Origin: a virus
Reading direction: 5' to 3' (one strand)
DNA: 64,000 bases
IMG/VR virus record: IMGVR_UViG_3300023184_003179
Coordinates: 1-64,000 of that record
Translations under genes and position numbers: made by a program
Shown: positions 1 to 64,000 of the stretch, in pieces
Numbering within the stretch: the stretch's first letter is position 1
How the letters are laid out: each line of letters starts with the position of its first letter
The notes under the pieces: generated by a model
Database searches by the model: none
The model's input: the letters and a program-made list of their open reading frames with translations, nothing else
Told to the model about the DNA's origin: nothing

Positions 1-23
1 AGGTTCAAGTCCTACCTGCTGTA
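1..23 (+). tRNA. 3' end of a tRNA truncated by the window edge (identity unknown)
   Basis: AGG-TTCAAGT-CCT T-arm followed by an acceptor-strand-like segment, directly before two complete tRNAs. Confidence 0.7.
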
Positions 24-27
24 CTAG

Positions 28-100
28 TGGTCTGTAACTCAATTGGTAGAGTGCCAAACTGTTAATTTGGAAGTTGCAGGATCGTGCCCTGCCAGACCAG
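28..100 (+). tRNA. tRNA-Asn(GTT)
   Basis: Acceptor TGGTCTG/CAGACCA; anticodon arm CCAAA-CT-GTT-AA-TTTGG; T arm GCAGG-ATCGTGC-CCTGC (atypical loop). Confidence 0.9.
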
Positions 101-104
101 CAAA

Positions 105-177
105 GCCTCTGTAGTTCAGTGGATAGAACAATGGACTTCTAAGCCATGTGTCGCAAGTTCAATTCTTGCCAGGGGTA
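105..177 (+). tRNA. tRNA-Arg(TCT)
   Basis: Acceptor GCCTCTG/CAGGGGT; anticodon loop CT-TCT-AA; T arm GCAAG-TTCAATT-CTTGC. Confidence 0.9.
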
Positions 178-182
178 CTATC

Positions 183-191
183 TGGTATCAT
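183..191 (+). promoter_or_regulatory. Extended -10 element (TGGTATCAT), probable leaderless start at 198
   Basis: TGn-TATCAT 6 nt upstream of ATG 198, no SD. Confidence 0.5.
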
Positions 192-197
192 AGATGT

Positions 198-299
198 ATG
201 TTTTGTAACTACTGTGGTGGCAGGTTAGTTAATGGTGATTGTAACAATTGTTTTAGCAATTCAAGTGCCCTGAGAGATTTTGAGGATGAAGATGACTAA
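198..299 (+). CDS. 33-aa zinc-ribbon-like peptide
   Basis: MFCNYCGGRLVNGDCNNCF: two CxxC motifs; the ORF-track N-terminal extension overlaps tRNAs. Confidence 0.55.
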   Translation: MFCNYCGGRLVNGDCNNCFSNSSALRDFEDEDD

Positions 300-519
300 C
301 TGGACAGAAGAACTTACAGAAAAACAAAAAGAACAGGTTTGGGACTTCATTGTTTTTACAGTAAAAGAAATTAGAGATCAAATTGCTGTAGATATTGAAG
401 GCACTTCAAAACTTTGGAAGGCTAAAGGATTAAATAAATCTCGTAGAACTCAAAAAGCATTTGAGATATCTGCTGCCATAGCAAGAGGCCAGAATGAGGT
501 TCAACTTGAAAAATCTTGA
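292..519 (+). CDS. Hypothetical protein
   Basis: ORF 280..519; likely start MTNWTEEL at 292. Confidence 0.65.
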   Translation: MTNWTEELTEKQKEQVWDFIVFTVKEIRDQIAVDIEGTSKLWKAKGLNKSRRTQKAFEISAAIARGQNEVQLEKS

Positions 520-670
520 AGATGGAATAAAATCAATACTTCTTGATATTGGACAGGATTTAAAAGTTCATAAACTAGATACGGACAATTATATTATTGA
601 TATAGAATATGACAAGTATACGATTAGAGTTATGGAATTATTTAAAGAATATTTAGAAGATAATGGCTAA
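494..670 (+). CDS. Hypothetical protein, 58 aa (not in ORF track)
   Basis: Manual translation MRFNLKNLEDGIKSILLDIGQDLKVHKLDTDNYIIDIEYDKYTIRVMELFKEYLEDNG; fills the gap and overlaps both neighbours. Confidence 0.6.
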   Translation: MRFNLKNLEDGIKSILLDIGQDLKVHKLDTDNYIIDIEYDKYTIRVMELFKEYLEDNG

Positions 671-1619
671 TATAGTTTTTCTTGGTAACTTTGAGGTATC
701 TTATAGTAGTGAGAATCATCATGCTAAGTCTTTAGAGTCTCTTGGACATACCGTTGAAAAATTGCAAGAAAAGAAAGCAACAAGCAAACAAATATTAAAA
801 AAAGCATTGCAGTCAAACCTATTTATATGGGTTCACACACATAGATGGAATACACCAGGATCAATTCTAATGGATGAAGTACTAAGACAATTAAACTCTG
901 CTGGTATTCCTACCATGACATACCATCTTGATTTATGGTTTGGAATTGAACGACAAAAAGATTTAGAGAATGATAACTTTTATAAAACAATTGGTCATTT
1001 CTTTACAGTTGATAAACTAATGGCTGATTGGTTTAATGAAAACACAAATGTAAAAGGACACTTTATTCCTGCTGGTGTTTATGATAAAGAATGTTATATA
1101 CATTCTGATTACGATGTTAATAATTTTGAAAATGATGTAATATTTGTTGGCAGCAGAGGCTATCATCATGAACATAAATATCGTCCAGAACTAATAGACT
1201 TTTTAAGAAAAACATATGGTAAAAGATTTCTTCATGTTGGTGGAGATGGGGATACTGGAACTGTTCGTGGAGATGCTTTAAATCGTATCTACGCAAAAAG
1301 CAAAGTAGCGATAGGAGATAGTTTAAATATTAACTTTAACTATCCTTACTACACTAGTGATAGGCTATTTGAAAGTACTGGTCGTGGTGGCTTTACCATT
1401 TACCCTCGTATTAAAGGTCTTGAAGAGTATTTTGAAGATAATAAAGAGATTATATTTTATGAGCATGGAAACTTTGATGATTTAAAAACAAAAATAGATC
1501 AATATCTTTTTGATGGAGTATCAAGAGAAAACATAAGAGTAAATGGGCATGAAAGAACAAAGAAAGAACATACCTATGTACACAGATGGGATGCAATAAT
1601 CAGAGAGTTGGGTATATAG
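663..1619 (+). CDS. Glycosyltransferase, GT-B fold (CgeB/YkvP-like)
   Basis: DVIFVGS, LNRIYAKSKVAIG, SDRLFE..GRGGF and HTYVHRW motifs. Confidence 0.8.
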   Translation: MANIVFLGNFEVSYSSENHHAKSLESLGHTVEKLQEKKATSKQILKKALQSNLFIWVHTHRWNTPGSILMDEVLRQLNSAGIPTMTYHLDLWFGIERQKDLENDNFYKTIGHFFTVDKLMADWFNENTNVKGHFIPAGVYDKECYIHSDYDVNNFENDVIFVGSRGYHHEHKYRPELIDFLRKTYGKRFLHVGGDGDTGTVRGDALNRIYAKSKVAIGDSLNINFNYPYYTSDRLFESTGRGGFTIYPRIKGLEEYFEDNKEIIFYEHGNFDDLKTKIDQYLFDGVSRENIRVNGHERTKKEHTYVHRWDAIIRELGI

Positions 1620-2548
1620 TGAAAAGCATAGCAATTACTGGAGCAACTGGACTGCTTGGTTCTCATTTATCAAACCATTATCTTTCTTTGGGCTGGGATG
1701 TTTTTGTATTATTAAAGGATGAGCATAGCCGTACAGAACTTTCTAAAGATGTAAACAAGGTATATGGAAGTATTAATAATAAAATAGACATTGATTTCTT
1801 TATAGAAAAGTCAAGACCAGATTATTTTATTCATCTTGCAGCACAAACACAAGCATATGATTCAATCAAGTACCCATACAGTACTTTTTATACAAATGTA
1901 ATTGGCACACTAAATGTTCTTGAATCATTAAGAGAGTATAAAAAATGTAAATCAATTATCGTTGCATCTAGCGATAAAGCCTATGGTGAATTAACTAAAG
2001 ATGAATACTTTGAAGATCATATTTTAAATGGAGTTTATCCATATGATGCCTCTAAATCAATCACAGATATCATTTGTAACTCCTACAGAAATACTTACGA
2101 TATGCCTGTTATAACTACTCGTGCATGCAACATTTATGGAACTGGTGATAACAATGTTCAACGATTGATCCCTGGAATTGTAAGGGCATATAAAAACGAC
2201 GTATTATTTACCATAAGAAATGCTGGTAGAGATATTAGAGAGTATATAAATGTTAAAGATGTTGTGTCAGCATACTCCAACATACTTACATACGGAGAAA
2301 CAATTAATAACATTCCATCATTTAATATATCTTCTGGCGAAAGATATTCAACTCTTGAAGTATTTAACATTGTGCAAGACGTAATTGGTAAAAAAGTTAG
2401 ACATGAGATAGTTGCAAGTGATGGATTTGAAATTAAAAAACAATTTATGAATTCATCCTTACTACAAGAAAAAACTGGGTGGAAGTCAGAACATACTATG
2501 AAAGATACAATGAAAGAAATAGTTGATTTTTACATGGAGAACAAATGA
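1619..2548 (+). CDS. NAD-dependent NDP-sugar dehydratase/epimerase (CDP-glucose 4,6-dehydratase-like)
   Basis: ITGATGLLG, HLAAQ, ASSDKAYG, YxxSK (YDASK), RACNIYGTGD; likely GTG start at 1619. Confidence 0.85.
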   Translation: MKSIAITGATGLLGSHLSNHYLSLGWDVFVLLKDEHSRTELSKDVNKVYGSINNKIDIDFFIEKSRPDYFIHLAAQTQAYDSIKYPYSTFYTNVIGTLNVLESLREYKKCKSIIVASSDKAYGELTKDEYFEDHILNGVYPYDASKSITDIICNSYRNTYDMPVITTRACNIYGTGDNNVQRLIPGIVRAYKNDVLFTIRNAGRDIREYINVKDVVSAYSNILTYGETINNIPSFNISSGERYSTLEVFNIVQDVIGKKVRHEIVASDGFEIKKQFMNSSLLQEKTGWKSEHTMKDTMKEIVDFYMENK

Positions 2549-3054
2549 ATATAAACTTTGGATGTGGAAGCATTCAGCCACCTGATTGGATTAATATAGA
2601 TCTTGATCCAGAATATAAAACAGAACATAAAAACTTACATCTCATTACAGATGCATCAGCAGACATAATTGTTTCCCATGCAACAATTTGTTCAATACGG
2701 TATCATGAAATTAAAGCAACTTTATTAGAATTTTATAGAGTTTTAAAACCTAATGGAATACTTAGAATTAGTCTGCCAGATATTATTTCTGGATTTGATG
2801 CATATAAAAATAACAACATGAACTTTTTTCCTAACTCTGAGCATAATTTAGATAGACGTTTTTCTTCTTGGTTAACTTGGTATTCAACATCAGTATCATT
2901 ATTAACTGAAAAAGCATTAGAATATAAACTAAGTGATAGTGGATTTAAAAATATAACAAAAACACAATACAAACAAACCACATTTTCAAATAATAAATCT
3001 TATGAACTTGATACAAGAGAACATGAATTTTATTTTATTGAGGCAACCAAATGA
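2545..3054 (+). CDS. Class I SAM-dependent methyltransferase-like protein
   Basis: NFGCG..WINIDL, EFYRVLKPNGILRISLPD. Confidence 0.75.
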   Translation: MNINFGCGSIQPPDWINIDLDPEYKTEHKNLHLITDASADIIVSHATICSIRYHEIKATLLEFYRVLKPNGILRISLPDIISGFDAYKNNNMNFFPNSEHNLDRRFSSWLTWYSTSVSLLTEKALEYKLSDSGFKNITKTQYKQTTFSNNKSYELDTREHEFYFIEATK

Positions 3055-3758
3055 CAGGAATGATTAAGGCAACACTTAATGGTGAATTTGAAATGTTTCT
3101 TCCAAAGCATCGTGCAGACAGACCAGATTGGTATGAACCTGATGGATGGGAAAAACCTAGACTAAAATCAATGCATAATAATATTACCAATGGCGATGTT
3201 GTTTATTATGTTGGTGCAGAAGAAGGAGAGTTTCCAGCACTTTGTCAAATGTGGGGAGCAGAAGTAGTTTTATTTGAACCAAACCCCAAAGTATGGTCAC
3301 ATTTTCCTGCAACTTGGACTGCAAATAATTTAGAACTTCCATTAGTTTGTATTCCTGGATTTGCTTCTGATAAAATAAACAGCCTTGCACGTATTTATTA
3401 TAATGAATGGCCACCAGAAGTTGATAATGAACTTATAGCAGCACATGGATTTAAAGAGTTATATCTTGAAGGTGATTCATATGGTCAAATTACTATAGAT
3501 TCATGTGTATATGATCACGGGATTAAACCACCTACCGCAATTTCTTTAGATGTAGAAGGTAGTGAATGGCGAGTCTTAGGAGGGGCTGAGAAGGTTCTTA
3601 AAGAGTATAAGCCTAAGATATGGCTATCTGGACATCCTGAATTTATGTTGCAACAATGGAATGAATCTTTATATAATCTTAGACAATGGATAAAAGAATT
3701 GGGTTACAAAGAAGTATTACTTGACTATCAACATGAGGTTCATTTATTTTATGAATAG
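3051..3758 (+). CDS. FkbM-family methyltransferase
   Basis: VYYVGAEEG, VLFEPNP, ITIDS, SLDVEGSE. Confidence 0.8.
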   Translation: MTGMIKATLNGEFEMFLPKHRADRPDWYEPDGWEKPRLKSMHNNITNGDVVYYVGAEEGEFPALCQMWGAEVVLFEPNPKVWSHFPATWTANNLELPLVCIPGFASDKINSLARIYYNEWPPEVDNELIAAHGFKELYLEGDSYGQITIDSCVYDHGIKPPTAISLDVEGSEWRVLGGAEKVLKEYKPKIWLSGHPEFMLQQWNESLYNLRQWIKELGYKEVLLDYQHEVHLFYE

Positions 3759-4368
3759 TCTTATTTTTTCTCCACACACAGACGATGCAATTTTTTCTTT
3801 AGGCGATCATATCATTGATAATGATCATAATTTTACTATTGCATCCGCATTTGCTGGGATACCAACAGATGATGTTGGATATAAAAAACACACTACGTTG
3901 AGACAGGAACATTCTGAAGCCTGTTCTATGATTAATGCTAAAGTTATTAATGGAGACTTATTAGATGATGTTTATGGAAAACAGAATGAAGATGATTTAA
4001 CTAATTGGATAAAAAATACTATAATAAATTTTGACAATGTATATATTCCATTGGGAATTCATCATCCAGATCATGTTTTTTTATCAGATATTTTATTCAA
4101 TTTAATGAAAGATTTTAATAAAACATATTTTGTTTATGCTGAGTTACCATATAGATTATTATATCCAGAATTACATAGAACAAGATTAAGAATCTTTGAA
4201 TCAAACCATATTTTAGAAAATGTTAGTATTAACTTTACACAACATAAAATTAATGCAATAAAAAAATATAACTCACAGATAACATACGCACAAAATCCAT
4301 CATACATAGATGAAGATTTAATTGGTAAACTTGTTGTAGAAGAAAAACTTTGGAGAGTAGTAAATTGA
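3751..4368 (+). CDS. PIG-L/LmbE-family N-deacetylase
   Basis: SPHTDDA, RQEH, GIHHPDH, YAELPY, YNSQ; likely start at 3751. Confidence 0.8.
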   Translation: MNSLIFSPHTDDAIFSLGDHIIDNDHNFTIASAFAGIPTDDVGYKKHTTLRQEHSEACSMINAKVINGDLLDDVYGKQNEDDLTNWIKNTIINFDNVYIPLGIHHPDHVFLSDILFNLMKDFNKTYFVYAELPYRLLYPELHRTRLRIFESNHILENVSINFTQHKINAIKKYNSQITYAQNPSYIDEDLIGKLVVEEKLWRVVN

Positions 4369-5213
4369 TAAATGCATACTTATACTCTTTTAATGAAGAG
4401 GATTGTGCTGCTGATAAATGGGATTATGGTCTTCTCAAAGAAGTTTTTGATAAATATAATATAGATCAAATAAAAGTAACTTCTATTCCTAAAGTTGATC
4501 GTGGATTTGTTGTTGTTCCTGGACCACAAAATCTTGGATACGAAGATAATGTTAACAAAGAAATACAAAACCTTTCTAGACTTGTGTTATTTATTACGGG
4601 GGATGAAGAAAGCAGATTTGATATAAGTAAGATTAACCATCCTAATGCTGAAATATGGGTTCAATATTTTAATGAAAGCAATAAACAATATAATAAATTG
4701 CCTATTGGAGTCCCCCAACATTTAAAACAATTTATTCCAGATTATCCTATTAAGAATTATGATTTATATTTTGGTGGTCAAATAACTCATTCAAGAAGAA
4801 AACAGTTGGCAAAGGCTATAGAGACAATGCCAAATACCCTTTATAAGCCTACAGCAGGCTTTGCACAGGGCGATCAGGCAATAGACTACTACCGCAACCT
4901 TGCTAGTGCTAGGATTGCTCCAGCACCATCTGGGGCAGTTACAATAGATTCCTTTAGATTTTTTGAGGCTATAGAAATGTTATGTTTACCAATAGGAGAT
5001 AGTGTTGATTCAAAAAATAGGAATATTGATTTTTATAATATTTTGTTTGAAGGAAATATACCAGTTAATTTTGTTTCTAATTGGGCTGATTTACGTTTTT
5101 TGGTTCCTGAACTATTAAATCAATACCCTCACAATATGCATAAGGTGGTATGCTGGTGGATAAAGTATAAGCGAGATCTTGGAATAAAACTAATGAGGCA
5201 AATTAATGAATAA
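4365..5213 (+). CDS. Exostosin-like (GT47-like) glycosyltransferase
   Basis: YFGGQ..RRK, YYRNLASARIAPAPSG, SFRFFEAIEMLCLPI; likely TTG start overlapping the upstream stop. Confidence 0.6.
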   Translation: MINAYLYSFNEEDCAADKWDYGLLKEVFDKYNIDQIKVTSIPKVDRGFVVVPGPQNLGYEDNVNKEIQNLSRLVLFITGDEESRFDISKINHPNAEIWVQYFNESNKQYNKLPIGVPQHLKQFIPDYPIKNYDLYFGGQITHSRRKQLAKAIETMPNTLYKPTAGFAQGDQAIDYYRNLASARIAPAPSGAVTIDSFRFFEAIEMLCLPIGDSVDSKNRNIDFYNILFEGNIPVNFVSNWADLRFLVPELLNQYPHNMHKVVCWWIKYKRDLGIKLMRQINE

Positions 5214-5967
5214 AAATGATGTAACAATTATTTTAGCAACATCTGTTTTACCAAGTCACCCAGACACAAAAATTATTGATGAAACTATTAAATCTATTAG
5301 GTTTCATTTTCCAAAAAATGAAATCATAATGCAAATTGATGGATTACGAAGAGAACAAATGGATCGTGAAATAGATTACAATGAATATAAAAATAAAATT
5401 CTTTGGAAATGTATGCATGAATATCAGAACATACTTCCAATAATATTTGATAAGCATAGTCATCAAAGCACAATGATGCGTAAGACTATTGATGATATTC
5501 AAACATCTGTTTTGCTTTATGTTGAAGGTGATGCCCCACTAACTACAGATGTAGAGATTGATTGGCAAAAATGTTTTGATATGCTTGGATATGAAAAAGC
5601 AAATACAATTCGTTTTCACCATGAATCTTTTATACCAGAGCCACACAATCATTTAATGTTTGGCTTTGATGATTGTTTTATTAGAACGTCTCAGTGGAGT
5701 CAAAGACCACACCTTAGCAAGGTTTCATATTATAGAGAAGTAATACTTCCACCACTTGAAGATAAAGTATTTATTGAAGATACAACTCATGGAAGAATTC
5801 AAGATGAAATTTCTCCATATAATAATTTTAACAAAGAGGGTTGGGATAAACATAAATTATGGATATACCATCCAGAAGGAAACATTAAAAGATCTTATCA
5901 TTTAGATGGTCGTGAAAATGGAAGAAAGTTTACATCAGATGATGATGTTTGGTTTAATAAAAAATGA
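5206..5967 (+). CDS. GT-A fold glycosyltransferase-like protein
   Basis: N-terminal VTIIL strand, LYVEGD acidic motif, WSQRPH, HLDG; operon context. Confidence 0.55.
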   Translation: MNKNDVTIILATSVLPSHPDTKIIDETIKSIRFHFPKNEIIMQIDGLRREQMDREIDYNEYKNKILWKCMHEYQNILPIIFDKHSHQSTMMRKTIDDIQTSVLLYVEGDAPLTTDVEIDWQKCFDMLGYEKANTIRFHHESFIPEPHNHLMFGFDDCFIRTSQWSQRPHLSKVSYYREVILPPLEDKVFIEDTTHGRIQDEISPYNNFNKEGWDKHKLWIYHPEGNIKRSYHLDGRENGRKFTSDDDVWFNKK

Positions 5968-7001
5968 GACTAGGAATTATTGCTAGATCAGATAACACTG
6001 GACTTGGAAATCAAACAAAAGAACTTGTTGATATGCTAAAGCCAGATAAAATATTACTAATAGATTCAACACCATTTAATAAAAATAAACAGCACCCAGA
6101 ATGGTACAGCGAATATAACTGTATTAGATCAACTGGATTTCCAACCTTACAACAAATAAAACTATTTCTTGCTGATATTGATGTTGTTATTAGTTGTGAA
6201 ACATTTTATGATCAAAACTTTATAAAATATGCAAAAAAATATGGTGTAAAAACTATACTTCAATACAATTATGAACTTTTTGCAAATCTAGCAGCACCAA
6301 ACCTTGCACTACCAGATGTTCTTTTATCTCCAAGCGTTTGGCATATTGATCATGTTAAAAAACTTTTTCGCAACCAAACTAAAGTTATACATTTGCCACC
6401 ACCAACCAATTCTTTAACTTTTTCTAACGCTAAAGAAATAAACATGTCAAAATCGCATAGCAGACTTTTGCATATTGCTGGTAAAAAAGCAGCAAAAGAT
6501 AGAAATGGAACTAATAGTGTTCTTGAAATGCTTAAATATTCTAAAGCAGATTATGAATTAGTTATTAGAAGCCAGAGTGAAATAGAAACAAATATTAAAG
6601 ATTCAAGGCTTACGATAGAGATAGACAACATAAAGGATAGAGAAGATATGTATAGTGGATTTGATGCTATGGTTCTTCCTAGACGATATGCTGGTCTTTG
6701 TTTACCTATGAATGAGGCTCTTATGAGTGCCCTGCCAGTTTTTATGACTGACATATCTCCTAATAACGCAATCCTGCCAAAAGAATGGTTAGTTAAATCT
6801 CATTCTTTGGGTACTTTTAGAACAAAGGCTAGAATTGAATTATTTGAAGCAGATATAAAAACTTTTGCAATGACTATTGATGATTACTTTATTAATCAAG
6901 ATAAGAATATAAATAAACAAAATGCATTTAATATAGGATATACAAACTTTGCACCAGAAAATTTAAACAATAGTTATTTAGATATTATTTCTCATATTTA
7001 G
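5964..7001 (+). CDS. Glycosyltransferase, GT4-like
   Basis: TGLGNQ start; YSGFDAMVLPRRYAGLCLPMNEALMSALPV nucleotide-sugar binding region. Confidence 0.8.
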   Translation: MRLGIIARSDNTGLGNQTKELVDMLKPDKILLIDSTPFNKNKQHPEWYSEYNCIRSTGFPTLQQIKLFLADIDVVISCETFYDQNFIKYAKKYGVKTILQYNYELFANLAAPNLALPDVLLSPSVWHIDHVKKLFRNQTKVIHLPPPTNSLTFSNAKEINMSKSHSRLLHIAGKKAAKDRNGTNSVLEMLKYSKADYELVIRSQSEIETNIKDSRLTIEIDNIKDREDMYSGFDAMVLPRRYAGLCLPMNEALMSALPVFMTDISPNNAILPKEWLVKSHSLGTFRTKARIELFEADIKTFAMTIDDYFINQDKNINKQNAFNIGYTNFAPENLNNSYLDIISHI

Positions 7002-7677
7002 TTTTTTTAATAAATTTTTCTTTAAGTATATTATTTAATATTATATCAAATGAATTATCAGCACTTGATAAATACACATGTTCATCTTTATTTATGTTAT
7101 ATGATTTTAAAACTAATGGACCTTTGCTGTAAACCTTTACATCTTCCATTTGCTCTCCACCTACAGCAAATACATTTCCGTATATAGATCTCCACAAAAA
7201 TGAATCATTGTCTTCAAGCGTTTGCTTTAATTTTTTCTTTTCCATAACCATAGGTATATGTAGTTCATAGTCAAGTGGATTTTCAATGCCAAGTGATTTA
7301 ATTTTTTTATATGTAGATGCAAGTTTTCTAGTATAGTTTGAGTTTGAATTTATTTTTTGATATAAATTTATTTTATCTAAAAGCAAACCACCGTGATATG
7401 TTTTAATTGAATTAATATTTTTTATAATATAAAAGTCATCATTCATTAATATAAATTTTTCAGATATTTCGTTTGAGTTGCATATTGCACGAAGGTTTTG
7501 AATTGCATTCCTATACTTTGTTAATACTTGTCTAACATTTATATAGTTTCCAGCATACCAACTTGGCTTACCACCAACAATCCATATTTTTGAGTCTGGA
7601 AAACTTTCAACAACAGATCTAATTGAATACCTTAGTTCTTCATTGACTCCATCTTTACATATATAAACAAAATCCAT
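6985..7677 (-). CDS. Stealth-like sugar-1-phosphate transferase
   Basis: DFVY, EELRYSIRS, KPSW, FILMNDDFY, ELHIP match Stealth conserved regions. Confidence 0.6.
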   Translation of the reverse strand: MDFVYICKDGVNEELRYSIRSVVESFPDSKIWIVGGKPSWYAGNYINVRQVLTKYRNAIQNLRAICNSNEISEKFILMNDDFYIIKNINSIKTYHGGLLLDKINLYQKINSNSNYTRKLASTYKKIKSLGIENPLDYELHIPMVMEKKKLKQTLEDNDSFLWRSIYGNVFAVGGEQMEDVKVYSKGPLVLKSYNINKDEHVYLSSADNSFDIILNNILKEKFIKKTKYEK

Positions 7678-7690
7678 GTTTCCTCATTAT

Positions 7691-7739
7691 AAAAATTAAG
7701 AAAGGCGAACTTATTTTAAGTAAATTCGCCCTTCCTAAT
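7691..7739 (-). terminator. Intrinsic terminator
   Basis: Minus-strand stem AGGAAGGGCGAATTT/AAGTTCGCCTTTCTT followed by a T-rich tract. Confidence 0.7.
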
Positions 7740-7746
7740 TAACTAA

Positions 7747-8031
7747 CTACTTCTTTTTAGCAGCAGCCTTTTTCTTTTTTGGTGCACTCTTAACAGGCAC
7801 AATTTTACCAAGAGCATCTGAAATTGCTCCTGTATCTGGCAATACGCCAAAAGCCTTGTCATTAGGATTAAGTGCTCTCAATGCAACGGGTGCAAGGGCA
7901 GCAACTAATGCAGCCCAAAGATCTTTAGGATCTGTTACGCCAGCCATATAAAGTGCAATGACTGATCCAAGAACAGATCGTCCGTATGATGCAAGCATTG
8001 CCTTTGTTTTATCGTTTAGTATGTTATTCAT
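7747..8031 (-). CDS. Holin-like small membrane protein
   Basis: Start MNNILNDK after GGAGG; two hydrophobic segments; basic Lys/Ala tail. Confidence 0.55.
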   Translation of the reverse strand: MNNILNDKTKAMLASYGRSVLGSVIALYMAGVTDPKDLWAALVAALAPVALRALNPNDKAFGVLPDTGAISDALGKIVPVKSAPKKKKAAAKKK

Positions 8032-8039
8032 TATTCCTC

Positions 8040-8198
8040 CTAGGATATAATTCGTGTTATCGTTGTGAAGCCAATCCATAAACCAATAATTCCTGCGACT
8101 CCCGCAAAAACTGGTGGTGCTGGAACTGGCAATTTGAGTGCTGCGAACACGACACCGCACCCAAAACCTGTTAATATAGAAAAAAATATTTCTTTCAT
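8040..8198 (-). CDS. XapX/DUF1427-like small membrane protein, 52 aa (not in ORF track)
   Basis: MKEIFFSILTGFGCGVVFAALKLPVPAPPVFAGVAGIIGLWIG; P-x-PAPP between two helices. Confidence 0.75.
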   Translation of the reverse strand: MKEIFFSILTGFGCGVVFAALKLPVPAPPVFAGVAGIIGLWIGFTTITRIIS

Positions 8199-8201
8199 TT
8201 T

Positions 8202-8561
8202 TTAATCCTTTGTTATATTTTCTGGAAGTAATTCCATAAGTTTTTTTGAGTAATGATTAAGACCTTGATTTTTTAATTCTTCTGAAACTTCTTTAATTGT
8301 TTTTTGAGATGTTTCAATATATTCAAATGCCCAATCTCTTGAGTCAGATAAGAATTTTATAAAGTTTTCCTTATGTACTACATCGTCAGACTGAGTGTCA
8401 ATGTTTTTATTTTGAAGAATAATCTCTTTTAATCCTTCATTTTCAAGGAACAGTTTTGTAATAGCAAGATTACATTTTTTTAATTTATCAAATAAAGATA
8501 AATATGCAATTGCAAAAGATATTGACATTGTTGCAAAAAACATTAAAATACCAGTTCTCAT
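8202..8561 (-). CDS. Hypothetical protein with N-terminal TM helix
   Basis: ORF track; TACAAT 7 nt upstream of ATG. Confidence 0.7.
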   Translation of the reverse strand: MRTGILMFFATMSISFAIAYLSLFDKLKKCNLAITKLFLENEGLKEIILQNKNIDTQSDDVVHKENFIKFLSDSRDWAFEYIETSQKTIKEVSEELKNQGLNHYSKKLMELLPENITKD

Positions 8562-8591
8562 ACTATCTATTGTACTCTATTCTGTAAGGTA

Positions 8592-8723
8592 TTAAAAATC
8601 ATCTTCTTCAATATTAAATAAATCTAGTTCAGATAGTCTGCTCATTCTTGAAGCAAAAAACAAAGAAAATGCAATAATGCTTGAAATTATTGCTAATATT
8701 AATATTGTTATCTTTTTTTTCAT
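8592..8723 (-). CDS. 43-aa single-TM peptide (not in ORF track)
   Basis: MKKKITILILAIISSIIAFSLFFASRMSRLSELDLFNIEEDDF; ATGA coupling. Confidence 0.55.
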   Translation of the reverse strand: MKKKITILILAIISSIIAFSLFFASRMSRLSELDLFNIEEDDF

Positions 8724-8839
8724 TTTTCTATTGTTCCTCCACATCTTAAACATCCCATATAGGTTTTACCAGTAAATGGACAGGATCCAGCATCAAACAA
8801 GTTATGTTTTTTAATCTTACAAATAAGTAACTTAATCAT
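8720..8839 (-). CDS. 39-aa Cys/His peptide (not in ORF track)
   Basis: MIKLLICKIKKHNLFDAGSCPFTGKTYMGCLRCGGTIEK; overlaps both neighbours. Confidence 0.55.
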   Translation of the reverse strand: MIKLLICKIKKHNLFDAGSCPFTGKTYMGCLRCGGTIEK

Positions 8840-18025: not shown

Positions 18026-18109
18026 AGCCCTACACAGGCATTCCAGGCACGATAGCCAGGGAATATATAGAAAGGTAACTACTCCATCCCAAGGTCCTGT
18101 GTAGGGACT
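18026..18109 (-). ncRNA. Candidate structured small RNA (three-way junction)
   Basis: 11-bp perfect closing helix 18028-18038/18096-18106, two internal hairpins, TATAAT 6 nt upstream. Confidence 0.55.
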
Positions 18110-18121
18110 ATCTACATTATA

Positions 18122-18535
18122 CTACTTGATCTTAATAGACTTAGGCTTTTTTTCTTCTGGAACAATTCTATCAATATTAATTGTTAGCATGCCATCCCTA
18201 AGTTCAGCACCAGTTACTTCCATATATTCACCAAGAGCAAATGTACGTGTAAATTTACGAGCAGCAATTCCCTTATGAACAACTTCAGCATCTGTTACTT
18301 CTACAAGTTCTCCTTTAATGACAAGAGATCCATTGTCAATAGAAACATCAATGTCTTCTTTTGTAAATCCTGCAACAGCAAGAGATAGGCGATATGTATC
18401 TTCATCTAATTTAAGAAGATCATATGGAGGATATGATTGGTTGTTTGTTTTATATACGTTGTTTAACTGTGTTAGGTTTCTATTAAACCCAATAAAAAAA
18501 GGGTCATTAAAAATGGCCCATGGATCGTTCATCAT
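18122..18535 (-). CDS. Small heat-shock protein (Hsp20/IbpA-like)
   Basis: YPPYD, LAVAGF, HKGIAARKFTRTF.L, A.L.DGML.I, PEEKKP..I.I. Confidence 0.92.
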   Translation of the reverse strand: MMNDPWAIFNDPFFIGFNRNLTQLNNVYKTNNQSYPPYDLLKLDEDTYRLSLAVAGFTKEDIDVSIDNGSLVIKGELVEVTDAEVVHKGIAARKFTRTFALGEYMEVTGAELRDGMLTINIDRIVPEEKKPKSIKIK

Positions 18536-18601
18536 GTTATTCCCCTTTCAAGCGAATAAGTTAATGTACCCCCTTTTGGCAGGTACTTAATAATTATATC
18601 A
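18536..18601 (-). promoter_or_regulatory. TGATATAAT promoter plus two-hairpin 5' UTR, ROSE-like RNA thermometer
   Basis: GTACCTGCC-AAAA-GGGGGTAC hairpin, then TTATTCGCTT-GAA-AGGGGAATAA hairpin burying the SD opposite UCGCU. Confidence 0.6.
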
Positions 18602-18607
18602 TATAAA

Positions 18608-19306
18608 TTATAAAAGGTTTTCATTTATTTCTTTTAAAATATATTTTTTACCTTTAAAAATATTATAAAAACTATCCAAACTACCTAATTTTGACTGTGA
18701 ATTTGCAAGCAAATGTCCATCAATCATTTTTTGTAGTTTATCTGTCATTACAAATTGTTTAAAATTAATATTCTCTTTAGTGTGAAATCTTAGATAATAC
18801 ATTACATCTTGATTTTTGACAGAAAAAGTATTAAAGTCTTTTTTTAATATAAAAGATAGTTCTAAATTACGAAACCATTTTCCTATATCATATTTACCTG
18901 GCAAAATCATACATCTTTCAGTTATTGCATTTTCTTCAAATATTGGATGTTCGTATGCTGTCATCTCTAGACTTTTTTCATCGGTAAAAAAAATATACTT
19001 ATTAAGATAACTAAAAAATTTTTTTTCCATTGACCTAACTGAAACATGATCATCAAAAAATTTTTGATCATGCATTTCAGAAAAACAAGAATTATTTTCT
19101 ATAGTAAAAGAGTAATTATATAATGACTTTACAGCATATAAGTTTTTTAATGAACCATTAAAAGATGGACAATGATTTACTGCTAATGGAGTTCTATAGT
19201 CATCATCTTTTATTTTTTTTTCATAAAATCTTTTGCTTACTTTTTCTGGCTCTTCTGCTCTTATCCAATCATCTTCAAGACAAGACCAATATACTGTTAT
19301 TGCCAC
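18608..19306 (-). CDS. DUF6065-like (dUTPase-like fold) protein, diverged paralog
   Basis: HCPSF, ILPGKYDIGKWFRNL, DVMYYLRF; same layout as 20375..21061. Confidence 0.5.
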   Translation of the reverse strand: MAITVYWSCLEDDWIRAEEPEKVSKRFYEKKIKDDDYRTPLAVNHCPSFNGSLKNLYAVKSLYNYSFTIENNSCFSEMHDQKFFDDHVSVRSMEKKFFSYLNKYIFFTDEKSLEMTAYEHPIFEENAITERCMILPGKYDIGKWFRNLELSFILKKDFNTFSVKNQDVMYYLRFHTKENINFKQFVMTDKLQKMIDGHLLANSQSKLGSLDSFYNIFKGKKYILKEINENLL

Positions 19307-19339
19307 ACGACGCTCCTTTATCTATAGTTTTATAAAATC

Positions 19340-19411
19340 TAGCCCTACAGAGAATTGAACTCTGCTCACCAAGATGAAAGCCTGGTATCCTGACCACTAG
19401 ACGATAGGGCC
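19340..19411 (-). tRNA. tRNA-Glu(TTC)
   Basis: Acceptor GGCCCTA/TAGGGCT; anticodon arm CCAGG-CT-TTC-AT-CTTGG; T loop TTCAATT. Confidence 0.9.
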
Positions 19412-19412
19412 T

Positions 19413-19488
19413 TGGAGCGGAAGACGAGACTTGAACTCGCAACAATCTGCTTGGAAGGCAGAAACTCTACCAATTGAGTTACTTCCGC
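19413..19488 (-). tRNA. tRNA-Gly(TCC), CCA encoded
   Basis: GCGGAAG/CTTCCGC-T-CCA; anticodon arm TCTGC-CT-TCC-AA-GCAGA. Confidence 0.93.
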
Positions 19489-19497
19489 AACATTCTT

Positions 19498-20112
19498 TTA
19501 TGGCTTTACCCAAATTCCCAGAAGTTCTTTGAGTTTATTAATTTTTGCACTTAATAAACGAAGATTTCTAAAAGCAACTTCAATTGAAATTTCAGAAAAA
19601 GATTTTCTTTCATCAAAACTTAATGACTCATAACCATCAGTTGTTGTGACTGAAACTGTTGCTCCAACACTTGACTTTGGCTCAATTTCTTTTTCTACAT
19701 TCAATAAACTATTCCCAAGGGTATCTTCATATTTAAATGTATATGCGCTTCCATTAACTGTAGCAGTAGTAGCACTAATAATATTATTATTTTCATCATA
19801 TTCAATTTCTGAACGTGTAATAGGAATGTTTCTATTTACAGCAAAAGTTCCATCTTGAGAGTATGTTGCAGTTCCAGCACCATTCCAATAACCACCACGA
19901 TTTTCACCTGTAACTGGATCGGCAGCCACTTGAAGAACGACTTTCTGTCCACCAAAAGTTCCAGTTTCACACGCTGCACCACATATAATAATGTTTGTAA
20001 CATTGTTGTTTTCATCAAGTACAGCATATGTTGGATCTGCATTTGCAGTTGAAACATTTAGAATTAATAATCCTGAAACAACTAACGTAATAAACTTTAT
20101 TTTATTTTTCAT
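19498..20112 (-). CDS. Secreted protein (Sec signal peptide)
   Basis: MKNKIKFITLVVSGLLILNVSTANA|DP. Confidence 0.65.
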   Translation of the reverse strand: MKNKIKFITLVVSGLLILNVSTANADPTYAVLDENNNVTNIIICGAACETGTFGGQKVVLQVAADPVTGENRGGYWNGAGTATYSQDGTFAVNRNIPITRSEIEYDENNNIISATTATVNGSAYTFKYEDTLGNSLLNVEKEIEPKSSVGATVSVTTTDGYESLSFDERKSFSEISIEVAFRNLRLLSAKINKLKELLGIWVKP

Positions 20113-20114
20113 TA

Positions 20115-20330
20115 TTACTCCTTTATTTTAAATACAACTTGACATGGGTCTCCACCTGATTCCCACTCTTCTTGCTCTTCTTCTGTCATGTATGGATCTC
20201 CATCATGAGTATTGCAGAACGGCTCTGTTATCCATCCCCGCTCAATTCCATTTTCAAGCCAGATGTCAAACTCTTTATTTTCCGACTCTTTGCTTTGAAT
20301 ATTTTTTAATATTTCTTCAAATTCTTCCAT
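20115..20330 (-). CDS. Small acidic hypothetical protein
   Basis: FCNTHDG...GGDPC; leaderless start. Confidence 0.7.
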   Translation of the reverse strand: MEEFEEILKNIQSKESENKEFDIWLENGIERGWITEPFCNTHDGDPYMTEEEQEEWESGGDPCQVVFKIKE

Positions 20331-20336
20331 ACTATA

Positions 20337-20365
20337 AGTATATCCATTTCTACAATAATTGTCAA
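20337..20365 (-). promoter_or_regulatory. Sigma70/SigA-type promoter TTGACA-N17-TATACT, leaderless
   Basis: Near-consensus elements; -10 lies 6 nt from ATG 20330. Confidence 0.8.
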
Positions 20366-20374
20366 GTTTAAATT

Positions 20375-21061
20375 CTATAAATAAGATTTTGAACTTCTAA
20401 AAATTTTTTTATATCCACTATGAATCTTAGTTGTTAGGATATTTCCTATTTTTTGTGTTTCAAATGCAGTTCCTCTTGTTATTTCACATTTCCAGTCTTC
20501 TCTTTTAAATGGTATTATTTGCATCATTGGAGTTCCTTTTTGAATTATTCCAGAAAAATCTTTTTTTAATACAAATGGAGTATTTATATCTCCATGATAT
20601 GTATCAGAATCAACAATGCCACTATATGAATAAAATGGTAAATTTTTATATCCAAATGGGTGTGTAATTAGTGCAGAGTATCCTGGAGGAGTTTTAATAA
20701 TCCAATTAGTTAAATATTTAAAAATAGATTCTGAGTATCCCTCTGGGATTTCTAATCCATCTACTTTTCCTGCCAGGTGTTGTTCAGCAACTGGTCTGTA
20801 AGTAGCCCATGTTATAAGTGGATTATTTTTATTACTTACAACTTCTATATCAGCATGAAGTGGGATTATATATCCAGCGCTTAAAACATCTAAAACTGGC
20901 ATGCATCTTTTAAATGTAGAAAGAGTAAAATTTTCATTATTTGGATGTTCAAAACTTGATTTTGAGTTTTTCCACCAATCTGGAATTGATTTATTTGCTG
21001 GATATGGTTTTTCACAAAATTCAAAAGTCATTTCGTCTATAGATCTAAATTCTATAATCAT
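20375..21061 (-). CDS. DUF6065-like (dUTPase-like fold) protein
   Basis: IPDWWK, TFKRCMP..D, WIIKTPPGYS, GIVDSD, GTPMMQIIPFKRE. Confidence 0.65.
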   Translation of the reverse strand: MIIEFRSIDEMTFEFCEKPYPANKSIPDWWKNSKSSFEHPNNENFTLSTFKRCMPVLDVLSAGYIIPLHADIEVVSNKNNPLITWATYRPVAEQHLAGKVDGLEIPEGYSESIFKYLTNWIIKTPPGYSALITHPFGYKNLPFYSYSGIVDSDTYHGDINTPFVLKKDFSGIIQKGTPMMQIIPFKREDWKCEITRGTAFETQKIGNILTTKIHSGYKKIFRSSKSYL

Positions 21062-21076
21062 ATAATAAATATAGCC

Positions 21077-21601
21077 TTAAATGCTTACTACGTCAACTGG
21101 ACCCATGCAAGATGGATTAAATTTAATTGCTGCATTTACTGCAGATACAACCCTATTCCTTGCATTTTTTTGTTTATCTGTTGCATATAAAACTCCGTAT
21201 GCATACTCAGACCCAGAACCCATTGCTAAATAATCAATTGTATATTTAGATAAAGACATATCTACAGAACTATGCTCATATATTTGTCCACGAACAGCAA
21301 TAATTAAACCAAGATCGCCCTCTTTTGATGTATCAACCCAAAAATCATTATAAAATTCTCTAAGTTCTTTAATAAACTTAGTCTGCATAAACTTATCAGT
21401 ATCTTTAATATTTGGAGCAGTTGGCTTAAAATTATAACGAATTCTTTCTCCGTCCATTGACCCAGCATATCCAATTAAATATGGACCAATTTTCCAAACC
21501 TTTGGAGCATCAAGTGCTAAGATTGTTCCATCATCACTAGCCCCACGATCACCAGCCATATATATCTTATCTTCATGGCGAACTACAGCAATACAAGTCA
21601 T
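21077..21601 (-). CDS. Ntn-hydrolase, HslV/proteasome beta-subunit-like peptidase
   Basis: MTCI start (Thr nucleophile after Met removal), MAGD, PKV, GYAGS, AMGSGS. Confidence 0.8.
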   Translation of the reverse strand: MTCIAVVRHEDKIYMAGDRGASDDGTILALDAPKVWKIGPYLIGYAGSMDGERIRYNFKPTAPNIKDTDKFMQTKFIKELREFYNDFWVDTSKEGDLGLIIAVRGQIYEHSSVDMSLSKYTIDYLAMGSGSEYAYGVLYATDKQKNARNRVVSAVNAAIKFNPSCMGPVDVVSI

Positions 21602-21631
21602 CAGAATACCCCTCAAGAATGCGGTATATTT

Positions 21632-21660
21632 AGTATACCAGCAAAACTTTAAAAGGTCAA
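21632..21660 (-). promoter_or_regulatory. Promoter TTGACC-N17-TATACT with extended TG
   Basis: Consensus spacing upstream of the Ntn peptidase. Confidence 0.75.
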
Positions 21661-21665
21661 GCAGG

Positions 21666-22244
21666 CTATTTTATATTTTGACCGCAAGATGGGCAGGTTT
21701 TTGCTTTATTTTGAGATTTTTTAGCAGTATTTGCTGTGGCAGAGGCTCCAAATTTTGGACGACCAAACCCAACAATTGAGATTAATACTCCAGCCTTATT
21801 TTTCTTATAGGCACGTAGTTGCTTGCAAACCTCTCCGCCATTTCTTTGGCTTCCAGATTTCTTTGAAGATGTATTTCCTTCAATGCACCAAACGGTTCCG
21901 TCTTCATTATCTTTAACAACAATTCCTACGTGAGACACCCTATCAACGCCATCTGAAGGGAAATCAAAATAGGCTATATCTCCTGGCTCTGGATCTGCAA
22001 TGTCTATATCAATCCATGAGTTTGCTTTTTTAAATGCTGTTACTCCTGCTGGAGTATAGACTGTATTAGGAATTTTTACGCCAGCCTCATTACCGCACCA
22101 GTTTACGAAACTTCCGCACCATGGTTGAAAGTTAGCCTTTGTGTAAGCACCATACTTTGTTTCGTTATCTTTAGGACCTTCAATAGTCCCAATTTCTGCT
22201 GTAGCAACTTCAATTAAACGTGCTGCTGTGCCTTGTTCTGCCAT
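21666..22244 (-). CDS. CHAP-domain endolysin-like peptidoglycan hydrolase
   Basis: PWCGSFV, PGDI, SHVGIV, IEGNT; C-terminal CPSC. Confidence 0.85.
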   Translation of the reverse strand: MAEQGTAARLIEVATAEIGTIEGPKDNETKYGAYTKANFQPWCGSFVNWCGNEAGVKIPNTVYTPAGVTAFKKANSWIDIDIADPEPGDIAYFDFPSDGVDRVSHVGIVVKDNEDGTVWCIEGNTSSKKSGSQRNGGEVCKQLRAYKKNKAGVLISIVGFGRPKFGASATANTAKKSQNKAKTCPSCGQNIK

Positions 22245-22246
22245 TT

Positions 22247-22651
22247 TTATTTATCCCAATTAGTATCTACTGGTTGTTCTTCTGGCATTTGTCCATCTGG
22301 CTTTGCTGCCAAACGTGCTGCTGTTGCATCAATTTCTGATTCTAATTTTTTATCTGCTTGCATATTTTTAGCATCTGTTTCTTTATTTGCTATCTGTGCA
22401 GTCATTACATCTTTGGCACCATCTCTGCCAATCAAGATACCAGCAAGTGTTCCAGTAATAAATGTTGCCACAGATGACAAAACGTTGAAGAACATTTTAT
22501 CGTTTTCTGACACACTGCCAAGTGGTTGAGTTACAAAAACAAGGGCATATAAAATACCCATTGTTGTAAATAATAAAATTGCTCCTAATGTTAGTCCAAG
22601 AAAAAATTTTAATCTTGCTTCTAACTGTTCTGTAGTATATTTTTCTCTCAT
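22247..22651 (-). CDS. Two-TM membrane protein (holin candidate)
   Basis: Two hydrophobic helices; directly upstream of the endolysin. Confidence 0.55.
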   Translation of the reverse strand: MREKYTTEQLEARLKFFLGLTLGAILLFTTMGILYALVFVTQPLGSVSENDKMFFNVLSSVATFITGTLAGILIGRDGAKDVMTAQIANKETDAKNMQADKKLESEIDATAARLAAKPDGQMPEEQPVDTNWDK

Positions 22652-22845
22652 TTTATTGTTACCTCTCTTGGATCATAGCCATAAATATCATCTATGCATT
22701 CTCCATACCCCAAACAAGTTGGTGGGTTACATGACTCTTTATTCCAATTTTCTGGATCTTGACATGTATAACGATAATGATTAGCGCATCCAGTCAAAGA
22801 TAGGGCTAATAGTGATATAACTAGTAGGCTACGAAGGGTTTTCAT
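22648..22845 (-). CDS. Small Cys-rich lipoprotein
   Basis: Lipobox LTGC; four further Cys; TATAAT 7 nt upstream of ATG. Confidence 0.7.
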   Translation of the reverse strand: MKTLRSLLVISLLALSLTGCANHYRYTCQDPENWNKESCNPPTCLGYGECIDDIYGYDPREVTIK

Positions 22846-22866
22846 AACCTTTATTATACTATACTA

Positions 22867-23043
22867 TTACTCTTTGTCTTCACGAATGCCAATGGTCATA
22901 AACCATAAGGCAATTGATGCTAAAGTTACATATCCTACTACTGTCTTTGCACTACCCTCTAAAACTACCCACGCTACAAAGAAGCCTAGAAATGTAAAGT
23001 TTTCACTCAGAATCGCCATGATTCTCTTCTTTAACCAGTTCAT
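22867..23043 (-). CDS. 58-aa two-TM protein (not in ORF track)
   Basis: MNWLKKRIMAILSENFTFLGFFVAWVVLEGSAKTVVGYVTLASIALWFMTIGIREDKE; TAATG-coupled to the 838-aa gene. Confidence 0.65.
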   Translation of the reverse strand: MNWLKKRIMAILSENFTFLGFFVAWVVLEGSAKTVVGYVTLASIALWFMTIGIREDKE

Positions 23044-25559
23044 TATCTTCTCCTTATCATTGCACTACCAACTATGACCTGTCCAACTAGCACTGCTGCT
23101 ACAAGGACTTCTTTAGCCTTTTGTCTTTCTTGTGGAGACATATCAGCACCAATACTTACTAATGCTAAGAATACCTCACATTTTTGTTCTTCTGTTAAGC
23201 CTTCAATAGCCTCATCTGGATTAAAACATCCAGCGATTGCTCCTACCAAAGCAGCAGGAGATTCAAGGGTAAGAAGGGCTGATGCTACCTCTGCTGTAAT
23301 AACAACAGGATTTCCATTTAAATCTTCTCTAACTTCTACTGGAATTTGTGGTGGAAGATCACGATATTCAAGTCCCGCTGCTTCTATATTTGCTGCAGTA
23401 ACTGGCTCACCATCTGCTGATGCAATCAAAACTTCTGCAACCAAATCTTTTTCTGCTAGGGTAAATGTTCCATCTGCAGTCAATGCATCTGATAAATTAT
23501 TTACTTCTGCATTTGTAATTTGTCCATCAGCGTTGAGTGCGTCTACAATTAATGCTGATTCGTTAGCACTTAAAGTTCCATCTGATATTAATTGATCAGT
23601 TAATGTATTTATTTCAGATGATGTTATTTCTCCATCAGACATAAGAGCATTTAATACCACTTCAGCATCTGCTGCTGTTAAATTTCCATCTGCAACTAAA
23701 TTTTCTACTACTGAAATTATTTCTTCAACGGTTAATGGTGCTTCTTCTTCTGGAGCAAAAGGCTCATCTAGAGGTGGTTCTTCAGCAGGTGGTTCCTCAA
23801 CAGGTTGTTCTTCTACGGGTGGCTCTTCTACTGGAGGCTCTTCCACTACAGGTTCTTCTATAGGAGGTTCTTCAGCAGGTGGTTCAACGGCAGGAGGTTC
23901 TGACACTCCTCCACCATTTAAGTTTGCACTTTGTGTTGCAGGTATAGAAATAACAGTTTCAGTATAACTACTTACAGGTCCAGACCAGTTAGCAACTCTA
24001 ATAGTATATGTAGCACCTTCTGTTAAACCAGTTAATTGAATAGAACTTGGAGCACCATCTGTATTTAATGTTTGTCCAGCATAGGGATTTTCTGCTGTTG
24101 GATCATTAGCAATAACCTGATAAAACCATGTATTAGGAATAAATCCAACTGGCAGTTCTGGTGTAATGATAACTGTTGTTCCTTCAATAATAGGCTCTGC
24201 AAGTATTGGAGCAGGTGTTGGAATATTATTATTAATAGTATTAGTTAGTATTATGGCTCTTGCATCTAATGTTGTTTGTAAAGTGTTTTTTGTTGATATA
24301 GCAGAGTTAACTGTATTATTCAATGATGTTATATTAATAGCATTTAATGCAGAAGTATTTGATGCATTTTGTGCAACAACTGGAGAAAGACTTTGATTAA
24401 GTTGAGTAATTGTTGCATTTGCTGCATCTACTGCTGCTTGAACAGTTGATGTATTTAGATCTACATATGGAGTAAATAATGCACCTTGACTTATTTGTCC
24501 AGCAAAACCTGATCCAAGGTTTGTATCTATAATATTAGTTACTGCACCACCAGTTGTTTGTCTATAATTAAATCTAGCACCATTTGGAATTGGACCAGTA
24601 GCGGTAACATCTGCCATCCATGCCCCATCAATTGGATTTACATCAGCATTAAATCTAACTTGAACCATCTGTGTAGAAGCATCTCGTTGTGGATAAGGAC
24701 GAAGATCCCAAGCAATATCTAAACTTGTTCCAGTAGTTGCATAAGTAATTCCTGTTCCTGTACTCCAGGTTGTCCAATCCCATCCAGCAATAGAAATTGA
24801 TGGAGCATTAGGTGTTGAATAATAGTTTGATCCTTCATTTACACCAAATGTTATTGTTGCATTTGATCCTACATAAATATTATTATATAAAGTCTGTCCC
24901 ATCAATAGATTAAATGGCAAGTTCATTCTAACTCCAGCATCATCCACATTGGCCAAAACATTTGTGCTGGTTCCAATTGTTGCCTGTAATGCATTTACAG
25001 CATTTTGAGCATTGTCAATTGCTATGTTTGCTTGGGTTAGTTCTGTTTGTGCAGTTGCTTGAGCAGTAACTGCTTCTGATTTTGCTGTAGTTACTTGAGA
25101 TATTTCTGTCTGTGCTGCAGTTGTATTAATATTATTAATGGCAGTTTGGGCAGTTGTTATAGTTGTTTTAGCATCTTGAATAATTTCAGAACTTTGATCT
25201 ATTGGATTAACTGTTAAATCAATAGCATTAACTGTATTGATAGCATTTTGAACATTATTTACACTTGTTTGTGCTGTAGAAATTGTAGGTGCTATTTGAG
25301 ATACCGCTGTTTGAGCCTGTGATAGTTCTGTTTGTGCCTGAACTACTTCAGTAGTTACAGTTGTAGTTGCATCTATAGCCTGCTGAACCTCTGTAGTGGC
25401 TGTTCCAAGTGCTGTATTGACTGCTTGTTGAGCAGGACTTACAACAACCTGAACAACTTCATCAATAGCGTGAGCACGATCAGGTGCCATAATTCCAAAA
25501 ATTGTTATGCATAGCCCTACCCCAAAGCCTATTAATAGTTTACGCTTTAGGTTTTTCAA
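23043..25559 (-). CDS. Large membrane-anchored surface protein (signal peptide, coiled coil, NIDO-like head, FN3, Pro/Glu linker, DG repeats, C-terminal TM)
   Basis: AHA| signal; DD..MNLPF..IYVGSNATITF; LTGLTEGATYTIRV; hydrophobic C-terminus ending RRR. Confidence 0.7.
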   Translation of the reverse strand: MKNLKRKLLIGFGVGLCITIFGIMAPDRAHAIDEVVQVVVSPAQQAVNTALGTATTEVQQAIDATTTVTTEVVQAQTELSQAQTAVSQIAPTISTAQTSVNNVQNAINTVNAIDLTVNPIDQSSEIIQDAKTTITTAQTAINNINTTAAQTEISQVTTAKSEAVTAQATAQTELTQANIAIDNAQNAVNALQATIGTSTNVLANVDDAGVRMNLPFNLLMGQTLYNNIYVGSNATITFGVNEGSNYYSTPNAPSISIAGWDWTTWSTGTGITYATTGTSLDIAWDLRPYPQRDASTQMVQVRFNADVNPIDGAWMADVTATGPIPNGARFNYRQTTGGAVTNIIDTNLGSGFAGQISQGALFTPYVDLNTSTVQAAVDAANATITQLNQSLSPVVAQNASNTSALNAINITSLNNTVNSAISTKNTLQTTLDARAIILTNTINNNIPTPAPILAEPIIEGTTVIITPELPVGFIPNTWFYQVIANDPTAENPYAGQTLNTDGAPSSIQLTGLTEGATYTIRVANWSGPVSSYTETVISIPATQSANLNGGGVSEPPAVEPPAEEPPIEEPVVEEPPVEEPPVEEQPVEEPPAEEPPLDEPFAPEEEAPLTVEEIISVVENLVADGNLTAADAEVVLNALMSDGEITSSEINTLTDQLISDGTLSANESALIVDALNADGQITNAEVNNLSDALTADGTFTLAEKDLVAEVLIASADGEPVTAANIEAAGLEYRDLPPQIPVEVREDLNGNPVVITAEVASALLTLESPAALVGAIAGCFNPDEAIEGLTEEQKCEVFLALVSIGADMSPQERQKAKEVLVAAVLVGQVIVGSAMIRRR
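23385..23700 (-). repeat. About six ~18-aa EF-hand-like repeats (L.[AS]DG.[ILF][TS]..E)
   Basis: ADGNLT, SDGEIT, SDGTLS, ADGQIT, ADGTFT, ADGEPVT; boundaries approximate. Confidence 0.6.
23761..23903 (-). repeat. 15-nt/5-aa tandem repeat (EEPPV-like), about 9 units
   Basis: SEPPAVEPPAEEPPIEEPVVEEPPVEEPPVEEQPVEEPPAEEPPLDEP. Confidence 0.85.
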
Positions 25560-25636
25560 TTTGGGGGCTAACTCCTATGTTTAACTATATGGTTAATTAT
25601 ATCATTTTTTATTTAATTAAACAACAAAAGTGCAAT

Positions 25637-25667
25637 AAAAAAGAGGGCAGAAATTAATCTGCCCCCT
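25637..25667 (-). terminator. Intrinsic terminator
   Basis: GGGGCAGA-TTAATT-TCTGCCCT hairpin followed by a T tract. Confidence 0.8.
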
Positions 25668-25681
25668 AATTTATTAAGAAT

Positions 25682-27292
25682 TTACTTCTTTAGAAGTGCC
25701 TTCTGTAGTGCTGCAATCTGCTTGTTGATTGTTGCAATAAGTGCAACGATCATCTTTAGAATTTCAGCATTGCTTACAGTAGCAGTTGATTCTGCAACCT
25801 TGTATGAAACTACTTTAGCAGAATCTGTTGATACGTATGCAGGTAGATCAACTACTGCATTAAACGCACCAGCATTATTACCAACGGTAAACTGATAAAT
25901 CTTTGATCCGTTTGTAAATGTATCTGTTGAAGTTGCTGTTCCTATTAGTGTCATTCCACCAGCAGAGATTGCTACTCCAGTTCCAAGTGTTGCTGCATCA
26001 TAAACCTTTGCACCTGAAATATCAGTTGCAGAAACAGTTAACTTTGCAATTTCGCCTGGAAGGTATGATTCTTTGTCAAACTTTGCTGTGTATTTATTAA
26101 CACCTTGACCGCAACGTGCATCAAACTCATTTGAGTAGATTACGCTTAGATCTGCAAGTGTATGCTTAATACGTACCTTTGTTGAACCTGATGTAGAGGC
26201 ACATGTCCATCCACCAGTTTGCACTACTGTAGCAGATGATGCTCCAGCAACAGAAACGGCAGTTACCTGTGCGTTATACTTTGCAGTATCAGCAGTTGGA
26301 GTGATTCCAGCAAGTTGATTTCCAGAAGCATCCTTGACTGCAAAGTCATATGTTCCTGTACGTGTTCCGCCTGCTTGTGCAATGTCTTCACCAGAAACTA
26401 CAATAGATGCAGCCTGTCCAGTAAATGTAATTGACTTAGTTGTTAATACTGTTCCATTGTATGAAATTGTGATTGTTGTTGCAACTGGCTTGTTCTCATT
26501 AGCAGTACCCTGCTTAATGTGAAGAACACCACCTACGCCGTTCTTTGCAGCAAATGAAACTTGTGTGCTTGGAGCACCGTCCCATGCAACAACTGCTCCA
26601 TTTGTAGCGGATGCTTGTAGAACACCATTAGTTGCAAGTGTAGCATCATATCCGTCTTTTGCAAGAACGTTTACATATCCTGTTCCACCATTTACAACTG
26701 TTGTTGATCCAGTAACGTCTACGCTAGAGGCAAGAGTTCCTTGTGTTGCTGTATCTTGAACACGACCAAAACTGTTTGCTACAGAAAGAATATCTGTCTT
26801 TGCAACAGTTCCAGCATAAATTGTCTTGATATCAATAACAGAAATTGCTGCTCCAACTTTTTTCTTTTGAGTTACTGTAATTGTGCCTGAGCCATTAACA
26901 GTTAACTTTACATTTGTAGGCAATCCAACAGCACTTGATGTTGTAGCGGTAAATGTAAATGCCTTACCTAAATTGGTAAGTGTTACCCCAGTAGGGTTTG
27001 ATCCTGCTGCTGTGTAATCAGTAAATGTTGCAGGACCAGAAATTTCTAGTGAAACATTATCGTCTGCTGTAGAAGCCAAGGTATCGCTTGTTGTTAGTGC
27101 AAGAACTGCATTAACTCCAGCCTCTGCCTTAGTTGTGTCTGTCAAAACTGTTACTCCACGAGAACCTGCAGCCAACGAATCTGATAATACATATCCGTTA
27201 GTTACTGCTGCTGATGCTTGAGGAATTGCAACAAAAAATGTGCTTGCTACTGCTGCAGCCGTAACAAGTGCGATCTTTTTAAATGAATTCAT
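25682..27292 (-). CDS. Secreted Ala/Thr/Gly/Val-rich surface (S-layer-like, Ig-repeat) protein
   Basis: MNSFKKIALVTAAAVASTFFVAIPQASA| signal; beta-rich body; amphipathic C-terminal IVALIATINKQIAALQKALLKK; AAGGAG SD. Confidence 0.65.
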   Translation of the reverse strand: MNSFKKIALVTAAAVASTFFVAIPQASAAVTNGYVLSDSLAAGSRGVTVLTDTTKAEAGVNAVLALTTSDTLASTADDNVSLEISGPATFTDYTAAGSNPTGVTLTNLGKAFTFTATTSSAVGLPTNVKLTVNGSGTITVTQKKKVGAAISVIDIKTIYAGTVAKTDILSVANSFGRVQDTATQGTLASSVDVTGSTTVVNGGTGYVNVLAKDGYDATLATNGVLQASATNGAVVAWDGAPSTQVSFAAKNGVGGVLHIKQGTANENKPVATTITISYNGTVLTTKSITFTGQAASIVVSGEDIAQAGGTRTGTYDFAVKDASGNQLAGITPTADTAKYNAQVTAVSVAGASSATVVQTGGWTCASTSGSTKVRIKHTLADLSVIYSNEFDARCGQGVNKYTAKFDKESYLPGEIAKLTVSATDISGAKVYDAATLGTGVAISAGGMTLIGTATSTDTFTNGSKIYQFTVGNNAGAFNAVVDLPAYVSTDSAKVVSYKVAESTATVSNAEILKMIVALIATINKQIAALQKALLKK

Positions 27293-27309
27293 CTTTCTCC
27301 TTGTTTAGT

Positions 27310-29091
27310 TTATATTATATTTAATCTATCAAGAAAGTCTCTGATATCTTCAGGCATTTTCTTGTTATCTAATTCTACCATAGCCCTCTGCTTCTCTGCA
27401 AGTCGTGTAGAGGAAGACCAGGTATGGATATCAATCTCAAGATTGGTATCCTTTGGGGTATGTGATATTGCTCCAAAAACAGCGCCACATACAGCGTCTG
27501 CTAAGTCTTTAGATTTTTTTCTAGGGTGATCAACACGATTACCCATCATTATTTTTAATTCTGACATTTCTTCTAACAGTAATGGAATCATAGGGATTGC
27601 AACACGCTCTTCATAAATCATCATTGCAAGATCTTCATAATGTTTTTTAGCAACAGAAACAGTATCAGTTCTTATTCCTACTGCCTTTAATTCATTTTGA
27701 ATATCAAATGATTGCCAACGGTCAAAAGATACAATGCCAATATTAAAACCTTGTCTACGTAGATTAATAATCCATTGCTTTACCTCAGATAGGTTTACTG
27801 GTCCTTCTGATTTTGGTTCCCACCATGCAACTGCATCCACTATTACGATTGGGGCTACTTGTTCATAATCTTTAATTACCTGAATATTTACCCACTTATC
27901 TACGTGAGCAATTGCTACCGCACATTTATCGTGTTTTTGTGCAAGGTCAGCATGGATATAATAAACTTTGTCTGGGTCTGGTTTAAAGTTTTCTGAGAAT
28001 CTTCTAAAACTATCAACAGGGTTTGCTAATGTCATACACTTTATTAACTTATCTTTTTGTTTAAAAAATGCATCTGAAGAGTATGTTGGTGTACAAAGAA
28101 AACGCATCATTGCATCTCCAAGGTCAGTTAAAAATGCAATTTTAAAATCATCAATCTTGCGTGTTGGGTTTACTTCCCACGTTGGACGTTTAAGTGCTAG
28201 TATTTTTGGAATTTTATAAGAAAGAATATGGTCTTCTTCCCAAGTTATTTCAAATTCATTATCTGGACCTTTTGGTAATTCTTCATTAATAATAAATTTA
28301 TGTCTGCGCTCAATTGTTTCTTTTTCTGCAATAACAGAATCATATCTTTGAGAAATAAAGTCACCTTGATATCTTGGAAATGAAAGTAAAACAACTTTTC
28401 CAAGATCTGGAAAACGAGAATCTACGGTACCACGAAATGCTTTATAAATGTTGTCAGCAGTTTTCCCTTGTTCATTACCTGTATTATTCTCAGATGCAAA
28501 ACCAGAAATTTCGTCAAGAACTGCAAGGAACAAGTTTAAACCTTCATGCGATTCTCTTTCTGAGTGTCCAGAATAAACAGTAATTGCTTTATCAAACTCA
28601 ACGGAGTCTGCTTTTGGATTATACTTTCCAGCAAACCAAGGAGACTTTTCAATCTTAGTTTTAAAACCTTTAAAGAAAACATTCTTAGCCTGTTGTGCGT
28701 TAATGGCAACGTTAATAATATCTATAGCATCTCCAGATGGTTTTCCATAGTATGACGCTGGATCTTTGAGACATAATAATTTATATACTACATATGCACA
28801 GGCTACTGTTGATACGAAGTCTTTACCGCTACCCTTGCCAAGTTGAAGAATAATTTCATTTTTTGTATATTTATTAAAATAATTTAATCCTTCTACGCTT
28901 CCATAAAGTTCTTGTAAATCTTCTTTACGATAAATCTGGCTCATTGCCTCAACAATGTCATATTGAACTGAAGATAGTTGTGGCTGACCTAAATATTCTG
29001 GAGACTCAACAAATGTTTTTGCATCAACAGGTTTTTCAACAAAGTGATTTTCTTTAAGTACTTCAAAAAAATCATTGAACATCGTGGACAA
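27310..29091 (-). CDS. terL: Terminase large subunit
   Basis: Walker A LGKGSGKD, Walker B AVLDE, nuclease HADLA, SFDRW, KDLADA. Confidence 0.9.
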   Translation of the reverse strand: MSTMFNDFFEVLKENHFVEKPVDAKTFVESPEYLGQPQLSSVQYDIVEAMSQIYRKEDLQELYGSVEGLNYFNKYTKNEIILQLGKGSGKDFVSTVACAYVVYKLLCLKDPASYYGKPSGDAIDIINVAINAQQAKNVFFKGFKTKIEKSPWFAGKYNPKADSVEFDKAITVYSGHSERESHEGLNLFLAVLDEISGFASENNTGNEQGKTADNIYKAFRGTVDSRFPDLGKVVLLSFPRYQGDFISQRYDSVIAEKETIERRHKFIINEELPKGPDNEFEITWEEDHILSYKIPKILALKRPTWEVNPTRKIDDFKIAFLTDLGDAMMRFLCTPTYSSDAFFKQKDKLIKCMTLANPVDSFRRFSENFKPDPDKVYYIHADLAQKHDKCAVAIAHVDKWVNIQVIKDYEQVAPIVIVDAVAWWEPKSEGPVNLSEVKQWIINLRRQGFNIGIVSFDRWQSFDIQNELKAVGIRTDTVSVAKKHYEDLAMMIYEERVAIPMIPLLLEEMSELKIMMGNRVDHPRKKSKDLADAVCGAVFGAISHTPKDTNLEIDIHTWSSSTRLAEKQRAMVELDNKKMPEDIRDFLDRLNII

Positions 29092-29608
29092 CTGTAATCA
29101 CTTCGCCCTCTTTGGCAATAGCCGAAAGTTTATGCATAATAATATCACGAACCTCTGGATGAGAAGATGCAATGTCTCTAAGTATTCCAACAAGAACTTC
29201 TTGTTTACGTTCAATCTCAATCATTTCTTCTGCAAGTTCTTTGTTTTCAAGAAGGCCAGCCTTTTGCAACATGTCCATTCTTTTAGATTCAATATCCATA
29301 ACAAGTTTTATTCCTGCTGTTTTTGCACTTAGGTTGCTTGTTAAACTTGATTCATCAATAACTTCATAGGCTTTTGTAATAAGTTTTGTATAGTGTGTGT
29401 CTGCACCGACCAGAGCCTCTTTAGCACGAGCACGTATTGCATCATTTGCAGATGCCATAACCTTCCACTCATTAATTAGTTGGACAACACGAGTGCGTGG
29501 AATTTCAAGTTCTTTAGAAATAACTGTTGGATCATTGCCTTTTAAATATTCAGTTACAACAGTATTAACCTGGTCTAGGTGATCCACTAAATCTTTTTCA
29601 GTTGACAT
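29072..29608 (-). CDS. Putative terminase small subunit
   Basis: N-terminal HTH-like segment, helical body, overlaps terL start. Confidence 0.55.
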   Translation of the reverse strand: MSTEKDLVDHLDQVNTVVTEYLKGNDPTVISKELEIPRTRVVQLINEWKVMASANDAIRARAKEALVGADTHYTKLITKAYEVIDESSLTSNLSAKTAGIKLVMDIESKRMDMLQKAGLLENKELAEEMIEIERKQEVLVGILRDIASSHPEVRDIIMHKLSAIAKEGEVITVVHDVQ

Positions 29609-29933
29609 TTTTTTCCTTTGCTATTTTAAGCAAAACTAAATATCCAATAAGGTCGTCAATGTCGTTGTCTCCAACGTACTCAGTGCCCTTCATTAATCTA
29701 CTTAACTTATCATCAATTCTAACTCTAAGTTGTTCTGCTGGATCGGCTTTGCTAAAAATTCTAACAGGGTCTAGTGCAGAATCTCCATATGCAATATTTT
29801 TTTCAATAAGCATTTGTGCTATTGCGTGACATGTTCTCCAAATTTCATTACCAGATGGTGCGCCAATGGAGTTTAGATACAGGTCTTGGCAACTAAATTC
29901 TGTAACATCTGGAAACACTGGGTTTAGTTTCAT
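29598..29933 (-). CDS. Nucleotide-modification-associated domain 1 (DUF1599-like) protein
   Basis: KNIAYGDS, VRIDDKLSRL, DLIGYLVL. Confidence 0.7.
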   Translation of the reverse strand: MKLNPVFPDVTEFSCQDLYLNSIGAPSGNEIWRTCHAIAQMLIEKNIAYGDSALDPVRIFSKADPAEQLRVRIDDKLSRLMKGTEYVGDNDIDDLIGYLVLLKIAKEKNVN

Positions 29934-30085
29934 CGCTTAGACTTCCTCAATCCAAACTTTGCAAGGTAGACATAAACAGTCTCTACTGTACATCCACACT
30001 CCTTTGCAATTTCTTCTGGAGTCTTTTTATCCATAACATAACGTTTACGCATAAAAATCTCTGATGTATATAGTTTAGCAGCCAT
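29930..30085 (-). CDS. Small HTH protein
   Basis: KTPEEIAKECGCTVETVYVYLAKFGL; likely start MAAKLY. Confidence 0.7.
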   Translation of the reverse strand: MAAKLYTSEIFMRKRYVMDKKTPEEIAKECGCTVETVYVYLAKFGLRKSKR

Positions 30086-30089
30086 AAGA

Positions 30090-30734
30090 TTATTTGTCAA
30101 CTTCCGCCTCAGAAATATCATAGTCATAGGCATTTGAATCTTCTAATACCCATTTATCATAACTTTCAACGTCCCATTTGTTTGTATTAATCAGTCTTTG
30201 AATAACTAGATCTTTTTTAGTTACAAATGATGGTTCTTTTAATCTAATGCGATTATTAGGCTGTATTGCAAAATTTCCATCATCTCTTTGAATAACATGA
30301 CCACATTTATGTTGCCCTGGGTTTTCTGAATATCCATCATCTAGGATATTGGTTTCAGGATTATGCCAATCTAAAGTAAATAAATATTTTCCACCAACGT
30401 TATTTTTATTTCTATCTATATATGACATTCTCATATTATTTAAGTTTTCAAATTTTGTAACTGCTATATATGGACTAAAAGAATTCCAAAGCACAAGGTT
30501 GTAGATTGGCTCTTCTGGAACACCTGGTTTTGTACAAAATGCATTGATTGGCATTCTCCACCAAATTCCTCCATCTTCCATTAAGAAGTGAAATAAAGGA
30601 CTTCTGCTTTTAATACTTGATACGCCAAAGATGACACATGGAAAATATTTATCATGACTATCTTCCTGGTCTCTTAAAAAATTACCACGTACATAACATT
30701 CAATTGGTGGTATGTTTGCATTTAACTCTGGCAT
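30090..30734 (-). CDS. Conserved phage hypothetical protein
   Basis: LNANIP, YLFTLDW, QHKCGH, GNFAIQPNNR. Confidence 0.7.
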   Translation of the reverse strand: MPELNANIPPIECYVRGNFLRDQEDSHDKYFPCVIFGVSSIKSRSPLFHFLMEDGGIWWRMPINAFCTKPGVPEEPIYNLVLWNSFSPYIAVTKFENLNNMRMSYIDRNKNNVGGKYLFTLDWHNPETNILDDGYSENPGQHKCGHVIQRDDGNFAIQPNNRIRLKEPSFVTKKDLVIQRLINTNKWDVESYDKWVLEDSNAYDYDISEAEVDK

Positions 30735-30907
30735 TATTCTTTGCTCCTCTGGATTGTTTTAAGTTTATCCCAAAATCCTCCAGGATTTCCTTGATAAGTT
30801 TGCCCAGTTTCACGATCTATTAATAACCATTTTTCTGGACATAACGTTTTAACTATTAACAAAACTTCTGAATCTTCTTCTTTAAAAATAAAACTGCTTC
30901 TATTCAT
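30734..30907 (-). CDS. 57-aa hypothetical protein (not in ORF track)
   Basis: MNRSSFIFKEEDSEVLLIVKTLCPEKWLLIDRETGQTYQGNPGGFWDKLKTIQRSKE; coupled on both sides. Confidence 0.6.
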   Translation of the reverse strand: MNRSSFIFKEEDSEVLLIVKTLCPEKWLLIDRETGQTYQGNPGGFWDKLKTIQRSKE

Positions 30908-31484
30908 TATATCCTACTGCTTTATCCCAATTATTAATAGCCCAATGACCGATACCACAAGCGTCAGCAATGTCATTATCGTTAATAATTTTATCATAGT
31001 TAATTTCAATTAACTTCATTGTCCTTTCTTTTCTAAACTGTCTTTCATATGTTTTATACCAAGAATCTGATTTTCCAGGATTCTTTGATCTAAGTAACAA
31101 TTGTTCTTCTTTTGTTAATTTTTTATTACCAAGATAGTTTTGCCAAGTAATTGGAGAAACTTTTCCAATTGTTTTAATACCATACATGGCAGCAGCCCCT
31201 AACAACGCTCCTTGAACTAGCGCCAAATCAGCAGCAGTTTTTGGACTATTCATAAACACAGTGTGCTCAATGACAATAGCATCTGTTTCTATTACTGCAT
31301 CAAAATATGCTAATGTTTTTCTTGCTGCATCACCAATTTTTTCATAAATGTCTTTGCCTTGAAAATTAATTTTACCAAACTGTGTTAATTCTTTATCAAC
31401 AAAAAGTGCATATGCAAAACTGTTAGTGCTAGCATCAATAGCACATATTCTTTGTGGCTTACCAGTCTTGTTCATAGTCAACAA
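30900..31484 (-). CDS. RuvC-like Holliday junction resolvase
   Basis: CAIDAST, IVIEH, LALVQG, DIADACGI. Confidence 0.8.
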   Translation of the reverse strand: MLTMNKTGKPQRICAIDASTNSFAYALFVDKELTQFGKINFQGKDIYEKIGDAARKTLAYFDAVIETDAIVIEHTVFMNSPKTAADLALVQGALLGAAAMYGIKTIGKVSPITWQNYLGNKKLTKEEQLLLRSKNPGKSDSWYKTYERQFRKERTMKLIEINYDKIINDNDIADACGIGHWAINNWDKAVGYNE

Positions 31485-31752
31485 TTCCTTTTAATTGTTT
31501 TAACATCTTATCTACTTCTTTTTTACTTATATTACAATTAGAGCAAAATCCAGAGTCATTATATATTGATAGTTGCTCTCCACAACCACCAAGACATATT
31601 CTTTTTTTACCAATCCTTCTTTGTCTGCGAGTTATTTGATATCTTTCTGCTATCTTTTCTTTTGTTGCATCATCTCTGCATGATTGTCCACAATAAATTT
31701 GATAACTTACTTTAGGCTCAAAATGATTATCGCATCGTTCACATAGTTTCAC
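31459..31752 (-). CDS. Cys-rich zinc-finger protein
   Basis: CERC, YCGQSC, CLGGC, FCSNC. Confidence 0.7.
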   Translation of the reverse strand: MKLCERCDNHFEPKVSYQIYCGQSCRDDATKEKIAERYQITRRQRRIGKKRICLGGCGEQLSIYNDSGFCSNCNISKKEVDKMLKQLKGIVDYEQDW

Positions 31753-32554
31753 TTAACCCCTCCAGGGATTTAAGTTTAATCACTCCAGTTCCTGCATCTG
31801 CACATGCCTGTTGAATAGGACATGTTTTACAGATTTTTGAGTTTGAGCGATAATTTTTTGTAGGTAATGTGCGATCTACCCAAGCCTTGCGAACATCACG
31901 CATCCATTGAAAAGTATTATCAATCCATTGGCGATAATAGTCATCTACTTCAACTGGAAGAACTAATAATTCATGATTGTTTTTATTTTCATAAATTAAT
32001 ACACCTTTTTTCTTACCAAGAATTTTCATGTAAATAAGTAATTGAATTAGGTGTCCTAATTTTGGCTTCATTGAATTTTTACGATACTCAAAACCTTCAT
32101 TAAGCATTGTTTTAATTTCTCCAACAATTTCTTCGCCTTCCCACTCAAGCATGGCATCCCCGTAACCAAATATTGGTGGATCGTCGTATCTAATTTTAAA
32201 TTCTGTTGTTGGTTGATTGTCATCATCTCTGAATATTTTTGCTACTCCAGCATTCATCATTGCTGATTGAATTCTTCCGTGTGAAAGAGTACCAGCAGTC
32301 ATATTTGCTGCACCATATGCGTCTGCATTATCTTCAAATGTAGCACCGTCAAACGCTAAGTACCAATATCTAGGACACTCTCCATGGCTGTATGCAATAG
32401 TTGATGGAGCAAATGTTTTCTTTGTTTGAAATTTTGGTCCACGATTAACAACATATCCAGATTTTATTTTTTCAATTAAGGCATCTGAATTAAGTATATT
32501 GTTCTTGTTAGAAACACTTTTTATCATAACGCTCTGTAGTAAATTTTTTGTCAT
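31739..32554 (-). CDS. Cas4-like PD-(D/E)XK exonuclease
   Basis: CPR, GYGD, EIKT, QLLIY, C-terminal CKTCP...C. Confidence 0.85.
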   Translation of the reverse strand: MTKNLLQSVMIKSVSNKNNILNSDALIEKIKSGYVVNRGPKFQTKKTFAPSTIAYSHGECPRYWYLAFDGATFEDNADAYGAANMTAGTLSHGRIQSAMMNAGVAKIFRDDDNQPTTEFKIRYDDPPIFGYGDAMLEWEGEEIVGEIKTMLNEGFEYRKNSMKPKLGHLIQLLIYMKILGKKKGVLIYENKNNHELLVLPVEVDDYYRQWIDNTFQWMRDVRKAWVDRTLPTKNYRSNSKICKTCPIQQACADAGTGVIKLKSLEGLSETM

Positions 32555-32586
32555 TTTTATCCCTTGTTTGTATTTAAGTATACCAG

Positions 32587-32901
32587 TTAGCGCATTATGT
32601 ACTTGAGTGCTGATACTAGATCGTTAATTGATTGTGCTGCTGTAAAATATATATTTTTCTTTGCCCTGTCAGATTTATCAACATTTGCCATCCAAGTAGC
32701 CTTAAAAGACATCTTGGCAGCAATAGCCTGTAGTCTTACTATTTCAAGACTAGCAGCCTGCAAGGGAATATCTGGCTTAATAATAATCTTTGCGATCATA
32801 GTTAGTGCAACGGTTAACTCTTCATCTTGCATATAGTCTGCAATTTCTGTTAAGCCATTAACCATATCAAGTGTTGTTTTTTGTGGTCCTGTGTCAGACA
32901 T
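32587..32901 (-). CDS. Hypothetical helical protein
   Basis: ORF track; operon context. Confidence 0.7.
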   Translation of the reverse strand: MSDTGPQKTTLDMVNGLTEIADYMQDEELTVALTMIAKIIIKPDIPLQAASLEIVRLQAIAAKMSFKATWMANVDKSDRAKKNIYFTAAQSINDLVSALKYIMR

Positions 32902-33193
32902 TTTTATCCCCCTCTGTTAATTGTTCTAGCATGTTCATTTCAATTATAGCAAGTCTTACTTTTGTATTACCTTCTCCAAGAACAACAACTATTGCAGGAG
33001 ATTTATCTCTGCCAGCCTGTATGGAGTCTGTAACGGCTTTAGCCCATACGTCTTTGTTTAGAGTAAATGATTTATTGGCTTCTTTAAAATCAACAACAAA
33101 ATTTCTCCAAGTTGCATCACCTTTTTGAGTATTACGACCAGAATTTTTGTGTTGCTTTGCACCAATTCTTTTTGATTCATTTTTTTCACTCAT
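32894..33193 (-). CDS. Small PD-(D/E)XK nuclease (archaeal-type resolvase-like)
   Basis: NSGR..KGD, VDFKE; likely start MSEKNE at 33193. Confidence 0.6.
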   Translation of the reverse strand: MSEKNESKRIGAKQHKNSGRNTQKGDATWRNFVVDFKEANKSFTLNKDVWAKAVTDSIQAGRDKSPAIVVVLGEGNTKVRLAIIEMNMLEQLTEGDKNV

Positions 33194-33371
33194 CAATAAA
33201 ATCCTTTTTCTTTTTCTTTTGAGGTAAAAGTCCAACTTTTGAAATATGTTTTTTTGAACACATCCATGTTGCATCCCCTGATTCAATCCAATATCTTAAA
33301 GATGTTACTTCTTCTTGACAAGTTTTACAAGGAAACTTACCAGGGTATACAGAAAACTTTTTATCAAGCAT
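33186..33371 (-). CDS. Small zinc-finger protein
   Basis: CKTC ... CSKKH. Confidence 0.65.
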   Translation of the reverse strand: MLDKKFSVYPGKFPCKTCQEEVTSLRYWIESGDATWMCSKKHISKVGLLPQKKKKKDFIDE

Positions 33372-34377
33372 TAATTATTTTTAACTTAAGTTGTTCTTGC
33401 AACTCTAAGTCTTCCTTAACTCTATTAATAAAGCCATCACGTCCTTGCACCTTTGTACCATCATCTAGTTGATACCAAGCACCAGTTCTGTTAACAAGCC
33501 CCATTGACTCTGCAGTATCAACAAGATCGCCAATTGTATCAAGCCCAATGTCATCACCTCTGAAATAAAAGTCATATTCTCCAGATTGGAAACCTGGTGA
33601 AGTTTTAGAGAATTGAAGTTCCCAGCGAATTTTTCTGCCAGTTTTTTCTTCAATTAATTTATCTCCAACTTTAATCTTACCTTTAATTGCTTGATTATCT
33701 GATTCAGAAGAAAATAGTTTTATAATGCAAGATGAATAAAACTTTGTAGCCTGTCCACCAGAAGGCTGTTGACTTGTATACATTGCATTAATATTATTGC
33801 GTGATTGAGAGATAAGCACTAACAATGTTGGCTTAACTTTATTATTAGCATAATTTAACATTTTCCAAGCATTACTAAAGTCACGAGACTCTGCACCAAT
33901 TTGTTTAGTATTTTCAAGAGCCTTCATCTCATCTGAATCTTTTTCAAAATATATTGCAGGAAGCATTGATGTAATAGAGTCTACAACAATTAAATCTACT
34001 CCAGCATTCATTAACCCAACACCAACATCAACCATATCGCTGATTGTTCTTGCTTGTGAATAAATTAATTTAGTTGGATCTACACCCAATTGTTTTGCCC
34101 AGTCTTCAGAGTAAGACATTTCTGAATCAATCCATGCACAAACTTTGCCTTCTTTTTGTGCTAATGCAATCATTTGTAGACACATTGATGATTTGGCTGA
34201 AGACTTGCTTCCCCAAATAAGAACTTGACGACCATATGGAAGTCCACCACCTAATGCACGATTCAATCCAAAACTTGGAGTTGGTTGATACTCAAAAGTA
34301 ATTCCTTCTCCTGTACTTAAACGCTTACGCAATCTGGGATCTAGTTGTGCTAATACATCTTCTACGCTAACTGACAT
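33364..34377 (-). CDS. recA: RecA-like recombinase
   Basis: LGGGLPYGR, GSKSSAKS (variant Walker A), WIDSE, VVDSI, PSGG, GAWY. Confidence 0.9.
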   Translation of the reverse strand: MSVSVEDVLAQLDPRLRKRLSTGEGITFEYQPTPSFGLNRALGGGLPYGRQVLIWGSKSSAKSSMCLQMIALAQKEGKVCAWIDSEMSYSEDWAKQLGVDPTKLIYSQARTISDMVDVGVGLMNAGVDLIVVDSITSMLPAIYFEKDSDEMKALENTKQIGAESRDFSNAWKMLNYANNKVKPTLLVLISQSRNNINAMYTSQQPSGGQATKFYSSCIIKLFSSESDNQAIKGKIKVGDKLIEEKTGRKIRWELQFSKTSPGFQSGEYDFYFRGDDIGLDTIGDLVDTAESMGLVNRTGAWYQLDDGTKVQGRDGFINRVKEDLELQEQLKLKIINA

Positions 34378-37300
34378 TTACATCCTCCATTATTACTGTG
34401 CCATCTTTTGTTTTGCCAAAACTAAATCTATAAGCGTTTCCTTCTTGAATATGCATATACGCTTTTGGAAATGCAGTTGGAAATACTGTAACAGAATGCA
34501 AATCTCTTGCAGTATCTGCTAAAGTAAGCGATGCCATTTTTTTTCCAGTTTTTGTAATTCTTGATTTAAAAGAAACAACAAACATTTCATCATCTTTGTA
34601 TGGCAGTTGTTTATAGTTTAAAAATTTTACAAGAGCATCTGATGAACTTTTTAATTCATCAACTGGTATTGCAGACAAAATACGATTATCACTTACTAAA
34701 ATCAAACAAGTTTTTCCAGTTTCAATTTTTGTTTGTTCTTCGTCAAAAATTCCAACACTACCAGTCTTATCAAGTATTTCAACTCTTGACCAGCCTTTAC
34801 CACGTTTAATTGATTTAACCATGCCCATAATGATAAATGATCCTTTTTCTTCAAAATCTTCAATTGGTTGAATAAAGGCATAATAGTGCGAAGGAACTGT
34901 AATATTAAATTCTGGAAGATTTAAATATTCATATAGGTTTTCTTTAATTTCATTGTCGTTACGTGGATTATCAACAAAAGTTGCTGCTCCAGTTAATCTT
35001 AATGCGCTTAGTGCTCTACTGTTTACTCCATTACCTTTAGTAAATGTAAACTCTTCAAGTTCTTTGTAAGTAGCAAATGGTCTTGCTGCAATATATTTAG
35101 ATGCAATATTATCTGAAATAAATTTAATTCCAGTTAGTCCAAAACGAATTCCCTTACCTTCAATTTTAAAATCTAGATCTGAATCATTAATGTGTGGAAG
35201 TTTAACTGAAATACCCATGCGTTTTGCTTCAATTAAATATTCTGTACGACCATCTTTATCTTTTTCATTTTTAAGAAGGGCAAACATAAACTCTAACGGA
35301 TAGTAGTATTTGAGCCACGCTGTCCAATACGAGAGAGTACTGTAAGCAACGGCATGCGATTTGTTAAACGAGTAGCCTGCATGTGCTTCAAAATCATGCC
35401 ACAAATCCAAAGCGGAATTAGGAGTAATATACCTAGAGGCACCAGTAACAAACCTATCACGGAATTCATCAAATTCTTTCGCATCTTTTTTCTTTCCAAT
35501 AATTTTACGAACTTTGTCAGCCTCTGCCATTGTCATTCCACCTAGATGAACGCAAGCCTGCATAACTTGTTCCTGATATAGAATACACCCATATGTATCG
35601 CTAGTAAAATCTTTCATAATTTGATGTATATAAGATACATTTTGCTTACCGTGTTTACGAGCAATATAGTCTTTACCAATTGTATTCATTGCTCCTGGAC
35701 GCACTAGTGCATTTGAGGCTGCTAGTTCATTAAAATTCTTTACCCCCATTTTTACTAGAAGGTTTGTGTATGGAGTTGCTTCACACTGAAACACACCCTT
35801 AGTGTATCCATCAGAAAGCATCTCATAAATCTTTGAATCTGCCATGTCAAGAGTAAGTAGGTCAACATCTACATAGTGATTTTCTTTAATCATAGATACT
35901 GCATCTTGAATAACGCTCAAAGTTTTTAGTCCAAGAGCATCAATTTTAATTAAGCCAATTTTTTCTGCTTCACTCATATCAATTCCAACAACAGGAATTC
36001 TTTCATCTGATCCTGGTGACGAACGAGTTTCTAATGGAGCATATCTAAATATTGGATCTTTACTTGTTACAACTCCTGCTGCGTGAATTCCAGTACCACG
36101 AATTCTTCCACGTAACTGATCTCCATATATAACAACTTCTGGATATTTTTCTCTAAACCAAACAGTATTCTTGGATGTGCAAAACTCATCCCAAGTATCA
36201 ACAAGTTTAAGAACTTTATTAACATCTGTTAAAGGAATATCAAGAACTCTAGAAACGTCTCTTACTACTCCTTTATCTTTAAATTCAAGGAATGTAGCAA
36301 TAGATGCAACGTGTCTATACTGTCTAACTAAATAATCTTTTACATCATCACGTCTTGTGTCTTGAATATCTGTATCAATATCAGGAAAGTCATTACGCTC
36401 TGGATTAATAAATCTAAAGAAAAGAAGTCCGTGTTCTAATGGATCAATATCTGTAATTCCAAGTAGATAACAAACTAATGATCCAGCAGAAGAACCACGA
36501 CCAGGACCAACCATGATGTTTTCTTTTTTAGCCCAAGAAATCATATTTTGAACTACAAGAAAATATGGTGCAAACTTTTTATCCCGAATAATTGCAAGTT
36601 CTTCGTCTAATCTTTGTTCATAAATGTCATTGCCGAGCCAATTAGAGTTAAGTCTTTTTTCTTCTAATGCAGTAAATGCTAAGTTTGCCAACTCTTGATC
36701 TGGATTTTTATATTGAACTGGAAGAAGGTTTAACCCATCTTTAATGTCATAGTCTTCTACTGTATCTGCTAATTTTAATGTATTGTTGTAAATATCTGTC
36801 CTATTAATACCCTGCGCTTCCATAGCAGACTTAATTTCTTCATATGACAACAAGTGAATATCAAATTTGTTAAAGGTAATTTGACGATCTTCTCCATAAA
36901 GATAGTCAAGGCGAGACATCATATTTTCTTTCTTTTTAGACTTTTCATATGATGCTTCTTTATTTACTTTAGCATGTGTATTCATGAGTAATTTAAACTC
37001 TTGAATCTCTCTTTGAGATGTGTCTGAATGGTGGCAGTCTGGAGTTACAACAACATCAATTTTAAATTCATCAGCAAGTTCAATAAGATGTTTATTAATT
37101 TCTGGAGTGTTGTGTGGCATAACCTCAATGTAATAATCACTACCAAAAGTATCTTTAAACCACTGTATATGTTTCTTTGCAAGAGCAAATTCATTTTCTT
37201 CAAGCGCCTTTACAATAACGCTACTTGGACATGCAGAGGTTACAATAATTCCTTCTCTGTATTTTTTAAGAATTTCAAAGTCAAACCTTGGCTTTTTAAA

Positions 37301-37654
37301 AAATCCGTCTGTCCATGCTATTTCACTAATTTTATTTAAATTTTCTAAACCTAATTGGTTCTTGGCTAGAAGGACTATATGGTTATAGACAAGATCTTGT
37401 TGACCTTTTCTTTCAGACTTATCTCTGCGGTCAGAGATGTCTGCACACATATAGCCTTCTAGACCAAGTATTGGCTTAATACCCTTTTCTTTTGCAGCAC
37501 GGTACATTTCTCTGTGACCAGATAGTGAACCATGATCTGTAATTGCAAGAGCGGTCATACCCAACTTGCTAGCACGGTCAACGTACTCTTGTGGAGTCGC
37601 TACGCCGTCAAATAGGGAGTAGTGAGTATGAACATGTAAGCCTACGTAACTCAT
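34367..37654 (-). CDS. dnaE: DNA polymerase III alpha subunit
   Basis: PHP HVHTHYS, GRGSSAGS, PDIDTD, GIHAAG, KIDALGL, YSFNKSHA. Confidence 0.95.
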   Translation of the reverse strand: MSYVGLHVHTHYSLFDGVATPQEYVDRASKLGMTALAITDHGSLSGHREMYRAAKEKGIKPILGLEGYMCADISDRRDKSERKGQQDLVYNHIVLLAKNQLGLENLNKISEIAWTDGFFKKPRFDFEILKKYREGIIVTSACPSSVIVKALEENEFALAKKHIQWFKDTFGSDYYIEVMPHNTPEINKHLIELADEFKIDVVVTPDCHHSDTSQREIQEFKLLMNTHAKVNKEASYEKSKKKENMMSRLDYLYGEDRQITFNKFDIHLLSYEEIKSAMEAQGINRTDIYNNTLKLADTVEDYDIKDGLNLLPVQYKNPDQELANLAFTALEEKRLNSNWLGNDIYEQRLDEELAIIRDKKFAPYFLVVQNMISWAKKENIMVGPGRGSSAGSLVCYLLGITDIDPLEHGLLFFRFINPERNDFPDIDTDIQDTRRDDVKDYLVRQYRHVASIATFLEFKDKGVVRDVSRVLDIPLTDVNKVLKLVDTWDEFCTSKNTVWFREKYPEVVIYGDQLRGRIRGTGIHAAGVVTSKDPIFRYAPLETRSSPGSDERIPVVGIDMSEAEKIGLIKIDALGLKTLSVIQDAVSMIKENHYVDVDLLTLDMADSKIYEMLSDGYTKGVFQCEATPYTNLLVKMGVKNFNELAASNALVRPGAMNTIGKDYIARKHGKQNVSYIHQIMKDFTSDTYGCILYQEQVMQACVHLGGMTMAEADKVRKIIGKKKDAKEFDEFRDRFVTGASRYITPNSALDLWHDFEAHAGYSFNKSHAVAYSTLSYWTAWLKYYYPLEFMFALLKNEKDKDGRTEYLIEAKRMGISVKLPHINDSDLDFKIEGKGIRFGLTGIKFISDNIASKYIAARPFATYKELEEFTFTKGNGVNSRALSALRLTGAATFVDNPRNDNEIKENLYEYLNLPEFNITVPSHYYAFIQPIEDFEEKGSFIIMGMVKSIKRGKGWSRVEILDKTGSVGIFDEEQTKIETGKTCLILVSDNRILSAIPVDELKSSSDALVKFLNYKQLPYKDDEMFVVSFKSRITKTGKKMASLTLADTARDLHSVTVFPTAFPKAYMHIQEGNAYRFSFGKTKDGTVIMEDVNVS

Positions 37655-37655
37655 T

Positions 37656-38312
37656 TTACCAATCTGTGTTGGTTGATGAAGTTACAGATGGAGTATCAAA
37701 CCCCAAATAGAATGCTTCTTGTTCAGCATAAGGAATTTTCTTTAGTGCTAACTCAAGAGGGTATGGCTTAAGTGCTGCCCAGTCAAACGGTTCTTTATCT
37801 GGTGCAGATGGAATTAGCGTATAACTTGTTTCAGTGCCCTGACCATTACGCTTTAACTTCCATGAAATATTTGAGATGCTTCCTGTTTCAAGAGCATATT
37901 CACGAATAGTATTAAATGCAGATTGCTTGCTTACGCCCATTGACCAAATAGCCACGTATGGCGCTTCAATTCCATCATCTACAAGTACGTTGCAATAAAA
38001 ACGAAGACGTGCTCTCCAGCCAGCCTTTGGATCTTTGCGATGCATTTCTTCAGCCCAGTCACGGCCCTCAGATTCCATAGTATCTACAGCCTTACGCTTA
38101 TAGTCTTTTGGATTTGTGTGTTCTTTAACAACCAGTGCTAATCCACGTTCTGGATTATAGTTTGCAGAGTCTTCATCAAGTTCTTCAATGAATCTGATCT
38201 TTGCAGATTGTCCATCAGCAAGTTTTAACCATCTTACCTTTGGTGAGTTTTCGTCATACTTTGGTTTATCAACTAGGGCATTAATGTTCTTGAGTCCCTT
38301 TACAATAGTCAT
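37656..38312 (-). CDS. Single-stranded DNA-binding protein (gp32-like)
   Basis: WLKLADG..KIRF, KRNGQGTETSY, C-terminal DW; between primase and polymerase. Confidence 0.65.
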   Translation of the reverse strand: MTIVKGLKNINALVDKPKYDENSPKVRWLKLADGQSAKIRFIEELDEDSANYNPERGLALVVKEHTNPKDYKRKAVDTMESEGRDWAEEMHRKDPKAGWRARLRFYCNVLVDDGIEAPYVAIWSMGVSKQSAFNTIREYALETGSISNISWKLKRNGQGTETSYTLIPSAPDKEPFDWAALKPYPLELALKKIPYAEQEAFYLGFDTPSVTSSTNTDW

Positions 38313-38337
38313 ATTATTTTTTCCTTTTCTGTTTTAT

Positions 38338-39261
38338 CTATCTTAACATACCAATAATAGAATTGTCAAACTGAAATTCCAGTTTTTTAATTGCATCATC
38401 ATCCATGTCGCCTATATCTTTGTATTTTTTATCTATATAAACTGATGTAACTATAGATCCAAGTTTTTCAATTAACTTATCTCTCATTATTACACCAGCA
38501 TCGTCGTTATCTGCAATCAGTACAACGTTATTAAAATATTTTTCTAATAACTTTATCTGTGCTGCAGAAACATTTGCCCCTAGGGTAGCAACCGCAGGGA
38601 ATCCAACTTGGTCTAGTCTAATTGCATCAAAAGATGATTCAACAACATAAACAGTGCTTGATGCTTTAATTCTATGAAGATTAAACAATACCTTACCTTT
38701 TGGCAATCCAGGTGTATTTTTAAATTCTTTTCCCTCAACAGTTCTAGCAACAAACCCTATACACATTCCATCTGGTGAGTGTATTGGTATTGTTACTGAG
38801 TCTTGTTTTTCTGAATATCCAAGATTAAATTTATTGATAGATTCTTTTGTAATACTTCTTCCTTCAAAATATCTAACTGCCCTTGGAGACTCTAATGCTT
38901 GATTAGTTAATCTTTTAATTAGAAGTTCATCATATTGTACAAATTCTGGTTTTTCAACCAAAGCCCTGTTAACTGAATCTTCAATGTTTGTTTCTTGTTC
39001 TTTGCTTTTAATATATCTAATTGATTCAAAATATGTTCTGTTAGATGTATACATTATAAATTCAATAAGACTTTTTGTTGTTTGGCATCCAAAACAAAAA
39101 AACGTTCCATGATCTTTTGATACTTCTCCAGCAGGAGTTCTATTGTTATTGTGATATGGACAAAAGACAATATAGTCAGTTCCATACTCTGCTTCAATAT
39201 CAATTCCAGCACCAGTTAAAACACGACGTACCTGTTCTGCCGTATATATATCTTTAACCAT
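38338..39261 (-). CDS. dnaG: DNA primase (CHC2 Zn finger plus TOPRIM)
   Basis: CPYH..CFGC, VVESSFD, ADNDDAG, KDIGD. Confidence 0.9.
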   Translation of the reverse strand: MVKDIYTAEQVRRVLTGAGIDIEAEYGTDYIVFCPYHNNNRTPAGEVSKDHGTFFCFGCQTTKSLIEFIMYTSNRTYFESIRYIKSKEQETNIEDSVNRALVEKPEFVQYDELLIKRLTNQALESPRAVRYFEGRSITKESINKFNLGYSEKQDSVTIPIHSPDGMCIGFVARTVEGKEFKNTPGLPKGKVLFNLHRIKASSTVYVVESSFDAIRLDQVGFPAVATLGANVSAAQIKLLEKYFNNVVLIADNDDAGVIMRDKLIEKLGSIVTSVYIDKKYKDIGDMDDDAIKKLEFQFDNSIIGMLR

Positions 39262-39992
39262 TATTTATATTCTTTTCTTGTCCAAAATTTATATTTATAT
39301 GTTCTAATAAATCTTGTTTTTACTATGTTGTCAAGAATAAAATCTGTTGATGCATCCCTATCCTTTTTTTCTGAAATCCAGGACTCTCTTTTTATTGGTA
39401 TTAATTGTGCTATTGGAGTTCCCTCTGGAATTATTCCAATAAAATTATCTTTTATAAAAAATGGAAGAAAAAGTTTATTTGGATATTTATCTGTATCAAC
39501 AAAAGCAGTTAATGTTGTAAATGGTAAATCATATCTTTGTGATGGATGAGTAATCCAAGTACTATACCCAGGTGGTGTTTTAATTATCCAATCTACTGAC
39601 CAGCGAAATGAAGTTGGATTGTGTCCAGTTGGGATTGGAAAATTTCCTAAAGTGCGATCATCTTGAATATCTGCTGGGTCCCATTTAATTCCCCACTCAA
39701 TATATGGTGAATATCCTTCCTCTGCGCTGTTTGTAACTAAAATATCACATGGAGTAACAAATTGATATCCAGATGTGACTGAATCAACCAATGGAACACA
39801 AAGTTTAAATGTTCCTATATCGTTATTTCCTGATTTAAATGCTTTTATCATATTGTTTTGATTATTTGAAAATAATTTTTGATTTCTATACCAAGTTGGG
39901 ACATTGCTTGTTGATGGTTTTGGAATATCTAAAATAAATTTAGCAGCATCATTACCTTCTTGAAAAATAATTTTTTTATTTTTTTTAAACAT
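39261..39992 (-). CDS. DUF6065-like (dUTPase-like fold) protein
   Basis: VPTWYR, TFKLCVP..D, WIIKTPPGYS, FVDTD, GTPIAQLIPIKRE; likely start MFKKNK. Confidence 0.65.
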   Translation of the reverse strand: MFKKNKKIIFQEGNDAAKFILDIPKPSTSNVPTWYRNQKLFSNNQNNMIKAFKSGNNDIGTFKLCVPLVDSVTSGYQFVTPCDILVTNSAEEGYSPYIEWGIKWDPADIQDDRTLGNFPIPTGHNPTSFRWSVDWIIKTPPGYSTWITHPSQRYDLPFTTLTAFVDTDKYPNKLFLPFFIKDNFIGIIPEGTPIAQLIPIKRESWISEKKDRDASTDFILDNIVKTRFIRTYKYKFWTRKEYK

Positions 39993-41211
39993 TTTTATCC
40001 TCATAATCCTTATAGCGATAGTACCCTCTATCAAAATCTACTTGAACTAAAAAGTCACCCATAAAACCATTTCTATTTTTTCTAAATACGCATTCAATAA
40101 TATCACTATTCGTAGCACGACCAAGAGCCATAACCCAGTCAGCATCGTATGCAATTTGTCTTGACCAAGCAGTCTGTCCAAGAGTTGGGGGACTAGACAA
40201 ATCTTTAACATCATCTGGTGTAGCAGAAGAGATAGCCATAATTGGAACTTCTTCGCTAATAGACATAAGTTTTAATTCACGAGAAAGATTCTTCATGCGA
40301 ACTGTTTCATTATCTGATTTTTGATTTGGAGACATAAGTTGTAAATAATCAACAACAACAAAGTCTGGCTTGTACTGATCAATCTTTCCACGTATAACTG
40401 AAGGAGTTACTTCTCCACCACTGTCATTAGATATGATGTGAAACTCTGGTTTACCCTGCAACTTATCAGCATGCCATTTTTTAAGCATATCAATTTCTAC
40501 TTCGCCATTGCTTAGTTTACGATGAGACCAAAGACCTTCACCCATAATTGCAAACACACGATTACGTACTTCTGTTTCAGACATTTCAAGACTTATAACA
40601 AGTGGACTGCGACCCTGTTTCCAAGCCTGTACAGCAAAATACAGAGCCAGCCAAGACTTTCCAATACCTGGATATGCAAGGAATACTCCAAGTTGTCCTG
40701 GCATAATTCCAGATGGTAAATAATTATCAAATCCAGGAAGGCCAGTCTTGATTCCAACCTGTCCAAGGTCTTGCATTTTCTTTACATTTTCAAAATAAGC
40801 AACTGCAGAATCAAGATCAGTTACTTCAATATCTCTAATTGCAGCAGTATTCTTTTTAAGTTCTGATGTCTTAGTAATTAAATGTTCAAGAGCATTATTG
40901 CCATTACCACTTTGAACTTCACCTGCTGCATTACGTAAAATATCTTTAAGGCTATCATTTAAATATTCTGATTGCAATTCTTCAAGGTGATGCTTTGTTG
41001 CCCCAACTCCTTCTACTGGAGCAAAATCTCTAAACTTTTCTACAACTAATGATGTTGGTGGAACTGATTGATTATTTTCTGAATACTGTCTAATAAAATT
41101 CCAGACATCATTATGAGTTCTTAAAAGATTATCAACATTGGCTTGCAAAAGTACGTGAATCTGTTTATCGTTTAATACTGCAGTAATTAATTTTGCTTCT
41201 GTATTATTCAC
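39985..41211 (-). CDS. dnaB: DnaB-like replicative helicase
   Basis: AYPGIGKS, ISLEM, VVDYLQL, YDAD, KNRNG. Confidence 0.92.
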   Translation of the reverse strand: MNNTEAKLITAVLNDKQIHVLLQANVDNLLRTHNDVWNFIRQYSENNQSVPPTSLVVEKFRDFAPVEGVGATKHHLEELQSEYLNDSLKDILRNAAGEVQSGNGNNALEHLITKTSELKKNTAAIRDIEVTDLDSAVAYFENVKKMQDLGQVGIKTGLPGFDNYLPSGIMPGQLGVFLAYPGIGKSWLALYFAVQAWKQGRSPLVISLEMSETEVRNRVFAIMGEGLWSHRKLSNGEVEIDMLKKWHADKLQGKPEFHIISNDSGGEVTPSVIRGKIDQYKPDFVVVDYLQLMSPNQKSDNETVRMKNLSRELKLMSISEEVPIMAISSATPDDVKDLSSPPTLGQTAWSRQIAYDADWVMALGRATNSDIIECVFRKNRNGFMGDFLVQVDFDRGYYRYKDYEDKNV

Positions 41212-41512
41212 TAATCCACTTCCTTGCTAGTTCCCTGCGTTCTTTTCTTTCTTTAATATCTTGCTCTACTTCTAGTTTACCATTAAGAATTTTTTCTGCA
41301 TTGTATGCAAAATAATTCCAAGTAGGATTTTCTGCTATTTTAAAATAATAATCTAATAAATCATAACATTGAGAAATACCGTATGATTCAACAAGAGCAT
41401 CTGCAGCCCATTGTTCAACATTAAGATTCATATTAGACTTGGCTTCGTATCTTTGTAGATGTAATTTATTATATCTACTTAGCAAAGCCATACGGTCTTT
41501 GCGTTCAGCCAT
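41204..41512 (-). CDS. Hypothetical protein (helicase-adjacent)
   Basis: ORF track; overlaps helicase start. Confidence 0.65.
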   Translation of the reverse strand: MAERKDRMALLSRYNKLHLQRYEAKSNMNLNVEQWAADALVESYGISQCYDLLDYYFKIAENPTWNYFAYNAEKILNGKLEVEQDIKERKERRELARKWISE

Positions 41513-41513
41513 A

Positions 41514-41726
41514 TTAGTCCTCTATGAGTGATTCTTTTGCGTCTTTTACCTTTTGAATAACTTGATTCTCAACAAATGTATAAACACGATCCATTGCATC
41601 GCTAGTTGTTTCACCTTGACGCACTTGATCTACTACTCCAAGATCAACTCTTAGAGATTGAAAATTACCTAAATTTAATGTGTATCCTAATGTTGCTGAT
41701 ACCTTTGTGCTGTTATTTTCTTCCAT
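41514..41726 (-). CDS. Conserved hypothetical protein
   Basis: LGYTLNLGNFQSLRVD. Confidence 0.7.
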   Translation of the reverse strand: MEENNSTKVSATLGYTLNLGNFQSLRVDLGVVDQVRQGETTSDAMDRVYTFVENQVIQKVKDAKESLIED

Positions 41727-41744
41727 ACCCCACCATTTCTTCTA

Positions 41745-42287
41745 TTAAATATTCTCTGCCCACACAGGAATAAACCTGCCATCTTCTGTCTTCGTATATG
41801 TAAGTATACCGTCTCCCATACGCCTTGTCAATTCTTGGCTTGTAGGAGTCATATTGTTTGTTATTAGTCCATCTTTTCTTGGTTGTCCAATATGTATAGT
41901 AGCCAGTATAGCACGTATGTCTCGTACCATGCTTTCTGAATAATAAGATCTTATTCTAAATCCACGTTCACCATTTAACTTTGCCCCAACTGGTGGCGGA
42001 ATCATTCCAGTTTTAATTAATTTAGGCATGTATTTTCTATGACGATTAATTAATTTAGCAGTCTCTGCTACAGTATATGCACGTTCTCTATTTTTTCTAA
42101 AATCTATACGTAAACATGTTTCAAGTCTATCTTTAGTAATATTATAAACAGAAACTAAACCAGTAGATCTTGAACTGTGATGAAGTCTAACAAGATCACC
42201 ATTAAGGAACCATATTTTTTGATTGCCTTTGATTACAGTTGAGTTATTGTATGTTTCGCTCTGAATAATTCCTTTGCCAGTAACCAT
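41745..42287 (-). CDS. MerR-like HTH DNA-binding protein
   Basis: AYTVAETAKLINRH...GMIPPP...RSYYSE; likely start MVTGKG. Confidence 0.65.
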   Translation of the reverse strand: MVTGKGIIQSETYNNSTVIKGNQKIWFLNGDLVRLHHSSRSTGLVSVYNITKDRLETCLRIDFRKNRERAYTVAETAKLINRHRKYMPKLIKTGMIPPPVGAKLNGERGFRIRSYYSESMVRDIRAILATIHIGQPRKDGLITNNMTPTSQELTRRMGDGILTYTKTEDGRFIPVWAENI

Positions 42288-42424
42288 CTGCCTTCTTCGC
42301 TTTCTGTCGGTGGATGATAAAAAATTCTTGATCCACAGACCATACAATAAATTTCCATATGTTGCAAACCACTATATTGTCTATCAATAAATAGTCTGCC
42401 ATTGCATTTTTTGCAATTAAGCAT
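42233..42424 (-). CDS. Small zinc-ribbon protein
   Basis: CKKCNG ... CMVCG. Confidence 0.65.
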   Translation of the reverse strand: MLNCKKCNGRLFIDRQYSGLQHMEIYCMVCGSRIFYHPPTESEEGRWLLAKELFRAKHTITQL

Positions 42425-42439
42425 TATTAATGTTTATCC

Positions 42440-42880
42440 TTAGTTTGGAATTCCAACAATAACTAAATGTACTGCTAGTGATAAATCTCCAGAAGTTCCA
42501 AATCTTACAACACCTTCAATTCTTGAAGTTGTTACAGTTTTTAGAATAACATTTACATTTTGTCCTGCAGGTGTTTGTCCAATATTAACTGCTGTTGCTG
42601 AAACTATTGGAGAGTATTTAAAATCACTAAAATCATATGTAAATGTTTTTTCGTTTCCAGCAGAAACGGTTGAGTTATTTGCAACCTCAACATAGCCACC
42701 AATTATTCTAGTTTCAGATGTTTTAACATTTTGTGCACCAGCACTTACTGTATCTACTGTTGTATAGTTATATGTTGCTGATGAAACCTGTGTAGACAAA
42801 TCATTTACAGCCTCAACAAGTGAATATAAATATGTAACATCAAGAGGTTGCCCTCTTTCTGGTAGTGGTACCTTAGCCAT
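42440..42880 (-). CDS. Minor tail/fibre-tip protein
   Basis: PERGQPLD; F..PIV.AT beta domain; end of tail module. Confidence 0.5.
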   Translation of the reverse strand: MAKVPLPERGQPLDVTYLYSLVEAVNDLSTQVSSATYNYTTVDTVSAGAQNVKTSETRIIGGYVEVANNSTVSAGNEKTFTYDFSDFKYSPIVSATAVNIGQTPAGQNVNVILKTVTTSRIEGVVRFGTSGDLSLAVHLVIVGIPN

Positions 42881-42899
42881 TAATTTCCTCCTCTTTTCA

Positions 42900-43325
42900 T
42901 TATACCAATAATTCTATTCCTGAGTCGTATATTTCAAGACTTTCGTTTAGTGTTTTTTGTGATGCCTCAACCTGAACAATAACACGAACATTTGTAGTGC
43001 CAGTATTTAAAAATGAATATGTATGTATTGGTGATGTTCCATGATATGTTGGTGATGTATTATCAAAACCAACAAATATATCATATTTTGGTCTATTTAG
43101 TTCATCTCCCCAAACAACTGTAGTAATTGTTTGAGATATTTGTAATGCACCATTAACTGTAGTAATTGAATCATCTGCAATTATGTTTATTGGGGACCAC
43201 TGAGATGTTCTGTTTTTATCTTCTGATACAACTCTGTATCTAAAAATATATCCAATATTTTCAGAATCAATTGCTGGAAGCAATGCCTTTTTAATAATTG
43301 CTTTTTTTATACCTGAGTCAGCCAT
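42900..43325 (-). CDS. Minor tail protein
   Basis: RYRVVSEDKNRTSQWSP (FN3-like); tail module. Confidence 0.5.
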   Translation of the reverse strand: MADSGIKKAIIKKALLPAIDSENIGYIFRYRVVSEDKNRTSQWSPINIIADDSITTVNGALQISQTITTVVWGDELNRPKYDIFVGFDNTSPTYHGTSPIHTYSFLNTGTTNVRVIVQVEASQKTLNESLEIYDSGIELLV

Positions 43326-44500
43326 TACGACGTTACTCCGCCTGAAACATCCACAGAAAATCTAAATTCAATATAGTTACTAGTGTTAGGATTTTTAACA
43401 ATTGTTGATGCATCTTGAGTTTGTATAATTGAATATCCAGTTAAACCATAAAGTGGATTTAATGTTGAAACATTTTCTAATCTTAATGCATCTAGAGCAA
43501 CATAATAATTTGGAGATGGAATTCCTATTGGTCCGCTTTCTTCTGCAAAAACACATGCATAAATTTTAACAACTGTAACAGCATTCCAGGTAAAGTTAGC
43601 AGAGGTATATAAGTCTTGAAGTTGTTTAGTTACTACAAAATATCTTTCTGTATCAAAATCATAAGCACCACCACTGCTGTCGTTTACAACTTCAGCCTCA
43701 AATCTAGCATATTCTGCAGTCTCTGTTTCTGTTGATGCAAACTCAATAAGAACTCTAACTCTTTCTGGTATGTCATTAGATGTTGCATCTTTATTAACTA
43801 CAGAAAATGCTAGCCTTAATTCATCTGTTGGAGAGTTTCTTGTAAAATCAACACTAGCACCAGTTAGGTGAATATGGCTTGATCCTGGCTCTATTACAAA
43901 ATGATCTTGGGCTGACCCACTTTCTTCGCTAATTGAAATATCAGCATCGTCGCCTTGAATCATTATTATATTATTTAAAAATCTTGGTCTTTCATATCTT
44001 TCAACTCTTGGAGATTTAAAAAATATTGGATTGTCTGAACTTGTTTGAAATACTGAATTTGTAACAGCAATAATATTATCGTATTCTGGTTGATCAAGTG
44101 CTGCAGAAAATGTATCAATTGCAACTGCTGCTGATGGCGTATGGTGTTGCCAATTTTCTGTTTGTGTAAAAGCAAATACTGTTTTGCTATCAAATGCACC
44201 AGCAGAAGGATTTGATCCAGCAGAGTATATTCCTACTTCAGAGATTTCATATCTTTCTTCTGTTGGTAGTTCTGCTGTTAATACAATTTTATCTAGCCCA
44301 CCTTCGTTTACAAATCCCCTTGAAGAAATTGGGACACGAAACATTTCAAAATCTAGGTTTGTTTTTGTTGAATAATCTCCAAGATTGTTTCCAGTTATAA
44401 GTGGTGTTGCACCACAACCTATGGCAATATAAGATGCATATGCTGGTGCCTGACCAAGCAGGTATTTAGCAATAATTGTCTTACCAGTATTAGTTATCAT
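43325..44500 (-). CDS. Tail/baseplate protein
   Basis: MITNTGK..YIAIGCG..EMFR..ISEVGIY, collar-like N-terminus. Confidence 0.6.
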   Translation of the reverse strand: MITNTGKTIIAKYLLGQAPAYASYIAIGCGATPLITGNNLGDYSTKTNLDFEMFRVPISSRGFVNEGGLDKIVLTAELPTEERYEISEVGIYSAGSNPSAGAFDSKTVFAFTQTENWQHHTPSAAVAIDTFSAALDQPEYDNIIAVTNSVFQTSSDNPIFFKSPRVERYERPRFLNNIIMIQGDDADISISEESGSAQDHFVIEPGSSHIHLTGASVDFTRNSPTDELRLAFSVVNKDATSNDIPERVRVLIEFASTETETAEYARFEAEVVNDSSGGAYDFDTERYFVVTKQLQDLYTSANFTWNAVTVVKIYACVFAEESGPIGIPSPNYYVALDALRLENVSTLNPLYGLTGYSIIQTQDASTIVKNPNTSNYIEFRFSVDVSGGVTS

Positions 44501-45336
44501 GACGTATAGTCTCCAAGATTCGCTTCATATATTGTACCATTTACTGTTATTTGAGTTTCTATTTGTTCATCATTGTTTAAATTAACAAACTCAATAATAA
44601 GATCTCCAGTAGTTTCATCAAAATAAACATTCTCTCCATTTAGCCCATTGCCAACTTCAGGTATTTTATCCTCTAGTTTAATTGAAAATCCAGCAAAAAA
44701 CCTATTTGCAGTTTGTTGAAGTCCTAAAATATTATTTGGATTATATTGTTGTTGAATTGCTGATAGATTTTTTATTGGTTGATAAGATATTTTTTGTCCA
44801 TTGACAGTATCTGATCTAACAATACTAATTAATTCTTGACCACCAATATTTTCAAAAATAAGATCTGACATTATTTCTATTGGAACTGCTGCATCGTCAA
44901 ACAAAATAGTGTCTATTGGGGCTGCTTTAACTAGTGGCGATGTTTCAAACATTCTTGCAGAAAACATTTCTGGCTCTGGTGCTGGAGGTGTTGCTTTTAA
45001 AAATGTAACTGGTTCATTGTTTGTTGGATGAATGCCATACATTCTATTATATTTAATGTCTCCAAAGTATTCTCTTTCTTTTTTATCTAAAATTGCAAGC
45101 ATTCCTTGTGTATTTATGCTTCCATTAGAAAGTGTTACGGATGCTCTTTCATTTGCAGTTAACTGTTGATACTCAGGAACATCATTAAAATATCCTTGAG
45201 AATTTACGCCACCTCTTGCTGCTACTTGCTCTGCTCCAACAATGCTTATTGCTTCTGCTGTTTTTGCAGCATTAATATCTTTATTAACTGTATTATTTTT
45301 TTGGCGTTCATAATTTGCCCAATCTAAAGCACCCAT
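44497..45336 (-). CDS. Minor tail protein (putative)
   Basis: Position in tail module. Confidence 0.5.
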   Translation of the reverse strand: MGALDWANYERQKNNTVNKDINAAKTAEAISIVGAEQVAARGGVNSQGYFNDVPEYQQLTANERASVTLSNGSINTQGMLAILDKKEREYFGDIKYNRMYGIHPTNNEPVTFLKATPPAPEPEMFSARMFETSPLVKAAPIDTILFDDAAVPIEIMSDLIFENIGGQELISIVRSDTVNGQKISYQPIKNLSAIQQQYNPNNILGLQQTANRFFAGFSIKLEDKIPEVGNGLNGENVYFDETTGDLIIEFVNLNNDEQIETQITVNGTIYEANLGDYTS

Positions 45337-45337
45337 A

Positions 45338-48300
45338 TTATACCTCCGCCAAATAAAGTGTCATGTCTGGACCATTTATTTTTCTTGTATAGTCAATATT
45401 ATATACTACAAACTTAGAAGTATCTGAAGTTACTAAATCTACTCCATCAGAATTTTTATAGTCAATATTTATAATATCGCCTAATTGAATTATTGGATTT
45501 GCAAATATTTTTATTCCAATAGATTTTTTAGGTTCCATTAATTTATCTGTTAACCATCCCATTAAACTTTCTGCGTCATCTTGTGTTTGTATATATGGAG
45601 TTTCTAATGTAAACTCATTATTTCCATATATCATTCTACTTAATTTAATTTTATCAAATTTTTCTTTTAATACTAAACTAGATGTAACTAATGAAGATCC
45701 AGTAAGTTCTGGGCTAGAAAGATTTCCCCTTTTCTTAAAATAATTGTCAACTGTTAATTCATGTGTTGTATCTTGTGTAAATGTTATTCCTTGAATTCTT
45801 AAATAATTACCAGTAGTTTCATCAAGGTTTAATGCTGTATCTGTAGAATTAAATATTAAAAATTCTGCACCATAAGAATCTGCATAAAAACCAGATGTTG
45901 TGTATCCTTTTATTCTATTAAATGTTGGTGATAGTTGAGCATAAAGAGCAGGGTATGCACGGTCATACTTTATATCAAAATATGCACACTCTCTCATGAT
46001 TGATCCAAATTCTTCAAAATACATATTATATTTAGGTGGTTGCTGAGAACTAATGCCAGATAAATATGTTGATTTGATTATTCCACTCATTCCATACTTT
46101 CTAAATGATTCATCTGCATCTATTACCTTATCTCCAAATGCAGAAGAAATTGTTTCTCCTACTGTAAATACTGTATTTTGAGAGTAGTTTTCTGAAAGAG
46201 CGTATACGTTTTCAAACATGCATCTAGATGATCCACGAACAAAAGTAGCCATATTATTATATGTTGGAAGCGGATCTGTATCATCAACAACTTTTATTAA
46301 TTTATTATTAATGTATAAATAAAACCTTCTTATTTTTCCAATGTCTTCATACTCTACTGCTAAATCATATACAGTTGGATTTTCTTCGCCAGTTGTTCTG
46401 TATTGACCAGTAAATCTTCCGTCATCAACAATAATCTTTGACAGCCCTCCCCAAAGTTTTACTGGAATTGCATTATTATTAGATGAATCTTTTTTAATTT
46501 TATAAAATACAACATTGTTAATAGATATATCAGATTGACCTTGATTATCTAATTTTAAATAAGAGTTTATATTTTCTTCTGTTAATGCAACAATTTCAAA
46601 ATAATATCCATTATTTGTTTGTGGATTAAGAAGAACCGCCATTCCTCCAGATCCTCCACCAATGCTTACGTTTTGATCTGGCTGAACTCCAGGAACCTGA
46701 TAATAAGTTACGCTTCCAGTTGGTGTCTGGCTACGATTTTCATTGTTTTCTATTTTTCCAACAATTCTTATTCTTGTTCCAAAATGTTTATATGCGTTAT
46801 CAAGTTCTTTATAAACATAAGAAACAAGATTTATTGGTGTTTCTGTTGTTGTAAAAGAAGGACCGTTTATAACCAAAGCAGAAGATTGAATTGTTCCAGA
46901 CTGTGTTGATAGATTGCTGTTTACTTCAGTTTCTGTTATGTGGCTTGACGACATAAAGTTTTTTATTGTTCCGCCTCGCGATGCTTGTCTAGCCTTTGTA
47001 TCATTTATTCCAGCAGCGCCTATACTTGTTGCTGGCAAGGAAAGATTTTCTAGCAATGTTGTTGTAAATAAATATTGAGATTGCATTTCACAACCTCTTA
47101 CGTAGTCATTATTTGACCAATAAGAATTAATGCCAGCAGTGTGCTCTGCAATTTCTGTTCCAAATTGTGCACGACCATGTTCTGATACCGCTCCATTTTG
47201 CAAACGAGTTATTCCATCAATCGTTTCATAATAGGGAACTGTATATATCCTAATTAATCCTGTTGGATATATTTTTCCATTAAATGGAATAGATTTAAAA
47301 TAATTTTGATAATCTTGATTGCTTGTAATCCAAACATTTCCAATGCCAGTAACATTAAATTCTGCTGCATCATATTTAATTATTTCACCATTAGAATAAA
47401 AATATCCTTGGTATCGTGTAAGCCAATAAACGTTTTCACCTAAATCTATAATATTATTTATAACTGAATGATTTACAATTATTGGAGCAATTGCTGGCAG
47501 ATCTGAGTTAAGTGGCATTGCACCCAAAACATACTTTCCTTGTTTTGATGCAACTTCATTTATTGTTTTTGTTGAATCAGTTCCAGAAACTTCCCATAAT
47601 AATGCTGGCTTGTATATCCAAGTTTTTTCTTTATCTATCATACTTGCTTGACGTATAGATCCATAGGATCTTTGTATGTATCTAGATGTATAATTAATCT
47701 TTCCATTATTATAAACCTTTTTATCTTCTGAGGCAATAGAAATAATATTAGGCAATGTACCAGATGTTTGATTTTCAATTATTCCGCTTTGTGATTGATT
47801 ATTAGATCCAGATAAAGTCATATCTGCTTCTCTTGATGTTGGCAACATATAGTTTTTACTCATCATAACAAAATTATTATATTCATCAAAAAACATTGCA
47901 CTTTGTGTTGATACAGCCAACTGATTTAAAACTTCTGCAACAGTTTGATCTGGAGCAATAAAGAAAAATGGAATAATTGGTTCTGGTTCATTTTCTTCTC
48001 TATAAAAAATATAATTACTAAAACCAATATAGTCAAGCAATAAACTAATTGCATAACTAAGAGATGTTTCTGTTGTAAGAATTCTTGGTGCAGGCATTGA
48101 TTCTAAGAAAAAATAAAAATCTCTTAATTGTAATTGTAGCGTTCCAGCAGTTACATCTGCTTGTGGAAAGCCATCTGAGTATAAAGTTTTAATAGGAACC
48201 CAATAGTCAAATCCTTCTACGTTTAATATCTTTTCATAAAAATTAAATTTAATATTTTTACGAATATAATCTTTTACAATACTTGTGGAATTATTATTGT

Positions 48301-49651
48301 TAAATGCTTGATCATCATCAAATAAAGATAGTGAGCCAGTTGATGCAAGTAGTTGTCCTACTGGTAATGCAGAATTTCCAAGATCTGAAAGAATTTTTTT
48401 AACATTATATTCAATAACTTTATCTGATATATCTACTACTAGTCTTGGAGACATTTCAATTAAATCAAACGTAGACTCAAACTTATTCATTCTTTCTACT
48501 GCTACTCTTATTCCACGAATATTTTGAAACTCTCTATACACTACATTTCCATTTATACCTTCTTTAAAATATGCAGGATTTGTAAGTTCTTTTACAAAGG
48601 TTGTTTTATTATCTATTTCTTCATTTCCAAGTATCCAGCCATAGGCAGGGACAAAGTTTTCATACTCATTAGTTGTTCCGTTCCAAATATAAAAAGTTCC
48701 AACATCTTCATTATTTTCAATTACTAAATAAGAATATCCAGTTATTGAAACTGTTGGAAGCAAAGTACTAGAAGACAGCGTTTCTGCAAAAACAAATGAA
48801 TCTTTAAAGTTATCTGGGATGTTTGTTAATCCATATTGCAATTCAACATATCCATCATTTTTAACTATTTGACTTCCGTCTTCACGCAAATCATTTTCAT
48901 TAAATACATATGCATCTGTCCAGTTATCTCCATTTAAATACTGAACTCTCCATCTTGTTGGAGTTGTTTTGTTGTTGTCTCCATAAAATGGATCTGCAAA
49001 TGTTTTTGAAATATCTGTAAAAGTACCAAGATCAATATCCCCAACATTAGTTTGCATTTTAACAATAATTCTATTTGCTGGAACGTTTTCTTTATAAACT
49101 ACAAATGGAACTGCATCATCTATGTAGTAATTACCATTGACTGTTATGTTTGCAATGCCACGCTCTGTACCAGATTCAGTTCTAAAAGATGTCCAGTATT
49201 TAAATTGATCATCTCTGGATGGCATGTAATATCTTGGTCGTCTTGCAAGATTGCTGCCAGAATTTGATAAATACTTTCCATTAAAAAATGTTGCTTTATT
49301 AATACCAGATCTTGGTCTAAATGGTTTAACGCAGTCTTCTAGTGAGTATAAAAGTTTAAGTTTTTCTTTTTTTGATGTAAATGCTTTGGGGGTTCCATTA
49401 TTTTCAAAACCACCATCAACAATAACATCTGCATCTGTTGCTGCTGTATAAAAATTTCCAGTATCAGCATTATCAAATGTATTAAAAAGTGTTAAGAACT
49501 GAGAGTTTTGTTCTTGTGGTCTATATCTGTAGTTACCAAGTTTATAAATATTATCTGGCATATTCATATTCCACTCAGCAAGAACTAATGACTGAGTTTG
49601 AATTGTTGCTGATGTTTCAAAGTGATTTTTTAATTCTGTACTTTCAAACAT
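45338..49651 (-). CDS. Large tail tip/hub protein
   Basis: 1437 aa downstream of tape measure; LNQLAVSTQSAMFFDE and NPIIQLGDII hub-like motifs. Confidence 0.65.
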   Translation of the reverse strand: MFESTELKNHFETSATIQTQSLVLAEWNMNMPDNIYKLGNYRYRPQEQNSQFLTLFNTFDNADTGNFYTAATDADVIVDGGFENNGTPKAFTSKKEKLKLLYSLEDCVKPFRPRSGINKATFFNGKYLSNSGSNLARRPRYYMPSRDDQFKYWTSFRTESGTERGIANITVNGNYYIDDAVPFVVYKENVPANRIIVKMQTNVGDIDLGTFTDISKTFADPFYGDNNKTTPTRWRVQYLNGDNWTDAYVFNENDLREDGSQIVKNDGYVELQYGLTNIPDNFKDSFVFAETLSSSTLLPTVSITGYSYLVIENNEDVGTFYIWNGTTNEYENFVPAYGWILGNEEIDNKTTFVKELTNPAYFKEGINGNVVYREFQNIRGIRVAVERMNKFESTFDLIEMSPRLVVDISDKVIEYNVKKILSDLGNSALPVGQLLASTGSLSLFDDDQAFNNNNSTSIVKDYIRKNIKFNFYEKILNVEGFDYWVPIKTLYSDGFPQADVTAGTLQLQLRDFYFFLESMPAPRILTTETSLSYAISLLLDYIGFSNYIFYREENEPEPIIPFFFIAPDQTVAEVLNQLAVSTQSAMFFDEYNNFVMMSKNYMLPTSREADMTLSGSNNQSQSGIIENQTSGTLPNIISIASEDKKVYNNGKINYTSRYIQRSYGSIRQASMIDKEKTWIYKPALLWEVSGTDSTKTINEVASKQGKYVLGAMPLNSDLPAIAPIIVNHSVINNIIDLGENVYWLTRYQGYFYSNGEIIKYDAAEFNVTGIGNVWITSNQDYQNYFKSIPFNGKIYPTGLIRIYTVPYYETIDGITRLQNGAVSEHGRAQFGTEIAEHTAGINSYWSNNDYVRGCEMQSQYLFTTTLLENLSLPATSIGAAGINDTKARQASRGGTIKNFMSSSHITETEVNSNLSTQSGTIQSSALVINGPSFTTTETPINLVSYVYKELDNAYKHFGTRIRIVGKIENNENRSQTPTGSVTYYQVPGVQPDQNVSIGGGSGGMAVLLNPQTNNGYYFEIVALTEENINSYLKLDNQGQSDISINNVVFYKIKKDSSNNNAIPVKLWGGLSKIIVDDGRFTGQYRTTGEENPTVYDLAVEYEDIGKIRRFYLYINNKLIKVVDDTDPLPTYNNMATFVRGSSRCMFENVYALSENYSQNTVFTVGETISSAFGDKVIDADESFRKYGMSGIIKSTYLSGISSQQPPKYNMYFEEFGSIMRECAYFDIKYDRAYPALYAQLSPTFNRIKGYTTSGFYADSYGAEFLIFNSTDTALNLDETTGNYLRIQGITFTQDTTHELTVDNYFKKRGNLSSPELTGSSLVTSSLVLKEKFDKIKLSRMIYGNNEFTLETPYIQTQDDAESLMGWLTDKLMEPKKSIGIKIFANPIIQLGDIINIDYKNSDGVDLVTSDTSKFVVYNIDYTRKINGPDMTLYLAEV

Positions 49652-50287
49652 TTATACTTCTTCCAGCGTTACCGATATATTCCAAAGATCGTGATTATTT
49701 GCTCCACGCTTTACAACAGAATAGTTAAAGTCTGCAAAATAAACTTGAATTATTTGATTATATCTGTTTAAAGCATTATATTGATAATTTTGTCCTTCAA
49801 GATTTTTATATTTATCATATGCTAAATACATCCAGAATGGTCCTTGATGATTTTCATACCAATCAAGAAGTTCTCCTCCACCTGCTCCACCATCTGCAGT
49901 ATACTCATCTGTTGTTCTTATATTTGGGGATAATCCTGTTGTTTCGCTATACCCTGGCAAACCAGAATATCCTCTTGATGGAAGCATATTCCAAGATACT
50001 GACATATTTAGTTTATCTGCAATATGATAAGAGCGCATGCGACCGTTAATTGTTCTTTGGCGCTCTTCAATTCTTTGATTATTAAACTGCATCTCTCCTC
50101 TATTATGGTCAGATAATATAATGAATTGGTCTAATAGGTCTGTGTCAGTTTCTTCAGTTGTTGCTCCAACCTCTATGCCATTAGGTACGTATAAGCCATT
50201 GGAGAGGGTTCCAGCGTTGTTTGCCCATAGAATGCTCTGTGGTCTAGAGTATCTTTTTCTACCCGTTAAATATGCGCTTGTGGCCAT
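49652..50287 (-). CDS. Distal tail protein (putative)
   Basis: Directly after tape measure; ends WNISVTLEEV. Confidence 0.6.
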   Translation of the reverse strand: MATSAYLTGRKRYSRPQSILWANNAGTLSNGLYVPNGIEVGATTEETDTDLLDQFIILSDHNRGEMQFNNQRIEERQRTINGRMRSYHIADKLNMSVSWNMLPSRGYSGLPGYSETTGLSPNIRTTDEYTADGGAGGGELLDWYENHQGPFWMYLAYDKYKNLEGQNYQYNALNRYNQIIQVYFADFNYSVVKRGANNHDLWNISVTLEEV

Positions 50288-53200
50288 TATCTACGTTGCC
50301 CCCTAATTCTTTGTGCATCAACATTTTTAATTTGTGTCATAACTGCTCTAGCAATGTCATTAGCATTTGAACTATTTCCATTAATGTTAAAGCCTAAACT
50401 ATAATTATACACTGCTGTAGAGTTATCACTTACTGAACTAGATACATTATTTATTGGGGCACCGTAACCTGAACTTCCTGCTCCAATCATTGATGGATAT
50501 TTAGATTCATTAAGTGATTTAAGTAATGGACCAAATCTCTTAGATGCTGCTTTATTTACAACAAATTCTCCAGGGGTTAACATTGTAGGAACTGAGTCAG
50601 ATCCTATTCTTCCACCACTTGCAAAATATTCAGGAACCATTCCACCCATAGACATTGCTTTTATTTTTCCACCGTACATTCTGTCATTAATTCTAAATCC
50701 AGTAAATGGACTATCTGTCGTTGTTGATGCTTTAGTTGTTGAAGCAGTAGGAGCAGTTGGTGCTGTACCAGTAACATAGTTTGTTGTAATTGTAATTACT
50801 TTGTTATTTATTTGTTTCCATGCTGCAAGTATTCCTTCGGCTGCAGTTTTTGCTTCTTTTATATTTTCCTTTGTAAATTCAAGTTGTGCATTTGCAGCCT
50901 CTATTTTAATTCTATTTGCTTCCCATTTATCAGCAGTTTCACCAAGGTATGTAACGCTCTCAACAATCTTATCTGTATATGCGTTATAATCCTTAAGTGT
51001 TTGTGATGTACTATCAACTATTTTTTGATTTGGAATTAATGAATTTTGTTTAACTGTATAGATCTGCTGCTCAATTGCATAGTTCTTATCTTGAATAACT
51101 GTAATCTGATCTTGTAAAACTTTTTTCTGTTGTTCAAGTAAAAATGTTTGTTGTCCAATTTGATATGTACGTGCTTCAATTTGATCTTTAGTCATACCAC
51201 CAGCAGTTAATCCAGTAAGTGCTGCTTGGCGTGATGCTTCCATAGATTTTTGCTGTTGATCTATTCTTGCTGCTGCTGATGCTGCACGTGCTTCTTGTAC
51301 TGCTACTGCTGCTGCAGAAATATCTCCAGACGTTAATGCATCTGCAATTGTAAGTCTTGATTTTTCCTGTGCTGCAAGTTCTTGATTAAGTGATGATATT
51401 TTTTCAAGAGCATCAATTTGTGCATCATACTGTTTGTTAATACTGTCTTCTTGTTTACGAATAATGTCAAGATTATTATTTAATATTGTTGACTCATCTT
51501 GTAACTTTTGAATTGGTCTATCATAGTTAAGTTCAATTTTGCGATTTAATAAATCTGCTTCATGATTATTTGCATCAATTAGTTCTTGCTTAGCGTCAAT
51601 TTCTTTTTGTGCAGCATCTACTGCTTTTTGAGCATTGTCAATTTTTGACTGTAATAGATCTGCTTCTGACTTTCTTTGACGTCTAATCAATGCTTCTTGT
51701 GAATCAAAGAAGTTTTTAATAATTGCATAGGCCTTATTGTATTTTTCTATATTTGTTATTTTTTCAGTGGAAGTTCCTGCATTTTTTGCTGCGGTTGCCA
51801 TTTGCTCTAAAAACTTAGTTGCTAAATTGATTTGTGGATTAAGTTCATTTTTTACTCTTCCTGCAGTACGTTGTGTTGCTCCATCCCATTTTCCAGTTTC
51901 TGTAGAAGCAGCAGCAAGTGCATTAATCATACTTTCTGTTACTGTAATTCCAAGGGAAGCAGCCTTTAAAATAAGTATTTGATCTGCAACATTTTTAATT
52001 TTTACTGCTGCTTTTGCAAGTTCTGAAGGTAAAGATTTCATTAAATTTGACATTAAAAATAGTGCTTCAGGCTTTGGCATTGCTTTGATACTTGCAGATA
52101 TTCCATCAAATGATTGACTAAATTGTTCTGCATTAATAGTACCAGATCGTAGTTGTGTGTCAAGGCTCATAAACGTATTTTGAAGTACATTTGAAACTGT
52201 TGCTAAATTCTTTTTTAGGTCTTTGCTTAAAACTTCTACTTCTTTTACTACTCCTCCACCACGACCTGACCCTACATAAATTTTAGTTTTTGCGTATCCT
52301 TTATTAAACGCAGATTGATAATCTTTTAGCAATGTATCTACAGAACTTTGTAGTCCAGCCCGTCCTTCTTTTGTATTTAAATCAATACTCTTTAAATCAA
52401 ATTTAACATCAGTTCTTCCTGCTTCTTGCTGTAGTGTATAAATAAAATTATTTATTGCTTCTTTTGTTGCTCCTTGTCCAGCAAGTCTTAGTGCTAATGA
52501 TTTAAATACAATATCTGTAGTTTTTTTATCTGTAACAAAGTTATTGTTTTTATCTTTAGCACCCAATGTTTTAACTTGTGCTTTAAATTCTTTATCTGTT
52601 TGTAGCAATTTTCTTGTTTCTTCAACTTGTTTACTTTGTTGTGGAGTGAGACCAGATACTGCTGGTTTAGCCAATTCTAAATTACTTTTAAGTGGAGTAA
52701 AGTTTAGTATTCCTCCAAGTTTTTCAATTTGTCCAGAAGATAAATTAGCAGCCTTGCCAAGACCTTCAATTGATTGACGTTCTTTTTCTCTAAGGGCGTT
52801 AGTTATTTTTATAATTCCATACATTCCTGCCAAACCACCAGCAACCAATTTAAGTGGACCTGGAAGCATCATGATTGCTTGTGCAGCAAATGCAATACCT
52901 GAAGCCTGTCCAGCAATGTTTCCTGCTGTTCCTGGAAGCATAGATGCAGCCATTCCTACACCCATCATTCCCATGCTAGCCTTCATTGGATTAACATTTT
53001 TTAATCTTCCAAGTACGCTTGGCTTTTGTGTTGTTCCACCCATCATTCCCATTACCTTTGGACCTATAGCCATTTCTTGTTCAAGGTTTTTATATTTTAA
53101 TTGTTTCTCTAATTGTCTACGGATAGACTTTGTAACAGGATCAATTCCACCTGTTGTTCCATACAAATTTGTTTTTGAAAGTGTTGCAATATCTGCAATT

Positions 53201-56200
53201 TTTGCTGCTTCAGTTTGTAGAGGTGTTTCTCCTTGTTTTAATCCAGTAAGAAGTCCACCAATAATATTTTTTCCAAGTCGCATAGTACGTTTTGAATCGG
53301 AATGAGTTTCTGCTTTTTTTTCTAATGCAGAAAGCATTTCTTCCATTCCTGCAACACCTTGCAATTTAAGTTTTTTTACAAAACTAGATTGTCCTCTATA
53401 TGTTGCTAATGCAAGATTTCTTTTAGCCAATGCTAATTCTTGTGGAGTTCTAGAACCAACACCTGGGCTTGCAGGTCCCATTGCAGCACGAGCACCTGCT
53501 GCTGCTAATGCGCCTTTTGCTGTTGTTGCAAGTCCTGCAGACGTTGTTTTCATAAGGGCAGTATCTGCAAGCATTTCTTTTAATACTTTTGCTTGTATCT
53601 GTAATTCATCTTCAGTTAATGCAAGATTTTTTGTAATTTTTTCTTGAAGAACATTTTTTTCTTGATCTGTTGCATCTACTTTAGATAATGCAGTTAGATA
53701 TGCTTTTTGATTTCTTTCATATGTAAGAGATTGGCTTAATTCATTTTCAGCGTGGGTTTGAACAACAAATGCATTTTCTTGCCATGCTTCACCATATCTT
53801 TTTTCTGCATTTACAATTTCAATAACATGTGCTCTGTCAATTTGAAGTGCCTCATTTAGTTTGCTGCCAGTAATACCAAGGTTTTGATATTCTTTATATA
53901 CTGCTTCTGCTGCAGCATTTGCTCTTGCTACTTCTTCTGCACCTGCAGCGCCACGGCTTGCCATTTGTTCTGGAATACTTGCTGTAATTCCAGCCTTTTT
54001 TGCACTATATTTTCTTGCTCCAACAACTGATTCTTTTAATTGTACATTTTCTAAAGAATGAGTTACAATATCTAATTCTTTTATAAATGATCTAAAACTA
54101 ACTTTAGAATCATCTGCAACTCTAACTAATGTTTCTGCAACTATACCTTCTGCATCGGTTAACTCTGTTCCTCCAGACAAAATTTTATTAATTACTGATT
54201 GTATTTGTCCAAGCGCTCCAGCAGAATTAAAATTCATTTCAACTGCTTTTCCACCTACATTTAATGTACCTTTTGCATATCTACTTGCAACCTTGCCAGA
54301 AAATAATGATGCAAGTAATCCCATATTTTCTTTAGCAATACCTTTTGGAACAACCACTTCTCCAGGTGTAAGCATTGCTGGAACTGTGTCTCCATTTCCA
54401 GATCCTGGAACAACACCACCCTTTGCAAACTTTTTACGTCCCTTGATTGGCATCATCATTCCTGGATTTGCCATTGCAAAACTTGATGAAGCCTTAATAG
54501 CGGATTCATAAGCAAGAACAAGTTGTTTAACTGCTGATGTTTCTGCTGTAAATGTTTGTGTTAAATTAGCATGTGTTTGATTAAGAGAGTGTGCTGCTGC
54601 TGCAGCATCTAACTGTTCCATAGTCATGTACTGTGTTTGTTCACCAAGAACTTGTGTTTGACCAGTTAATCTTAGATATCCACCACGAAGAGTTAAAAAT
54701 AATTTTATAATGTTTGCAAGACCATTAGCAAGCAAGCCAAATGTCATAAGAAGTATTGGTCCTGCAGCACCTATTCCTACTGTTAGCAGGGTAATTACTT
54801 TTTTTGTTCCGTCTGAAAGTTTGCCAAATTTTTCAAGAATATTTCCAACAAATTCAACTATTGGAGTTGCTGCTTGTAAAAATGCCTGGCCAACTGGAAC
54901 AAGGGCTACCTTTAAATCTTCAACGCTCTTTTTAAATTTATTCATTGCAGAGTCAGCAGTCATTCCTAATTCTTTTTCAGATAATGCTGAAAGTTGCTCA
55001 ACAGAAGCATTTGCTAAATCAAGAACACGAGATGCTTGATTTCCATCTTTTGCTACGTTAGCAAATAATGTTGATAGACGAGCAAACTGAAATTTACCAA
55101 ACATTTGTTCAATTGCTCTTGCTCTTGCCAGTGGATCTAATTTATTTAATGCTTCTGCAAAGCCAATAACTGTTGCTTTAAGATCACCTTTATTGTTATC
55201 AACAATAGCCTTTGCATTAATTCCATATGATGCAAGCATATCTGATGCTTTTTTAGTTGGATTGATTAAAGATGCAAGACCAGATTTAAGTGCGTTAGCG
55301 CCTTCTGATGCATTTATTCCACCTTCTTTCATTGCTGTTAAGAAGAATGCAAGATCTTTTACGTTACCACCTAATTGTTGAATTACTGGAGCAACTTTTG
55401 GAATTGCTGTTGTAATATCATCAAGAGATGTTACAGTTTGGTTTTCTACAGCGTTTAAAAAATCAATATTAGATGCAAGATCTTGTGATGAAATACTAAA
55501 AGCATTTTGTAATGCAATAGTTGTTTGAAGAGCCTGTTGCTGATCAATTTGACCAAGAACAGCAAGCCTTGTTGCTTCTTTAGTTTGTGCTTGTAAATCT
55601 AATCCTTGAAAACCTGCTGCTGCTGCATCTGCTGCAAGTCCTACCGTTTGAGATGCTGCAACACCATATTTTGTAAATGAGTTGGCAAGTTCTTTAACTC
55701 CAGCAAGTGCTTCGTTACTTTGTGCTGGAGTTGTAAATAAATCTCCATAAACTTTTCTAAATTTTAATGCTTGAGTTTCCATATCCATAAAGGCTTTTGA
55801 TGCAGTGCTTCCAAATGCAACTAATGGAAGAGTAAAACCAACCATCAACTGACGACCAGCCCACTGTGTATTTTTACCAAAATTTAAAAGATTGGTAGAT
55901 CCTTGTTTCATTAATTGATTAAATAATGCTTGTTTTTGTGCTGTTAATTGAACCTGTGTTCCATAATCATCCATATTAAGTTGAGTTGGCATAATAGCCA
56001 TTGCTTTCATTGTGCCGTTTGTATCACGGCCCATTTTAATATATTGTGTTTGTAGTCTTTTTACACGTTCTTCTGCTACTTTGCCAATTGTGTCAAACTC
56101 TGTTTTAAACAGACGACCAAATGTTTTTGTTGATGCTCCCGCATAACGGAAGTATTCTCGCATTGAAAATTTGTTTGACTCTAATGCATGCGTAAATGAT

Positions 56201-56424
56201 TCTGCAGATGTTTTAACTGTTCGCATCTCGGCTGAAAAAGCACCGATAGAATTTATACTACTTAAAAGATTTTTTTGTAAACTTTTTTGTGCAAGTGCTG
56301 CCGTTTCACTTGATTTGGCTATTGAGGTATGGAACTGTGCAATCTGTCGTTGGAGAGATTTTAACTGTGCTAATGCAGCAGATGAATCAATATTAATGTC
56401 AATATTTGCATTAACATCAGCCAT
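50287..56424 (-). CDS. Tail tape measure protein, 2045 aa
   Basis: TP901-type core (GINASEGANALKS), Ala/Gly-rich hydrophobic stretches, coiled coils, two GG..D.VP.MLTPGE.V motifs. Confidence 0.92.
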   Translation of the reverse strand: MADVNANIDINIDSSAALAQLKSLQRQIAQFHTSIAKSSETAALAQKSLQKNLLSSINSIGAFSAEMRTVKTSAESFTHALESNKFSMREYFRYAGASTKTFGRLFKTEFDTIGKVAEERVKRLQTQYIKMGRDTNGTMKAMAIMPTQLNMDDYGTQVQLTAQKQALFNQLMKQGSTNLLNFGKNTQWAGRQLMVGFTLPLVAFGSTASKAFMDMETQALKFRKVYGDLFTTPAQSNEALAGVKELANSFTKYGVAASQTVGLAADAAAAGFQGLDLQAQTKEATRLAVLGQIDQQQALQTTIALQNAFSISSQDLASNIDFLNAVENQTVTSLDDITTAIPKVAPVIQQLGGNVKDLAFFLTAMKEGGINASEGANALKSGLASLINPTKKASDMLASYGINAKAIVDNNKGDLKATVIGFAEALNKLDPLARARAIEQMFGKFQFARLSTLFANVAKDGNQASRVLDLANASVEQLSALSEKELGMTADSAMNKFKKSVEDLKVALVPVGQAFLQAATPIVEFVGNILEKFGKLSDGTKKVITLLTVGIGAAGPILLMTFGLLANGLANIIKLFLTLRGGYLRLTGQTQVLGEQTQYMTMEQLDAAAAAHSLNQTHANLTQTFTAETSAVKQLVLAYESAIKASSSFAMANPGMMMPIKGRKKFAKGGVVPGSGNGDTVPAMLTPGEVVVPKGIAKENMGLLASLFSGKVASRYAKGTLNVGGKAVEMNFNSAGALGQIQSVINKILSGGTELTDAEGIVAETLVRVADDSKVSFRSFIKELDIVTHSLENVQLKESVVGARKYSAKKAGITASIPEQMASRGAAGAEEVARANAAAEAVYKEYQNLGITGSKLNEALQIDRAHVIEIVNAEKRYGEAWQENAFVVQTHAENELSQSLTYERNQKAYLTALSKVDATDQEKNVLQEKITKNLALTEDELQIQAKVLKEMLADTALMKTTSAGLATTAKGALAAAGARAAMGPASPGVGSRTPQELALAKRNLALATYRGQSSFVKKLKLQGVAGMEEMLSALEKKAETHSDSKRTMRLGKNIIGGLLTGLKQGETPLQTEAAKIADIATLSKTNLYGTTGGIDPVTKSIRRQLEKQLKYKNLEQEMAIGPKVMGMMGGTTQKPSVLGRLKNVNPMKASMGMMGVGMAASMLPGTAGNIAGQASGIAFAAQAIMMLPGPLKLVAGGLAGMYGIIKITNALREKERQSIEGLGKAANLSSGQIEKLGGILNFTPLKSNLELAKPAVSGLTPQQSKQVEETRKLLQTDKEFKAQVKTLGAKDKNNNFVTDKKTTDIVFKSLALRLAGQGATKEAINNFIYTLQQEAGRTDVKFDLKSIDLNTKEGRAGLQSSVDTLLKDYQSAFNKGYAKTKIYVGSGRGGGVVKEVEVLSKDLKKNLATVSNVLQNTFMSLDTQLRSGTINAEQFSQSFDGISASIKAMPKPEALFLMSNLMKSLPSELAKAAVKIKNVADQILILKAASLGITVTESMINALAAASTETGKWDGATQRTAGRVKNELNPQINLATKFLEQMATAAKNAGTSTEKITNIEKYNKAYAIIKNFFDSQEALIRRQRKSEADLLQSKIDNAQKAVDAAQKEIDAKQELIDANNHEADLLNRKIELNYDRPIQKLQDESTILNNNLDIIRKQEDSINKQYDAQIDALEKISSLNQELAAQEKSRLTIADALTSGDISAAAVAVQEARAASAAARIDQQQKSMEASRQAALTGLTAGGMTKDQIEARTYQIGQQTFLLEQQKKVLQDQITVIQDKNYAIEQQIYTVKQNSLIPNQKIVDSTSQTLKDYNAYTDKIVESVTYLGETADKWEANRIKIEAANAQLEFTKENIKEAKTAAEGILAAWKQINNKVITITTNYVTGTAPTAPTASTTKASTTTDSPFTGFRINDRMYGGKIKAMSMGGMVPEYFASGGRIGSDSVPTMLTPGEFVVNKAASKRFGPLLKSLNESKYPSMIGAGSSGYGAPINNVSSSVSDNSTAVYNYSLGFNINGNSSNANDIARAVMTQIKNVDAQRIRGQRR

Positions 56425-56445
56425 TTAGTTCCATACCTCTTTAAA

Positions 56446-56775
56446 TTATTCAGCCATAGTTACGCCAAGAACGTCTGAAACTTCAGCAAGTTTTACACCT
56501 GATGCTGCTTCAACAATCTTGTAAACAGTTGGAAGATCAACAATCTCTTCTAACTTTGAAACGTCTTCTGAGAGTTCTGGCTTATATTGTTTCATTGCAA
56601 TCTGAACACATTCCATAAGAATGTCCATAGATTTTTCATTGTTATCCGCCACTGCTCCCACACCCTCAAACTTCTTCATAAATGGACGAAGTAGAGAGAT
56701 TTTTAGAGGACGTACTGTAACCTTTGTGCCATCAATTAGCGTAAGAATTTGTTCCTCATGCGTAGTTGTTGCCAT
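56446..56775 (-). CDS. Tail assembly chaperone, short (G-like) paralog
   Basis: Between tube and tape measure genes; homologous to the N-half of 56818..57513; AGGAGG SD. Confidence 0.75.
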   Translation of the reverse strand: MATTTHEEQILTLIDGTKVTVRPLKISLLRPFMKKFEGVGAVADNNEKSMDILMECVQIAMKQYKPELSEDVSKLEEIVDLPTVYKIVEAASGVKLAEVSDVLGVTMAE

Positions 56776-56800
56776 TATTTCCTCCTATAGGTTAATAGCA

Positions 56801-56809
56801 ATTATAGCA
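56801..56809 (-). promoter_or_regulatory. Extended -10 promoter TGCTATAAT
   Basis: Intergenic, upstream of the AGGAGG SD. Confidence 0.7.
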
Positions 56810-56817
56810 TAGAAACG

Positions 56818-57513
56818 CTATTTTCTAAGGTCTTCATAATCAAGACCCATACCAATTCCAAACCCTGCTTGCCTTGCATTTTGTCCTTGAAGTGCTAAGA
56901 TATCATTGCTATCATTTGTTGCACCTTTACTGAATACTCTTGCCTTTAAATCTTCCCATTCTTTTTGTCCCCTGCTAGATCCAGCCTCTTTATCTAAATC
57001 TACACCCTGAATTGCTGCAAGAAATTTTTTCTCTTCATAATCAAGTTCTCTACGACTTGATAGAGTTGCCATTAGTTCTGGCATAGATAATGATTCTTCT
57101 AATTCTTTATAATCTTTCCAAATACCCAATAAAAAAACCTCAGATTCTATTTTTGCAAGATCCAAGTCTGACCATGTTGCTCCACTATCTGTTGCTTGAT
57201 CCTTTACAGGCTCTTCTGATTTTTGATTAATTTTAATTCCAGCAGAAACATCTAATATTTTATAAATTGTTGGCATATCAAAACTATCTTCTACGGCTTC
57301 TTTTGTTTTTGATATTTCTGGATAGTATTGTTTCATTGCTATTCTTACACACTCAACCAAATTCTCTATGGCTTCGTCATCATTTTTTGTTAATTTAACA
57401 TCTTCAAACGCCTCCATAAATTCACGTAAATATTTTATTTTTAATGGAGTTATTTCTAATTCTGAACCATCAATTAGATTTATTATTTTACTTTGATAAA
57501 CAGTTGTTGCCAT
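56818..57513 (-). CDS. Tail assembly chaperone, long (GT-like) paralog
   Basis: G-like N-half plus in-frame C-domain (LGIWKDYKELEESLSMPEL). Confidence 0.75.
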   Translation of the reverse strand: MATTVYQSKIINLIDGSELEITPLKIKYLREFMEAFEDVKLTKNDDEAIENLVECVRIAMKQYYPEISKTKEAVEDSFDMPTIYKILDVSAGIKINQKSEEPVKDQATDSGATWSDLDLAKIESEVFLLGIWKDYKELEESLSMPELMATLSSRRELDYEEKKFLAAIQGVDLDKEAGSSRGQKEWEDLKARVFSKGATNDSNDILALQGQNARQAGFGIGMGLDYEDLRK

Positions 57514-57541
57514 AATCTTTCTATTCTATCATAAACAAAAC

Positions 57542-57568
57542 AAAAAACCCACCTCGTTAGAAGTGGGT
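57542..57568 (-). terminator. Intrinsic terminator after major tail protein
   Basis: ACCCACTT-CTAACG-AGGTGGGT followed by TTTTT. Confidence 0.8.
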
Positions 57569-57590
57569 CTTTAGTTAATCTAAAGTTAGA

Positions 57591-58223
57591 TTATGACTGT
57601 CCCCAAGTACGATCTACGATCTTACCATAGGATCCAGATGTGTCTTCAGGAAGAAGACGGAATGAAACTTCAAACATTGACGCTTCGTCACGTTTAGCAG
57701 ATACTGTTACATTTTCAATTGAAAGTGCACGGTATGCTGTGTAAACACGCTCAATAGAGTCAGATGCATCACAGTCTCCAGTTCCTGGTCCAACTGCAAC
57801 AATTCCTCGTTCTACTGGACATTCTCCAAGTTCACCTGCAGATAGATTAAGTGTCTGACCTGTAGATGCTGCCTTGTTTCCTGTAAGTTGTGTATCTTTG
57901 AATGCTAGTGCAAGAAGCAAGTTTTCTAGTGTTGCTTCAGCAAAAGCGGTAGCAAGATTAACCTGCATACCTTGCTTATATAGTTTTGCAACGTCAAGAA
58001 TCTGATCAACTGCAACCTCACCGAAATCAGGTTGGAATTGTAGTTCAAGACCGTTCATGGTGTAACCTACGTTGGTGTAATCTGCTTGTGCTGAAAGCGT
58101 AGTCTTAAAAGACTCGCTTGAATCAAAACCTTCCAGTGTACCTGGAGTAAGTGTTGTATCCGCAACAAAAAGTGCTGCTGCACCAACGATAATGTTATTT
58201 GACGTACCACGGCTATATGGCAT
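57591..58223 (-). CDS. Major tail tube protein
   Basis: NIIVGAA, VGYTMNG, VDQ, AEATLENL, FRLLP; GAGGTG SD and own terminator. Confidence 0.8.
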   Translation of the reverse strand: MPYSRGTSNNIIVGAAALFVADTTLTPGTLEGFDSSESFKTTLSAQADYTNVGYTMNGLELQFQPDFGEVAVDQILDVAKLYKQGMQVNLATAFAEATLENLLLALAFKDTQLTGNKAASTGQTLNLSAGELGECPVERGIVAVGPGTGDCDASDSIERVYTAYRALSIENVTVSAKRDEASMFEVSFRLLPEDTSGSYGKIVDRTWGQS

Positions 58224-58295
58224 ATTTGTTCACCTCTTTCATAAAGTATTATTAAGTTGTTTGGCGTGTTTCCTCAAAACTAATTATACTGCCTT

Positions 58296-58865
58296 TTATG
58301 TATATCTAGAATCGGCCTCTGTTTTTATATGGTAGTCATACTCAACAATAATCTTATTGACAAAAAGGGTTCTTGCTGAGGCTAACTCTGCAACGTCTCT
58401 ACTTTCATCTGCTTGATAGACCCTAGTGTTGTGAAAGAAGATGTTGTATGGAATTGTATCCCCTTGAGAGTTTAGGACTGGATTTGCAATAGCCCAGGAG
58501 TTGATATCTTGCGCTGATGAATCTTCACGATCAAGGGCATTAGATATTACACGAACAGAGTCTATCAATTTTCCAACATCTGTTGAATACAAGAAATATA
58601 TTAATTGTTCTCTTTTACGAGCATAGAATGGCGTTGGCCTAAACCTCATAAGTCTGTCATACACAACCAACAGTGGACTTTCTGTTTGTCTTATTACAAT
58701 GTTGTCATTGTATAAATCTTCAATGTTTGTTGGAAACTGTGCTGGAACCATTGGGCTTGGATTAAGTAGGTCTGCTTCAGCAATTAAATTATAATGAGCC
58801 AATTCTGAAAGAATGTATCCATTTAAAAATGTTGGTGGAAATCCAGTATCTGTTAATATAGTCAT
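58296..58865 (-). CDS. Tail terminator/completion protein (putative)
   Basis: Position directly upstream of the tail tube gene. Confidence 0.55.
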   Translation of the reverse strand: MTILTDTGFPPTFLNGYILSELAHYNLIAEADLLNPSPMVPAQFPTNIEDLYNDNIVIRQTESPLLVVYDRLMRFRPTPFYARKREQLIYFLYSTDVGKLIDSVRVISNALDREDSSAQDINSWAIANPVLNSQGDTIPYNIFFHNTRVYQADESRDVAELASARTLFVNKIIVEYDYHIKTEADSRYT

Positions 58866-58869
58866 AGGT

Positions 58870-59547
58870 CTATTCTACTCCAATTGTTGCATTGGCAATC
58901 CATTTAAATCCAGTTTCAATACCTTTGCTTCTTCCCATTCTTGATCCAGATTTTAGATTCTTTTTATATAATGTTGGTTTTTTAATATATTCATAAAGTC
59001 CAGATGCTTTTAAAAATGATTGTTTAAAATATCTTGAAATAAAAATATCAACTGTTGATTCAAAACTGCCAAATACTGCATCTCCTCCTGGAGAATCAAC
59101 TTTAATTGGTTTCTTAGTAAAAACATCTCCATTTGGACCACTAAATTTTAAAACTTGTGATCTAGTAGGTGAAATTGTAACTGGAATTCCATTTTCCATA
59201 ATCTTGGCTTTATTATAAAAAGGCACTGTCATGTTTTCTGATACACTTCTTGATTGTCTAAATGTAGAGTTAATTGATAGTCCAAGATTGCTAACTGTAT
59301 AATTAAGATCAAACAACCTAGATGTAGGGCTTCCAGTTTGATTCCATTCATAAACGTGATGTAATGCTTTTGGATTAGATCTTGCCTCAACATCAACGTA
59401 TTGAGCAAGGGCCTGTATTACACCTTTGCCAAGTTTATCAAGAAATATTTTTTTACCTTTTTGAACTCCTTCTAAAAAACCAAAGGAATAATTAACTATG
59501 TTATTCATTTGCATTTCAAAACTTTTAGAGTTCATTGTGACTATCAT
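58870..59547 (-). CDS. Neck/tail completion protein (putative)
   Basis: Position in head-tail joining block. Confidence 0.5.
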   Translation of the reverse strand: MIVTMNSKSFEMQMNNIVNYSFGFLEGVQKGKKIFLDKLGKGVIQALAQYVDVEARSNPKALHHVYEWNQTGSPTSRLFDLNYTVSNLGLSINSTFRQSRSVSENMTVPFYNKAKIMENGIPVTISPTRSQVLKFSGPNGDVFTKKPIKVDSPGGDAVFGSFESTVDIFISRYFKQSFLKASGLYEYIKKPTLYKKNLKSGSRMGRSKGIETGFKWIANATIGVE

Positions 59548-59996
59548 TAGTCGCCTACCGTTTGATTCTCAGTTCTGCGCCAGAGCATTTTATAATATTC
59601 TATATTTCCAAATGGCCCAGTAAAAGGCTCTACAGTTGCTATTTCATAAATAGTTCCTCTACCAGATCTAGCGCCTGCAGTTTCTTTATATATAACCAAA
59701 TCATTTGCGGTTCTGATGTTTGTAATCAGTATGTTCGTTATTGCATTGTATGAACCATTAGATGATAGTCTTGGATCATTACTTGTTCGTGCAATTAGTT
59801 TATTTTCATATTGCAAAAATGCTTCTGGCTTTATATCTTCAGTTCCTGCTCCCCCTACTGGTGTTGCATTACATATAATTGTTCTGTCGTATACCCAGTC
59901 TTTTTTAGGTTGTCCATAGTCGCCTTGGGCAAGGATTGGAAAATATATATCTGCCTTCATTGGATACATGAAATCTGTAATTTCACATACAGTCAT
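59547..59996 (-). CDS. Head closure/stopper protein (putative)
   Basis: QGDYGQ..W motif, size and position. Confidence 0.55.
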   Translation of the reverse strand: MTVCEITDFMYPMKADIYFPILAQGDYGQPKKDWVYDRTIICNATPVGGAGTEDIKPEAFLQYENKLIARTSNDPRLSSNGSYNAITNILITNIRTANDLVIYKETAGARSGRGTIYEIATVEPFTGPFGNIEYYKMLWRRTENQTVGD

Positions 59997-60982
59997 TACA
60001 ACACTCCAGGACGAACAATATTATTAACATATTTAGACAAAATCTTGTCTACAATAATATTTCCAGTACCCTCAATCATTCTCTTATCATATTCAATCTT
60101 AAATTGATCAGTACTATAATTCTTTACATATCTTTTATAGTAATCTAATTTCCCACACTTAATATCATCAATTAACAGTTTAGTTGCATCTTGAATATCA
60201 ATGGGTACAACTTTATATCCAGTTTCAAGTAAGAAAATATAGTCTGTACCTTGTTGGAATCCTACACCAGGGGTAATTGTCTGTGTGTTTCCGCTGTCTC
60301 CTGTATCAAATAATGCGTATGAGTCAGAGACTGCCAAAGGAATTCTTGATGGGCGTCTTTCTGCTCTATTTAATGAGTCTGTTGCTTGAACAGGATCTTT
60401 TGTAATTGCTGTTTTATCTTTTGTGATAATATAATTAAAGTCTCCAAGTGCTGGACCATCTGCGTCACTTGTATCATATACTAGTTCTGCATTTTCATAT
60501 GCCTTTAAAATTTTATGTGTTCTATCCCAAAGAGGAATATAGTCTGTTTCTTGTCCTACAACTTCTAGGTAATTACGTCTATAATAAAATCCATTAACTA
60601 TTGAATCAATAATTGCTCTAGCCAAAAATTCGTGTTGTTTATATTCTGCTATTTCTGTTGCTGTTGTTCCTAAAGTATTTGGATCAACATATGGACGTTC
60701 AATCTGTAGATTGTCTTCAATAACAATATCTCCACGTTCGCCATCAATGTCTTCATATACTGTTACAGAATAAGACTTATCATATTTTACAAAGTCTCCA
60801 GACAGGGTGTATGTTATGGTTCCTTCTGATGAAGATGTTTGTCCAGACTCTCCACTGACAAACACTTCAAGTTCTGTTTGCTCTGGTACGTCTTCAATAA
60901 CAAGTATGTAATCTGCTGACTCATCTGGAACTGTATAGGTTACAGAAAGCGGGTATGGTGGAATGCGAAGAATGACTGACAT
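59996..60982 (-). CDS. Head-tail adaptor protein (putative)
   Basis: ARAIIDS, GYKVVPIDIQDAT, GTGNIIVDKILSKY. Confidence 0.65.
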   Translation of the reverse strand: MSVILRIPPYPLSVTYTVPDESADYILVIEDVPEQTELEVFVSGESGQTSSSEGTITYTLSGDFVKYDKSYSVTVYEDIDGERGDIVIEDNLQIERPYVDPNTLGTTATEIAEYKQHEFLARAIIDSIVNGFYYRRNYLEVVGQETDYIPLWDRTHKILKAYENAELVYDTSDADGPALGDFNYIITKDKTAITKDPVQATDSLNRAERRPSRIPLAVSDSYALFDTGDSGNTQTITPGVGFQQGTDYIFLLETGYKVVPIDIQDATKLLIDDIKCGKLDYYKRYVKNYSTDQFKIEYDKRMIEGTGNIIVDKILSKYVNNIVRPGVL

Positions 60983-60984
60983 TA

Positions 60985-61320
60985 TTATTTACCGTAGTAT
61001 GAGGCTACTTCTTCAGGCTGTGCAATTCTGACTGCCTTACGAGTAATCCACTTTTCCGATGCCTCCTTTGAGACGATGTTATATCCCACTTTTACTTCTC
61101 CAACCCCATCCCAATAGATGTTTCTATCTGAATAAAGTGCTACCTTTTCAATTGGTGCTTTTTGTTCTGTAACGACTTCTGTTTGTCCGTTTGGAATAAA
61201 ACTTGCAATTACTTCTAAAATTTCTAATTTAGTAGATACCCCAAATAGATCAATGTTATTTTTCTTAGCATAAGATTTTAGTTCCATTACGGTCTTTTTT
61301 GCTAATTCTTCAATTGTCAT
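60985..61320 (-). CDS. Small protein with Rho-N/HeH-like N-terminal domain
   Basis: LAKKTVMELKSYAKKNNI...KLEIL; start may extend to 61338. Confidence 0.6.
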   Translation of the reverse strand: MTIEELAKKTVMELKSYAKKNNIDLFGVSTKLEILEVIASFIPNGQTEVVTEQKAPIEKVALYSDRNIYWDGVGEVKVGYNIVSKEASEKWITRKAVRIAQPEEVASYYGK

Positions 61321-61363
61321 ATAATCTCCCATACTCATTTGTAATTATACCAGAATATGACTA

Positions 61364-61393
61364 AGGGAGGACAGAAATTAATCCATCCTCCCT
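61364..61393 (-). terminator. Hairpin after the capsid gene (terminator or stabiliser)
   Basis: AGGGAGGA/TCCTCCCT stem; weak U tract. Confidence 0.55.
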
Positions 61394-61412
61394 CAATCTG
61401 GGTGGTCAATGA

Positions 61413-62567
61413 TTACGAATCAGTTGCATCTGCATCTGCATAAGATACAGCGTCTAGTTCTTCCCATTGAATACCAAAACGGACGAATACTGTGTATTCA
61501 ATTGTGTCCTTCTTTGGCTTGTATTCACGGTTTACAGTGATGTCTCTCTGGAATCCCCATACACGGTTTGCTGGGAATGTAAGATCTACATAACCTGCAG
61601 GGTAGTAAGGAACTTCAAGAACATCTACACCTAGTACACGAGTTGTGCGTGAGTTACCAAGTGTTTGTGCATTTCCATCAAGATAATCTTGACGGTTTGC
61701 TGGTGTTCCTGCTGTACGAGTAGCGAATGCTTCTGCTACTGCATCTGCAAGTGTACCGTTATTCTTAACGATACCTTGGAATGCATCTGTACCTGCATAG
61801 AACTTAAGATTGCTCTTAATTGCACGATACTTACGTGGCATGGCCAAGATAATGCTTTGCATTGTGGCTGTTGTCCACTCGTTGTTTGCTACAGTAACTG
61901 CTGCTTCGTGAGCATCATTTGCTGCAACTTGGTTTACCTGAGCAACGAAGCCAGGCATAATTGAAAGGAATGCGTCTGCGCCAGTTCCAGTTCCATTAAT
62001 CGCAAGATCTTCAATATCGTTAGCAAAAGCATTTGTCATCAAACGAACTAGATGATCTTCAAGTGCTGCACCTTCAATATTGTCTTCAAGTGATTCTGTA
62101 GAAACTTCCCAGTCCAAACGAATCTTCTTTGTTGTGAGTTCTACCTTAGAAAATGTAGCACCAACGTTTGTGTAATCTGGTGCACCCTGTGCTGCTGCAC
62201 GGATAACACGCTCTCCAACGTTGACTTTCTCAATTTCCATTGTATTTGCTCGCATAGTGACCTTACGGCCATCTTTGGCGAGAACAGTTGCATCCCACAC
62301 GTAGTCAATAAAACGACGTGCTTGTTCAGGTGCTAGAATACCACCAGAGACTCCTGTAGGATTTACGGCATTTGCTCCTGTTGTAGAACCAAATGCTGCT
62401 GTTGCTGTGTTACCAAGTTGTGCTGCTGGACTTACGTTACCGTCAGCATTACGTCCTGTTGCACCACCAACACCACCAGATACTAATGCGCCTTGGGAGT
62501 TAATTTCTGCTCCTGAGCCACCTGAACCTGGATAGTTTTTTTCTATATTTGTATTTTGTTCCGACAT
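61413..62567 (-). CDS. Major capsid protein (HK97 fold)
   Basis: GGILAPEQARRFID, ESLEDNIEG, FANDIEDLAINGTG; GGAGGTG SD. Confidence 0.9.
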   Translation of the reverse strand: MSEQNTNIEKNYPGSGGSGAEINSQGALVSGGVGGATGRNADGNVSPAAQLGNTATAAFGSTTGANAVNPTGVSGGILAPEQARRFIDYVWDATVLAKDGRKVTMRANTMEIEKVNVGERVIRAAAQGAPDYTNVGATFSKVELTTKKIRLDWEVSTESLEDNIEGAALEDHLVRLMTNAFANDIEDLAINGTGTGADAFLSIMPGFVAQVNQVAANDAHEAAVTVANNEWTTATMQSIILAMPRKYRAIKSNLKFYAGTDAFQGIVKNNGTLADAVAEAFATRTAGTPANRQDYLDGNAQTLGNSRTTRVLGVDVLEVPYYPAGYVDLTFPANRVWGFQRDITVNREYKPKKDTIEYTVFVRFGIQWEELDAVSYADADATDS

Positions 62568-62594
62568 ATTGTTCACCTCCTAGTGATATATACC

Positions 62595-63905
62595 TTAGTT
62601 AAATAGGTCGGTATTTGTGAGGAAACGACCGCCCCATAGGGATTTTTGAACCACTTGTGGTGATTCCTGTACGATCTCGCCTAGATCGCCAGACTTGCGG
62701 AAAGCGGTGTCTTGTTCTACAAGATCTACTCGCTTGCCAAACTCGTTAAAGTTACTCTTAATGCCATTAACATCAGATGTTACTGTATCAAGAGACTTTG
62801 TTACTGCTGCTACCTGCTCATTAAGAGACTTAATAGTTGCAGCAAGATCGCCAAAGGCATTAGTAAGAGAAGCATTAATTTCTGAAACTGCTTTAGCAAC
62901 TTCTTCTTTAACTTCTGAAACGGCGTCAACCACTGCTTCTTCTGCTTTCTCTACTTCTACTGCTGCTTCTTCAGCAACAGGAGAATCTGCACCGCCGTCA
63001 ACTGCTTCTGCTGCAGGTGCTTCAATAGCAACTGCAACTTCTTCAGCAACTGCAGGAGTCTCTACAACTTCTGCTGGTTGTGCCTCTGGAGCAACCTCTG
63101 CATTTTCAACTACAGCGTCTACGGCTGCTTCTGTTGATTCTGTCATGGGATTTACCTCCTTAGTAATCTTAATTGTACTAATGCCTTTAGCACTATCAAC
63201 TAAGAATTTTATCATTTCTGTATTTTCTTTATCATTTTTTTCTACAAAACCTATGTTCTGCATCTTATTACCATTGGTTGGGCTTACTGCTGATTCAGCA
63301 TCTGATACCATTACAATACCGCTTTCTGAATCCCAAAATACATTTTCAACTTCTGCTTTTGATAAATATCCACTAACAACATTTTGTCCATTTACTTTTT
63401 CAATAGATACAATGTTGGCAAATTGGTTTGCTGGATTATCTACCAAAGAAAGTTCATGTAGTTCATAATTCTTAATTACACGGATTGATTTATCTATTTT
63501 TTCATCATAGGCATCGTCCCATGTCTTAATATTTCCACCGATTGAAAAACCAGTATAGGTTCCATCCAGAACCTTTTCCCATGCATCTTGTGCACCCTTT
63601 GAAACGTATGCAGATACATAGACTCCGCTGTAAAACTTCTTATCGTTTGGATCAAAATATTTATCTTCTTTAAATGAAACAATTTTTCCAACGGCTGATG
63701 GTTGGTGCATTTCACGAAGGTTTCCACGGAAGTTTTTAAATGCTTCAACGCTGGATTCTGTTGTTACAATATCGCCCTGCTTATCAACGTTATCAAGCGT
63801 TGCAAATCCTGACACCATACGGCGTTCAACGTCTATTTTTCCAATGGGCATTGAGAGACGAACATTGTCACCTTCAGTTACCCAATGAGCCTTGTTTGTT
63901 AACAT
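62595..63905 (-). CDS. Prohead protease fused to acidic scaffold domain
   Basis: VDKQGD, REMH, GFSIGG, ELSLVDNPAN; Ala/Glu-rich linker and coiled coil; C-terminal KSLWGGRF. Confidence 0.88.
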   Translation of the reverse strand: MLTNKAHWVTEGDNVRLSMPIGKIDVERRMVSGFATLDNVDKQGDIVTTESSVEAFKNFRGNLREMHQPSAVGKIVSFKEDKYFDPNDKKFYSGVYVSAYVSKGAQDAWEKVLDGTYTGFSIGGNIKTWDDAYDEKIDKSIRVIKNYELHELSLVDNPANQFANIVSIEKVNGQNVVSGYLSKAEVENVFWDSESGIVMVSDAESAVSPTNGNKMQNIGFVEKNDKENTEMIKFLVDSAKGISTIKITKEVNPMTESTEAAVDAVVENAEVAPEAQPAEVVETPAVAEEVAVAIEAPAAEAVDGGADSPVAEEAAVEVEKAEEAVVDAVSEVKEEVAKAVSEINASLTNAFGDLAATIKSLNEQVAAVTKSLDTVTSDVNGIKSNFNEFGKRVDLVEQDTAFRKSGDLGEIVQESPQVVQKSLWGGRFLTNTDLFN

Positions 63906-63914
63906 AACGCTTCT

Positions 63915-63923
63915 ATTATAGCA
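63915..63923 (-). promoter_or_regulatory. Extended -10 promoter TGCTATAAT
   Basis: 9 nt upstream of the protease ATG. Confidence 0.65.
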
Positions 63924-63945
63924 TTTGTTTATAAGTTTTTCTCAA

Positions 63946-64000
63946 CTATTGAGACGCTCTACCTTCACCTTGTGGATTACGTCCAGACACTGTAGTTGTT
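63946..64000 (-). CDS. C-terminal end of the upstream gene (probably portal), truncated
   Basis: ...TTTVSGRNPQGEGRASQ*; portal is inferred from position only. Confidence 0.45.
   Translation of the reverse strand, partial: TTTVSGRNPQGEGRASQ

Follow-up and report, generated by a model that had tools for sequence, protein, structure and literature searches.

The tRNA region of phage T4 specifies two small stable RNAs, species 1 and 2 (rnaC/rnaD), and carries the homing endonuclease gene segB in the same cluster. Structured RNAs also accompany nuclease genes in other systems: IscB proteins, with several hundred residues and a RuvC domain, are associated with an omega-RNA that is far longer than the RNA described here and holds a variable guide, and the antitoxin RNAs of type III toxin-antitoxin systems consist of tandem direct repeats processed by the endoribonuclease toxin encoded downstream. 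T4-type phages further carry PeSLs, promoter-plus-stem-loop recombination elements with several copies per genome, and intron-less homing is known in T-even phages, where co-conversion by a homing endonuclease leads to tight linkage. According to PMC5966550, no coding genes are commoner than those for HNH endonucleases in the tRNA array units of mycobacteria and mycobacteriophages, and non-tRNA structured RNAs are also common there.

The RNA gene that we describe here lies on the minus strand of a 64-kb stretch of DNA from an uncultured virus (the window), between an hsp20 gene and a gene for a minimal HNH endonuclease (Table 1). It shares with T4 species 1 and 2 the condition of a phage-encoded structured RNA other than tRNA, located near tRNA genes and next to a homing-type endonuclease gene, but it belongs to a freshwater actinophage lineage and has no sequence or model relationship to them (the Rfam scans were empty); moreover, it has its own promoter, whereas the T4 species are processed from a tRNA precursor, and it is almost always linked to the nuclease gene. 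The mycobacterial arrays resemble it in their actinobacterial or actinophage setting, their HNH genes and the extra structured RNA; however, the structured RNA reported in PMC5966550 measures about 430 nt, whereas the present one has 79-86 nt and forms a fixed unit with a 91-aa HNH gene. As in HEARO/omega-RNA with IscB, the structured RNA is immediately upstream of an HNH nuclease gene and both form a mobile pair, but here the protein is a bare HNH core of 91 aa and the RNA is devoid of a variable segment. Finally, the order of promoter, structured RNA, partial terminator and nuclease gene recalls the type III toxin-antitoxin system ToxIN, from which this locus differs in having no tandem repeats, in encoding an HNH DNA nuclease instead of a ToxN-type endoribonuclease, and in the nuclease gene's own promoter.

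The RNA belongs to a well-defined orphan family that is absent from Rfam, and the literature searched holds no account of it. The family is frequent in phages of lake actinobacteria, with members on hundreds of contigs, and a covariance model and 82 distinct sequences are hereby added. Furthermore, the locus shows, in a clean case provided by nature, a homing-type nuclease gene joined to an RNA gene, and constitutes a new system in which the role of non-tRNA stable RNAs in phage tRNA regions becomes testable, as does the question of whether minimal HNH proteins borrow specificity from their neighbours.

The RNA gene, its fold and its promoter

The initial annotation, made from the letters of the window, had proposed an unannotated, stand-alone RNA with a three-way junction, 11 perfect base pairs and a promoter of its own, richer in G+C than its surroundings and with no evident ORF, and had suggested a covariance-model scan of Rfam and a covariation test among relatives as checks. 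This outline was largely borne out. The TATAAT at 18121-18116 of the minus strand is followed by 7 nt, the nucleotides G-U and the 11-bp perfect helix (P1), and the three-way junction is both the MFE and the centroid structure obtained with ViennaRNA (-38.2 kcal/mol), so that sequence, coordinates and fold agree. The element has 51% G+C, vs 33.9% in the genome, no ORF of 30 aa or longer was found inside it, and Rfam 15 gave no match to it (see below). One part of the outline had to be revised, namely the first hairpin (ATGGAGTAG / 4-nt loop / CTTTCTAT), which is not the conserved pairing: the relatives support a helix P2 in which GAUGG pairs with CC(N)AUY around an 8-11-nt loop holding the invariant UAGUUAC.

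Table 1. Features of the RNA gene and its neighbourhood, in window coordinates.
Feature	Position	Strand	Basis
Structured RNA, three-way junction	18026..18108	minus	covariance-model R1 match over all 84 positions
RNA-gene -10 box (TATAAT), immediately 3' of the hsp20 stop codon (18124-18122)	18116..18121	minus	read from sequence
P1, 11-bp perfect helix	CCCTACACAGG 18106-18096 / CCTGTGTAGGG 18038-18028	minus	read from sequence
P1 5' arm, CCCUACACAGG	18096..18106	minus	pairing and double changes among relatives
P1 3' arm, CCUGUGUAGGG, then CUUAUAC (weak U tail)	18028..18038	minus	sequence and relatives
Junction J1/2 and P2 5' strand, ACCUU-GGGAUGG, with invariant CUURG and GAUGG	18084..18095	minus	motif counts
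P2 loop and closing CC, AG-UAGUUACC, with UAGUUACC invariant	18074..18083	minus	motif location
P2 3' strand, CCUUUCU	18069..18075	minus	paired in MFE fold
P3 variable hairpin, AUUCC-CU-GGC-UAUCGU-GCC-U-GGAAU	18040..18064	minus	fold and relatives
hsp20 gene	18122..18535	minus	Pfam HSP20, E 1.4e-18
HNH gene, 91 aa, minimal endonuclease	17724..17999	minus	phrog_2255 'HNH endonuclease', E 1.7e-21
-10 box of the HNH gene within TGATATAAT, extended -10 type, 8 nt before ATG	18008..18013	minus	sequence; same arrangement in relatives
tRNA-Glu and tRNA-Gly genes, 1.2 kb upstream	19340..19488	minus	ARAGORN, Rfam

Shuffled versions of the minus strand folded with a mean of -28.3 kcal/mol (sd 3.5), which places the element at a z of -2.8, with 1 of 200 shuffles being equally good. 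The plus strand folds at -32.4 kcal/mol with a z of -2.9, and since both z values are about equal the strand is not identifiable from folding alone. The P1 cells of the relatives hold 11 G-U pairings vs a single A-C, and the minus strand is therefore the RNA strand. The covariance model, R1, scored 97.4 bits on the minus-strand element (E about 1e-25) vs 18.9 bits on the plus strand, and over the family members, whose size from P1 to P1 is 70-86 nt, it gave 46-106 bits in forward and 18-24 bits in reverse orientation. There is one copy of the RNA, with a single R1 match in the 88.6-kb record and a single one in the window.

Regarding transcription, 78 of 81 distinct upstream contexts have a TANNNT hexamer whose end lies 3-8 nt ahead of model position 1; it is TACAAT in 45 of them, TATAAT in 23 and other types in 10, with TGn just 5' of the box in 28 of the 78. 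This -10 box is kept behind hsp20, tRNA genes, other protein genes and another RNA module alike, and its conservation irrespective of the upstream gene supports the annotated stand-alone RNA gene, which has its own promoter at a fixed distance, as a stand-alone sRNA should. A sigma-70 consensus scan that needs a -35 box called no promoter at the element, and a consensus terminator scan found no site there, the window's tail being CUUAUAC with 3 U in 7 nt. The statement that there is no U tract holds for this window but fails among the relatives, of which 42 of 61 display at least 5 T within 9 nt past the P1 helix. In the relatives, the genes behind the RNA carry a separate -10 box, placed 5-9 nt ahead of the ATG, and in the window the box at 18013-18008 had been recognized as the promoter of the next gene; hence, the RNA is not a leader of those genes. 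In RNA libraries, one 151-nt contig with a depth of 2 covers 18025-18166, from inside hsp20 through the whole element; this cover derives from contigs assembled from four runs, which cannot show transcript ends (neither the contig end at 18009 nor stretches with no cover are informative), and because it starts inside hsp20 it is as compatible with read-through, a 3'-UTR form or DNA carry-over as with a separate transcript.

Comparison with known RNA classes was carried out with Rfam 15 (4227 models), which at gathering scores returned four tRNAs and nothing else for the window, and for 17900-18250, with E up to 10, two chance matches that both lie outside the element, RF02996 not being matched. 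On twenty related loci with other RNAs behind hsp20, Rfam returned tRNAs and sub-threshold matches only. Several candidate classes were discarded individually. ARAGORN found no tRNA, tmRNA or armless tRNA at the element in the window and, when run on 8 diverse members with bacterial, relaxed, mitochondrial and tmRNA settings, no gene at all. Neither the hammerhead sequence CTGANGA, for which there was no Rfam match either, nor box C of box C/D RNAs occurred in any of the 82 distinct members. T4-type PeSL repeats were ruled out by the single copy in the 88.6-kb record; a type III antitoxin RNA by Tandem Repeats Finder, which reported 0 rows on 17600-18700, and by the HNH nature of the downstream protein; and HEARO/omega-RNA with IscB by a 91-aa protein with an HNH core only and an RNA with no hypervariable end. 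A mimic of the 23S GTPase-associated centre (helices 42-44) was dismissed, given that R1, with its filters disabled, does not match there in E. coli rrlH, and so was a guide for an RsmI-like methyltransferase, with no TP_methylase match in the 78%-complete record.

Family members and their covariation

The three-way-junction fold is kept in well over 100 uncultured viral contigs. An exact-P1 search retrieved 60 loci and a motif search at least 119, and 82 distinct sequences were assembled into the family together with its covariance model. In 55 distinct sequences, 99.7% of the P1 cells are paired, with both-side changes in 10 of the 11 pairs, and in a MAFFT-based alignment (A1) P1 is 100% paired, with double changes in 5 of the 11; the covariation among collected relatives is thus strong. 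Over all helices together 95.1% of the cells are paired, and 93.9% in A1, whereas sliding the partners by 1-3 columns left 23-51% paired and none of 500 shuffles reached the observed values; pairing counts from alignments A3 and A4 are flattered, as these were fitted to the model. The upper 3 bp of P3 are 100% paired where aligned, and in other clades this helix is swapped for different hairpins, one of them GCAA-capped.

The unpaired motifs were counted in two sets drawn independently of them, sampled through hsp20 and through HNH relatives. CTTRG occurs in 23/23 distinct hsp20-sampled and 25/25 distinct HNH-sampled members; GATGG in 22/23 and 24/25, respectively; and TAGTTACC, which is invariant in A1, in 23/23 and 24/25. 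On the evidence of these alignments, P1 and P3 behave as scaffolds, free to change while kept paired, and the parts that never change are the junction CUURG, the GAUGG strand and the UAGUUACC loop of P2. The same two motifs sit in other scaffolds in L064 and L169-type RNAs. Outside these viral contigs, a strict motif scan of bacterial genome contigs matched two stretches, neither of which is the RNA, and blastn of the element against a collection of isolated phages gave no match. As a separate observation, the slot behind hsp20 in the relatives also holds other folded modules.

Neighbouring genes and linkage to the HNH gene

The hsp20 gene is the commonest upstream neighbour of the RNA without being obligatory, as it was found at 59/80 motif-sampled and 63/80 HNH-sampled loci. 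Among the hsp20-sampled loci, 29 had both the RNA and the HNH gene, 3 the RNA alone (these being truncated loci), 48 neither of them, and none the HNH gene alone. The latter lies 27-31 nt downstream of the RNA in 29/29 assessable RNA-positive loci and is present in 0/36 RNA-negative loci with enough sequence. Sampling through the nuclease gave the same picture: the RNA is present at 79 of the 80 HNH-sampled loci, which are the best 80 of at least 589 HNH relatives, and at the one exception only 40 nt of sequence lies upstream. The pair stays together behind at least five different upstream neighbours and is patchy with respect to hsp20 identity, so that L002 (90%) has neither partner and L003 (95%) has both. 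Departures from this pattern were seen in L150, L151 and L175, which hold the RNA and no HNH gene, with motifs intact and P1 compensated, and in L274, which kept the HNH gene next to an RNA that is broken, its 5' half being gone. Upstream of HNH relatives in Streptomyces phages, no such RNA was found.

It is the HNH gene on its downstream side, and not hsp20, with which the RNA is coupled, a point that the initial annotation had overlooked; a minimal HNH gene of the free-standing homing type, with a leaderless promoter, is joined to the 3' side of the RNA gene, and the two are gained and lost together. This small HNH ORF, with its own promoter, patchy distribution and location beside a conserved gene, displays the traits of a free-standing homing endonuclease cassette. 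The 91-aa protein matches Pfam HNH with an E of 0.011 only, and corresponds to a bare HNH core that aligns to the middle or C-terminal part of profiles of 211-252 positions; no recognisable DNA-binding domain was found in its profile matches. A tRNA is located inside the 700-nt flanks of 22/80 HNH-sampled loci, in the relatives tRNAs lie just upstream of hsp20, and the RNA gene sits in the phage's stable-RNA neighbourhood.

Proposed role and competing explanations

We regard it as very probable that the element is a real, separately promoted structured RNA gene. The complete explanation that we favour, which we hold to be somewhat more probable than its denial, is that of a small, stable, structured RNA acting in trans, with an HNH gene as passenger, in freshwater actinobacterial phages; on whether the RNA has a target in trans that is distinct from the HNH protein, our judgement is evenly balanced. 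As suggested by the comparative data, the -10-only promoter would start transcription at the foot of the 11-bp closing helix, and this helix, together with the more or less U-rich tail, would probably end the transcript. The junction would then present the invariant nucleotides as a putative binding site for the partner in trans, our best guess being that this partner is some conserved part of the translation machinery. The RNA gene occupies a slot for small-RNA genes near the phage tRNA genes, and the HNH gene would be a selfish passenger that colonised a functional RNA gene and drags it along, a reading for which the RNA being intact in three contexts with no HNH gene counts. RNAs with such covariation and invariant unpaired nucleotides nearly always do something specific.

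The near-perfect linkage could also reflect a functional partnership instead of hitch-hiking, in which the RNA would work with the 91-aa HNH nuclease as a specificity or guide cofactor, as an activator or as an antitoxin-RNA-like inhibitor. We consider this unlikely, even though the linkage is almost absolute (29/29, 0/36 and 79/80), the pair moves as one behind five or more kinds of upstream neighbour, the protein is a bare core with no recognisable DNA-binding domain of its own, and the RNA offers invariant unpaired nucleotides, since co-conversion by a homing endonuclease also yields tight linkage and each partner has been met alone: the RNA intact in L150, L151 and L175, the HNH gene with a broken RNA in L274, and the Streptomyces phage relatives of the nuclease with no such RNA. 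Besides, the RNA has neither a variable guide-like segment nor tandem repeats, and its complementarity to the start of the HNH mRNA, considered as a possible brake, was no better than that of shuffles in 11/11 representatives, with 53-185 of 200 shuffled starts pairing equally well. A role in cis is, in our opinion, quite improbable; here the element would be a punctuation mark (a terminator, an insulator or a protector of 3' ends) that closes hsp20 transcription and shields the leaderless gene that follows, travelling as the border of the HNH cassette. Such a role would suit a long G+C-rich helix followed by at least 5 T in 9 nt in 42/61 relatives, the constant position, with the end of a gene on one side and, on the other, a promoter that precedes a start codon by 5-9 nt, the RNA-library contig that begins in hsp20, spans the element and reaches no further than its 3' edge, and the presence of other folded modules at the same place in relatives. 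However, neither a dedicated promoter at a constant spacing (78/81 contexts) nor a three-way junction with 20 unpaired nucleotides that are invariant is required for a terminator, the window has no U tract and no terminator was called in it by the scan, and the element also follows tRNA genes and small-RNA modules that have U-rich tails of their own. A new class of ligand-sensing aptamer or self-cleaving ribozyme, with a pocket or active site built from the invariant nucleotides of junction and loop, where the formation of P1 would decide on termination or cleavage, seems highly improbable to us: the pattern of an invariant junction and one invariant loop among varying helices, with a hairpin capped by stable tetraloops in some clades, is typical of such RNAs, and P1 with its U-rich tail could couple folding to termination, but the element is not the leader of a consistently regulated gene, given that the genes behind it are separately promoted, none of the riboswitch or ribozyme models of Rfam matches it, and the hammerhead core is missing in 82/82 members.

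A further explanation concerns the ribosome itself and is, in our estimate, very unlikely. The invariant core would be an antisense image of 23S rRNA helix 69 and its adjoining 3' stretch (E. coli 1910-1931), through which the RNA would modulate translation or ribosome assembly, docking on free 50S subunits or nascent 23S rRNA and re-tuning or blocking host ribosomes; in a bolder version, the RNA would direct the neighbouring bare HNH nuclease to the rRNA gene. Two 7-nt blocks of the core, spaced to match, show perfect complementarity to this rRNA stretch, to which part of GAUGG is complementary as well, and for 11 of 13 core variants the best RNAduplex site on E. coli 16S and 23S rRNA is located precisely there, with energies from -20.5 to -26.2 kcal/mol; in the phage itself (177 kb over both strands), the best non-self core duplex reached -23.7 kcal/mol, no site was outstanding, and a target in the phage genome was discarded. 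The rRNA stretch is in upper case, that is, highly conserved, in the Rfam bacterial LSU consensus, and the nucleotides that would pair with it are precisely the unpaired invariant ones, the A/G change in CUURG being tolerated via G-U. Both motifs are carried by L064 and L169-type RNAs, with the L064 blocks extended by further complementary bases, and the tRNA-gene neighbourhood fits a translation theme. Nevertheless, core shuffles were equally good in 10/350 and 18/350 cases, marginally beyond chance, the whole-RNA local alignment was no better than shuffles (87, 284 and 127 of 300), and the covariance-model match had only 5.4 bits (E 2.3). Cofolding with a 41-nt rRNA fragment gave no net gain for 5/7 members (0.0 or -0.1 kcal/mol) and just -2.4 and -2.7 kcal/mol for the remaining two, as the pairing requires both P2 and helix 69 to unfold, and RNAduplex of the whole RNA with whole rRNAs, as well as lenient alignment scoring, produced meaningless long duplexes. 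Moreover, the match was noticed post hoc and on the rRNA of E. coli; in two MAGs reached by chance matches, which probably hold no rRNA operons, the 22-nt rRNA stretch had no match. Few parts of the ribosome are as conserved and as central to its function as this stretch of 23S rRNA; if real, the complementarity would represent a new viral way of acting on the ribosome, and the RNA, also in the version that aims the nuclease, would be the first natural antisense RNA against a functional centre of the ribosome.

The initial annotation had further speculated on an anti-Shine-Dalgarno mimic, whereby CCUUUCU would compete for SD sequences and let leaderless phage mRNAs win. This is scarcely credible, as the family alignment already contradicts it: CCTTTCT is indeed present here, at 18075-18069, but it is found in 6/82 distinct members only, most members having CCCAUUU or CCCAACU at that place, and CCUCC in 0/82. 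Furthermore, the stretch is not exposed, because it forms the paired 3' strand of helix P2. The description of the phage as rich in leaderless genes was overstated; some genes do look leaderless, with a -10 box 4-12 nt before the start in 7/73 ORFs of a crude set, but 35/73 ORFs of the same set carry SD-like motifs. Conversely, the actinobacterial host that had been assumed is in line with the gene content, for the phage encodes WhiB and DUF7455, which point to a host that is probably a freshwater actinobacterium.

Fold and covariation of the RNA

The RNA, a three-way junction on the minus strand between hsp20 and a 91-aa HNH gene, consists of a closing helix (P1) enclosing two hairpins, P2 with an invariant loop and the variable P3. 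In the window sequence this fold was both the minimum free energy and the centroid structure (ViennaRNA), so the sequence and structure described in the initial annotation were essentially right; its energy was -38.2 kcal/mol versus -28.3 ± 3.5 kcal/mol for 200 dinucleotide shuffles (z -2.8, one shuffle equal). The plus strand folded nearly as well, each strand being measured against its own shuffles, and hence the single sequence gives structure but not strand. The element is G+C-rich and without an evident ORF, as first described (51% G+C versus 33.9% for the genome; no ORF of at least 30 aa), and Rfam 15 gave no match to it, either at gathering scores or at E-values up to 10. It occurs as a single copy in the 88.6-kb record, and no tandem repeats were found at the element.

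Features of the window discussed in the text
Feature	Positions	Strand	Remark
hsp20 ORF	18535-18122	minus	stop TAG at 18124-18122
-10 box TATAAT of the RNA	18121-18116	minus	directly 3' of the hsp20 stop
P1, 11-bp perfect helix	18106-18096 with 18038-18028	minus	encloses two hairpins
HNH ORF, 91 aa	17999-17724	minus	bare HNH core; 27 nt downstream of the RNA
WhiB	13437-13724		Pfam
DUF7455	17248-17502		Pfam
DNA polymerase III alpha subunit	34367-37654
RecA	33364-34377

Relatives were collected from 80 of at least 592 hsp20 relatives in viral contigs and from 60 further stretches containing the exact P1 arm pair, and blastn with the element gave matches in 91 of these 140 loci. The covariation that the initial annotation had proposed looking for was found. 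When 61 distinct sequences were aligned together with their flanks (MAFFT), TAGTTACC was invariant and ACCTT-RG-GATGG near-invariant; P1 was paired in 100% of cells, with changes on both sides in 5 of its 11 pairs, and the three-helix model was 93.9% paired versus 22-51% with the 3' partners slid. A covariance model built from 42 core sequences matched 83 places (55 distinct), and a motif scan with CCTT..GATGG..TAGTTACC added at least 119 stretches. Among the 55 distinct matches, P1 was 99.7% paired, with double changes in 10 of 11 pairs, and all helices together were 95.1% paired versus 23-51% when slid, values reached by none of 500 shuffles; since this alignment is fitted to the model, the MAFFT alignment provides the more neutral count. 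The predicted helix P2 is weakly supported (89-94% paired, changes mostly one-sided), and in the window's clade it is offset by one base from the majority register. P3 is a scaffold: its loop is variable, and some clades carry a different hairpin instead, one capped by GCAA. The balance of 11 G-U to one A-C among the P1 cells identifies the minus strand as the RNA strand.

An RNA gene with its own promoter

The TATAAT box in the window is followed by 7 nt and then G-U before P1. Across the relatives, a -10 hexamer ended 3-8 nt before the first model position in 78 of 81 distinct 35-nt upstream contexts (TACAAT in 45, TATAAT in 23), with an extended -10 TGn in 28 of the 78; two of the three exceptions have an extra hairpin module between promoter and junction, and the third is a truncated RNA. 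The box is kept behind hsp20, tRNA genes (loci L150 and L180), at least three other protein genes and a pseudoknot-containing RNA module (L145, L277, L284, L322), and a TGnTATAAT-type promoter is common to the RNA gene and the phage's own operon starts. Genes 3' of the RNA carry a -10 box themselves, 5-9 nt ahead of the ATG, and thus look leaderless; the RNA is not their leader. The initial proposal of a stand-alone, separately promoted RNA, followed by a gene with its own promoter, is borne out by these contexts. The reported lack of a U tract holds for the window, where a terminator scan made no call at the element, but not for the relatives, 42 of 61 having at least 5 T in the 9 nt after P1.

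Among assembled contigs of four metatranscriptome runs, a single one (151 nt, depth 2) spans the whole element together with the end of hsp20 (18025-18166); contigs cannot show transcript ends, and this thin evidence fits read-through no worse than a separate RNA. Taken together, a real, conserved and separately promoted small RNA gene is very probable.

Pairing with the HNH gene and candidate partners

The HNH protein matched phrog_2255 (E 1.7e-21), aligning to the middle of the 211-position profile, with Pfam HNH reaching an E-value of only 0.011. Among the 80 hsp20-sampled loci, 29 had both RNA and HNH, 48 had neither (36 with enough downstream DNA) and none had HNH alone, while three loci with the RNA end before the HNH position; presence of the two does not track hsp20 identity. 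Conversely, when the best 80 of at least 589 HNH relatives were sampled (protein identity 82-93%), the RNA was found in 79, ending about 27 nt before the ATG, and the eightieth locus has only 40 nt of upstream sequence; hsp20 was the upstream neighbour of the pair in 63 of the 80, and other neighbours preceded it in the rest. In one of these 79, L274, the RNA is a natural broken copy (599-674): its 5' half is deleted along with part of hsp20, while its 3' half and the HNH gene are retained. The RNA also occurs without HNH (L150, L151, L175), with its motifs intact and P1 compensated.

HNH genes and additional structured RNAs are reported to be frequent within the tRNA arrays of actinobacteria and mycobacteriophages (PMC5966550). 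Orphan stable RNAs in phage tRNA regions with an adjoining homing nuclease are a known kind; new are the family described here and its near-obligate association with a minimal HNH. The RNA was not found with the strict motif in one-genome-per-species bacterial contigs or by blastn with the element in isolated phages, and titles and abstract openings from a full-text literature search held nothing on such an RNA. No such RNA was found with the HNH relatives of Streptomyces phages, one of which (that of Blueeyedbeauty) lies directly 3' of a tRNA-Ser gene with an RNA ligase nearby. About 70 nt of the HNH gene share 79-86% DNA identity with HNH genes carried by Streptomyces phages of 130 kb (e.g., NC_048720.1, 79649-79719), whose base composition is very different from that of the window phage.

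We read the element as an RNA acting in trans, in which the invariant junction and loop would bind a conserved putative partner, with HNH as a selfish companion: a homing-type nuclease gene would have colonised a functional RNA gene, both being co-converted. A true RNA-HNH partnership, the main rival to such colonisation, appears unlikely; complementarity of the RNA to the HNH start did not exceed shuffles in 11 representatives. No tRNA-like or tmRNA-like character was found, nor a hammerhead or box C/D core among 82 distinct members, and a suspected resemblance to the ribosomal GTPase centre did not survive testing. The initially suggested anti-Shine-Dalgarno mimicry is wrong: CCTTTCT occurs in 6 of 82 distinct members, most carrying CCCAUUU or CCCAACU at that site, and CCUCC in none; in the window these nucleotides form the 3' strand of P2, and in a crude ORF set 35 of 73 had an SD-like motif and 7 of 73 a -10 box 4-12 nt upstream of the start codon.

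As for a candidate partner, the core ACCUU-RG-(N)-GAUGG-N-UAGUUAC shows complementarity to positions 1910-1931 of E. coli 23S rRNA, which comprise the loop and 3' strand of helix 69 and the 7 nt that follow, and which are in upper case in the Rfam bacterial LSU consensus. The best duplex on 16S and 23S fell exactly there for 11 of 13 core variants (-20.5 to -26.2 kcal/mol; the phage genome itself offers -23.7 at its best non-self site). However, shuffled cores equalled the match in 10/350 and 18/350 trials, a whole-RNA alignment test was not above shuffles, and nested cofolding gave 5 of 7 members no net advantage (0.0 or -0.1 kcal/mol), leaving binding to helix 69 a quite improbable lead. No RsmI-like methyltransferase was found in this record (78% complete). 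Both core motifs recur in two other RNA scaffolds, which argues that the motifs are the functional part: CCUUGGGAUGG-NN-UAGUUACC sits within a different RNA of about 100 nt with a 13-bp closing stem, immediately 5' of tRNA genes on other viral contigs (L169, L208 and L218, at about 530-640), and in L064 (1908-2010), with the motif halves in opposite order.

Host and neighbouring small RNAs

The window makes up the first 64 kb of an IMG/VR virus record whose completeness is estimated at 78%. Pfam also matched a DnaB-like helicase and a primase besides the proteins in the table, and public runs containing the stretch are lake and freshwater metagenomes, all of which fits a phage of low-G+C freshwater actinobacteria, the host assumed at the outset. 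The polymerase III alpha subunit is full-length (PHP, NTPase, finger and HHH domains). At 663-13440 lies a long cluster of genes for the modification of sugars and small molecules, with WhiB at its end; it encodes several glycosyltransferases, an NAD-dependent epimerase/dehydratase, FkbM-type and other methyltransferases, a PIG-L deacetylase, a nucleotidyltransferase-HAD fusion and a tryptophan-halogenase-family protein (8832-10433; Pfam E 3e-102).

In relatives without the three-way junction, an H-type pseudoknot occupies the same slot, about 30-110 nt after the hsp20 stop (L002, L012, L019-L022, L026, L029, L030 and others; e.g., L012:1915-1990). A TATAAT box precedes a short stem, the loop CUGAGCA (or CUGGACA, CUAGGCA, CUAAGCA), the 3' stem strand, AAAC and the loop complement, and the element leads straight on to the SD and start codon (ATG) of a CHAP-like gene; loop and downstream partner covary by eye. 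Rfam gave no match to the pseudoknot, which appears to be a second RNA motif not yet catalogued. Larger modular RNAs in the same slot, of about 130 nt (L005, L027, L048, L081) or 110 nt (L023, L063, L069, L080), join varied 5' hairpin modules to the pseudoknot, or, in L013 and L170, a hairpin module to the three-way junction. In the four loci with the RNA behind a pseudoknot module, the two stand in tandem with a -10 box before each, together forming an array of small-RNA genes.

Follow-up and report, generated by a model that had tools for sequence, protein, structure and literature searches.

Most long-tailed phages make both of their tail assembly chaperones from one gene by means of a programmed ribosomal frameshift. 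Xu, Hendrix and Duda are said to have described this for lambda gpG/gpGT (2004, 2013, 2014), and the frameshift is reportedly conserved in long-tailed phages. The G/GT frameshift ranks among the most conserved of viral recoding events, and the reason for keeping it, as opposed to using two genes, is debated; explanations commonly put forward are that the ratio is fixed, that the G module has to be identical in both products, and that both products are synthesised in one place. In lambda, as at the locus described below, tube and tape measure genes flank the chaperone genes, which yield a short product and a long product with a common N-terminal module, the long one carrying a C-terminal T extension. 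Lambda G forms a coat on the tape measure protein and T brings in the tube protein, with the ratio given as 30:1 in a passage of one review (PMC5009743).

Among actinobacteriophages, a -1 frameshift is predicted for the Streptomyces cluster BK1 phages in an excerpt of PMC10793280. The nearest published description to the arrangement reported here is that of the Microbacterium cluster EA phages. The published actinobacteriophage exception breaks the frameshift rule at the genomic position that our locus occupies, but its two open reading frames are described as G and T, each on its own, instead of two G copies of which one is fused in frame to T. A literature search found no published duplicated or fused G/GT arrangement, and an earlier mention in Xu et al. 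(2004, 2013 or 2014) is possible.

The locus lies in a 64,000-nucleotide stretch of DNA from a freshwater phage (the window), where two paralogous genes, termed GT and G below, occupy the space between the tube and tape measure genes. All of its features are on the minus strand, and they are given here from the tube gene onward.

57591..58223, minus strand: major tail (tube) protein gene, 210 aa (ORF, PHROG and homology)
57543..57572, minus strand: intrinsic-terminator-like hairpin and T run, 3' of the tube gene (hairpin scan)
57523..57531, minus strand: TGATAGAAT, resembling an extended -10 element, 9 nt ahead of the GT ATG (sequence)
56818..57513, minus strand: GT gene, 231 aa, MATTVYQSK... 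(ORF call)
56801..56809, minus strand: TGCTATAAT, extended -10 element of consensus sequence, between GT and G (sequence)
56780..56786, minus strand: AGGAGGA, Shine-Dalgarno sequence of the short G gene (sequence)
56446..56775, minus strand: G gene, short putative tail assembly chaperone paralog, 109 aa, MATTTHEEQ... (ORF call)
50287..56424, minus strand: tape measure protein gene, 2045 aa (ORF, Pfam and synteny)

The original prediction had placed a pair of paralogs between the tail tube and tape measure genes, and the pair was found there, its flanking genes being assigned by homology and Pfam. The tube gene product matches phrog_2175 at 4.1e-34 and, weakly, phrog_885 'major tail protein' at 0.0055, and shares 45% identity (E 2e-52) with the protein annotated as major tail protein in Streptomyces phage MulchMansion. 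The tape measure product matches Pfam PF10145 PhageMin_Tail at 3.9e-27, and its gene, which is syntenic with annotated tape measure genes of Streptomyces phages, starts 21 nt past the G stop with no T frame between. The predicted gene order, with the long gene (231 aa) ahead of the short one (109 aa), agrees with the ORFs, and the signals claimed for each gene are readable in the sequence, namely a terminator followed by TGATAGAAT 9 nt from the ATG of the long gene, and TGCTATAAT with an AGGAGG Shine-Dalgarno sequence for the short one. The phage is taken to be long-tailed, and its host probably belongs to the Actinobacteria. A nucleotide search of the phage collection with this DNA gave no match; the window carries a WhiB gene at 13437-13724, and WhiB is used as an actinophage marker according to an excerpt of PMC10914622.

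Pairwise alignment of the two proteins bore out the proposed paralogy: residues 1-100 of GT align with residues 1-101 of G with 44/101 identities (BLASTP, E 5e-31). Beyond this shared module the long protein runs on in frame for about 130 extra residues and the short one stops; the in-frame extension had been predicted, at about 120 aa. GT thus comprises a G-like domain (approximately residues 1-100), a linker, and a T domain (approximately residues 114-231). The unnamed family phrog_10504 corresponds to the G module, matching GT residues 1-100 at 2.1e-23, G at 2e-20, and 56/56 of the G-domain sequences examined; a second unnamed family, phrog_10474, corresponds to the T module and matches GT residues 131-222 at 2.1e-14. 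Both paralogs are under purifying selection, dN/dS being 0.175 in G and, within GT, 0.183 in the G part and 0.106 in the T part.

Are these proteins tail assembly chaperones? Three lines of evidence argue that G and GT would be such chaperones: synteny, the G/-1 T arrangement seen in relatives, and weak matches by fold and to PHROG families. It is conceivable, at a very low probability, that the pair is instead some other conserved gene pair situated between tube and tape measure genes by chance, a reading with which the sequence searches agree insofar as Pfam offers no chaperone model for GT or G, nor for the 56 G-domain sequences at E 0.1, NCBIfam gives no match for either protein, and a PDB sequence search returned nothing relevant. 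The named family phrog_1932 'tail assembly chaperone' is matched weakly by G (0.0049), and a named chaperone PHROG is matched weakly by 5/56 G-domain members (best E 0.0029). In solved chaperones (2OB9, 3KLU, 3D8L) a helical domain comes after an N-terminal beta-hairpin. The predicted models of GT and G both show a pair of strands and then helices, and fold searches with them lead repeatedly, though weakly, to tail assembly chaperones. Among 48,161 solved PDB chains, the GT model retrieves YqbN (3klu_A) at rank 1 (Z 5.2, rmsd 3.9, 85 aligned) and the HK97 tail assembly chaperone (2ob9_B) at rank 2 (Z 4.6, rmsd 3.5, 76 aligned), both covering the G domain, and the G model retrieves 3klu_A at rank 1 (Z 5.2), 2ob9_B at rank 7 (Z 4.1) and ORF12 of phage p2 (3d8l_A) at rank 47 (Z 3.4); all of these Z-scores fall below 6, and according to the tool values below 8 may mean merely a common arrangement. 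The T domain of the GT model matches only generic helical hairpins among the solved chains, and Foldseek gives no match of the whole GT model to the PDB at E <=0.001.

Against a chance pair stand its canonical position, the recurrence of YqbN, the HK97 chaperone and p2 ORF12 near the top of 48,161 chains with two separate models, and the names of the closest predicted structures. In the BFVD viral structure library, the entry that the G model matches best bears the name 'Tail assembly chaperone' (E 1.2e-6, TM 0.75), and the nearest ESM Atlas cluster is likewise named tail assembly chaperone, with sub-threshold leads to Phage_TAC_19, Phage_TAC_11 and Phage_TAC_6 at scores of 0.81-0.83. Finally, relatives of the pair carry the hallmark of chaperone genes, a short ORF with a -1-frame extension and slippery heptamers.

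A tblastn search with GT matched 127 phage records, all of them Streptomyces phages, at one place per record (127/127). The 40 matches listed are all in two pieces, under genes annotated 'tail assembly chaperone' or 'hypothetical protein'. The 231-aa GT is collinear with G in the 0 frame plus the -1-frame T ORF of these phages. The T ORF of MulchMansion, Coruscant and Circinus is in the -1 frame, overlapping G at its end, and its conservation extends upstream of any start codon. The chaperones of the Stanwilliamsviridae (clusters BE and BK, these three phages among them) are true homologues of those in the window, with approximately 38-45% identity to GT over 84-96% of its length, and they have the same neighbours, including a tape measure gene of about 6.3 kb. 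Unlike the window, the Stanwilliamsviridae encode G once and T in the -1 frame, with C_CCA_AAT as the candidate slip site in Circinus and C_CCG_GAA in the two BE phages; their genome G+C content and host also differ from those of the window.

A survey of 273 sources, comprising 244 (243 loci plus the window) and 29 further loci, set the single frameshifted form against the duplicated form. The 244 sources divide into 229 with a fused GT and a downstream G, 9 with a fused GT and <=122 nt of contig left, and 6 with split G and T; the 29 further loci divide into 9 with fused GT and G, 1 fused but cut, 18 split, and 1 cut. A second, short G follows the in-frame GT in 238/238 loci with room downstream, whereas the split loci have a single G with a -1-frame T in 24/24 and an extra G in 0/24; the surveyed loci were picked by similarity and are not independent samples, the first 238 fused sequences including only 179 distinct ones. 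A canonical in-frame X_XXY_YYZ heptamer (CCCAAAT, CCCAAAC, CCCAAAA or AAACCCA) lies in the overlap of 22/24 split loci. This co-occurrence, together with the comparison with the relatives' G and -1 T, upholds the central claim of the original prediction, namely that G and GT come from two paralogous genes instead of a frameshift, and the replacement of the frameshift by duplication and in-frame fusion is well supported by the comparison of loci.

It is likely, in our judgement, that G and GT are chaperones like lambda gpG/gpGT and that duplication of G, combined with an in-frame G-T fusion, replaced the -1 frameshift. By analogy, the same roles as in lambda would be expected of the two proteins. 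In contrast to lambda, however, there is no frameshift here, since GT is read from one uninterrupted ORF and a second gene supplies the short form; the two copies of the module are paralogous, at 44% identity, and not identical; the long gene comes first; and the ratio would be set at transcription and initiation, not by slippage.

The long gene might still give rise to a short product, by recoding or premature termination, with the short gene being redundant or repurposed, for example as a decoy or as a chaperone of another protein. Two features of the linker are compatible with this. It is the least constrained stretch of GT (dN/dS 0.33), and in the window it contains an A-rich run, after which the -1 frame ends after about 12 codons. 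Nothing demands recoding, however, and the short gene is the more conserved of the two paralogs (dN/dS 0.175), owns the strongest conserved expression signals, and is present in every fused locus with room downstream, all of which renders this alternative highly improbable.

Start signals were counted in 173 distinct related loci. Upstream of GT, a TGnTAnnnT element occurs 5-15 nt before the ATG in 173/173 loci (5-9 nt in 166), and GGAG, GAGG or AGGA occurs in the last 20 nt in 0/173, so the layout of the GT gene looks leaderless or near-leaderless. Upstream of G, TGnTATAAT is found 18-37 nt before the start in 173/173 loci and a Shine-Dalgarno sequence in 173/173 (AGGAGG in 136, a 5-mer in 24, a 4-mer in 13). 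An explicit scan for a stem followed by a T run recovered a hairpin before GT in 165/173 loci, with differing stem sequences, and a terminator in the GT-G spacer in 0/171. The window's own terminator hairpin is a stem of 13 pairs (5 G-C) with a T run behind it, and its spacer after the GT stop is 42 nt long, within a range of 27-69 nt among loci. In the Stanwilliamsviridae a terminator, TGnTATAAT and then a Shine-Dalgarno sequence precede the single G, which is the layout of the short G here; across split relatives, TGnTATAAT precedes the single G in 5/6 loci and in 11/11 distinct upstream regions. The short G would thus have kept the ancestral layout of promoter and Shine-Dalgarno sequence, the promoter being a motif only. 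Neither this nor the leaderless look of the long gene was part of the original prediction.

Within the window alone, TGNTATAAT is not over-represented, with 11 matches versus 7.67 +/- 2.91 in shuffled sequence (15/100 shuffles reach 11), and 9/10 of its minus-strand sites lie 5-57 nt before an ORF start. The start signals stand above chance because they are conserved in 173/173 distinct related loci. A consensus promoter scan that requires a -35 element listed neither putative promoter.

A G:GT ratio set by separate promoters and ribosome binding sites fits these conserved signals. We infer promoter activity, transcript starts, a leaderless start, a protein ratio and binding partners as follows. 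Transcription from the abundant tail tube gene would stop at the terminator, and the extended -10 promoter just behind it would begin an mRNA at, or no more than about 3 nt from, the GT start codon, so that GT would be translated without a Shine-Dalgarno sequence. The TGnTATAAT promoter in the GT-G spacer would add transcripts with a short leader and a strong Shine-Dalgarno sequence that encode G and then the tape measure protein, and G would consequently outnumber GT. On the lambda model, the tape measure protein would be covered by many copies of G, GT would join them through its G-like domain, and its T domain would recruit the tube protein.

Leaderless initiation is described as robust in mycobacteria, comparable to leadered translation, and as potentially efficient in Actinobacteria, in the part of PMC4633059 that deals with it, and therefore GT need not be scarce; likewise, as far as an excerpt of PMC7148126 goes, no systematic difference in protein/mRNA ratio was found, and a missing Shine-Dalgarno sequence is therefore no proof of scarce GT. 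The two paralogs might accordingly have divided their labour and be made in comparable amounts, each perhaps serving its own portion of the very long tape measure protein or its own stage of assembly, with no device for setting a ratio. Their divergence is in keeping with this. Within one genome, G and the G-like part of GT share only about 39% identity (median, 161 genomes); the core PLKI motif, the most conserved of all, carries the fixed differences K27 Y28 in GT versus S27 L28 in G; and the G part of GT evolves faster, with a median identity among relatives of 0.55 versus 0.67 for G. On the other hand, GT is collinear with the predicted frameshift product of the relatives, the fused form never occurs without a separate G (the 238 loci above), the promoter and Shine-Dalgarno sequence before G still follow the ancestral layout whereas that of GT has lost its Shine-Dalgarno sequence at every one of the 173 loci, and 18 alignment columns are at least 90% conserved and identical between both paralogs. 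Division of labour without a ratio is, in view of these points, unlikely, though less so than either of the alternatives considered above.

Metatranscriptomes contain this DNA in small shares in 24 runs. Contigs from 4 runs (4 studies) in the interval 55800-58400 cover the tube gene and the short G in 4/4 and GT only patchily, but contig cover of this kind cannot rank genes or reveal transcript ends, and the gaps in GT carry no inference.

The preferred reading, namely two genes in place of one frameshifted gene, bears on the debate over why the frameshift is retained. The two-gene alternative is fixed in the window's lineage and appears in thousands of metagenomic sequences, and close relatives of this lineage still frameshift, at a conserved CCCAAAY heptamer. 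The coexistence of frameshifting and duplicated forms among close relatives therefore constitutes a natural experiment on the conservation of the frameshift. The two-gene lineage opens the way to tests of the resulting ratio, of the interchangeability of the G modules, and of the costs and benefits of exchanging one arrangement for the other. Annotation is also affected, as pipelines that expect a frameshift will mislabel the G and GT genes.

We would give roughly even chances to a broader scenario, in which a large, abundant freshwater actinophage-like clade abandoned the near-universal frameshift for two transcription and initiation units, one a leaderless GT gene and the other a G gene with the ancestral promoter and Shine-Dalgarno sequence. 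No longer bound to a single sequence, its G modules would have diverged to about 39% identity and, as the fixed differences in the PLKI motif suggest, may have specialised, GT for instance binding the tape measure protein at a site of its own. Neither a quick G-domain tree nor a T-domain tree settles the number of switches to the fused form; in the T-domain tree, all 13 fused rows fall within one 26-row subtree, together with 9 split rows. Among the best 150 T-domain cluster representatives, T stands alone in an ORF of <=130 aa in 133, and G and T share one ORF in 9. In some relatives a methyltransferase gene is inserted between GT and G, and the signals of G are kept.

Read from the minus strand, the tail genes of the window follow the order tube, terminator, long gene, short paralog and tape measure, just as the original prediction had placed them:

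58223..57591, minus strand: major tail protein (tube) gene, 210 aa; 45% identity (E 2e-52) to the protein annotated as major tail protein in Streptomyces phage MulchMansion
57572..57543, minus strand: terminator-like hairpin and T run
57513..56818, minus strand: GT, 231 aa
between the 231-aa and 109-aa genes, minus strand: GT-G spacer, 42 nt
56775..56446, minus strand: G, 109 aa
56424..50287, minus strand: tape measure gene, 2045 aa, beginning 21 nt past G; Pfam PF10145 PhageMin_Tail, 3.9e-27

Across their first ~100 residues, GT and G are identical at 44 of 101 positions (E 5e-31), which confirms the predicted paralogy, and the promoter-like and ribosome-binding motifs also lie exactly where that prediction put them. 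The 88,586-base virus record that contains the window (G+C 33.4%) holds no G module copies other than these two.

Residues 1-100 of GT correspond to phrog_10504 and residues 131-222 to phrog_10474 (PHROGs; both families unnamed), and the short G corresponds to phrog_10504 only. A tblastn search of GT against 50,697 phage records yields matches in 127, all Streptomyces phages and one place each; all 40 listed rows fall into two pieces, and the underlying genes are annotated as 'tail assembly chaperone' or 'hypothetical protein'. MulchMansion, Coruscant, and Circinus each have a 114-116-aa gene as the first piece; the second is a -1-frame ORF overlapping the end of that gene by 52-55 nt. The -1 frame of the Streptomyces relatives is conserved well upstream of the second gene's annotated start, as expected from a translational fusion, and their -1-frame motif SWDELNLAQLEAEVF lines up with the window's TWSDLDLAKIESEVF. 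For cluster BK1 phages, a published report predicts a -1 frameshift giving two chaperones (PMC10793280). The two-piece match, the conserved -1 frame, and the BK1 prediction together argue that the long protein is the in-frame counterpart of the frameshift product GT, and the short protein that of G.

Fold comparisons lend supportive but weak evidence to the chaperone identity. In the models of GT and of G alike, helices come after a beta-hairpin. Searching 48,161 solved chains with the GT model gives as top two matches, both over the G domain, YqbN (3klu_A; Z 5.2, rmsd 3.9, 85 aligned) and then the tail assembly chaperone of HK97 (2ob9_B; Z 4.6, rmsd 3.5, 76 aligned); with the separate G model, 3klu_A ranks 1, 2ob9_B 7, and phage p2 ORF12 47. 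The BFVD viral structure library yields as its top hit an entry called 'Tail assembly chaperone' (E 1.2e-6, TM 0.75), a name also borne by the nearest ESM Atlas cluster (score 0.98), which may be the protein's own. Curated Pfam, NCBIfam, and PDB sequence families gave no match, nor did Foldseek against the PDB.

Relatives are plentiful in metagenomes, where 420 stretches of viral contigs encode one. Among candidate proteins 127-405 aa long, 6672 of 7095 reach E 0.001 or better, with lengths of 230-233 aa throughout the 120 matches listed. Each fetched locus was assigned a class by scanning its stop-to-stop frames with G- and T-module HMMs. Among the initial 244 sources (the window and 243 loci), 229 encode G and T in a single frame and a second G downstream of it, nine have a fused gene and at most 122 nt of contig remaining, and six have a single G and a -1-frame T. 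A further 29 loci, fetched using two distant T ORFs, comprise nine fused with a second G, one fused and cut, 18 split with a single G, and one cut. The extra G is present in 238/238 fused loci with room downstream versus 0/24 split loci, in keeping with the prediction that two genes replace a frameshift, among loci that are non-independent (picked by similarity, some sharing a contig, with 179 distinct sequences among the first 238 fused ones).

An in-frame canonical slippery heptamer (CCCAAAT, CCCAAAC, CCCAAAA or AAACCCA) occurs in the G/T overlap of 22 of the 24 split loci. The two exceptions, lacking a canonical X_XXY_YYZ heptamer, are cluster BE Streptomyces phages (L001:3286-3294, and L002 at the same place); in them C_CCG_GAA sits precisely where the open -1 frame has its first codon, a place occupied by C_CCA_AAY in relatives, and this may explain why both ORFs are annotated separately in many records. 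In the closest of the split relatives examined, L166, T is followed by the tape measure gene rather than by a second G. Its major tail protein (L166:1596-2537) has 313 aa rather than ~210, the extra being a segment inserted past the conserved N-terminus. A T-domain search of 1.84 billion representatives returns 286 clusters, the best 150 of which include 133 T-only ORFs of at most 130 aa, nine with G and T in one ORF, and eight longer T-only proteins that are fragment- or chimera-like. The 133 T-only against nine one-ORF clusters among these 150 indicate that the split form dominates family diversity, and that the fused form is limited to the part of the family nearest the window.

A quick G-module tree places the 48 G parts of GT on one side of a branch (SH-aLRT 85) and groups 47 short G copies with six single G genes of split relatives, a topology that, with modest support, fits one old duplication. 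The T-domain tree puts 13/13 fused rows into one 26-row subtree (SH-aLRT 88) together with nine split rows; its internal branching is not separated, and it speaks neither for nor against a single origin of the fused form. Both paralogs are under purifying selection: over 1500 pairs, with dS near saturation, median dN/dS comes to 0.175 in G and 0.183 in the G part of GT, against 0.33 in the linker and 0.106 in T. Across 161 genomes, median identity is 0.67 among G copies, 0.55 among G parts of GT, and 0.39 between the two within one genome. In these genomes GT and G share the same residue at 18 columns conserved to at least 90%, and at two neighbouring positions within the PLKI..LR motif each paralog has its own fixed pair (K27 Y28 in GT, S27 L28 in G).

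Start signals were compared over 173 distinct loci, after 50 duplicates and six loci without upstream sequence or a clear start were dropped. Before GT, TGnTAnnnT ends 5-15 nt upstream of the ATG in 173/173 loci (5-9 nt in 166), its commonest forms being TGATAGAAT (64 loci), TGGTAAAAT (35), and TGGTAGAAT (25), and GGAG, GAGG or AGGA occurs in the last 20 nt before the ATG in none of the 173. We read this start as a leaderless or near-leaderless layout. Before G, every one of the 173 loci has TGnTATAAT 18-37 nt upstream of the ATG and a Shine-Dalgarno, which is AGGAGG in 136 loci and shorter in the others (5-mer, 24; 4-mer, 13). In 165/173 loci the stretch from the tube gene to the GT element contains a hairpin and T run, its stem sequence varying widely among loci; the GT-G spacer contains one in 0/171. 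The single G of split relatives is preceded by terminator, TGnTATAAT, and Shine-Dalgarno in the same order in five of six loci (the sixth has AGATATAAT) and in 11/11 further distinct upstream regions; because this layout is shared, the short G probably kept the ancestral expression unit and GT lost its leader. Several related loci carry a methyltransferase gene between GT and G, with the G signals kept:

L020:4725-5372 (also L021-L023, L040, L056): class I SAM methyltransferase, 215 aa; Pfam Methyltransf_25, 4.7e-17; GT-G spacer ~780 nt

GT and G may thus be separable expression units. Of ten minus-strand TGNTATAAT sites in the window, nine lie 5-57 nt upstream of an ORF start; the motif count of 11 is within chance (7.67 +/- 2.91), and the elements upstream of GT and G are absent from the output of a consensus scan that requires promoters to have a -35 element. 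Three more ORF starts in the window (63905, 61338, and 17999) have TGnTATAAT 5-9 nt ahead and no room for a Shine-Dalgarno:

62595-63905, minus strand: XkdF-like protease/scaffold gene, leaderless-type start
60985-61338, minus strand: 117-aa gene after the capsid gene, leaderless-type start
17724-17999, minus strand: 91-aa gene, leaderless-type start

Leaderless starts may be common to many genes of this phage.

In lambda, according to a review, the tape measure protein is bound by many gpG and few gpGT (30:1), whose T part recruits the tube protein (PMC5009743). By analogy, the window's pair would work likewise on its tape measure and tube proteins, although the frameshift that defines the lambda system is absent. 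The terminator would stop tube-gene transcription, a promoter right behind it would give a leaderless GT message, and a spacer promoter would add G and tape measure messages bearing a strong Shine-Dalgarno. Fed by both promoters and better initiated, G would exceed GT. This G:GT ratio is the weak link of the proposal: one paper describes leaderless translation in mycobacteria as comparably robust to leadered (PMC4633059), and another finds no systematic difference in protein/mRNA ratio (PMC7148126), so that a GT without Shine-Dalgarno is, on these accounts, not proof of scarcity.

The window's pair has homologues in the chaperones of Streptomyces phages of the Stanwilliamsviridae. Microbacterium cluster EA phages, as described in print, have G and a separate T, in contrast to the duplicated G and fused GT of the window. 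A literature search found no published description of the latter arrangement, of which earlier mention is possible, and it is apparently an undescribed variant of a known chaperone system. With close relatives using either a frameshift or a duplication, the arrangement is of interest to research on recoding and phage assembly.

The window also encodes a family used as a marker for phages of Actinobacteria:

13437-13724, minus strand: WhiB-family transcription factor gene; Pfam PF02467, 3.7e-12

This gene, together with the relationship to Streptomyces phages and the leaderless starts, suggests a host among the Actinobacteria; WhiB, the 33% G+C, and the lake-metagenome relatives suggest a low-G+C freshwater one. 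A sugar/cell-envelope block (663-7001, plus strand; 8832-13440, minus strand) holds glycosyltransferases, an NAD-dependent epimerase/dehydratase, methyltransferases, a PIG-L deacetylase, a nucleotidyl transferase, and a tryptophan-halogenase-like gene (8832-10433; PF04820, 3.1e-102); the envelope and halogenase-like genes are unusual auxiliary genes for a phage. Elsewhere on the minus strand (16566-16844, 18122-18535, 21077-21616, 33364-37654) lie genes for thioredoxin, the small heat-shock protein Hsp20, a proteasome-subunit-like protein (weak match), RecA, and DNA polymerase III alpha.
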